Shown: positions 1 through 48,041 of the stretch, one piece after another
Position numbering within the stretch: the stretch's first letter is position 1
How the letters are laid out: each line of letters begins with the position of its first letter
DNA from: Trichoplax sp. H2
Lineage: Eukaryota
Length of the DNA: 48,041 nucleotides
Direction: 5' to 3'
Assembly (NCBI GenBank): GCA_003344405.1
Contig: NOWV01000168.1
Span: forward strand, 124,001-172,041
Made by a program: the position numbers and the translations under genes
Notes under the pieces: model-generated
Seen by the model: the letters and a program-made list of their open reading frames with translations, nothing else
The model's database searches: none
Told to the model about the DNA's origin: nothing

Positions 1-1330
1 AGATATCTTGCGTGTTGGTTATACTATACAGTACTGGTCAACAGTAAAGGAGAAAGGTTAAAATAGATCCACTGTCATAATCATGAATGGCAAGAATTTG
101 GATTTGCCATCATTGAATTTCATCCAGTGACTCGAGCAGAATAACCGTAGATTGTCGCGATCATTCATGGCAAAGGATTAGGCATAATTGAATTGAAAGA
201 ATAAAAGTAGATTGAGTGATAATTAACAGTGTCATTAATCTAATTAATTCATTGATGGTAAGGATATGTGGCTTGATTGAATTTGAACTTTAACAAATGA
301 CTTGAAAAGAATCACTGTAGGCATGAGCCGATCATTGGTCATTTTGGCTAGTATTGGGCCGGTATTACTTGAAATGGTTACCCATTGATTACGAATTGAA
401 CTCAATTTGTTATCAAATACGAATTGCATTGAGCCCATACTTGAATACTGTATCGTTTTGAATTTTTCATGGCAAGGATTGGGTACGATTGAATTTGAAT
501 ATACTGTTCATCAAGTGACATTTAATGAATTAATGTCGACTCTACAGTCTACAACAGATCATCCCTTGCAAAGATTGAGTATGACTGTATTCAAAAAGAA
601 TCTATGTCGATTGCAGTGATGATTATGATCTATTTTCAACTTGCTGTACGATCATTCAAGTGGTTCAAAAAATAACCCGAAATCAATGCCAGTCAAGTTT
701 CATTTTATAATATCAGCCCATATTAGTAAAATGACTTTGGATCGACATCCATATACGACTCGCCTATACCTTACAGTGTAACTGTACATTGGCCCTGATC
801 ATTTTGCATCAATTACTTTGTACACTTGGTTTAAGCTGTCGTACTGATCCAAATTATTTTTTGATGGGGATGATGCAAGACACAAATTTGATTTACTCCG
901 CATGAGATTGGACGATTTCTTGATTTTTTTTGTAGATATGTCATTACATGTCTAATTGTATCAGTAGGACAGCTGAAACGAAGTATGCCAAGTAAAATAA
1001 TTTATGCAACATGGTCAGGGCTAGGGTGTGCAATGTGCATTAATGTGCATGGATATAAAATACCAATCTACTATACTCTATTTTATCCATGGAATGCAGC
1101 GGAGTCGTATATTGATTTTTCTTCAAAGCAACATTTTACTTCGTCTACGATCCCAATATCGATCCATAGCAATGGAAGATTGTTCTTCCACTGTGAAGGG
1201 CCATGGACTAGCATAGGCCGTCCGTCGATGAAGACCCAATATCCAGCAGTTTTTGTATGGTTGTATGCATCAACTTGGTGTAGACGCTACTTCCTCCAAT
1301 ATTGACATAATCATGTTGTTTTACAGTAGG

Positions 1331-1961
1331 TTGAATGAGTTGCGGTAGGTCGGTCGACATGTAACACGAGAGATACTGTGGTGACAGCAGTTCTGGAACT
1401 CGACCGTACTACTGTACAACGACGCTACACTTGGACCATAGACTTGAGTGAGTTGCATGCATGGAATGACCGAGTGATCGTCTTTTACTATGAATGCAAG
1501 GCGAGCGATACTGCGGTGACAGCAGTTCTGGAACTCGGCCGTGCTACAACTACACCTGTCGAAGGTTTGGTTTGGACTTGAGTGAGTTGCATGCATGGAA
1601 TGACCAAGTGATCGTCTTTTACTATGAATGCAAGGCGAGAGATACAGCGGTGACAGCAGTTCTTGGACTTGAGTGAGTTGCATGCATGGAATGACCAAGT
1701 GATCGTCTTTTACTGTGAATGCAACACGAGCGATACTGCGGTGACAGGCTGTTATGTAGCTCAGGTGTAACTACAACGACGCTACTCTTTGACCATGGCC
1801 TTGAGTGAGTTGCATGCATGGAATGACCGAGTGATCGTCTTTTACTAAGAATGCAACACGAGCGATACTGCGGTGACAGCAGTTCTGGAACTCGGCCGTA
1901 CTACAACTACACTGTCCAGTATACAACGACGCCGCAGTTGGACCATGGACTTGAGTGAGTT
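1331..1961. repeat. Tandem array of ~5 units (period 91-150 bp) with a conserved ~80-100 bp core and variable tails
   Basis: The core start TTGAGTGAGTT recurs at 1444, 1578, 1669, 1801 and 1951, with a degenerate copy at 1331. Core: ttgagtgagttgcatgcatggaatgaccragtgatcgtcttttactatgaatgcaa-gcgagcgatactgcggtgacagcagttctggaactcgg. Confidence 0.95.
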
Positions 1962-2824
1962 AGGGCCATGCAGGTAAGAAAAACATGGTCAGGGTTTCAA
2001 GCTTCCACTTTTCGTCACAGAATAATGCACCATCATTGCAGGAGTTCAGTCATAGACTAGAATTGAGTTGAGTTGCTGTAGTCGTTTGATTGTAGTCTAT
2101 GAAAAATAGTTCTCGGAAAAGTTGGAGATCTCGACTGGACCAAACCAATCGACTCACTTGACTGTCTCGTATCATGGTTGGAGTCAATTTCTTACTACTT
2201 CATCGTACAGGATAGTCAGTCAGTCAGTCGAATTTAGGGTCGAGCATGCGCTCTTCGTTCGTCCTGTCCACCACAGTCTACAGTGCACAGTATCGCTGCA
2301 GTCCTGGTACGGTAGGCATGACCGATGAGAAACCCATTTGTTTACAACCTACCGTACGCCACCCTAGTTTTATTGTTTCACTATGGGCACGATGGCCCCA
2401 CGACCATCGTGCCCTGGTACCACTGACGGTAAACAATCTCTCTATGGATGAAGTGGGTGACCGCGCCAATCCTAGTTGAGTCGATGTCTTAACCCCCTCC
2501 AATGTTGCAACTACCACCGAAAGCGGTGTAAATGCCCCGACATAACCCTATCCGAGTCATTCGTTATTGGCGTCACTGACGTAGGGAACACGGTTGCAAG
2601 AGTGGAGAAGAGAAAAAGTTGCCGACGATTCCTTCTATCCTCATCATTGCAATGGTTATCCACTGCGTTCTTCTTGCTTAGTTGATAGCAGCATTTTTTG
2701 CATTAGCTTGATAGAGTCTAGTACAAGCTACGATCATGATCGCTGTAGTTTGATTCCTTTTACTCATGGTTACCGATGGCTTTTACCTTTGATTGCTTGC
2801 AGCATAAAAGGACAATCATCAATC

Positions 2825-15995
<13,171 letters not shown>

Positions 15996-16555
15996 TATTA
16001 AAGTTTGCAAGATTCTTGTTCGTTTTAAATCAAATATGAAAATTGAAAAAATCATTTTAATTTTTAATATATTAGTACTTATGTTTATATTTTACTGGCA
16101 ACTATTCCAATGACATTCTGCCGAATGATGTATAGTAGCATTCATGATTTCATTACCAAATAAGTTTTTACGGCAATTTCAATTGCACGGAAGGCAGTTA
16201 TAATTTGCAGATGGTTTTATCACTGTGTCCACAGGGCATTGTCATATTTATTTAGCATCCTTGTATTTGTGTATCATATATTACAGATATTTTAGCTGAC
16301 AAACGAATTTATTACCTTTTATTATGCATCTATCGTGTAGTTTTAAATTTCGAGAAGGATTTTTTGTTGGTTTTGAACTGTGTTAATTATAAGACATAAG
16401 CAGTATGACAGAGAATATTACACTACAATAATGGATATCTTTCGTTGAGCTACAATGGAAATTTTTAAAACAATTGTTGGTGTACATTTCTAAATTAAGA
16501 AAATGATGAATAGTTATTAAATTAGCGATAACCGTTGAGCTCTTTATGTACAGCA

Positions 16556-16593
16556 ACGTATTCTTCTGATGTATACGTATTCTTCTGATGTGT
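16556..16593. repeat. 19-bp tandem duplication downstream of HECW (probable 3' UTR or intergenic)
   Basis: acgtattcttctgatgtat followed by acgtattcttctgatgtgt. Confidence 0.8.
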
Positions 16594-18320
16594 ATGGTTC
16601 AAATCACTGGAAGACATTTATAAAATTGACATTTAAGGCTTAAAATCTGGCCTATCCTAATCGGCAATCAAAAATTTTTACCATTCTGTTAGATAAAAAT
16701 TTGTCGATGAGCATTACAGTAGATATCTTTGTACGGTGATCATTTATAGCCTATCCGTATTTGTAATAGCAACCGTTTATATGATAATCATGTTGTAAAA
16801 AATGATCTATACGTTTTTTATTTGTTTGGTTGAATATATAATATTGACGAAGTGAATTTTTCTGTACTTAATGAAAGTATTGTACTGTATTTACACTATT
16901 AAATGATGAAAGGAAAAGGATGGCGGTTCCTTTTACTTTACAATCATTTGATAACCTTATATAATAAAATGACTGGGTGTCGTATACGAACGAAACCTGT
17001 TTGATTCCTGCCTGCTCTGACATTGAAGAACTGTATAATGATATATGAACAGTTATATCGAAAATCATTTTATGTATTGTGTTATTTTACCGGCGATTCT
17101 GAAGAGATCTTATGAAATTTTACCTCATCCTAATCATTTAAATTTGAAATGATGGTCATGCAGCAGAATCGATTTCAGTGCTCTGAACACATCTTCTATC
17201 AGTTTAATATATTCTCCTACCATACGTCACAGTGTGCTATAAATGCAATCGCAATTAGCGTATTTAATGTTATGCTTTACATAAAGTCAACCTCTGTGAA
17301 AAGAATTTTTAGGATAGTTTATTTTTAAAAAATATACAGGTATGTTATCCCAGTATGCCTAGGGATCGAATGAATTAGTGAAATTAATAACTACTAAGGC
17401 ATGAAATAAATTTGGATAATAGGTATCAGTCAAAAATTAATATAATAAGTGAAATAGTAATAGATCAATGACGAAGTTATCGTCATCACTGTGATATTCA
17501 AATACATTAATATAAAACATATCGCAATGTGTAAAAACCATATACTACTGTAATTTAGCATCAAATTCCGTGTTAATCGACTGCATCGTAACATAATGAA
17601 TTATATATCTGTATAATAGGTATAAGTAATATCATCAAAATCAACTTTCATTTCTGGGTAATAGTTTTGGAAATAATAAACATATTTAACTTAATTTGTG
17701 ATAATGTCCAATCTGAACTACCTTCATTTTTATCATTCACCATAGACTATATTAGGCGTACTATTGTATATATTCGTGGTGAGAGTTTTTACGCTGTGTA
17801 TTAACATATAAAATATGCAGATACCTGAATAAGCAATTCATTAGAGTATAATCATAATTCAGTACAGTAAGCTTGACAACCAGAAGAAGTAATTTATCAC
17901 TGATATAATCAATAATATTATCTGAATCACCCAGTCAGACACTACGGAAACACGCACGTATTTAACTGTAATACGTACTCGGCAAGAAATCATTGATCAT
18001 TCGTAGCAGGTACATTTTTCAAGCCGGAATTATTAAGTTGACAATATGTGAGTCATTTAAATTTTACAAACGCAGACATAAAATGCTATCTTAAATTTTT
18101 CTTTCCTCAATTAAGAATTGCAACTAAAGTAAGCCAATTATTAATAGAGTAGTCATGTTACGGTTGTGAACTAAATTTCATAATAAGATAGATAATTATT
18201 TAATAATTAATGCACAGTTACCGTATGACTGCTATGAAAGATACCAATTAGAATGGTTAATTTTAAGCTGCAATTTTTACGTCCAGCTATTAATTAATAA
18301 TCTCTCAGGTTGTAGAATTA

Positions 18321-21300
18321 CTATTCTAGAATTCGACCGATGAAAGCCATAAATCTTTCGGCGTATTGCTTATGGTTAACAGTTGTAATTTCAGCACCAG
18401 CCTTGAATTAGAAGAAACAATGATGATCAAATTTTATCAGTTAAGTTAACTACATGTCATACTCTATAATAAGCAAATTAGGTGATATATCAACTACAGG
18501 ATCGAAAGAGTACTACTATAACTTACTCCATGCTTTGCAGTTTTTGCCATATGAGCTGCCTTTTTACGAGCTCCGTACTGAGTTAAAACGTCCACAATAG
18601 CTAGATAGTAAATCTCTTGATTTGTACCTAATCAGAAATTTTAGACAAGTTGGCTATAAGTTTCATTCCATACAAAATGAAATGATTGCTAATACCATCA
18701 AGTTAATTTCTATCATAGCAAAAAAAAATCAATTATATCATGAAATACCAACTTACAAGTTGTTGAACAACTTATAGCGTAAACGTTATTATCGCACACT
18801 TCCGCAGGTGACGGACTTGCAGCTGGAGAATCATCTACATCATCACCATTCGTGTTTTCGTCGGAAGAACCATCAGCTTCATCTAAGCAGTCTTCCTCAT
18901 CTTCATGATTTCTTTCCTTGAGGCCACGTTCAATATCGTGTATACCAAGTAATAAGCTATAATCCATAATTCTAAATTTTACTAAAAACTACAAAAAAAC
19001 TGCAGTTAGAATTTATCCAATAGTTGATCTCAAATACGCATATATATCTGTCTTAAAAATGGTAACTTTTATACGAGTGTAAGATAATGCAAGAATCATA
19101 CTTCTGTGTCTCTTGTTAGTATTTCCATGATCTTAGCATTTCTATCGTCGCCAATGTACAATTTACTTTGATCTTTGGTAAAGTCGTTATCTTTAAAAGT
19201 CGGTAATTCCTTCGCCTACATGTGTGTATATATGCACATAAATATAGCGATATCTAACTGGTCTTAGCCTATTCTATAATTCTGTAAAATATTTACTTTC
19301 TCAGGATGATTTTAAATAATGCTTTACTATAGCCCTCATATCTCATAATCTAAATGATCATTGATCTACACTCAGTACCCGCCATCCAACCTCGCATCCA
19401 CTTTTCAACGTTAATCTTTCAAACCGTAAAATAAGTCAAACACTATAAAATCAGACCACGACACGAGATTATCCGACAGGCTGAACAGTTCTCACCATAA
19501 GGCATCAAATTTTAATCATCGGGCAATAATACGAATATCACTCTCACAAAATACACAAAACTAGACTTATTATAGGCGCAATAAATTTAGCAACTGCCTT
19601 TGACCTAAGATTGTGACAGGCACACTTCAAATGTTGTAAACTACACATCTTTTACAGACCTTTTCTTCGTTTCGAGCTACTCTTCCTACACTGGAACCTT
19701 TCAAGTCGTATTTCTTGTGGGGAGGATACATTGCGCTAAAAACGCTTCTCATAACGATTAAGTAATTTTCCTTATGATTGATTGTGATCCGATACATACC
19801 AAGATATTGGGGTAGAAGCGTAACACCTTTATTTTCGATAATATACTATAAAAAAATATGGAAACGCTTTCATTTCTTTGCAGATTAAGAATGATAGCCT
19901 TTGCAAATAATTATATAGTATGTTTTTATTAATCATTACAAAAAACATCGTTATCGTTTCTATTGTCGTATAACTATGAGCTATAAGAGAACAAAAAATG
20001 ATTTAAAATATTATCTCTAATATATCAAATTAACAACGTCTACTAGAGAGAGTTGAGAAACTATGGTATACCTTGCTTAGCATTTAAACTGTAAAATCAT
20101 AGATTCTCCATTTAATTTATTGAGAAATAAATACCTGGTGATAACCTTGTAGGATGAGGTGCATAGTTTCAACATCATAAGAATCAATAGTTTTAACCAC
20201 ATACTGCTTATCGCGTGATACAAAGAATTTTCCACTGTCACCATATTGCATGAGAGGCGAAAAAGCTATAGATTGCTAATAATTGTATAATATAAAAAAA
20301 GAAATAAAATTATTAAATAGAAGTTTTTGTCACAGTTTAATAAGAAGTAATACCTGTAAATTATACTAATTAGCTCGTACAGCATTGAGTACACTTTAGC
20401 AATACTTCACAATCAATCAATCAATAGAATAAAAAATAGCTACAATTGCCTTGACTTACTTTAAATTGTTCATCGTCAATATCGAAGCATTCCCGTAACT
20501 TCTTAAATACTTTAGGACAATACTCTTTATATTTAAAATGACCTGGAAGAGTTTCCCTGCAATAAAGTTATAAAATAATTACTTTGGTCACAGTATGAAC
20601 AACGCTAAGTTGATCATAACGCTTACAAGCTATCACAAAATTGAACTGATGTAACAGAAATAAGTGTTATTTTGTATACTCGTATGTGAGAATAGTAGTA
20701 ACAGTTTCCTAAATTCTGCAGTGAGAACAACTGTATAGTACAGTATGTTCAAAAGACAGACTAACACAGGTACACGTACATATACAAGATATAAAAAAAA
20801 AAAGTAGTCTACTATACACTAATAGACATAAGGTAGTATGTGTTTAACATTATTTGTATGTCAGACTTTACGTCTTAAGGTACAAGATATCATTTTATGT
20901 CGCATAAATTACTGTATAATATATCTCATAGAGGAGAGTCGAATATTTCATTTTTTACATTTTCACTAGCAGAAGCTTAATTGTTATTTCAAGAGCAGGT
21001 GAAAGCAAGTTAAACTGTATTTTCTATTCCCTATTCAAAACGGTAAATAATAAATTACTACTAAAATTGTCTATATCTATTAATTAGCTTATAAGATTAA
21101 TGCTATACTGGAGAAAGCAATATGAAAATACAATCATTTTTCCTAATTCTAAAGATACGAACATATATATGTACAAGAACTTCTGGAATATTTATGTTAC
21201 TCTAATATCTAAAATATATATCATTAAAAAACTAATTTTATTGCTACATTGCAAGCAATAATTTCCTATTATTTTAATTATAAAACTAATCCAAAATGTA

Positions 21301-24300
21301 ATCATAAAAATTAATGTTACCGTATACCGGGTTGATGCTGTTTGCATTTCGGAAATTTACGTGCTAATATTACGCACAGAATTAGCTCATTAATTATATA
21401 TTATCAGTTGGGATCGATCATTCCTCATTTATACTTATAAAAAATACCAAAAGAGAAGTTTATCTCTTGGTTATGTTAACATATTCTTACCTTACAGTAA
21501 GTCATCTAGAAAACTATCACCCGTATTTTTTTGTTGCAAATATTAATTAATAACTGAATATGAATCATTATTAATTATAATTAATTACGACCGCTTAGCA
21601 ATTTATTTTCTACGGAGAATTTGGTCATTTATACGTAAATAAAGGTTGCGTATACACTGTAGATCAGCTGCTAGGAGTTCTAATGTACTGAGTACAGTAT
21701 ACCATTGTGCAGCAAGGCTGCGGTGTATCGTACTACAGCATTATATTATATTTATTAAGATACTATTAGCATCTTGCTCACAATCGTAATATGGTTCTAC
21801 TATTACGAAATCCGTCGTTAAAATCAATAAAGGATATTTAGAATTCATCAAGTGTTACGTATGCCTAAACGTATTGCAGAATACAAATTTTTTAGTCATA
21901 AATTGTTCACTTAAAATATCGCAATAGTTGAGCATCATTGACGACACACCGTACAGTATTGTACAGTACATACTATTGTTGTTTTAGAAGTTATTTTTGC
22001 AATACTGCAATACATTTCACCGTTACATTGATCAACAACATTATAAATACAATAGTGTAAATATATCGTAGTAAATCAACAGCTTCGACTGATCCAGCAA
22101 AATTACCAGTATCGTTTCTATCGACTATATGTTTTTAATTATATAGATAATTATGTACAACTGTAAAAATATTTTAACAATACCATTCTTCTACTTTGTA
22201 ACATCAGTGAATATGAGAGAATCATCATTTGCCGTTGAAGCAATATTGTAACATAGCAGGTGCAGCAGGGTACACTGTACAGTGAACAGCCTATTACCCG
22301 TGTTTATGCATCATTAAAAGGTTATTAAATACTGTATAACTTGCAGAGTATCTTTGTAACATTTTTCAACTTTATACGTATAAACTTGCATACGATGATA
22401 TCAGTTTACTGTTAGTTAAATAGATGCATGATCCTGTAGGATTTACTTGGTGACAACAGCGACAATCTTTTGATTTTAATTGACTTGTCAACTAATACAG
22501 TGAATCACTGCGGTCTACACCAGAGTTGGGATACAGAGGAAAATTAGCGCAATGTTATTTCGCCCAGCATGGGACTGTAAAGTAGATGAATTCACCGTTG
22601 AAAAAATATATATTAATAATAAAAAATAATAAATATGCTGTACGTATACAATAATACTGCCCGTATTCTTGCATACGTACAGTACGGTAGATATAATATT
22701 TTACAATATTGCTAACCCTGATAATAATAATACTGTAGTAATATTAGCGTACCTATTAAATTCAATAAAAACGTAAAAATTTCAAAATATCGGCTGTGTT
22801 TGAGTTGTATTATGAATCTGTTGTTGTCCTCTGCAATTCTTTGTTTGAAAATCATTCCTGTAAAACCGTTTATAAACGATGTATTCGAGTAGATAGTCAA
22901 ATACTGTGTCAAAACGAAATTGCGAGTACTTTTTTACTGTACAGTACTGCATATGTGCTACTTTTAACGCTATAGTAAATTTGCATTGTAGTAATTTACT
23001 ATACAGCAATTTCAGTTTGATGTTCAGGGTATCAAAAAAAAATTATACACTGACTACATCATTATCGAGTTAATACGTTATTTACCCATAAGTTCATGTT
23101 TTTAAGAACGGCAGTTTCTTTTCAGCTTTTTGATTCTTAGTGACAGTAAAATTGCTAGTTTAGCAGTTGTGAGACAAGACCCAATGCCTCCAATAAAGTA
23201 AGATTGTCAGAAGTGATATGGACTTTTTAAGATAAAAATACAGTATATTTATAAAATTTAAGATAGTAACAAACTGATTGACTTAGTAGCCAATGGTAAG
23301 AAGTTGTCACGTAATGTAGCTACAGACTACAGAACGTATCACATTTGGTGTGGAAGTCTGCAACTAGAGCACACAATAAGTATGATTGTTTTTACGTGCT
23401 ATTCAATCAATTTTATTACCCTATACAGTACTGTAATCCCAGTATAACCATCGCCAGGTGTACGTAAAATACAGTAGTGATTTGATAATGTGAGCAAGGA
23501 CTAAATCTAGTCCTGATGAACCGTAAAGAAATCAAATATGAATAGTTTAGGTACATGATATGATGATAGTCAATGTCGAAAAGTATTTAATTAGAGCTCA
23601 TACTGTTATAAAGTACCTGTCGGTGAGTTTGTCTATCCAAAATAATCATGATTTAGCTATTGTAATATCATGAATTGATGACAACGTACTGTACATATAT
23701 ACTCATACAACTGTACAGTGTACAGTATATTAATTTCGATATCTACGCATCTATGAATATAGGACAAGATAGGCACGTATCCGACTGAACAAAACAGCAT
23801 CACGCGAGTACCTATGGTTGATTTGCATGGAGAAATTGGATCGATACAAAATACAGTGCTAGATGTCCTGTAACATTTTGATCAACAATTGTAGGTAATC
23901 ACTAGATTGCCAAGCCTAACTACTTACATCACTAATCATTTTATTTTTTCACGGATGGAAGAAAACGTACTGTACACATTATAAAGAATATTTAAGAAAA
24001 ACAAATACCGTAATTGATTTTATAGAAAGTCAGAATTGCTATCATTCGTTGGTCTTTCAAATATCAAAACAAATCGATTGACATAACAAATGAGATAAAA
24101 TTGCAGTTGTTATATGGTGCTTGGAAATCATAATTGAAATCTTTTTTCAACTTGAAAAAAATAATTTGTTTCGTCTGTTTTTGTAATGTTTTTTAACTTA
24201 CTCGTTAAAGTAATAATTTTCCACCTTGGTTTTACTATAGGCTTTGAAGTCACCAGGTAGTAACATGACCGGCATTTCAACATGAGATAATTGTTCAATC

Positions 24301-25469
24301 TGGCATTTGTCAACAGTTATTTTTTATTTTTTTTTTTTAATTTTGATTTTCATGACATCACCACGTTGATGGATATCGATTTAGAAATTAAATGTTGGGA
24401 TACAGAATTCGGCGATTTTTCAGAGGTGGTTACATCGTTGTGTCCACGTTGATATTAAGAGAGAGAAAGATAAAAAGAAAACTATCAGAAAATGTCAACT
24501 TAGCAATCAAGCTATTGGAATAAATAATGCTTCTATGTATTGGACTGTAGTTGATATCTGGGGGGGGGGCGATCGATCGACAGACAGATACTGACTACTA
24601 TACGGTAACAGGTTTAATGTTATGTTTGTAAAGAAGAGGAGAGGATAGGATTGAGTTGGATGTAATTTCATTGACTATATTCACTGCCAACTACAGTACT
24701 GCTATCGTCGGTAATAAGTACATGATCCAAAAGTACAGGATCAAGAAAGAGAGAAAAAGGCTAGGATATGATATCGAATCATTGCCATGGGCATCTTTGT
24801 TGGTAATTGATTAATTAATATGTATCTGTACTAAGTCTAGATAGAGTACGTTGGGCATTCAATGGGATCATTAACCCTACAGTAAAGTAATGGTGACTGT
24901 ATAAAGACTTGTGACTCTATTGACATTTTTCTGCCGTTTCAGTGTTCAATCGTTCTTTTCAATCTAGCGTCAGAGGGAGAAAAAAGAAGTGATTTTCCAG
25001 TAGTTTCTCAAAAGGAGAAGATCGAAATGTTTTCGAACGACGGCAGCACGAGGCATTGCGATACCTGTATGGAGTAATTCTATGGTAATTGGCGCAGCCC
25101 CGTGGCCACTGCGCGTTGTTGAAAAGTGACTAACTAGATTGAGAGTGCGTATCCAGCAGCTCGTGCAGTCGATGGTGAAAAAAGTGAACGACCTACTAGA
25201 CTATACTAAATGGCTTGTACAACATGCTACTGGTTCAACTTTTTATCGTATCATTCCTTTGATAGACTAGGACTAGAAAGTAGAGCAAATAGCATTATGT
25301 CAAAAAATAGCAATAAGCAAAGATAACATCGACTTACAGAATAATTTAATCCCCACATAAAGACTGAGAGTAATTTGTTCTCCGAGCGAAACAATTTTAA
25401 TTTTTGCTTGACAGGTTTAATTTTTTTGACAGATTTACTTTTCTTCTTATTCACGGGCTTGGAAGACAT
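18321..25469 (-). CDS. PIP4K2: Phosphatidylinositol 5-phosphate 4-kinase type 2 (PIP4K2 family), ~393 aa, 9 coding exons
   Basis: Minus-strand exons 25469-25338, 24299-24202, 20556-20460, 20275-20135, 19845-19660, 19215-19102, 18988-18757, 18627-18527, 18401-18321 (1182 nt). Motifs: [96 protein letters not shown], and the type II activation loop [19 protein letters not shown]. Confidence 0.96.
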
Positions 25470-25755
25470 TTTCAATTCCTTTTCCTGTAATTGCTGCTAG
25501 CAATAACGTGTCAAAGATCTCCTTTTCCTTTCCAACAGGCCAAGCTAGGATCGATTTGCTAACCTATTTCTTGACTGCAATTTTCTCACTCCGTCTTATC
25601 AATGTGGACTCCAGTCAATTTGTCATACTTCACTGACTCAGCGAAGTCCTTTTGACTGCTGTCCAAAGGGGGAGATGAAGTGCAGTAGAACTTGAAGTGC
25701 TTGCTACACACCCGATTGGGTGTGAGGTACTCGCTTCACGCGCTGCATCCGTTCT

Positions 25756-26100
25756 GACTGTACTGTATACTACACGGTATTTGGTAAAACGTGTCAAGTG
25801 TGATAAACGTACGTACCACAATGGTATCACCCGTGCTAGTATCGTACCGTACAGTACAGTACAGTACAGTGCACAGTGGTGCTTCATACTGTAGGTAGGT
25901 ACTGTACAATCAGTGCACAGTCCAGTCCAGTATTAGTCATGCTGTACTGTACTGTAAAAATACCGTCCAAGTACTGTATGGTAAGCCAAGCGTTAGTAGC
26001 CTTGAAACCGTATACTGTATATTATACTGTACTGTATACTGTATTATACACAGTACTGTAGACGTTAACAGCGACTTTTAGAGTACTGTACTGTAATTGG
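25756..26100. promoter_or_regulatory. TACAG/CTGTA-rich low-complexity tract within the ~1.35-kb divergent PIP4K2/ZSWIM2 upstream region (probable bidirectional promoter region)
   Basis: Dense repeats such as cagtacagtacagtacagtgcacagt (~25852-25876) and tatactgtatattatactgtactgtatactgtattatacacagtactgta (~26011-26060), between head-to-head ATGs at 25469 (-) and 26816 (+). The promoter role is inferred from position only. Confidence 0.5.
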
Positions 26101-26815
26101 AGAGTCAGCTGACTGTGCTAAGGATGATGAAGGATGATTGTGTTGTATCCCTGGTTGCCAATGCAACCAAACAAATTTGATCAATGGCTCTCCTACACGC
26201 CTTTCTCCAGCATTCCCCATGGCAGTATACTGTATACTCCAGCATATTGCAGGAGCAATTGCATATCACAGTATGAACTAACAACACCAACGATGACGTG
26301 ACTTACAAATGATGACAACCGTACCAATGACACTGCTAGTAGCAGTGACGGCCCAAGTTACGGTCAGCTCAACATTCAACTCACACTCGACATTGGTTGA
26401 TACCCCCCATTGGATCGACACTACTACGCGCACGTCAGCAAGAAGTGATTGATACTCAGCCATTCTATATTAACAAACCATGACAACCGGCCATCTTGGC
26501 CGAACATGAGCCTAAGATGGTTTAAGAGATCAATTTCTCATCCCTTCTAGCAATAGTCTACTGTTGCTCTTCTTCACCACACGATAGACAACTAGAGTAT
26601 TGATAGAGACTGCATTCATGGAATAAATGGAAAGAGAGAATGAATTCATTCCATGCCCAATTGCCTATTCAATAGAATTGCTACTCTTATGACGACCCTT
26701 TAGTCTCGCTCTTATGTCATAAACTACGTAGACATCGATCTGTTATTACTAGCCTTGAAAACAAAATATTTTAACTTGCTACCTTAATCCATTTTGAAAT
26801 TAACTCAACTCAGCC

Positions 26816-29800
26816 ATGTCCAGGCGTCGACCATGGCGACGTCTATGCCCCGATGTAGTCGATCAACGAATCAATCAAGCGATGCAAGCTACAATTTATA
26901 TCGTTCATCAAACTGGACCAACAGGTTTCGTTATTAAAGAGGATGCAAGTGATCGAAAATATAAGGTATAAATTGCCCTTCATTTCACTCAAGATCAAGT
27001 ATTGCACATTGTTAAATAACAATATCTTATTTATACAAATACAAAATTTCTCCAAACTAAAGTATACGTACACGTATAATATACTGTCTACTTTAATAGT
27101 ATATTTACAAGTCCAGAAAGTAGAAACACACACAATATCACAAGTGCAATAATCAATAACTATTCATAGAAGCAGTAAAAGTACAGTAGAATTGACGGCT
27201 ACGCAGATTGGTAATATGATATACTGTGAACTACCCAACAGTAAATTATGACAGTACAATACGCCAGCGAACTCAAATAATCTACTTTCCAAACAAGTAC
27301 TGGGTGTAAAGTATCACTGGCATAGGCTCGACTTGTAATAAGTGTTAATATTGTATATTAATAGCAATGATCATTACGAAGTACCAACCAAAGAATAGTT
27401 TAATAACGAGAGATATTGATCGCTTACTTATAGGTATCACTAGGGGAAGAACATTCATGCACTTGTAGGACATTTGAAAAAGAGAAAGAACTCTGTATCC
27501 ATATATTATGGTTTGTGCTACTGATGATAATGGTTCTTACTGACTGCATTTTTCCCTCTTCTTAATCGATCATTGTAAATGATACCCATAAAAATTATAT
27601 ACTTATACCTCCAGATAGATTGCTTATTAGATAAACTTGTTAGTCTACATCAACTTCGTTTGGATAGAAAAAAAACTCTTGCAGCACAGTGATCTATACG
27701 AAAGAAGATTTCACGCACTAATACCATAGAATATTATTAATATAAATTAGACTGCAAGATAAAAAGAAAAGTTGTATTAATATTATTACACAGTACATTA
27801 GTCATTGGTTAGTGTTAAGCGTCAGGTAAAATTCGTATACAGCAAGTACAGTGTAATATATTACAATTTTGAAATACTCAGTTATTTCATTACCTCAATC
27901 AGATGTATACTTATATACAAATAATATTACAGTCCGGAATTGATCACAAACCAGTAGGATATTGCATCATAACTTCTTATGCGATGCTAATGTCCTTTCC
28001 CTATATACACTATATTGTGTTTAATAATAAACAAAATAGATCTGCTTAAACCATATTATAGTAACATCCAATGAGCAATGTCTTACATGTATAGACGTTT
28101 TACAAGTCGAGTATTTAGCTTCTTTTAAGTGTTTTATTCTTTATATATTCACAGGTTGCTGATACGAAAATTTCGTATTCCTAAAGAAAATCCTAGTAAG
28201 TTACAAATCATTCACTACTTACGTATACTACTATTGACAATGGATGAATACCTATAGCCTTTCTATTTTAATAATAATAATTCATTATCTAGCGAGCATT
28301 CAGCGATTACTTATGTATGTATGCTGTTATAGTTGCATTTCAGTTGTCCTTGGTAGAAAGAGAAATTAATGAAATTTTAAGAGGAACTCATGTCTATACC
28401 AATACCAGTAGTAGTAATAAAGACAAAAAACTAGTAAATGATACCGATGATAAAAGAAAAACTATACAGCAACGTGAAATAACCAAAGAAGATGTCTGCC
28501 CAATTTGTCAAGAAGAGCTACTCGATACATCTGAACCTGTAACATATTGCAAGTATGGATGCTCTATTTATATTTATATAATAACTTTCAACGTAACCAC
28601 GGATACCTGTACTGCTCATTGATAAATTATTCTCATTTGGGTACATCTTGATAAATAGATACGGTTGTGGTAATAATACCCATATTAAATGTATTAAGAT
28701 ATGGGCAGAACATCAAAAAACAGTTGGCGAAGCAACAATCAAATGTCCACTTTGTAGAGAAGATTTTGGTTCTTTACAGGTACTTACTGGTGCTATTCAA
28801 TTTTTTCAGTTTCACATACAAACATAAATATAACTTGTATCATTTTATTGTTATTGTTTATTGTGTGCTTTAAAGACTCGTAAAGTACGGTCAGCTCAGT
28901 TACAAAAATAATAAATTTCATATTACAGTATATCAAAATTACATATAATTTAAAAATTGTTCACAGTATTCAAAAATTTGATATATGGTTGCTATACGTA
29001 CTGCAATGTCATATCAATATACTGTTAACTAACCTAATTGATATGCTGTCATCCCTTCTAGGCCATTAAGGAAGAAATGCGTCAATCATCGAAACTTAAA
29101 ACCAGAGCTCAAAGAGGAAATTTCCATCTAGGTGTTACATGCAATAATTGTCGTCAATGTCCAATTGCAGGAAACTGTTATAGGTAAATTTCTAATTGAT
29201 TATAATCTAGAAATTGCATTAAAAGTGGTTTTCAATACGTGACTGATAAGTCTATAAGAACTTAAATGATGCTAATTATCACACTTTAACTTATAGATGT
29301 GCAATCTGCTACGACTACAATCTATGTCATGCATGCTATGCGCAACAAATTCACAGTCAGCATTCCTTTAACTATAGAGAGGTAAATTAATTGATCACCG
29401 TTATAATACTGCTTGATGTTAATACTTACACAAATATAGTATTGTCATATCTAGTATGCTAAAAGGGGAGACCAGCTGATAAATAACTTGTTGCTAAATT
29501 TATGCTTATCCAGAAAAGTTCGCAACGCTGGAAACAAGCTCCACGAATAACTGGACAAACATTACCGGATGCAGTTATTGCTGACTTAGTTAACCGTGAA
29601 ATTGAGAATGAAGATTATGAATTATTGCTACAGTTAGATAGGTAACGATAATAAAATTGACAGCCTTAATTTATTAAAAAATAATCTTACATTAAATGAA
29701 ATGGATTACATAATTAATTAGTACCAACGACACATTCTGACATTATCAAATTTTTATAATTAACGACTTTCTTAACTTTGAATATCGTACAACCCCAAAA

Positions 29801-31274
29801 CTTTAGTGCTATCGATCAAAATCAAGTTGATACACTACCTGAAGAAGTTATCAGACGCTTTCCGATTGAAATTATAAATTCTGACAACTCACTCTTAAAT
29901 CAAGATATTAAATGTAGAATTTGTATGCTGCCATTTCAAATTCGTCAATACGTACGAAAACTTCCATGTAGACATAAGGTAAAATTTTACTCTTCTTGTT
30001 AATTGTTTCTGGCATACACATATTGCCATATTTAAGTATAATTCCCGTAGGTAATCAATATCTTCTTTTCATCAATACAGTTTCATGTTCAGTGTATAGA
30101 CCATTGGTTAATGCATGAAAGATCATCATGTCCTATAGATGGCGAAATTATAAACCCTGTCCTCGATGGAGCTACTAGTATTGGTAGATGTAACCGTAAC
30201 AATCGACGTAAAGTAGGACATCATCATAATCGTGGCCAAAGACATCATCGTCAAGGTCTGCTAGGCAACTATTAATGATTAATTATTATAATTGCATAGA
30301 TAACAGATGTATGACCATTTTAATAACTAGATCCAATAGAAGCTCCGTCTTTAGCAGTAACCGCCGTTCAAATTAATCAATCTGGGACGGATTCTAATCA
30401 ACTACAAAGGCACCGAGCTGAAAATTTATCTCATGAACATGCATTTCATCAGCGCAGCGTTGTTCATCGCCATCGAAATAGAGATCACAGTGTAAGGCCA
30501 GATACCGATTTAGATTTTACCTTAAGTGGAGCGGGTTTACAAATATCAGATACCGGGTAAGCAATTAGTGTCGATATGGTAGCTCATATGATTTAAAATT
30601 GAACGCTAACCGAAAGTTATATAAAATTGTACAGGCCACATCGTGATAATGATCTCATTCAAGTTAGACATGATAAAAAAATGTCTCGGCCGCCGTTATA
30701 TCCAAAACATAAGGAGAAATATGGCTCCTCTAAGCCTTTACAACGAGCCGGTAATATGGCCGTTGTAGCACAAGGGGTAGCAACATCGATTGAACATAAC
30801 CAAAACACCTTATCATCAAATAATAGTAGAAGTTTTAGTGCAGAAGATCGCCAAAAAAACAATCGCAAATCTTCATTAACAAGAAAGCTTAGAAAGGTAT
30901 CTCAGTTGTAAATATAGGGCTGTAAGCAGATTCTAAACTACACATTCTTTCGTTTCTTTACTATTTATAGACTGGTCAGTTTCATAATAATCTGCGTATT
31001 TTTATTCTTCTAGACAACATCATTAACATCGTTAACGGCACCTGCTTTACCTTCAGTACATGGAAATAGAGTAAGCCGCAGTGATGAAGGATCAAAGGCA
31101 ATAATAAATACTACTACTAGTGGTGAATTAACGCGATCTAATAATCGAGTTCATAAAGGCTTAGCCATTGCTACGGTTATGAAGGTCAATCAAACAAGTA
31201 TGACTGCTAGTAATAATGCTAATCAAGACAACGGTGCAGCAGGACAAAAGAGACTAATCTTACCTCCAATTTAA
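26816..31274 (+). CDS. ZSWIM2: E3 ubiquitin ligase ZSWIM2/MEX-like (SWIM, RING, ZZ, RING-H2), ~679 aa, 13 exons
   Basis: Exons 26816-26965, 27434-27510, 28155-28195, 28333-28552, 28659-28779, 29062-29183, 29297-29381, 29514-29641, 29807-29978, 30081-30255, 30331-30556, 30635-30896, 31014-31274 (2040 nt). Motifs: TGPTGFVIKED; SWIM HSCTCRTFEKEKELCIHILWLL; LSLVEREINEILRG; RING CPICQEEL..CKYGCGNNTHIKCIKIW..CPLCR; ZZ HLGVTCNNC..CAICYDYNLCHAC; RING-H2 CRICML..LPCRHKFHVQCIDHWL..CPID. The last three exons are less certain. Confidence 0.92.
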
Positions 31275-32949
31275 TTGGTTATATTAATAGTATTATTCTG
31301 TATTTAATAACTGTAATATAAATATGTAAAAGTAAAAGTCAGATGCAAACGTTATTAATGCGGGAGAAAGATATAAAAGATATTGATTAATTCTACTAAC
31401 ACTTGTAAAAATTTTGTACTCAATTGTACTCAATAGACTGAGAATAATCGATATCACGTAATTAAAATAACTTCTATACCCAATTAGATGATTCAGTCAA
31501 GTAACTTCGAATACATATAGTGTATGACATATTTTCTCTTAGTGACTAATTAATTTATATATATATATGTAATATAATTGAGTTAATTTTTATTCAATTT
31601 TATATTAGCTGTAAATTTGACATTGATTTATAGTTCGTTATTATGATCTTAATAACAGCAACAGTCTATCGCATTTGTTGCAATAAGATATTCCCAAATG
31701 GGATACTTGTGTGCGATAAGTATATATTGTAAAAATGCAGTTGTATACTATGATATAATCATACATCAACTTTAATTATCTTTTTCATTCCTATCATTTA
31801 TTACATGAATCAACATCATGTTACCTTATGATGATTGGATTTATTATTTTATTTTAAATTCAGGCAACGTGCCTGTATTTCGACTTTTAATGTACTGTAA
31901 TCCTAATTATCTATGTTACAGTATATTAAATTATTTTATTATCGTATATGTTATATAGGTATTTATTTCAAATTAAATTTTATATTTAGCTTAATTTACT
32001 TTATCGATTTTATAATGAAAGATAAGATGGACTACATTCATGTCACTCATAATTGAGTTGTCGATATACCTTACATCAATCAGTACTATGACAAACAAAA
32101 TTCGATCGTCGGGTCACAATCTATAACAAACATGTCGTATATTGGGATTAGAATCTATAATTAATGTGTTGGTAGCATAGTTATCAACGAGCTGGTGGGG
32201 TTTCGATATGTTAAACTACTATAGTACTAACCTATAATTACAATAGTGTAAATCACAAATTTACAACTAACATAGAGCTACTGCACATTGCACTATACAG
32301 TAAAGTAAAAAGCACAAGTATAGTAAGCGAAATATGACGGGTTAAGGATCTACTAGTACGTATAATAATACAGTATGCATAGTACGTACGCGCCCTTATT
32401 AGTATGTTTTCGTCCAGTGGCAAACAGTGTTCTAGTCGAATCCAGTCAATTTATTGTATTGTACGATGATGTATGAGTAGTTAACAATTTTCCAATTAGT
32501 ACAACTGGGCATTTATTGTTAGTTACTTACTTAATTACCTCTATTGTACTGTATGTTTATGTTTATTCGTAGAAGTGTTCGGTACATAACGAAATTCTTC
32601 ATCTAGCCGCAGACCTGTAGTAATTGCTATATTTCTATTAAATGTATGTATTACATTGTGTCATCGAATAGTCTTTAAGGGTTGCTAACTTAAGATTTAG
32701 CATTCATAATTACGAGAAATTTTCTATTAGCACATTCTACTAATATCATCAGCCTGTCATTCAGTCAGTCACAAGAAACGAAAAGTCCAATAAATTAAAA
32801 CATTTGTAATAGATTATTTATAATATTTCATCTCCAAGCAACATAACATATAAGCAAACGCCCAGTAATATGAATTAATTTATAAATTCTACCAAAATCT
32901 AAAATAAGGTGAAGAATAGACAGTAATCGTTGCAATAAGTTTATAAACC

Positions 32950-34918
32950 ATGGCTTACGGACCAAAGGCAGCCATCGATGACTACTTTGAATACACAAGG
33001 TGCGTTTAATGGTAACTAGGTCCATTTTAAACAAATTTAAACTAACCGTTTGTAATGAGAACATCTGTTAAAGTAGTTTAATTTCTAAATTTTAATGTTT
33101 TATGCCATAAAATAGCTATAACTATTAATAACAGCTAGTCTATTTTTTAACGATATCTAACTCTTTGATCTATCATCATCAATTCTAAATCCAAGTACAA
33201 ATCCTTTTAAAATTACATAATCATAAAATTTCAGTTTATCGTTTAAAAAGCTATATACAGTAGTTACTAGGATAAGTCAGCATGAAGCAATTACTTAGAG
33301 CGTTTGTATCCTTTCTAAGCCAATGGAAGCTCTAAGCAAGTCATTATAACAAGTATAAGAAACAAAGTAAAATTTACAATTTCGATATATTTTAGTCATT
33401 GCAAATTGTTAATGAACTGTCGTTATAAGAGAAAGGCATTAAGCGAAATAACAATATAGACTTAAGCTGTATATACGAATAGATGAACCGTTCCATTAGA
33501 AACGAGTTTCAGAAGTTAATACATTTATGTATCGTTTCTTGTGTCCATTCCACTTCCATAGAATTGTAGGTGATGACGATGGTGGCAAGTTGTTTACACC
33601 TCAGGAGTACGAGAAATATAAAAAAAGAGTTCTACCTATACGTGCTAAAAATCGGTTATACGTGAGTTGGACTTCCCCTACTGGCATCGATTGTAAATTG
33701 ATTGGTCCAGAAACACCATGTTTTTGTACACATAGGTCAGAACAACACTCATCGTTGCTAACATTGGTTGCAACCTATTACTTTTATCATCGTGTTATGC
33801 TGTATCCTTTCCTCCTTTAATTTAGACATAAGGATTGTCAATAAATATTACAGCAGATCCTGAATTAGTTTTGAACTGACGACTATCCAATCTATTCTAG
33901 ATATAAACAACATAAGACCGATTTTGAAGTTATTCCATCTGAACGACCAATTGCGATGCCATGCCGAGCAAAAGGATGTTTGTGTAAATCATATCATTAC
34001 ATTCCCGCAATGGGCTCACAGCACATAAAGTGTAGCGCTTGCAAGCATCCATCGAATGAACATTCACCTAAATCTCCGTACAAGTGTGCCAGGAGCAACT
34101 GTGGTAGCAAACAATGTCAAGGTAAATAATATCACGGAATAAGTTATGCCGGATGACCGAATTTAGAAATATACTTTAATTAATTAGTCTCCTCTTTATG
34201 ATGGCTTAAAGCAGATAAATGATGTTTATAAATATTATAATTAATCATTATATGCTGCAAAAAGAAAACGACAAGTAAGTTTACGTTAGTACACATCTTT
34301 GAAGATCAGATGCTCCTTTCAATACTACATTTCAGACCACTAACTATTGTCGGTATTAATATACTATTCCCATTTATAGCCTGATTTTCTGTAGGATATT
34401 AGCTTTACAGTATTTGGTACCTATCAATTTAGTACTAGTTACAATAAACGAATAACTTGTCGAGAATCAGCTCAGAGATAAATTTCAATTGTTGATTAAT
34501 TTAGGATTTAAAACTTCCTATACATGCTTGTGTGGTGAACTCGCTAATAAACATCAGACAATTATTGAAACCAAAGAGGAAAGAGAAAATCGTGGCCACC
34601 CTGTTAGTAAAGACGACGTTCCGTATATTGCTATGGGAGGTTTAACAGGTAATAGAACTAATATTAGATTAATTTCAGTGGCCAAAACAATTCTCTACTA
34701 TATATTACATCCTAATATTCCTAGGATTTAGCTCTTTAGCTGAAGGGTATATACGATGCGATCCAAGTGGTGCTGGTCAAATTTCAAAGGAGCAATTAAA
34801 TCAACCTATTACTTCAAGCGATCATCCTTTTCTTAGGACTTACGGCATCCCACCTATGAATAAAATAAAAGCTAAATCTGGCAAATCGTCAACTTGTAAA
34901 CTTGTCAAAAAACAGTAA
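32950..34918 (+). CDS. FAM221A: FAM221A-like Cys/His-rich protein, ~260 aa, 5 exons
   Basis: Exons 32950-32999, 33562-33735, 33901-34121, 34505-34648, 34725-34918 (783 nt). AAIDDYFEYTRIVGDDDGGKLFTPQEYEKYKKRVLP..DCKLIGPETPCFCTHRYKQHKTD..ETKEER..PYIAMGGLTGFSSLAEGY closely matches FAM221A as I recall it. Confidence 0.92.
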
Positions 34919-35872
34919 ATTCAAACCTCATAATTCGAACTAATTATAAATAACGAGGCAGATATTACTATATCGTTTTCCAATTCGTAAAGATCGAATG
35001 CATACTAAATTCTTCTACAGTCATCACAATTATATTCATTAGTTTATTAATGCAAAACAGAAGAATAAGTTTATTTTGGATTAAACATATAACAATTCTA
35101 TTCCTATCTGCTAGGCTAGATTTATATGTTTTTTTTACATTGTACGCAATCTTTATTAAATAATAATAACATTAATGGAATTTCCGTATTCCTTTTCTAG
35201 GAAAATTTAATGTAGAAAGTTTTAAAACCGTAATTACTAATAAGTACTGGTGCAATTACGTCTATTATAGCTGATAGACAATAAATGTTGTGGAAGGTTA
35301 ATAATAATAACGCAATGATACAGCAATCATGACATTTACCCACTAGATATTTGCTATACGTAAACCGTTTCATTCTCATTTTTACAAAGCTATTTCTCTT
35401 CTGTACAGCGTACAATTTTAGTAAAATCTTTACGTTGTTTAGTAGGACAGATATCAAAGACACAAAGATATACTGTGTCGCTGTCAGGTAAACGATCGGC
35501 TCCTCAAATCAGAGTACAGAAGAACTTACTAATCCATCTTATAAATTAGTCAGCGATTTGTAAGCAGATAAAACACCATTTACAAATTTTAAGCTACCAT
35601 TCTGGGTTTCAAAACCTTTTTCTCTTACCAGGATGCTGAACATATTAAGATATACGACATTTAGCAATGAATTTTCCATGCTTTCTTTTGAAAAGCGTAA
35701 CTATGGAAGACTACTTTTACTAACCTCTAACGAAGTCTAATGATGTAATACCAGCTTAACTATAATACAAGGAAGTCCAATTAAAAATGATAGGCTGAAG
35801 ATGTCGGTGGTAGCTTTACTGTTAAATTAAAATCTAAATGTACTTGCCGATACAAAATTGTTAATTTTCTGA

Positions 35873-36415
35873 TTAGGTTATTACGCATTGTTGATCTTCT
35901 AACGACTGAGCCGTTTTCATATAAGCGATAGTCTGAATTAATTGAACAAATGCAAGTTCAGTTTTAGAGTACGTTGTTGCCGATGTTTCAATATATCGAT
36001 GTTGAAATGAACTCGCCAATAATTCACCTTCTTGAAAGGTAATTTGCCGTTTGTAGCTTATTGCATCATTCTTATTACCAACAATAATACAAGGAAAATC
36101 GCTTCCAGTCACTTGGCTTAAACTTTGATAGTAATTACCAATATCGTCAAATGATTGCCAGTCGTCAACGGAAAATACTAACATTACACCATCAATATCC
36201 TGTAAAATTGATTGGTAGCTAGATAGTGCTGAGTTTGCTGCTAATTTACTAACAATTATCTTTAATTTGATCGAGTACTGACCAAATTTTAGTATCTTTT
36301 TAAATTGACTGGATCTATATGAGCTTCTGTCAGGTGGATAACGTTTTTTACAATACTGACATGCTATTGCAGTCTTACCGACATTTGAATGACCAAACAA
36401 GACAATCTTAACTGG
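35873..36415 (-). other. Ras-family small GTPase-like domain with degenerate G2/G3 and C-terminal CVIT
   Basis: VKIVLFGHSNVGKT (G1, 36394-36371), DGVMLVFSVDDWQSF, PCIIVGNKND (G4, 36079-36065), YIETSAT (G5, 35989-35975), AFVQLI, CVIT* (35887-35873). Confidence 0.9.
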
Positions 36416-39400
36416 ATTTTTAGGTATGCTCGTTTTATGCGAGCTTTTTGATAACGATCTGATCCGATGATTTAAATGTTTTAATTTTATACGAAAAGAT
36501 TCACTTTCACCGCTCGTATTGTCTCCGTCCGGATCACTGTCAGATAGAAGGTTAAAATTAGATTCTAAGTAAACAGATGAACGCTCATCACAGCTATCTG
36601 TATCTTCATAGTGAGAAAGATGTATATGGGCCTCATCTTGAACGTTTTTAGCATATGCTGAATCTACAGAACTGGTAGCGTGTGTATTTGCGTTAAGGTA
36701 TTCGGATTCCTTACAAATTGAAGCAATTTTCTCTTGTTCCTCTATATCATAACGAGAAGAGTGTGCATTCGGATCCTCTCTATCTGAGAGAGTAAATTCT
36801 GATCCTACGTAAGTTGGAGTTATTTCATTATGGCTCACAACATTCTTGCGAGACGAAAGCTCTTCTGAATCGTCATGGAGAGCAATACCGGTTGACTCTT
36901 GGTTCAGTGGAATGCTTCTATATAGGCAATCTCGATCAATGTTATCTTCTTGCAAAGGAGTATATTCACGTCCAGTGTCCTCTTCACATACTGAGCTAGC
37001 TGTCGATTCTAGACTATTTGATAGATTTACGTGCAGGACAGTTTCAACCAGGGGAATATTATCATTACAGTTAGATGAATGGTGGTTACAATCCATTTCA
37101 TTGAGTAATGCCGGAAAAGTAGATTGAGACTGATTTCCTGATTGATAATTCGCGACTGACGGATCCGACAAGGATAAATTCAATATTCCAGGACTCTTTT
37201 GATCTTCAATCGATAAACTTTCCATGCTATAAAACGTGATTTGGCTTTCATCTGATTGATGGTCGATTTTATTTATAGACTGATGAAGTTCATCCAAAGC
37301 TACATTGTTTGCACTATAATACAACCGTTTAGCATAAATTTCAGATTTGTCGAAACCTTCAATTTGATTTTGGTACTTTATTGAAATGTTATCCATGCTA
37401 TAAAACGTAAGTTTTTCAAGATGCAAGGAACCATTATTATCATCATGGTTATATCTGATTTCCGTTTCTGAAAAACGGCGTCTCGGCCGAAGTTTATGGG
37501 TGTCACGCGCTTCCATACTTGCAAAACTGGTGTTTGAATAGGACTTTAAATTATCAGCAATCACTTCCTGAATTTCTTCGGACACAATGCTTCCAACTGA
37601 ACTACAATCCAATTGATAGGATTCATCCTTATTACTGAAGCTATCACGAATCTCGTGTAGACTTTCATTGTAGCAGGCATTAGCTGTTAATTCAATTGTA
37701 TAGCTCTCACAAATTTCATCTTCAATTTTATTGTCAGTTAGTTTAGATGTTAACTCCGGAATACCACCAGCGTTGCCATCCTTTCCAAATTTTGCTCCAT
37801 CCAAATTAGACGTAAACCTTTCACTCTTATCGTCACACGCATTTTGTCTTATCAAACTTTCTGAGGAATCTACTAAGCTATAATCAGGTTCTTGACAAGT
37901 TTTTTCAACTTCCATTTCGACTATGCTAGCCTTTAGCTGACGTTTGATATCTTTCCGAATATCTTCTACAGATTCATGTTTAGTTGAATTATAAAGTAAC
38001 GTACTAATATCGTTCCCAACAATTTTCTCTCCACTGACTTCTCCAAAAACCTCAGTATTTTCGTAATTATCATCTTCCTTACAGGTTTGATTGCCAATAA
38101 CAGCTTCGGCTGTGCTCAAGTGAAACTTACAGTTATCGTCACCGTCATTGCTTTCCTTGATCTTTGCTCTGGACGAGGAAGTTGACAATATGCTATGGCC
38201 GTCATAATCATTATTTCCAACTAATTCAATTTCTTGATTACAATTATCTTCCTCGCTAATCTCCTCTGTAAACTTACCAAGATTTATTATAATATCTTTC
38301 GGTGTCAAGCTATCACTTTCATCTCGTATTTTCTCACCAACTTTCTCTGGGTTTGAATTTGTCAAGCGTGTGAATCTGTCATTCTTATAAATGTCCGTAA
38401 CTGTCTCATTATCTGTCAAGTTTACAGATGGTTTGATGTGATCTAAACAAGCATATCCTAATGCACCCTTATCATTATGAATTTGTAAATCTTGTTCTAG
38501 CCTTAATTTATTGCATTTATTCTCGTAACAAATACCTACAAACTTAGAATTCTCCTTCTCTATTCTAGAAAGAATAGTTCGAACAGCATCTACTTGGTCT
38601 ATTCTTAATTGCTTTAACTTTTCCTGATAAGTATTTCGTAAGAATTCCGTTCCTTTTCTAGCTTTGGAATTGAAGCTTTGTAAAATACTCTCTTGTTCTA
38701 TCCCTAAAGTCTCTAGCTTCTTGCTACAATTATCACCGGCAGCTTCCTTTTCTTTTTCAAGTATTGCGTATAATTTCTGGATTATATTTTCCTGTTCTAA
38801 CCTTAATTGACTCAACTCACCTTCATAGAAATGCACAGAAAATTTCCATACTTTTCTAGGTTGATAACTTATATTATTGTTCTTATATTCTTGTTCGATT
38901 CCCAACCGATTTAGGTTTCCACTGCAGTCACTGCCATCGTTTTCTTCTGGAAAGGTAAAATGCAATTTTTCGATGTCATATCTGCATTCTTGGCGAAGCC
39001 GGCTCAATTTATCTCCAGTCCGACTTATCAAAGCCTTCCACTCCTTGCTCGAATTTGATAACAGCGTTTGCAAGATGTGATCTTGCTCAATACATAACTG
39101 ATTTAATCTTTCATCATAATAACTAAGGAAATTCTCTTTCTCCTTTTTAAGCTCATAAAATAAATTCTTAACAATCTCTATTTCTTCTTTTTCAACTACA
39201 TGTAGTATCTCTTGATACTGAGATATAATCGTTTCTTTCTCCGATTCGAATTGCTTATACAAGTTATCGTTGCTACGCTCGTATTCCAGTGTCTGCTGAT
39301 TTAATACCTCTGCTTGTTGATTAGCCAATGCTTTCTCCCTAGCAATCAATGAGTGAATGCTTTCAATGGTCTCTATATCTCTTTGATGCTGGCTTTGTAG

Positions 39401-42400
39401 ACTTTTTATTTCTTTCATGTACTTACAATCCATCTTTTCCATTTCGTTTTGATGCTGGTATTGGGTATTTTTCAACTCCACTTGATAATCATTTGCATTC
39501 TTTGTCATTAAACTTTCAATTTCTTGACATTGACGATTTAAATCGTGTACGGTGTTATCATAACTCTCTCGTAAATAAGTAATCTGATGCTGAAATTCAT
39601 CATGAATGCTTCGTATTTCTTGTTGATAACAATCCTTAATGGTTTGAATTTCATGTTTATTTTTTGACTGAATTTCCCCAATTGCTATTAGGTGTCGGTC
39701 ACGGATATCTTGTAATTCCGATTGATGCTCATGCATAAGAGTATTTACGGCATTTGTTGCCTTCAGATATTTATCTTCTAATTCACAAAGCTGGCGCTGA
39801 TAAGTTTCAGTTGTATGGGCTATTGTGCTTTGATGTTCATTTATGATATTTATTTCATTCTGGTATTCCATTCTGATATTTTGTAGTTCTATTCCATGCT
39901 CATTTCGGATCTGTAGGATCTCTTCTTCGTGTAAATTCTGGATATTTATTAACTTCCTATCACATTTTACAACTTCTTGCTCCTTTTCATTGTTAACCTT
40001 ATTACAATTAATAACGGCATCTCGTTCCTTTATATTATAACTTTCACTTGATACTTCCTGTTGATACTGATGATTAGAGCTGATTATTTGCAACTCATCT
40101 CCATGCCCATCTTCGGTATTTCGCATTGTACATTCATAATTTTCATGATGCTTACTTTGAATGCATTGCAATTCTAACTGGTGTTCATTTTGAATATCCT
40201 CTATCTTTTGTAGATGACTTGCTTTCATCCGAGCTAAGCTACTACGAAATTCTTGTTTCTCCAGCTCAGATTCATTCGCAATATTTGCTATCTGATAGCT
40301 ATATTTATCTTTTAAAACTTGCACCTCTTTACAATGTTTGCCCTGAATTTTTTGTAGTTCTTCTTGATGTGTATCATCAACACCTATCAGTTCCATCTGA
40401 TCGTCATTTCGTACATCTTGCAATTCTTCGGTATGAATAACAGCACAACCAGACCTATTATAATTATCATTATATTCTCCGATTAACTCTTGAATTTTTA
40501 ATTCATAATTTTCAATCATATCGGATGCTTGACGTTGAGATTCATCTCGAATCTGTTGAACCTCTGCCTTTTGTTCTCTTATTATTGATTCAATTTGTAA
40601 ATTATGTTCACGAGATAAGATGTCTATCTTCTGTACTGCCTCATCTCGAACGCGTTTTACATCCTTTTGATGGGCTTCCTCTATAACTGTTAATTTTCTT
40701 CGATAGTCCTCATCTTTTAATCGAAATTTATTTTGAAGGGATAATACTTCTTTGTCATGAGCTTCCTGTAATTGGCACAATCTTTCATCGAATATTCTCG
40801 CCTGATTGTCAATTTGTAGCTGGTGATTTTCTCTGGTTGTCGCCAATTTACCCTCATAATCTTTTTTTAAATAGTCTGATCGGTCGTCGTATGCCTTCTT
40901 CTGCTCCTCCAGCTGTAATTGATAACCATTGAAATTCATAATTTCTCTTCCCCGAGCTTCCTGTAATTTAATCGAATAACTGCTCAAAGTTGCTTCTGAC
41001 TCCTCCAATTGCTTCTGGTATTTACTTTCAACTGCAATTAGCTCTCGAGCATGATCAATATGTATTTGACCGATATTGTCTTCAAAGGCTGTTTTCTGTT
41101 CTTGTAATTGAGTTTTGTGGTTACTTTGACATACGGCCATTTCTTTATCATAAGCTTGATGAGAATGATCTAATTTAATTTTAAATGCCTTCTCTTGCGT
41201 ATCGAATTTTATCTGATATACAGAATGCAAATTTGCTATTTCCTCATTTTGAGTAAGTTGCAACTGATTTAGCTTAGCATTCATTTTATCCTCTAGCTCA
41301 TCCATTTTTAATTGGTAAAAACGTTGTGTTTCTACAATTTTTTCGTCTTTAGCTCGAAGTGTTTGACTTAAACCGTCTTCATATAATTTTTTTCGTTCTT
41401 TCAACTGCTGTTGATGATCATCGCGAATATTTTCAATTTCTCTTTCGTGGGATATTCGCAAATTATTTAAAATATTATGCAATTCCTTCTCCTGTTCCTG
41501 TAATTGCACCTTATGAAATCCTTTCAATATCTCCATTTCCTTTATTTGAGTTATTTTCAACTTATTTATTTCTTCTTCATAAACATTTTCTTGCATTTTC
41601 ATTTGCATACGATAAACGTCTCGAACTGTTGTTATGTCTAAAGAATGATTTCGACTTTGATCATTAATTCTTTCTATCAACGCTTCTCGTTGCCATTTTA
41701 GCATCTTTCGGTGGGTCTTAATTGTTTTAGCTAATTCTTCATCATGACTCCGGTGTTTTTTCTTTAATTTATTTTCATACGTAAACTGCAGTTGCACCAA
41801 TTGTAACTGTTGACTATTTTTAGCCGTAGCCATTTCTGCGCTATGTTCTTTCAGTAATCTATCTCGTTTAGTTTGGAAGTTCTTCTCCTGTTCCAGTATC
41901 CACTCTTGATAACTACGTTTAGCTGTTACCATATCTTCCGCGTGAACATAATCTATATGCTTTAATTTCTCTTCAAAAAATTTTTGTTTTTTCTCTAATT
42001 CTTTTTCATGTCTATCTTTAACAGAAACTATTTTCTTATCATAGTCAGCCTGTAATCGTTTAGATTTTTCATCGGAAACTTTCTTTTCATCGTCTAACAG
42101 GATTTGATAATCGTCTCGCAGTGCCGTAATTTTTTTGGTATAAACTTCATTAAAGTCTTTAATTTTATCTTCATACATTTTCTCTTGATTATTCAATTGC
42201 AGTTGGTAACTATCAGTAATCATCAACAATTGTTCGTCATAATCTTTCTTGCATTGATTTAAATCATCCTGGACTGCTTTCTTCCATTCTTCTTGAGCTA
42301 AAATCATGTCATTATCAAAATTTCGTTTTAGGTGCTTCAATGCATCCTCTGTTACTTTATCTTGGTTCTTTAGTTTTACTTCGTAATTTTTTTCGGCTAT

Positions 42401-45400
42401 AACCATTTTCTCCTCGTGCTCCTGTAATGATTGATTCAAACTATAAATTAATTTTTCTTTCTTCTCCAATTCTTTATGATTTTCCTCTTTAAGTGCTGCT
42501 ATTTCTTTCTTATGAACTTGAACAAAGTAATCCGATTTATCTTTAAACACTTCATCCTTCGTTTTAATCTGTACTTCATAATCATTTCTAGCCGTCAATA
42601 TTTCTTTATCATGACTTTGACGCAGTAGGGTTATAGTATCTTCATTCATCAGCTTTTGCTGCTGCAGTTGCATCTGATAATTATGTGAAAGTGACGCAAC
42701 TTCTTCGTCATGAGCTAATTTTAATTGCCCTAAGTTATCTTCAAACATCCTTTCTTCTTTTCTTAACTGTAAATGATACCTGTCCTTTATTTTTACTACC
42801 TCTAAATCATGAATTCGGCGCAAATCTAGTAAGTTTTCTTGATGCTCTGTTATCAGCTTTTCTTTTTCATTCTGATACTGTTGTGCTAATTGTGTATTAT
42901 GATTTTCCATTTGCAATTGTAGAACTGTCATTTGTTTCTTCAAACGTTGTTCAAATTGTGATTCGAGATCTATGATATTATTCTCGTGATGCTGTATCAT
43001 CTCTTGTTTGTCTGCCTGAAACTTGCTTTCTTGTTTTTTAATTTGTTCATTACATTTCGCTTTCAAGACCTCTAATTCTACAGCATGGTTATCTTTTAAA
43101 TGACTTAAATTGATTCGCAGTGCTTCTTGCTGACGTTGCACCTCATTCATATAATCAAGACGATTCTGGGTAACTTTATTTTCAATGACAATCAATTCAT
43201 TCTTGACTTTTTGAGCAAGGTCATCTATTTGGCGTTTTAATTCTTCTATCTTCAACCTTTGTTGATGGATTGTATTGGATAATGTTTGTTCATGCTGACA
43301 TTTTAGTTGATAGTCACTTTTGATCATATCTCTTTCCATAGCTAAGACATCTTTTTCATGTTGATGTTTTTCCTTTAGCTCATTCCATTCCTGTTGCTGT
43401 TTCATTCTTTCATCATTAATATTATTTTCCAGTAATCTGATAGTTTCATTATGCTTATGTTGTAATCGCAGTAATTCATTATCATGCTGTCTCTGGCTCG
43501 CTGCTAAGTTTTCGTTATATTCCTCTATTGCCTTTTGTATCTCAATTTTTTGATCTTTCTTGACAGTATCAAAATGAATGTGCAATTCCTGGACGATTAA
43601 CTCTTGCTTCAGTTGTAATTGATGGATCATACTTTTATGTTGATTACGACAGTCTATTAACTTATTTTCACTTTCACTTTTTAAATTTTCGAGCTCTTCT
43701 TTATGTTGCTCATTTAAATTATTTAATTGTTTGCAATGTGTTAATTTATTATTTTCAAGCTGCTCCTCAAAGCTTTTAACCGTCATATCGTGTTGAGCTT
43801 GCAATTGATGGATAAAATCTTCCTGCTGTTTCTTGTAGGTGTCTATTAAATTTTCTTTTTTATTATCTAATTCGTTAATTTCAATGCTATGCTTTTCTTT
43901 AAGATTTTTTAATTGTAATTGATGTGCTATCTGACACCTTTCCAGATCATCTTCTAACTGTTTGATCGAGTTGTTATGATGTGTTTGTAACTGTTGGATG
44001 ACATTATCGTATTTCTTTCTGCAAGATTCTAATGCTTTTTCTTGATCATCTAGTTTTACTTTATATTCGTCCTTAACTTCATTTAAGCGTTCAAGGTACA
44101 TCAATTTACTGACTTCAATATGATTTTTCATTTCTTCGATAGTGTTATCATGTTCCTGCCGCAGCTGATTGCTAACTTTATCAAGTTGTTCCTTATTTGT
44201 ATCGAGCAACCGTTTCTTTTCATGAATTAAGTTATCAATCTCTCTTTTATGCTCATTCTCGATGATACTAATTTGCTTCTGGTGTATTGCTTGATCAGTA
44301 TCAAGCCGATTAATCAACTTTTTAATATCTACGTCATGTTGTACTTTTAGTTCGTTGATAGCATCTAAATATTGCATCTTAATAGTGTCAATCTGTTGCT
44401 CTTTTTCAATAGTTATGCCATCGATCTTTGCTTTCTGTTCTTTCTTTAAGCTATTTAATCGTTCTTGATTAACAAATCTTTCAGTCTCAAGTTTATCAAC
44501 AAGTTGCCTAATGGCTAGATCATGCTGAGATTGCATTTGTTGGATATTGCAAGCATGTTGCTGCTTACAATATTGTAATTGCTTTTCATTCTCCAAAATT
44601 ACATCATTTAGTTCAGCTTTGTATTTCTTTTCCGTATCTTCTCTTAAATTTTGTATAGTTTTAACTTTCTTTACTATTTCATCATACTGCAATTGCTTTT
44701 TATAGATAATTTTCGTTGACTCCTCTCTACAAGCTTTTACTGCTTGTTCTTTTTCCATAGACAAGTTATCAATCTCACTTTTATGGTCATCCATAATCTG
44801 AGCAAATTTCTTTTGATGTATGACCTGATTCGCTTCCAATTCACGCATGGCATCCTCATGCTTTTTTCTGTGGATATCAACTAGCTTTTTCTTTTCATTA
44901 ATCAAGGTATTCAGTTTACTTTTATAATCGGCTTCTAGCTGATTGAATACACTTTGTTGAGCTAATTTTTCATTTTCAAAATTTTCTTGCAATATTTTCT
45001 TATCTAAATCATTCTCAGATTGCAATTGCGCCAGCTTGTCTTTATGCTGCTGTTCTAAAGCTACTATTGCTAATGCTTTATTCTGACGCAATTCTGATAT
45101 TTTTATCTCAGATTCTTTCTTCAAGCCATGGAGTTGATTTTGTAAAGTAGATATAATATCATCACGTTTCTGGATTTCTAGCTTATGCTGACATTGAAGC
45201 TGATAAATGCTATTATCGTGCTCCTTTTTGGATGTTTCTAGTACAAGTTTCTTTTCCACCAATAACTTATCAAGTCGACGTTTATTCTCATCTTTTAAGC
45301 TTTTAAGTTCATGTTGATGCTTAACCATTTTATCTTCAGTTTTATTTTTAAGACTGTTTATAACTTCATTGTGCTCTAGACGTAATTTGTTCATTCCAGT

Positions 45401-48041
45401 CTCATGCTCATCATGTAAGGTGGCCATTATTTGTGTCTTTTCTGTATGATATTTTTCCTCCATCTTTTTCATTTGACATTGTAATGTTGATAGATCATTC
45501 TCGAGTTTCTCTACTGCCATATGATGCTGAATTTCGATTTGAGCAAAGTCATCATTATACTGTTTCTTTAACCCTTCTAAAAGGGTATCTTTCTCATTGA
45601 TCAAATTATCAATTTGAATTTTACGTTCACTTTCGATATCATCAAATTTTCGTTGGTAATCTAACTCCTTCTTCTTAAATTCATCTTGAAGTAATTTTAG
45701 TGTAATGTTATGTTCTTTTTGTAATTTGTCTGTTTTATTAACGTATAGTTTATCTAATGTGATTACTTTTTGTTCACTTTCTTCATGTAATTGTTTTAGC
45801 CTCATTTGGTACTCCTCCTCTACGCTTTTGAGCTGATTTTCGAGATTCTTGATTTCTACATCATGTTGTAATTGTAGTTGATGTATATTAACTTCATAGT
45901 ATTTTTGAGAGTCTTTCAATTGCACTTCTTTTTTTTTAGCTAGACAATCTAGCTGTATTTCATGCTCACTTTTCATAGTGTCGATTTTACGCTGATATAA
46001 TAGATCGGCATTTTCTAATTTCTCCCTGAGCTCATTTATAACTATAGTATTTTGACTTTGTAACTTATCAATTGTGTTCTTATAGTCCTTTTCTAAATTT
46101 GTTACCATCCGAATATTTTCATTATAGGTATTTTTAATTTCTATTTCATGCGCAACCTTAATGTTGCCAAGTTGATCTTGTAATGCCGTCATGATCCGTT
46201 CATTTTCATCAAGTGATTGTTTTTTTTCCATTATATGTGATTCTTTCAAACTATTAAGTTGATTTTGTAACATGGTTAGCATCTCTTTTTTTTCATCATT
46301 TGCCAGCTTTATTTCTGTTCGATGTAATTCTTTTAAGCTATCAATTTCATCTTGCAATATTGTTGATATTTGCTCTTTTTCAGCAAACGTTTGTTTCTTC
46401 TCTACTTCATAAGAATCTTTCAAATTATCAAATTGATTCTGCAAGGTTATCGATATCTGTTCATTTTCTTCCTGTAACCGTTTTACTTCCCTTGCATGCA
46501 ATCCCTTCAAATTATTAATTTCATCTTGCTTTGCGGTTAACATTTGCTTCGTGTCATCACGTGTTTGTTTCACCTCTAGTTCACATTCTTCTTTTAGCTT
46601 CTCAAGTTGATCTTGTAAAGCTGATACTTTGCACTGTTTCTCGATATATAACTCCTTCAGTTTTATTTCATGTACTTGTTTCATGTCATTTATCCGACTC
46701 TGAAGTCTTGACAAATTTTCTTTCATTACAACAATATCACTTTGATGCTGACTATTTAATCTCTTGACCTCCTCAATGAAATTCAAACGATTACATTCAA
46801 CTTTATCCATCCATTCCTTCAGAATTTGGTCATGTCCTACTTCTTGATCATGAATTTTATGATTATAATCATCTCGACAAGCTAACAATTTATTTTCTTT
46901 TTCTTTAATCAATTGTTCAATATTTGCGTTATGCTTTGCTTTTATATCTAATAATTCTTGCTGATATTGTAATCGGCATATTTGCAATTGATCTTGAAGG
47001 TTTAAATTATGTCTTTCCTCTAGATCATCAAACTTTACTTGCCACTGTAATTTTAAACTATTAATATCTTCTTCAAGCTGATTTTGCACGCTAGTTAATT
47101 TCGTTTGGCAATCTTTAACTAATTTGCTTCTTATATCTTCTTTTTCTTTCTGCCATGACCATTGCATCTTACTTATTTCTTCTTTATTTTGATTTTGTAA
47201 ATTTGTAATTCTAATCTTGCAATCTATTAACATCTGTCTGACCACATTTTCCTTCTCTTCAAGCAATGTTGATTTTAAGTTGTTTATATTGTCGTTGTAT
47301 TTATTTTGCAAGTTATTAATTTTAGCTTCATGCTCTTCTCTTATTTCTATCTGGATCGATTCTTTCTCTTTCTGCCATGATGCTTTCATCTCGTTTAGCT
47401 CTAATTCATGACGGTTTTGAGTATCGCAGAGTTTAACTTGATATTCATTATGTAAATTTTCTTTTAATAATTCTTTCTCTTCTTCACATAGTCTATTTAT
47501 CCTCTTAATTTCGTCTTCATGATGGTTTCTTGTGTTTACTAATTTGATATTGCAATCTTCTTGTATATCTCGCTCTATTACTTTCTTCTCTTCAAGTAAT
47601 GTTGATTTTAAGTTGTTTATATTGTCGTTGTATTTATTTTGTAAGTTATTAATTTTAGCTTCATGCTCTTCTCTTATTTCTATCTGGATCGATTCTTTCT
47701 CTTTCTGCCATGATGCTTTCATCTCGTTTAGCTCTAATTCATGACGGTTTTGAGTATCGCAGAGTTTAACTTGATATTCATTATGTAAGTTTTCTTTTAA
47801 TAATTCTTTCTCTTCTTCACATAGTCTATTTATCCTCTTAATTTCGTCTTCATGATGGTTTCTTGTGTTTACTAATTTGATTTTGTAATCTTGTATATCT
47901 CGCTCTATTACTTTCTTCTCTTCAAGTAATGTTGATTTTAAGTTGTTTATATTGTCGTTGTATTTATTTTGCAAGTTATTAATTTTAGCTTCATGCTCTT
48001 CTCTTACTTCTATCTGGATCGATTCTTTCTCTTTCTGCCAT
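35873..48041 (-). CDS. Giant (>4050 aa, 5' end outside window) repetitive coiled-coil protein with C-terminal Ras-like domain and CaaX box
   Basis: Stop-free frame from the window edge to TAA at 35873-35875. The ORF-track start at 47974 is a TTG, and the frame reads WQKEKESIQIEVREEHEAKINN upstream of it. E/K/Q/L/H-rich helical rod ~48041-38490, acidic S/D/E linker ~38490-36500, Ras-like domain 36415-35876. Confidence 0.9.
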   Translation of the reverse strand, partial: WQKEKESIQIEVREEHEAKINNLQNKYNDNINNLKSTLLEEKKVIERDIQDYKIKLVNTRNHHEDEIKRINRLCEEEKELLKENLHNEYQVKLCDTQNRHELELNEMKASWQKEKESIQIEIREEHEAKINNLQNKYNDNINNLKSTLLEEKKVIERDIQEDCNIKLVNTRNHHEDEIKRINRLCEEEKELLKENLHNEYQVKLCDTQNRHELELNEMKASWQKEKESIQIEIREEHEAKINNLQNKYNDNINNLKSTLLEEKENVVRQMLIDCKIRITNLQNQNKEEISKMQWSWQKEKEDIRSKLVKDCQTKLTSVQNQLEEDINSLKLQWQVKFDDLEERHNLNLQDQLQICRLQYQQELLDIKAKHNANIEQLIKEKENKLLACRDDYNHKIHDQEVGHDQILKEWMDKVECNRLNFIEEVKRLNSQHQSDIVVMKENLSRLQSRINDMKQVHEIKLKELYIEKQCKVSALQDQLEKLKEECELEVKQTRDDTKQMLTAKQDEINNLKGLHAREVKRLQEENEQISITLQNQFDNLKDSYEVEKKQTFAEKEQISTILQDEIDSLKELHRTEIKLANDEKKEMLTMLQNQLNSLKESHIMEKKQSLDENERIMTALQDQLGNIKVAHEIEIKNTYNENIRMVTNLEKDYKNTIDKLQSQNTIVINELREKLENADLLYQRKIDTMKSEHEIQLDCLAKKKEVQLKDSQKYYEVNIHQLQLQHDVEIKNLENQLKSVEEEYQMRLKQLHEESEQKVITLDKLYVNKTDKLQKEHNITLKLLQDEFKKKELDYQRKFDDIESERKIQIDNLINEKDTLLEGLKKQYNDDFAQIEIQHHMAVEKLENDLSTLQCQMKKMEEKYHTEKTQIMATLHDEHETGMNKLRLEHNEVINSLKNKTEDKMVKHQHELKSLKDENKRRLDKLLVEKKLVLETSKKEHDNSIYQLQCQHKLEIQKRDDIISTLQNQLHGLKKESEIKISELRQNKALAIVALEQQHKDKLAQLQSENDLDKKILQENFENEKLAQQSVFNQLEADYKSKLNTLINEKKKLVDIHRKKHEDAMRELEANQVIHQKKFAQIMDDHKSEIDNLSMEKEQAVKACREESTKIIYKKQLQYDEIVKKVKTIQNLREDTEKKYKAELNDVILENEKQLQYCKQQHACNIQQMQSQHDLAIRQLVDKLETERFVNQERLNSLKKEQKAKIDGITIEKEQQIDTIKMQYLDAINELKVQHDVDIKKLINRLDTDQAIHQKQISIIENEHKREIDNLIHEKKRLLDTNKEQLDKVSNQLRQEHDNTIEEMKNHIEVSKLMYLERLNEVKDEYKVKLDDQEKALESCRKKYDNVIQQLQTHHNNSIKQLEDDLERCQIAHQLQLKNLKEKHSIEINELDNKKENLIDTYKKQQEDFIHQLQAQHDMTVKSFEEQLENNKLTHCKQLNNLNEQHKEELENLKSESENKLIDCRNQHKSMIHQLQLKQELIVQELHIHFDTVKKDQKIEIQKAIEEYNENLAASQRQHDNELLRLQHKHNETIRLLENNINDERMKQQQEWNELKEKHQHEKDVLAMERDMIKSDYQLKCQHEQTLSNTIHQQRLKIEELKRQIDDLAQKVKNELIVIENKVTQNRLDYMNEVQRQQEALRINLSHLKDNHAVELEVLKAKCNEQIKKQESKFQADKQEMIQHHENNIIDLESQFEQRLKKQMTVLQLQMENHNTQLAQQYQNEKEKLITEHQENLLDLRRIHDLEVVKIKDRYHLQLRKEERMFEDNLGQLKLAHDEEVASLSHNYQMQLQQQKLMNEDTITLLRQSHDKEILTARNDYEVQIKTKDEVFKDKSDYFVQVHKKEIAALKEENHKELEKKEKLIYSLNQSLQEHEEKMVIAEKNYEVKLKNQDKVTEDALKHLKRNFDNDMILAQEEWKKAVQDDLNQCKKDYDEQLLMITDSYQLQLNNQEKMYEDKIKDFNEVYTKKITALRDDYQILLDDEKKVSDEKSKRLQADYDKKIVSVKDRHEKELEKKQKFFEEKLKHIDYVHAEDMVTAKRSYQEWILEQEKNFQTKRDRLLKEHSAEMATAKNSQQLQLVQLQFTYENKLKKKHRSHDEELAKTIKTHRKMLKWQREALIERINDQSRNHSLDITTVRDVYRMQMKMQENVYEEEINKLKITQIKEMEILKGFHKVQLQEQEKELHNILNNLRISHEREIENIRDDHQQQLKERKKLYEDGLSQTLRAKDEKIVETQRFYQLKMDELEDKMNAKLNQLQLTQNEEIANLHSVYQIKFDTQEKAFKIKLDHSHQAYDKEMAVCQSNHKTQLQEQKTAFEDNIGQIHIDHARELIAVESKYQKQLEESEATLSSYSIKLQEARGREIMNFNGYQLQLEEQKKAYDDRSDYLKKDYEGKLATTRENHQLQIDNQARIFDERLCQLQEAHDKEVLSLQNKFRLKDEDYRRKLTVIEEAHQKDVKRVRDEAVQKIDILSREHNLQIESIIREQKAEVQQIRDESQRQASDMIENYELKIQELIGEYNDNYNRSGCAVIHTEELQDVRNDDQMELIGVDDTHQEELQKIQGKHCKEVQVLKDKYSYQIANIANESELEKQEFRSSLARMKASHLQKIEDIQNEHQLELQCIQSKHHENYECTMRNTEDGHGDELQIISSNHQYQQEVSSESYNIKERDAVINCNKVNNEKEQEVVKCDRKLINIQNLHEEEILQIRNEHGIELQNIRMEYQNEINIINEHQSTIAHTTETYQRQLCELEDKYLKATNAVNTLMHEHQSELQDIRDRHLIAIGEIQSKNKHEIQTIKDCYQQEIRSIHDEFQHQITYLRESYDNTVHDLNRQCQEIESLMTKNANDYQVELKNTQYQHQNEMEKMDCKYMKEIKSLQSQHQRDIETIESIHSLIAREKALANQQAEVLNQQTLEYERSNDNLYKQFESEKETIISQYQEILHVVEKEEIEIVKNLFYELKKEKENFLSYYDERLNQLCIEQDHILQTLLSNSSKEWKALISRTGDKLSRLRQECRYDIEKLHFTFPEENDGSDCSGNLNRLGIEQEYKNNNISYQPRKVWKFSVHFYEGELSQLRLEQENIIQKLYAILEKEKEAAGDNCSKKLETLGIEQESILQSFNSKARKGTEFLRNTYQEKLKQLRIDQVDAVRTILSRIEKENSKFVGICYENKCNKLRLEQDLQIHNDKGALGYACLDHIKPSVNLTDNETVTDIYKNDRFTRLTNSNPEKVGEKIRDESDSLTPKDIIINLGKFTEEISEEDNCNQEIELVGNNDYDGHSILSTSSSRAKIKESNDGDDNCKFHLSTAEAVIGNQTCKEDDNYENTEVFGEVSGEKIVGNDISTLLYNSTKHESVEDIRKDIKRQLKASIVEMEVEKTCQEPDYSLVDSSESLIRQNACDDKSERFTSNLDGAKFGKDGNAGGIPELTSKLTDNKIEDEICESYTIELTANACYNESLHEIRDSFSNKDESYQLDCSSVGSIVSEEIQEVIADNLKSYSNTSFASMEARDTHKLRPRRRFSETEIRYNHDDNNGSLHLEKLTFYSMDNISIKYQNQIEGFDKSEIYAKRLYYSANNVALDELHQSINKIDHQSDESQITFYSMESLSIEDQKSPGILNLSLSDPSVANYQSGNQSQSTFPALLNEMDCNHHSSNCNDNIPLVETVLHVNLSNSLESTASSVCEEDTGREYTPLQEDNIDRDCLYRSIPLNQESTGIALHDDSEELSSRKNVVSHNEITPTYVGSEFTLSDREDPNAHSSRYDIEEQEKIASICKESEYLNANTHATSSVDSAYAKNVQDEAHIHLSHYEDTDSCDERSSVYLESNFNLLSDSDPDGDNTSGESESFRIKLKHLNHRIRSLSKSSHKTSIPKNPVKIVLFGHSNVGKTAIACQYCKKRYPPDRSSYRSSQFKKILKFGQYSIKLKIIVSKLAANSALSSYQSILQDIDGVMLVFSVDDWQSFDDIGNYYQSLSQVTGSDFPCIIVGNKNDAISYKRQITFQEGELLASSFQHRYIETSATTYSKTELAFVQLIQTIAYMKTAQSLEDQQCVIT
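47252..48041 (-). repeat. Near-identical in-frame tandem repeat of 330/333 nt (110/111 aa), >=2.4 copies, running off the window
   Basis: tctgccat anchors at 47371, 47704 and 48034 (spacings 333 and 330). The protein unit LQNKYNDNINNLKSTLLEEK...EEHEAKINN is repeated. Confidence 0.95.

Follow-up and report, generated by a model that had tools for sequence, protein, structure and literature searches.

Can one animal gene encode a helical rod of about three thousand residues together with its own Ras-like, putatively lipid-modified domain, and what would such a protein do? The question is raised by the end of the window, by which we mean the whole stretch of Trichoplax sp. H2 DNA that was analysed (48,041 nucleotides). 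An initial annotation of this DNA had described there a coiled-coil rod, an acidic linker and a Ras-type domain ending in a CaaX box, all joined in one reading frame. Genes are densely packed in the window, an AT-rich animal locus, and the following neighbours of the frame were recognized:

2585-3028 (HECW_N) and 14758-15275 (HECT), plus strand: HECW-type HECT ligase
18713-18988, minus strand: PIP5K
about 28.3-30 kb, plus strand: RING fingers
33500-34731, plus strand: FAM221 gene, convergent with the giant ORF

An RNA contig of FAM221 ends at 35786, 87 nt from the stop codon of the giant ORF. These neighbouring domains, together with GT..AG introns, mark the locus as that of an animal. Comparison of the whole window with Rfam gave 0 matches.

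A reading frame open over 4055 codons

35873..48040, minus strand: giant ORF, 4055 codons plus a TAA stop at 35873-35875

The frame of the giant ORF holds one stop, the terminal one, in 4056 codons, whereas 183-561 stops occur in each of the five alternative frames, whose longest open runs extend over 37-118 codons. At the stop frequency of 0.070 per codon found in the rest of the window, the probability of meeting 4055 open codons is about 1e-127. The ORF is 5'-open at the window end, with no stop upstream of the terminal TAA, so that the true N-terminus lies outside the window and the encoded protein measures at least 4055 residues. The single frame of more than 4050 residues announced by the initial annotation was thus recovered, and the coordinates and sizes given there proved accurate to within a few per cent. 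Read from the N- to the C-terminus, the translation consists of a long helical rod, an acidic linker, a basic helix, a Ras-family G domain and a CVIT end. Apart from Ras, no Pfam family scored above cut-off in the 4055 residues present, and no transmembrane segment was found in them, the maximum Kyte-Doolittle value of a 19-mer being 0.96. As judged from its sequence, the giant ORF reads as a real protein-coding animal gene, intronless over at least 12.2 kb.

Composition, period and repeats of the rod

38951..48040, minus strand: proline-free amphipathic α-helical rod, residues 1-3030, recognized by composition and hydrophobic period
47252..48041, minus strand: tandem repeat of 333 nt (111 residues), 2.4 copies with 97% matches, cut by the window end
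45941..46639, minus strand: run of 29-residue repeats, about residues 468-700, with lags of 29, 58 and 87 and rows in register
40643..42820, minus strand: 22 repeats of 33 residues in register, residues 1741-2466, with lags of 33, 66 and 99
38426..39097, minus strand: end piece of the rod, residues 2982-3205, delimited by the positions of six copies of the motif L-[RGC]-[IL]-[ED]-Q

Proline is absent from residues 1-3030 and first occurs at residue 3031, while glycine occupies about 23 positions of this stretch. The most abundant residues are E, Q, K, L, N, I and D, and E, Q, K and L together account for 42-48% of each 1000-residue block. The periodicity of the rod was assessed by averaging its hydrophobic spectrum over 154-residue windows and comparing it with that of shuffled sequence. 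In windows along residues 1-3100 the spectrum peaks at 3.64 residues, a period of the hendecad type. The power reached 5.8 at 3.67 as compared to 0.86 at 3.50, shuffled sequences giving 1.0 ± 0.2. When seven periods were tried on each of the windows starting at or before residue 3081, the best was 3.6, 3.667 or 3.75, except in six windows where it was 2.2. The heptad period of 3.5 was best in none of the rod windows, its power lying below the shuffle level of about 1.0. The 'coiled-coil rod' of the initial annotation thus stands as far as its very long helical part is concerned and gives up its heptad type, which is replaced by the hendecad period of 3.64.

Self-comparison of the rod by lag revealed 62- and 11-residue lags in addition to the repeats given above. 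In the 33-residue repeats the hydrophobic columns fall at positions 0/33, 3, 11, 18, 22 and 25, which is the a-d-h spacing of hendecads, and the core is made mostly of L, I, M and F, with alanine in 11 of the 176 core cells (6%). The 111-residue repeat is young; the 29-, 33- and 62-residue repeats are old and diverged. The repeats of the rod have diverged to low identity, yet the frame and the amphipathic register have been kept. Towards the end of the rod the six copies of the L-[RGC]-[IL]-[ED]-Q motif start at residues 2982, 3046, 3079, 3112, 3145 and 3179; the last four are 33-34 residues apart, now with proline and glycine in between. For the single sequence of residues 1701-2100, AF2 predicted a pair of helices, each about 190 residues long and separated by one break (pLDDT 76.6, pTM 0.26). 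A 750-residue piece of the rod placed in a protein atlas obtained a recognition value of 835, under the mark of 2300, and fell among generic 'hypothetical protein' clusters, an uninformative outcome.

According to the excerpted text of PMC9858780, one turn of an α-helix free of distortion takes 3.63 residues, and hendecads (3.67) give almost no supercoil. The same excerpt states that bulky hendecad cores favour higher oligomers, the dimeric proteins Scy and FilP using alanine instead. Because of its 11/3 period, the rod of the giant protein would be nearly unsupercoiled. Its modelled length could reach about 455 nm (3030 residues of 0.15 nm each) only if it forms one unbroken, fully extended helix bundle. 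The figure of about 470 nm proposed earlier for the rod is valid under that same condition only.

The linker, the G domain and the C-terminus

36506..38425, minus strand: acidic Ser-rich linker, residues 3206-3845 (640 residues), net charge -72
36416..36505, minus strand: basic amphipathic helix, residues 3846-3875, directly N-terminal of the G domain
35930..36412, minus strand: Ras-family G domain, residues 3877-4037, recognized by Pfam, PDB, AF2 and Foldseek comparisons
36371..36394, minus strand: G1 / P-loop GHSNVGKT, intact, with G37, G42 and K43 in invariant columns
36236..36253, minus strand: G3 / switch II position in the alignment, DxxGQ replaced
36065..36076, minus strand: G4 NKND, intact, with N143 invariant and K144 and D146 in columns conserved at 90% or more
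35975..35989, minus strand: G5 ETSAT, with E172, S174 and A175 in columns conserved at 90% or more; SA is kept and the K of SAK is T
35876..35887, minus strand: C-terminal CVIT (Cys-aliphatic-aliphatic-X), followed in the sequence by the stop

Serine makes up 14% of residues 3251-3850, and hydrophobic-period windows detected no helical periodicity in the linker, which is presumed to be disordered from its sequence. The acidic linker of about 660 residues foreseen by the initial annotation was found to comprise 640 residues with a net charge of -72. That its 640 codons stay open in frame is not due to chance, and the linker would thus share its translation with one or both of the flanking parts. 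In the basic segment that follows, the best 18-mer has a hydrophobic moment of 0.51 and a net charge of +5, and an AF2 model has a helix at 3-18, predicted with low confidence.

The G domain matched the Pfam family PF00071 (Ras) at 93.4 bits, for a cut-off of 21.6 (E 1.4e-26), over profile positions 1-160 of 162. In a phmmer search of the PDB, RhebL1, M-Ras, R-Ras2 and R-Ras scored best, with 60-62 bits and E-values of about 1e-15. The best Rab-type chains reached 59.2 and 56.2 bits, a small margin below the Ras branch, and the assignment to this branch is weak because they score so close behind. The earlier statement that the domain is of Ras and not of Rab type agrees with the slightly better scores of the Ras-branch chains (60-62 as compared to at most 59.2 bits), within the limits of this weak margin. 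An AF2 model of the domain, built from an alignment of 60 matches, had a pLDDT of 87.5 and a pTM of 0.84, and Foldseek superposed it on R-Ras, HRAS and KRAS with TM scores of 0.84-0.91 (TM 0.90 and rmsd 1.9 for HRAS 7jii_A; E 3.1e-15 for R-Ras). In the protein atlas the domain fell among Ras-family clusters at 0.95-0.96, including clusters named after RASL10B and RASL11B, which we take as a lead only.

The state of the motifs was read from an alignment of 61 GTPase sequences, in which identity was 22-32%. At G3, the D and G columns, conserved in at least 90% of the 61 GTPases, are occupied by V84 and L87 and the Q position by alanine; in Ras numbering, D57, G60 and Q61 align to V, L and A. The column of the switch I threonine (Ras T35) holds a tyrosine, with serines one and two residues before it, in a loop whose alignment is unsure at 22-32% identity. 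Of the 'complete Ras-fold domain' reported earlier, the fold is indeed complete (TM about 0.9), and the switch motifs are not, G3 being replaced. Since G1, G4 and G5 are intact, nucleotide binding is likely to have been kept; since the phosphate sensor of G3 is lost and the switch I threonine is not evident, we read the domain as non-switching. On these grounds it looks like a nucleotide-binding, non-switching pseudo-GTPase, and the motifs make a working Ras switch unlikely.

The CaaX end claimed by the initial annotation is present as CVIT directly before the stop. The tail preceding it is short and acidic, without a second cysteine and without a polybasic or palmitoyl signal. From the motif we infer that CVIT is lipidated, and we take a CaaX box with X = Thr, such as CVIT, to be farnesylated. 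The CVIT box was not found in the one published CaaX source that was compared.

Independent sequencing runs and transcripts

The stretch is present in 20 public runs from seven studies, under two organism labels; in 17 of these runs, half or more of its words occur. Four of them, X5, X15, X19 and X20, were mapped onto the stretch. X5 behaves like DNA: its depth is even over all 30 bins, and one of its contigs runs unspliced across the introns of FAM221. Six X5 contigs over 35443-47200 differ from the window by 45 substitutions and 0 indels, while the contig over the adjoining FAM221 gene differs by 19 substitutions and 6 indels in 1.9 kb including introns. One X5 contig (35443-39653, 4211 nt) spans the stop, the Ras domain, the linker and 1.2 kb of the rod. 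This contig rules out an assembly join in the linker, with the reservation that the independence of X5 from the window's assembly is uncertain. Such a join, which the initial annotation had named as a finding that would overturn its reading, was therefore not found.

X15, X19 and X20 contain spliced FAM221 RNA (3, 1 and 3 GT..AG joints, respectively) and also contigs over the giant ORF. The contigs do not give the strand; one from X20 (36341-38035, 1695 nt) crosses the boundary between linker and Ras domain unbroken. Strand could be read from three joints within the ORF:

36422..36496, plus strand: antisense 75-nt intron, GT..AG, X15 only, joint 36421>36497
38761-38914 and 40115-40212, plus strand: further antisense introns, X15 only, joints 38760>38915 and 40114>40213

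All three X15 joints are canonical GT..AG with a good donor context on the plus strand. In the mapped runs, no introns, splices or starts were seen on the sense strand of the ORF, the only strand-informative joints being antisense. Spliced antisense RNA thus exists over the giant ORF; it is perhaps read-through from FAM221.

There are two positions at which contigs of X15, X19 and X20 all leave the window sequence: 35975, which lies in G5, 34 codons ahead of the stop, and 41586. A canonical splice site is present at neither of them, on either strand. None of three loose-end contig sequences matched the window when up to 3 mismatches were allowed. The sequence that departs at 41586 is open in the frame of the ORF and resembles the neighbouring repeat. 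These departures could be due to sequence from another part of the genome, namely a paralogue, a variant haplotype or an alternative 3' end.

Among the substitutions listed inside the ORF, 4 of 13 are synonymous and 9 non-synonymous, a further 83 differences being unlisted. The neutral expectation is 18-35% synonymous, from which 4/13 does not differ, in a sample too small to conclude. No purifying selection on residues is visible in these 13 listed substitutions, a tiny sample.

Search for relatives

Word-based protein searches with residues 3800-4055 (among proteins of near lengths) and with residues 1-4055 (near and shorter lengths) returned nothing below thresholds. HMMER was run with the last 942 residues, covering linker and G domain, against 1.84 billion representatives and produced 6424 matches with E at or below 1e-3, 133 at or below 1e-10 and 0 at or below 1e-30. 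The best match had an E-value of 4e-30, and there was no self-match. The seven best matches carry multiple tandem Ras/Rab-like domains and lack a long rod. As the protein libraries searched do not hold the giant protein itself, blanks in them say nothing on conservation; giant single-exon genes can be absent from such libraries. Among metagenome contigs, 238 pattern matches to related loci were obtained and 0 were confirmed. No relative with a rod and a Ras domain was therefore found in metagenome contigs or in these protein libraries, themselves without the giant protein. In the literature, no matching title or abstract mentioned a rod of several thousand residues fused to a Ras-type domain, which does not prove that it is unpublished. 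A well-described orthologue with the same architecture, the other finding that the initial annotation had declared fatal to its reading, was not encountered in the sequence libraries or the literature.

Proposed mechanism and alternatives

In the reading that we favour, with a probability of roughly 0.45, thus a little under even, the giant protein would act as a fibrous scaffold or tether. A Ras-like domain, farnesylated and unable to switch, would hold it at its C-terminus together with the basic helix, and the rod, bundled into a nearly straight fibre of several chains, would be carried on a flexible acidic linker. The G domain would bind guanine nucleotide and be unable to switch between GTP and GDP, as a pseudo-GTPase. 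Farnesylation of CVIT, aided by the basic amphipathic helix, would make this domain a constitutive membrane anchor. From the anchor, the nearly unsupercoiled rod, probably bundled with other chains, would project on the flexible linker and may function like the tail-anchored golgins, as an extended tether or scaffold. The N-terminus, outside the window, would then be the capturing or binding end. A bolder version of this proposal appears doubtful to us: the protein might represent a new class of self-anchoring tether, in which a nearly straight hendecad rod, about 3000 residues long and, as one unbroken bundle, measuring up to about 0.45 micrometre, carries its own lipidated Ras-derived domain, a switch turned into a permanent, nucleotide-locked membrane anchor.

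The same protein may be used differently, the farnesyl group and the pseudo-GTPase acting as a protein docking module and the rod as a fibre of cytoskeletal, centrosomal, ciliary or kinetochore type. We regard this as unlikely while still a serious contender. Long helical proteins whose CaaX end serves purposes other than membrane anchoring are described in the excerpts of PMC4384735, PMC4436830 and PMC10630089, pseudo-GTPases are presented as interaction modules in those of PMC12490416 and PMC5593906, and the acidic tail before CVIT, lacking polybasic and palmitoyl signals, fits with docking onto a protein. However, neither a kinesin, nor a Spindly box, nor any other Pfam family was detected in the 4055 residues, and a basic amphipathic helix beside the G domain suits a membrane surface. 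It is rather improbable that the rod and the Ras domain are separate products, arising from an internal start or isoform or from cleavage in the linker. The large Rab GTPases do have short and long isoforms (PMC8303950, excerpt), and a trypanosome FYVE-GTPase is reportedly cleaved with release of its GTPase domain (PMC3593210, excerpt). The linker is long and presumably accessible to proteases, and the RNA contigs are patchy and carry no strand information. Separate products are nevertheless at odds with a linker of 640 codons that stays open at 7% stops per codon, which is not chance, with the RNA contig that runs unbroken across the linker/Ras boundary, and with the lack of any sense-strand splice or start in the mapped runs.

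An improbable reading would make the rod a giant surface-active 11-mer amphipathic helix of the apolipoprotein, perilipin, synuclein or group 3 LEA type, unfolded in solution and either coating lipid droplets or membranes or folding on drying. Apolipoprotein-type repeats are punctuated by proline. The rod has none in 3030 residues, and its core columns consist mainly of L, I, M and F, as in bundles; moreover, we know of no surface-active 11-mer helix protein near its size. On the other side, the period of 3.64-3.67 matches that of 11-mer amphipathic helices, LEA proteins are built of 11-mer repeats (PMC6975979, excerpt), and a dimeric hendecad coiled coil as portrayed in the excerpt of PMC9858780 would have more alanine than the 11 of 176 core cells counted here. 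Finally, the frame could be an artefact of assembly, or a relic that is dead or was never expressed, in keeping with the antisense direction of all strand-informative RNA joints in it, with the neutral look of the 13 listed substitutions and with the lack of homologues in libraries that do not hold the giant protein itself. We consider this highly improbable: 4055 codons are open at 7% stops per codon, the second contig set has 0 indels in 11.3 kb as compared to 6 in the adjoining 1.9 kb, the diverged repeats are still in frame with their amphipathic register kept, and a contig of another run spans the joins.

If expressed as one protein, the scaffold or tether that we propose would possess by far the longest hendecad-type rod in the sources compared, where Scy, with more than 1000 residues, is the reference in the excerpt of PMC9858780. 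It would also be a case of the Ras fold re-used as a fixed lipid anchor and not as a switch, and a natural case in which to study how far a tether can reach, depending on the length of its rod and on a flexible linker. The significance would be much lower if the RNA is antisense only, or if the frame is lineage-restricted and fast-evolving.

Comparison with known systems

The topology proposed for the giant protein, a rod anchored at its C-terminus, is that of tail-anchored golgins such as giantin. Golgins are anchored by a transmembrane helix, or by way of a GRIP/GRAB domain, whose binding partner is a separate Arl/Arf GTPase. The giant protein differs from them in having neither a transmembrane segment (maximum 0.96) nor a GRIP/GRAB Pfam domain, its own lipidated G domain being the proposed anchor. 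Known tethers split the functions of rod and GTPase between the golgin and a separate small GTPase.

Spindly, CENP-E, CENP-F and the lamins are heptad coiled coils. Like the giant protein, they are long helical proteins with a CaaX end, and their farnesylation governs targeting; for Spindly, CENP-E and CENP-F, the farnesyl group is needed for targeting to the kinetochore or corona, according to the excerpts of PMC4384735, PMC4436830 and PMC10630089. Unlike it, they have no G domain before the CaaX box, and Pfam gave no family match between them and the giant protein.

Pseudo-GTPase domains are described as interaction modules in the excerpted texts of PMC12490416 and PMC5593906. In p190RhoGAP, AAGAB and degenerate septins, as in the giant protein, the G fold is kept and catalytic or switch motifs are lost, the domain serving as a structural or interaction module in these excerpts. 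The giant protein differs from these in keeping G1, G4 and G5 and in carrying the domain at its C-terminus with a CaaX end.

Among GTPases, Rab44, Rab45/RASEF, Rab46/CRACR2A-L and C. elegans rsef-1 likewise place a helical or coiled-coil region N-terminal to a C-terminal prenylatable GTPase domain (PMC8303950, excerpt). These large Rab GTPases measure 311-924 residues and exist as short and long isoforms (same excerpt), so that the initial annotation was right to call them much shorter than a protein of at least 4055 residues. An EF-hand stands at their N-terminus, whereas Pfam detected none in the 4055 residues of the giant protein, whose own N-terminus is outside the window. Their G domain is of Rab type, that of the giant protein belonging to the Ras branch by a small margin and having lost G3. 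In addition, the giant protein ends in a single-Cys CaaX and its rod is hendecad, not heptad. In fungi, the 'Big Ras GTPases' reach no more than 3-4 times the size of a small GTPase (PMC8146680, excerpt).

The period of the rod has its counterpart in bacterial Scy and FilP, which share an extended 11/3 periodicity and are nearly unsupercoiled, Scy being the longest of its group with more than 1000 residues that are almost all hendecads (PMC9858780, excerpt). As compared to their Ala-rich dimer core, the giant rod is about 3 times longer and has a bulky L/I/M/F core with 6% alanine, and the resemblance implies no homology. By analogy, the arrangement appears akin to those of large GTPases with coiled coils, of rods anchored at the C-terminus, of farnesylated coiled coils and of pseudo-GTPases; what sets it apart is its size, the hendecad period of its rod and the degenerate state of its putative Ras anchor.

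Antisense transcription within the giant ORF

Towards its 3' end, the giant ORF (minus strand, stop codon at 35873-35875) is overlain by RNA contigs that are spliced in the opposite direction. Three introns were found, only in contigs from the public RNA run X15, and all three have canonical GT..AG borders and a good donor context:

36422-36496, plus strand, intron
38761-38914, plus strand, intron
40115-40212, plus strand, intron

These introns point to a spliced antisense RNA that spans 4.3 kb or more of this 3' region. At 75 nt, the 36422-36496 intron would be in frame when read on the sense strand. The antisense RNA is possibly read-through from the following convergent gene:

33560-35786, plus strand, FAM221 gene (Pfam matches on three exons, E = 2.5e-34, 5e-25 and 1e-19)

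RNA contigs confirmed FAM221 introns of 165, 383 and 76 nt. Because the FAM221 transcript stops 87 nt short of the stop codon of the giant ORF, the 3' ends of the two genes probably overlap.

At 35975 and 41586, contigs from three RNA runs (X15, X19 and X20, all with spliced FAM221 RNA) depart from the window sequence. Both positions lack a canonical splice site, whichever strand is read, and the sequences into which the contigs continue were not found within the window. The departures may reflect a paralogue, an alternative end or a variant haplotype located elsewhere in the genome.

Other genes in the window

Further features are:

2585-15275, plus strand, HECW-type E3 ligase (HECW_N at 2585-3028, HECT at 14758-15275)
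18713-18988, minus strand, PIP5K exon (E = 2.7e-08)
25251-25496, minus strand, possibly a further PIP5K exon (candidate without Pfam match)
28293-30002 (about 28.3-30.0 kb), plus strand, two RING-type exons

Between HECW_N and HECT lie long, open exons rich in Ser and Asn (8646-12892), which resemble a disordered insert of very large size. At 1321-1900, ORF translations on both strands carry an internally repeated peptide pattern, which points to a tandem or interspersed repeat in the DNA close to the window start.

A motif pair in the acidic linker

A motif roughly 15 residues long occurs twice in the otherwise unique acidic linker of the giant ORF, at a spacing of 57 residues:

37394-37408, minus strand, copy 1 (residues 3545-3549)
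37223-37237, minus strand, copy 2 (residues 3602-3606), preceded by an acidic tract

Its core, T-F-Y-S-M, is followed by acidic/Ser residues, and the motif bears a possible likeness to FFAT-like (VAP-binding) motifs.

Follow-up and report, generated by a model that had tools for sequence, protein, structure and literature searches.

Introduction

What can a Ras domain do once the residues of its switches have been replaced, while those which hold the nucleotide have been kept? This question is raised by a locus of the placozoan Trichoplax sp. H2, found in a stretch of 48,041 nucleotides (GenBank assembly GCA_003344405.1, contig NOWV01000168.1, positions 124,001 to 172,041 of the forward strand) which is referred to here as the window and to which all coordinates below belong. 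The initial annotation of this DNA described a Ras domain without its switch I threonine and without the entire DxxGQ motif, and proposed a probable pseudo-GTPase. The present analysis sets the domain in a wider context than that text did: it forms the C-terminal head, with a prenylation signal, of a protein at least 4055 residues long. A title-and-abstract search on Trichoplax and small GTPases showed no mention of such a protein among the ten entries listed. Articles given by PMC identifier are cited from available extracts, and what is attributed to them holds for those extracts.

A giant open reading frame with a Ras-like head

The Ras-like domain forms the last ~180 residues of a single uninterrupted open reading frame (ORF; Table 1). 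This frame contains no stop in 4055 codons, whereas the five alternative frames each contain 183-561 stops, spaced one per 7-22 codons over the ORF; the open frame is therefore not a product of chance. The N-terminus of the protein lies outside the window, and the 4055 residues are its visible part only. From N- to C-terminus, the ORF encodes a rod, a repeat region, a linker, the Ras-like domain and a CaaX box, with 3877 codons upstream of the domain that are all in frame with it. A Pfam search of the whole ORF matched Ras and Roc only, and returned no domain in the 677-residue linker. The DNA of the giant gene is present in several sequencing runs. Its neighbouring exons are identical to Trichoplax FAM221A, which marks the source as placozoan.

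Table 1. Positions in the window of the giant gene, its regions and the motifs of its Ras-like domain. P0001 denotes the last 199 residues of the ORF; residue numbers of the domain follow P0001.
Feature	Position	Strand	Description
Single uninterrupted ORF	35873..48040	(-)	at least 4055 codons; open at window end (5' side)
Near-identical 333-nt (111-codon) tandem repeat in rod	47252..48041	(-)	2.4 copies, 97% identity, cut by window end
Alpha-helical rod (ORF residues 1 to about 2970)	39134..48040	(-)	E/K/Q/L/R-rich; 11/3 (hendecad) hydrophobic periodicity
Motif of ~33 residues, six copies	38441..39133	(-)	with L-x-x-L-x-[IL]-[ED]-Q; between rod and linker
Linker, 677 residues	36413..38443	(-)	acidic, Ser/Thr/Asn-rich, contains Pro/Gly; first residue overlaps six-copy motif region
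Ras-family G domain (P0001 residues 21-183)	35924..36412	(-)	Pfam PF00071, AlphaFold2, Foldseek
G1 / P-loop GHSNVGKT	36371..36394	(-)	intact; Gly, Gly, Lys (nearly) invariant in 191 related domains
Tyr45	36338..36340	(-)	at H-Ras Phe28 position, +17 offset
Effector-loop equivalent RSSYRSS	36308..36328	(-)	Tyr52 (36317-36319) in place of switch I Thr
VSKLA in place of G3 DTAGQ	36239..36253	(-)	Val74 for Asp57; switch II segment after it without Asp, Glu, Gly
G4 NKND	36065..36076	(-)	intact
G5 ETSA	35978..35989	(-)	intact
CVIT, CaaX-type prenylation box	35876..35887	(-)	directly before stop codon 35873-35875

The rod is characterized by its composition and its period. ORF residues 1-3000 (window 39041-48040) include no Pro and 22 Gly, hydrophobic residues recur with a period of 3.667 (z 25 in 112-residue windows), and the autocorrelation of residue identity peaks at lags of 33, 11 and 111. 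A classical heptad coiled coil was considered for this region and rejected, as the period is 11/3 and that of 3.5 gives a z of -1.4 in the same long windows. With a rise of 0.15 nm for each of 3000 residues, the predicted rod would be about 450 nm in length.

Fold and subfamily of the domain

The segment singled out in the initial annotation (36215-36394, minus strand) encodes GHSNVGKT through SSY, residues 27-86 of P0001, and thus covers the P-loop through switch II. The numbering of P0001 equals that of H-Ras plus 17 up to switch II. Pfam Ras (PF00071) matches residues 22-182 with an E-value of 1.2e-26 and 93.6 bits (cut-off 21.6), over positions 1-160 of the 162 in the profile. AlphaFold2 predicts the domain with a pLDDT of 88.7, a pTM of 0.85 and the canonical order of strands and helices, in a model that leans towards the Ras fold because it was built on an alignment of canonical GTPases. 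The structures closest to this model in Foldseek are R-Ras, RIT1 and K-Ras, with target TM-scores of 0.86-0.91 and identities of 22-27% in structure-based alignments. The structure prediction which the initial annotation had proposed as a check thus returns a confident Ras fold.

Sequence comparison points to the same subfamily. Among the 60 best solved-structure sequences found by phmmer, 56 belong to the Ras subfamily (Rheb-like, M-Ras, R-Ras, K/H/N-Ras, Rit1 and RalB; best E about 1e-15) and four are Rabs, in a comparison where the scores are close (61.6 bits for the Ras subfamily vs 58.8 bits for Rab) and the PDB is biased towards K-Ras. Membership of the Roc-COR (ROCO) family was rejected: the Roc profile scores 38.1 bits vs 93.6 for Ras, no COR domain is present and only 16 residues follow the G domain. 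The nearest clusters in the ESM Atlas are Ras-like family member 10B/11B and unnamed Ras clusters, with scores of 0.95-0.97, and serve as leads only.

Conserved and replaced motifs

The loss on which the initial annotation was founded, that of the switch I Thr and the whole of DxxGQ, is seen again in all of the alignments as well as in the structural model. Tyr52 falls at Thr35 and Val74 at Asp57 in all four phmmer alignments shown (RhebL1, M-Ras and two R-Ras2 chains), and they keep these places when the domain is aligned with 191 related domains by MAFFT. In alignment A1, the column of residue 74 holds Asp in at least 90% of 73 other sequences. The position of Gly60 is taken by Leu77 in ungapped alignments or by Ala79 in the gapped M-Ras and MAFFT alignments, and that of Gln61 by Ala78 or Asn80; neither version yields Asp or Gly. 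A shifted alignment that would restore DxxG, named beforehand as grounds for abandoning the reading, does not exist: the sole DxxG strings are DIDG (92-95) and DDIG (109-112), neither of them near beta3, and the model places the first in the alpha2-beta4 loop and the second in helix alpha3. As judged across these alignments, the loss of G3 is independent of how the sequences are aligned.

The residues that have been lost here are common ones among the relatives. At the corresponding columns of the 191 related domains, Thr35 is Thr in 153 and Ser in 11, Asp57 is Asp in 184, Gly60 is Gly in 156 and Gln61 is Gln in 108; the Thr/Ser, the Asp and the Gly are missing together in only five. The P-loop substitutions G12->S and G13->N, which were also listed in the initial annotation, are present and are ordinary, with Ser the commonest residue of its column (69/191) and Asn found in 21/191.

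G1, G4 and G5 are intact, as had been described. Phe28 of H-Ras is the base-stacking residue, and from its role and the +17 offset Tyr45 is presumably the base-stacking aromatic of the present domain. The positions that contact the base and the alpha/beta phosphates are kept in ten of ten cases (G10, G15, K16, S/T17, F/Y28, N116, K117, D119, S145 and A146), and the positions for the gamma-phosphate, Mg2+ and catalysis in none of four (Fisher p = 0.001). From these residue counts, the pattern of kept and lost motifs is non-random. PseudoGTPases are defined by missing catalytic motifs (PMC10211241, in extract), and the domain, with a predicted GTPase fold from which those motifs are absent, is a pseudoGTPase by sequence.

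A domain that would bind but not switch

The explanation which we consider on balance probable, drawn from the sequence and the model, is that the domain is a farnesyl-anchored, nucleotide-binding, non-switching pseudoGTPase head on a hendecad coiled-coil rod of ~450 nm, proline-free and at least 3000 residues long. In this explanation the G domain is derived from the Ras subfamily, and the linker is disordered and acidic. The residues holding the guanine base and the alpha/beta phosphates have been kept (P-loop Gly/Gly/Lys/Thr, aromatic 28, NKxD and SA) and those which sense the gamma-phosphate, help to hold Mg2+ and hydrolyse GTP have been replaced (Thr35->Tyr, Asp57->Val, Gly60->Leu/Ala and Gln61->Ala/Asn). 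Guanine nucleotide would then be bound as a permanent structural cofactor, and the domain would be incapable of the loaded-spring switch or of GTP hydrolysis. The N-terminal pseudoGTPase domain of p190RhoGAP is described as binding GTP without hydrolysing it (PMC10211241, in extract).

A nucleotide-free (class i) pseudoGTPase is an unlikely alternative to this explanation; in it the pocket would be empty and the domain purely a protein-interaction module, like CENP-M, AAGAB and the middle two domains of p190RhoGAP. Ras-like folds are represented among the established class i examples (PMC12490416; PMC10211241, in extract), and with Val at Asp57 and Tyr at Thr35 the two Mg2+-related side chains outside the P-loop are gone; the loss of Asp57 should weaken affinity for Mg2+ and nucleotide, so that the pocket could be empty. 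The intact G1, aromatic 28, G4 and G5, with all ten pocket positions kept in a domain at most 36% identical to its relatives, are however hard to explain without selection for binding.

The same intact pocket is also compatible with a working GTPase or switch of a non-canonical kind. One of the four serines of RSSYRSS, which surround Tyr52, might take the role of Thr35 in a flexible loop, and Ser does occur in the Thr35 column in 11 of the 191 related domains; hydrolysis or switching would be provided in trans by a partner or by a dimer of heads paired through the rod. This is improbable given a switch II segment devoid of any Asp, Glu or Gly, the retention of Asp57 in 184/191 and Gly60 in 156/191 related domains, and the removal of the usual catalytic geometry by Ser12 and Ala/Asn61.

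For the favoured non-switching head, the protein terminus supplies the second element. Farnesyltransferase accepts Thr at the X position of a CaaX box. The last four residues are Cys-aliphatic-aliphatic-X (C-V-I-T, then stop), in accordance with the CaaX rule as given in PMC11254824, where Thr is absent from the typical farnesyltransferase X residues of the extract. In a full-text literature search, no paper combined CVIT with CaaX and farnesyltransferase. The Cys of CVIT may be farnesylated, in which case the head would act as a constitutive anchor for a membrane or a partner and the rod as a tether or scaffold; such a constitutive role would therefore come from a bound nucleotide without switching combined with farnesylation. 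Because the pocket and the lipid-anchor signal are kept and the switch residues are lost, the domain is probably a fixed anchor rather than a signalling GTPase.

Divergence and polymorphism

The relatives of the domain are remote. A HMMER scan of 1.84 billion protein representatives gave 9,737 matches, with none above 36% identity among the best 150; the top E-values (1e-35 to 1e-24) belong to multi-domain proteins whose scores were summed, and the best single domain reaches 57.8 bits when re-scanned. An orthologue search with a word index, using the C-terminal 276 residues against proteins of 2230-7097 amino acids, gave no match among 736 candidates. At lengths of 350-2000 amino acids, the word index gave nine matches, all at most 36% identical, of which the best named ones are Mytilus 'GEM-like' proteins. 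As the domain is apparently missing from the protein collections searched, a gap in placozoan gene models is likely.

Neutral decay had been named as an outcome that would turn a pseudoenzyme into a mere relic. In such a history the rod would be functional and the Ras-like tail would be drifting after its own function was lost; it has a few observations in its favour. The searches found no orthologue that would show conservation, the linker next to the domain is almost free to change (15 non-synonymous and 7 synonymous variants among four sequencing runs, counted over 36410-38300), and very recent tandem duplications in the rod indicate a fast-evolving gene. The domain itself gives a different picture, and it makes this history an improbable one. 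Divergence to at most 36% identity would have broken an unconstrained AT-rich frame, yet the frame is open, the G1, G4 and G5 motifs as well as the CaaX box at the terminus remain intact, and a Ras fold is confidently predicted. An ancient divergence that has left the frame open and the binding motifs whole speaks against neutral decay, and nothing pointing to decay was found. Among the same four runs, the 178 codons of the domain carry no non-synonymous and one synonymous variant. With all runs, 15 non-synonymous variants would all miss the domain with a probability of 0.024; for eight such variants in the two DNA runs, which are the sole ones to cover the whole domain, this probability is 0.14. 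The contrast of non-synonymous to synonymous variants between domain and linker is not significant (Fisher p = 0.35). Polymorphism thus gives a weak hint of constraint on the domain.

RNA contigs over parts of the domain

RNA-library contigs extend from the linker across the domain boundary into the P-loop (36333-36660 in run X19 and 36341-38035 in run X20), and a further X19 contig (35673-35951) crosses the stop codon unspliced. These contigs come from one study, have a depth of 3-9 and may include DNA. They leave room for a reading in which the genome encodes the domain but the main product lacks it, through an alternative 3' end, splicing or an artefact of the gene model: contigs of both RNA runs stop at 36333-36341, and 35952-36332 is covered by neither. 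We consider this very improbable. Both runs are shallow, and the gap is no evidence for a shorter transcript; no splice joint is reported, while contigs cross the linker/domain boundary and the P-loop and another spans the stop. The 3877 codons upstream are moreover in frame with the domain, whose match to the Pfam profile runs end to end without a gap.

Run X20 has loose ends at 35577 and at 36341, and each is the reverse complement of the other. Their sequences occur elsewhere in the window at chance level only (1 vs 1.03 expected and 1 vs 0.64 expected), and they are provisionally treated as an assembly or adaptor artefact.

Comparison with known systems

Several families share part of this design. 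The ordinary Ras-subfamily members R-Ras, M-Ras, RhebL1, K-Ras and RIT1 have G1, G4, G5, the beta4-alpha3 segment and the CaaX end in common with the Trichoplax domain, which differs in that the equivalents of Thr35, Asp57, Gly60 and Gln61 are all replaced and in its fusion to a giant rod. In Rnd proteins, only catalytic positions are changed and Thr35, Asp57 and Gly60 are still there, whereas the whole set of gamma-phosphate and Mg2+ sensors is lost here. Rnd1/Rnd3 and the N-terminal domain of p190RhoGAP are otherwise comparable, being GTPase folds described as catalytically dead and nucleotide-binding that serve as binding or regulatory modules (PMC10211241, in extract); binding by the present domain would be a parallel to theirs.

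The RGK family (Rad, Gem/Kir, Rem1, Rem2 and the invertebrate RGK-like proteins) resembles the domain in its non-conserved G2, altered G3, conserved G4 and G5 and non-canonical switch (PMC4081519, in extract). The remark in the initial annotation that the G3 Asp is usually retained in RGK proteins is correct for vertebrates, while in invertebrates the conservation of G3 diminishes (PMC4081519); among the five Mytilus matches that are GEM-like or RGK-named, two 'GEM-like' proteins lack the G3 Asp, as the Trichoplax domain does. The likeness has limits. The RGK-named matches, at 30-36% identity and E-values of 1e-6 to 1e-8, are no better than ordinary Ras or Rab domains, and they measure 353-427 amino acids vs at least 4055 residues here. 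According to the same source, vertebrate RGK proteins have DxWE at G3, where VSKL stands here, and the RGK C-terminus carries a C-7 motif instead of a CaaX box, whereas CVIT has its Cys at -4 rather than -7.

Long coiled coils are also combined with one or other of the C-terminal elements in known proteins. The large Rabs, Rab44, Rab45/RASEF and Rab46/CRACR2A, have a coiled coil followed by a C-terminal small-GTPase domain (PMC8303950; PMC7645795, in extract). Their domain is a Rab, while the best scores here are, by a narrow margin, to Ras-subfamily structures; they have EF-hands, of which Pfam finds none in the visible 4055 residues (the N-terminus being outside the window); and the Trichoplax protein has lost G2 and G3 and has a rod several times as long. 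CENP-E, CENP-F and Spindly likewise have a long coiled coil and a CaaX end, which in their case is farnesylated and used for targeting (PMC4384735, in extract). They have no G domain before the box, and their boxes end in Gln (CKTQ, CKVQ and CPQQ) vs Thr here.

Significance

Tentatively, and with more doubt than for the mechanism itself, a stronger claim can be put forward: the locus may encode an unannotated, intronless placozoan 'Ras-headed tether' of more than 4000 residues, in which a constitutive, farnesylated, nucleotide-loaded and switch-less Ras-subfamily domain would anchor a hendecad rod of ~450 nm. This would be an architecture without a described counterpart, and its head the first Ras-proper domain known with G2 and G3 entirely lost and G1, G4 and G5 kept under selection.

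PseudoGTPases are a small and recently recognised group, and most known cases have lost either nearly all of the G motifs or only the catalytic residues. Here the nucleotide-holding half is kept and the gamma-phosphate-sensing half is lost, which offers a natural test of a Ras fold that binds but cannot switch. Trichoplax is an animal of very few cell types, and a Ras domain placed there at the prenylatable tip of a giant hendecad rod suggests a role in structure or tethering as well as a lineage-specific element of the cytoskeleton or membrane.

A Ras-Like Domain at the Tip of a Giant Protein

The Ras-like domain closes a giant open reading frame on the reverse strand (table), whose 5′ end is open at the right edge of the window (48040) and whose N-terminus therefore lies beyond it. 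Over this DNA the five other reading frames have 183–561 stops, and their open stretches reach 118 codons at most. Ras and Roc are the only Pfam families found in the 4055-residue translation. The segment 36215–36394 (−), from which the initial annotation had read the domain, does encode GHSNVGKT...SSY, which spans a G domain from its P-loop to the beginning of helix α2.

P0001, the last 199 residues of this frame, matches Pfam Ras (PF00071) with an E-value of 1.2e-26 and 93.6 bits over profile positions 1–160 of 162; the Roc profile scores more weakly (38.1 bits). Searches of solved structures with phmmer return RhebL1, M-Ras, R-Ras2, R-Ras and K-Ras at E-values of about 1e-15. Among the best 60 distinct solved-structure sequences, 56 belong to the Ras subfamily and four are Rabs (EhRabX3, Rab21), a ranking with close scores in a database dominated by K-Ras. 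An AlphaFold2 model, built from an alignment of 73 single-domain matches, has its strands and helices in canonical order (mean pLDDT 88.7, pTM 0.85), and its Foldseek target TM-scores against R-Ras, RIT1 and K-Ras are 0.86–0.91. Canonical GTPases make up the input alignment, and the model therefore shows compatibility of the sequence with the Ras fold, not a working pocket.

Features of the giant gene, its Ras-like domain and the neighboring genes (window coordinates; residues numbered as H-Ras plus 17 up to switch II)
Feature	Position	Strand	Basis or description
Giant ORF, 4055 codons, no internal stop, ending in TAA at 35873–35875	35873–48040	−	Frame translation
Tandem repeat, 333 nt (111 codons), 2.4 copies, cut by window end	47252–48041	−	97% identity; 5′-most part of ORF
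Rod, ~3000 residues	39041–48040	−	0 proline, 22 glycines; E/K/Q/L/R about half of residues
Six copies of ~33-residue motif L-x-x-L-x-[IL]-[ED]-Q, between rod and linker	38441–39133	−	e.g., NQLCIEQ, NRLGIEQ, SQLRLEQ
Linker, 677 residues, directly before G domain	36413–38443	−	Composition: acidic, Ser/Thr/Asn-rich, with Pro and Gly
G1 (P-loop), GHSNVGKT, intact	36371–36394	−	Translation
Phe28 equivalent, Tyr45, aromatic retained		−	+17 numbering
Thr35 (switch I) to Tyr52, lost			4/4 printed phmmer pairwise alignments; MAFFT with 191 related domains
Asp57 (G3) to Val74, lost			4/4 printed pairwise alignments; MAFFT with 191 domains; A1
Gly60 (G3) to Leu77 (ungapped) or Ala79 (gapped), lost			
Gln61 (catalytic) to Ala78 or Asn80, lost			
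G4, NKND, intact	36065–36076	−	Translation
G5, ETSA, intact	35978–35989	−	Translation
FAM221 gene, three exons, downstream of and convergent with giant gene	33527–34731	+	PF14753, E 2e-34, 8e-14, 9e-20
Exon with HECW_N, N-terminal domain of HECW1/2 E3 ubiquitin ligases	2594–3028	+	PF16562, E 2.8e-20

The hydrophobic periodicity of the rod is 11/3 (hendecad; z 25 in 112-residue windows), and a classical heptad coiled coil (period 3.5) was rejected at z −1.4. Peaks of identity autocorrelation fall at lags of 11, 33 and 111. In one block of 330 residues, 93% of rows have a hydrophobic residue at one and the same position of the 11, the secondary positions being +3 and +7. As a hendecad coiled coil the rod would be unusually long; a giant amphipathic helix of 11-mers is the less likely alternative. 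Hendecad coiled-coil families are reportedly covered in a 2023 survey. The near-identity of its tandem repeat indicates recent expansion of the rod. The motif copies at 38441–39133 have no Pfam match. The architecture recalls the large Rabs, in which, as outlined in published abstracts, the G domain at the C-terminus comes after a coiled coil, and also the farnesylated coiled-coil proteins CENP-E, CENP-F and Spindly (PMC4384735, in excerpt); it appears to match neither group.

The last four residues before the stop, 16 residues past the end of the G domain, are C-V-I-T, which is read here under the CaaX rule (PMC11254824, in excerpt). That excerpt does not list Thr as a typical X residue, so the type of any prenylation at CVIT is uncertain.

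Selective Loss of the Switch Motifs

The base and the α and β phosphates of the nucleotide are held by one set of Ras residues, and γ-phosphate sensing, Mg2+ support and hydrolysis depend on another. The domain keeps 10/10 positions of the first set and 0/4 of the second (Fisher p = 0.001); the pattern of retention is non-random. G1, G4 and G5 were correctly described as intact, and the reported loss of the switch I Thr and of the whole DxxGQ holds in every alignment compared, with Tyr52 and Val74 in place. The substitutions G12 to S and G13 to N are likewise present, but they carry little meaning by themselves, as Ser occurs in 69 and Asn in 21 of 191 related domains.

Thr35 is matched by Thr in 153 of the 191 domains aligned with MAFFT, Asp57 by Asp in 184, Gly60 by Gly in 156 and Gln61 by Gln in 108; Thr/Ser, Asp and Gly are jointly absent in just five. 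In A1, an alignment of the domain with 73 other single-domain sequences, the column of Val74 is at least 90% Asp. A G3 regained by shifting the alignment was ruled out, because the domain has just two DxxG strings, DIDG (92–95) and DDIG (109–112), which the AlphaFold2 model places in the α2-β4 loop and in helix α3, outside the G3 site. An active GTPase working by non-canonical means is unlikely, given a switch II devoid of Asp, Glu or Gly.

Divergence, Polymorphism and Transcripts

No match above 36% identity was found among the matches listed, so recent duplication of an annotated Ras gene does not account for the domain. None of 736 candidates of 2230–7097 residues matched. Those of 350–2000 residues gave nine matches, led by Mytilus 'GEM-like' proteins (30–31% identity). 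When 1.84 billion representatives were scanned exhaustively, the highest-scoring proteins were ones with several tandem G domains, whose scores are summed; the best single domain among the matches listed reaches 57.8 bits. The sister collection contains the Trichoplax protein of the neighboring gene, yet no self-match is among the matches listed, which suggests that the domain is absent from the gene models of the searched collections. Such divergence alongside an unbroken frame of 12 kb, preserved binding motifs and an intact terminal CaaX box argues against a relic in neutral decay, and this reading is unlikely.

The stretch 35400–38400 is found in at least 20 sequencing runs from seven studies. 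Variants over 35300–38300 were compared among DNA runs X1 and X2 and RNA-library runs X19 and X20 of one study; the DNA contigs are collinear throughout, with no indels. Of 23 coding variants classified, the Ras-like domain (178 codons) carries one synonymous and no non-synonymous, against seven and 15 in the 630 linker codons covered, at 36413–38300 (−). The probability that none of the 15 would fall in the domain is 0.024 for all runs and, for 0/8, 0.14 for the DNA runs, which alone cover the full domain; the non-synonymous to synonymous contrast is not significant (p = 0.35). These variants give a weak hint that the domain is constrained and the linker nearly free to evolve. Across 35358–35472, X1, X2 and one of the RNA runs have two alternative contigs of 115–139 nt that differ at 5–7 places; the stretch, in the intergenic or 3′ region, is heterozygous or two-haplotype.

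RNA-library contigs cover 36333–38123 in pieces, starting in the linker and passing both the domain boundary and the P-loop, and a separate unspliced contig (35673–35951) crosses the stop codon. The RNA contigs over 35300–38300 showed no joints, at a depth of 3–9 in libraries of a type that can contain DNA. A domain that is encoded yet unexpressed is unlikely, though these data are shallow. Contigs of X20 end at 35577 and 36341 in short loose ends that are mutually reverse-complementary and absent nearby in the window, probably an assembly or adaptor artefact.

Neighboring Genes

The FAM221 exons are identical (100%) to a Trichoplax protein named FAM221A, over 49/49 residues and the exonic part of another exon, which identifies the window as placozoan. 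Long Asn/Ser/Thr-rich ORFs at 8652–12140 (+) may share a gene with the HECW_N exon. GC content is 29–42%.

A Candidate PseudoGTPase

Under a sequence-based definition of pseudoenzymes (PMC10211241, in excerpt), the domain is a predicted pseudoGTPase; the class definitions are those excerpted from PMC10731463 and PMC12490416. An empty-pocket module (class i, nucleotide-free) is possible, as Asp57 is gone. The selective retention of nucleotide-holding residues favors a domain that would bind guanine nucleotide without γ-phosphate sensing or hydrolysis. Such a domain would resemble the N-terminal domain of p190RhoGAP, which binds GTP and does not hydrolyze it according to the excerpt of PMC10211241. 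It is also like the Rad/Gem/Rem (RGK) proteins, in which G2 is not conserved, G3 is altered and G4/G5 are conserved (PMC4081519, in excerpt). Membership of that group was rejected: DxWE is absent, the C-terminus has a CaaX box where RGK proteins have the C-7 motif, and similarity to RGK-named proteins is no higher than to others. The pseudoGTPase would then be a Ras-derived, switch-less and putatively prenylated head that may serve as the membrane or partner anchor of a rod of ~450 nm.
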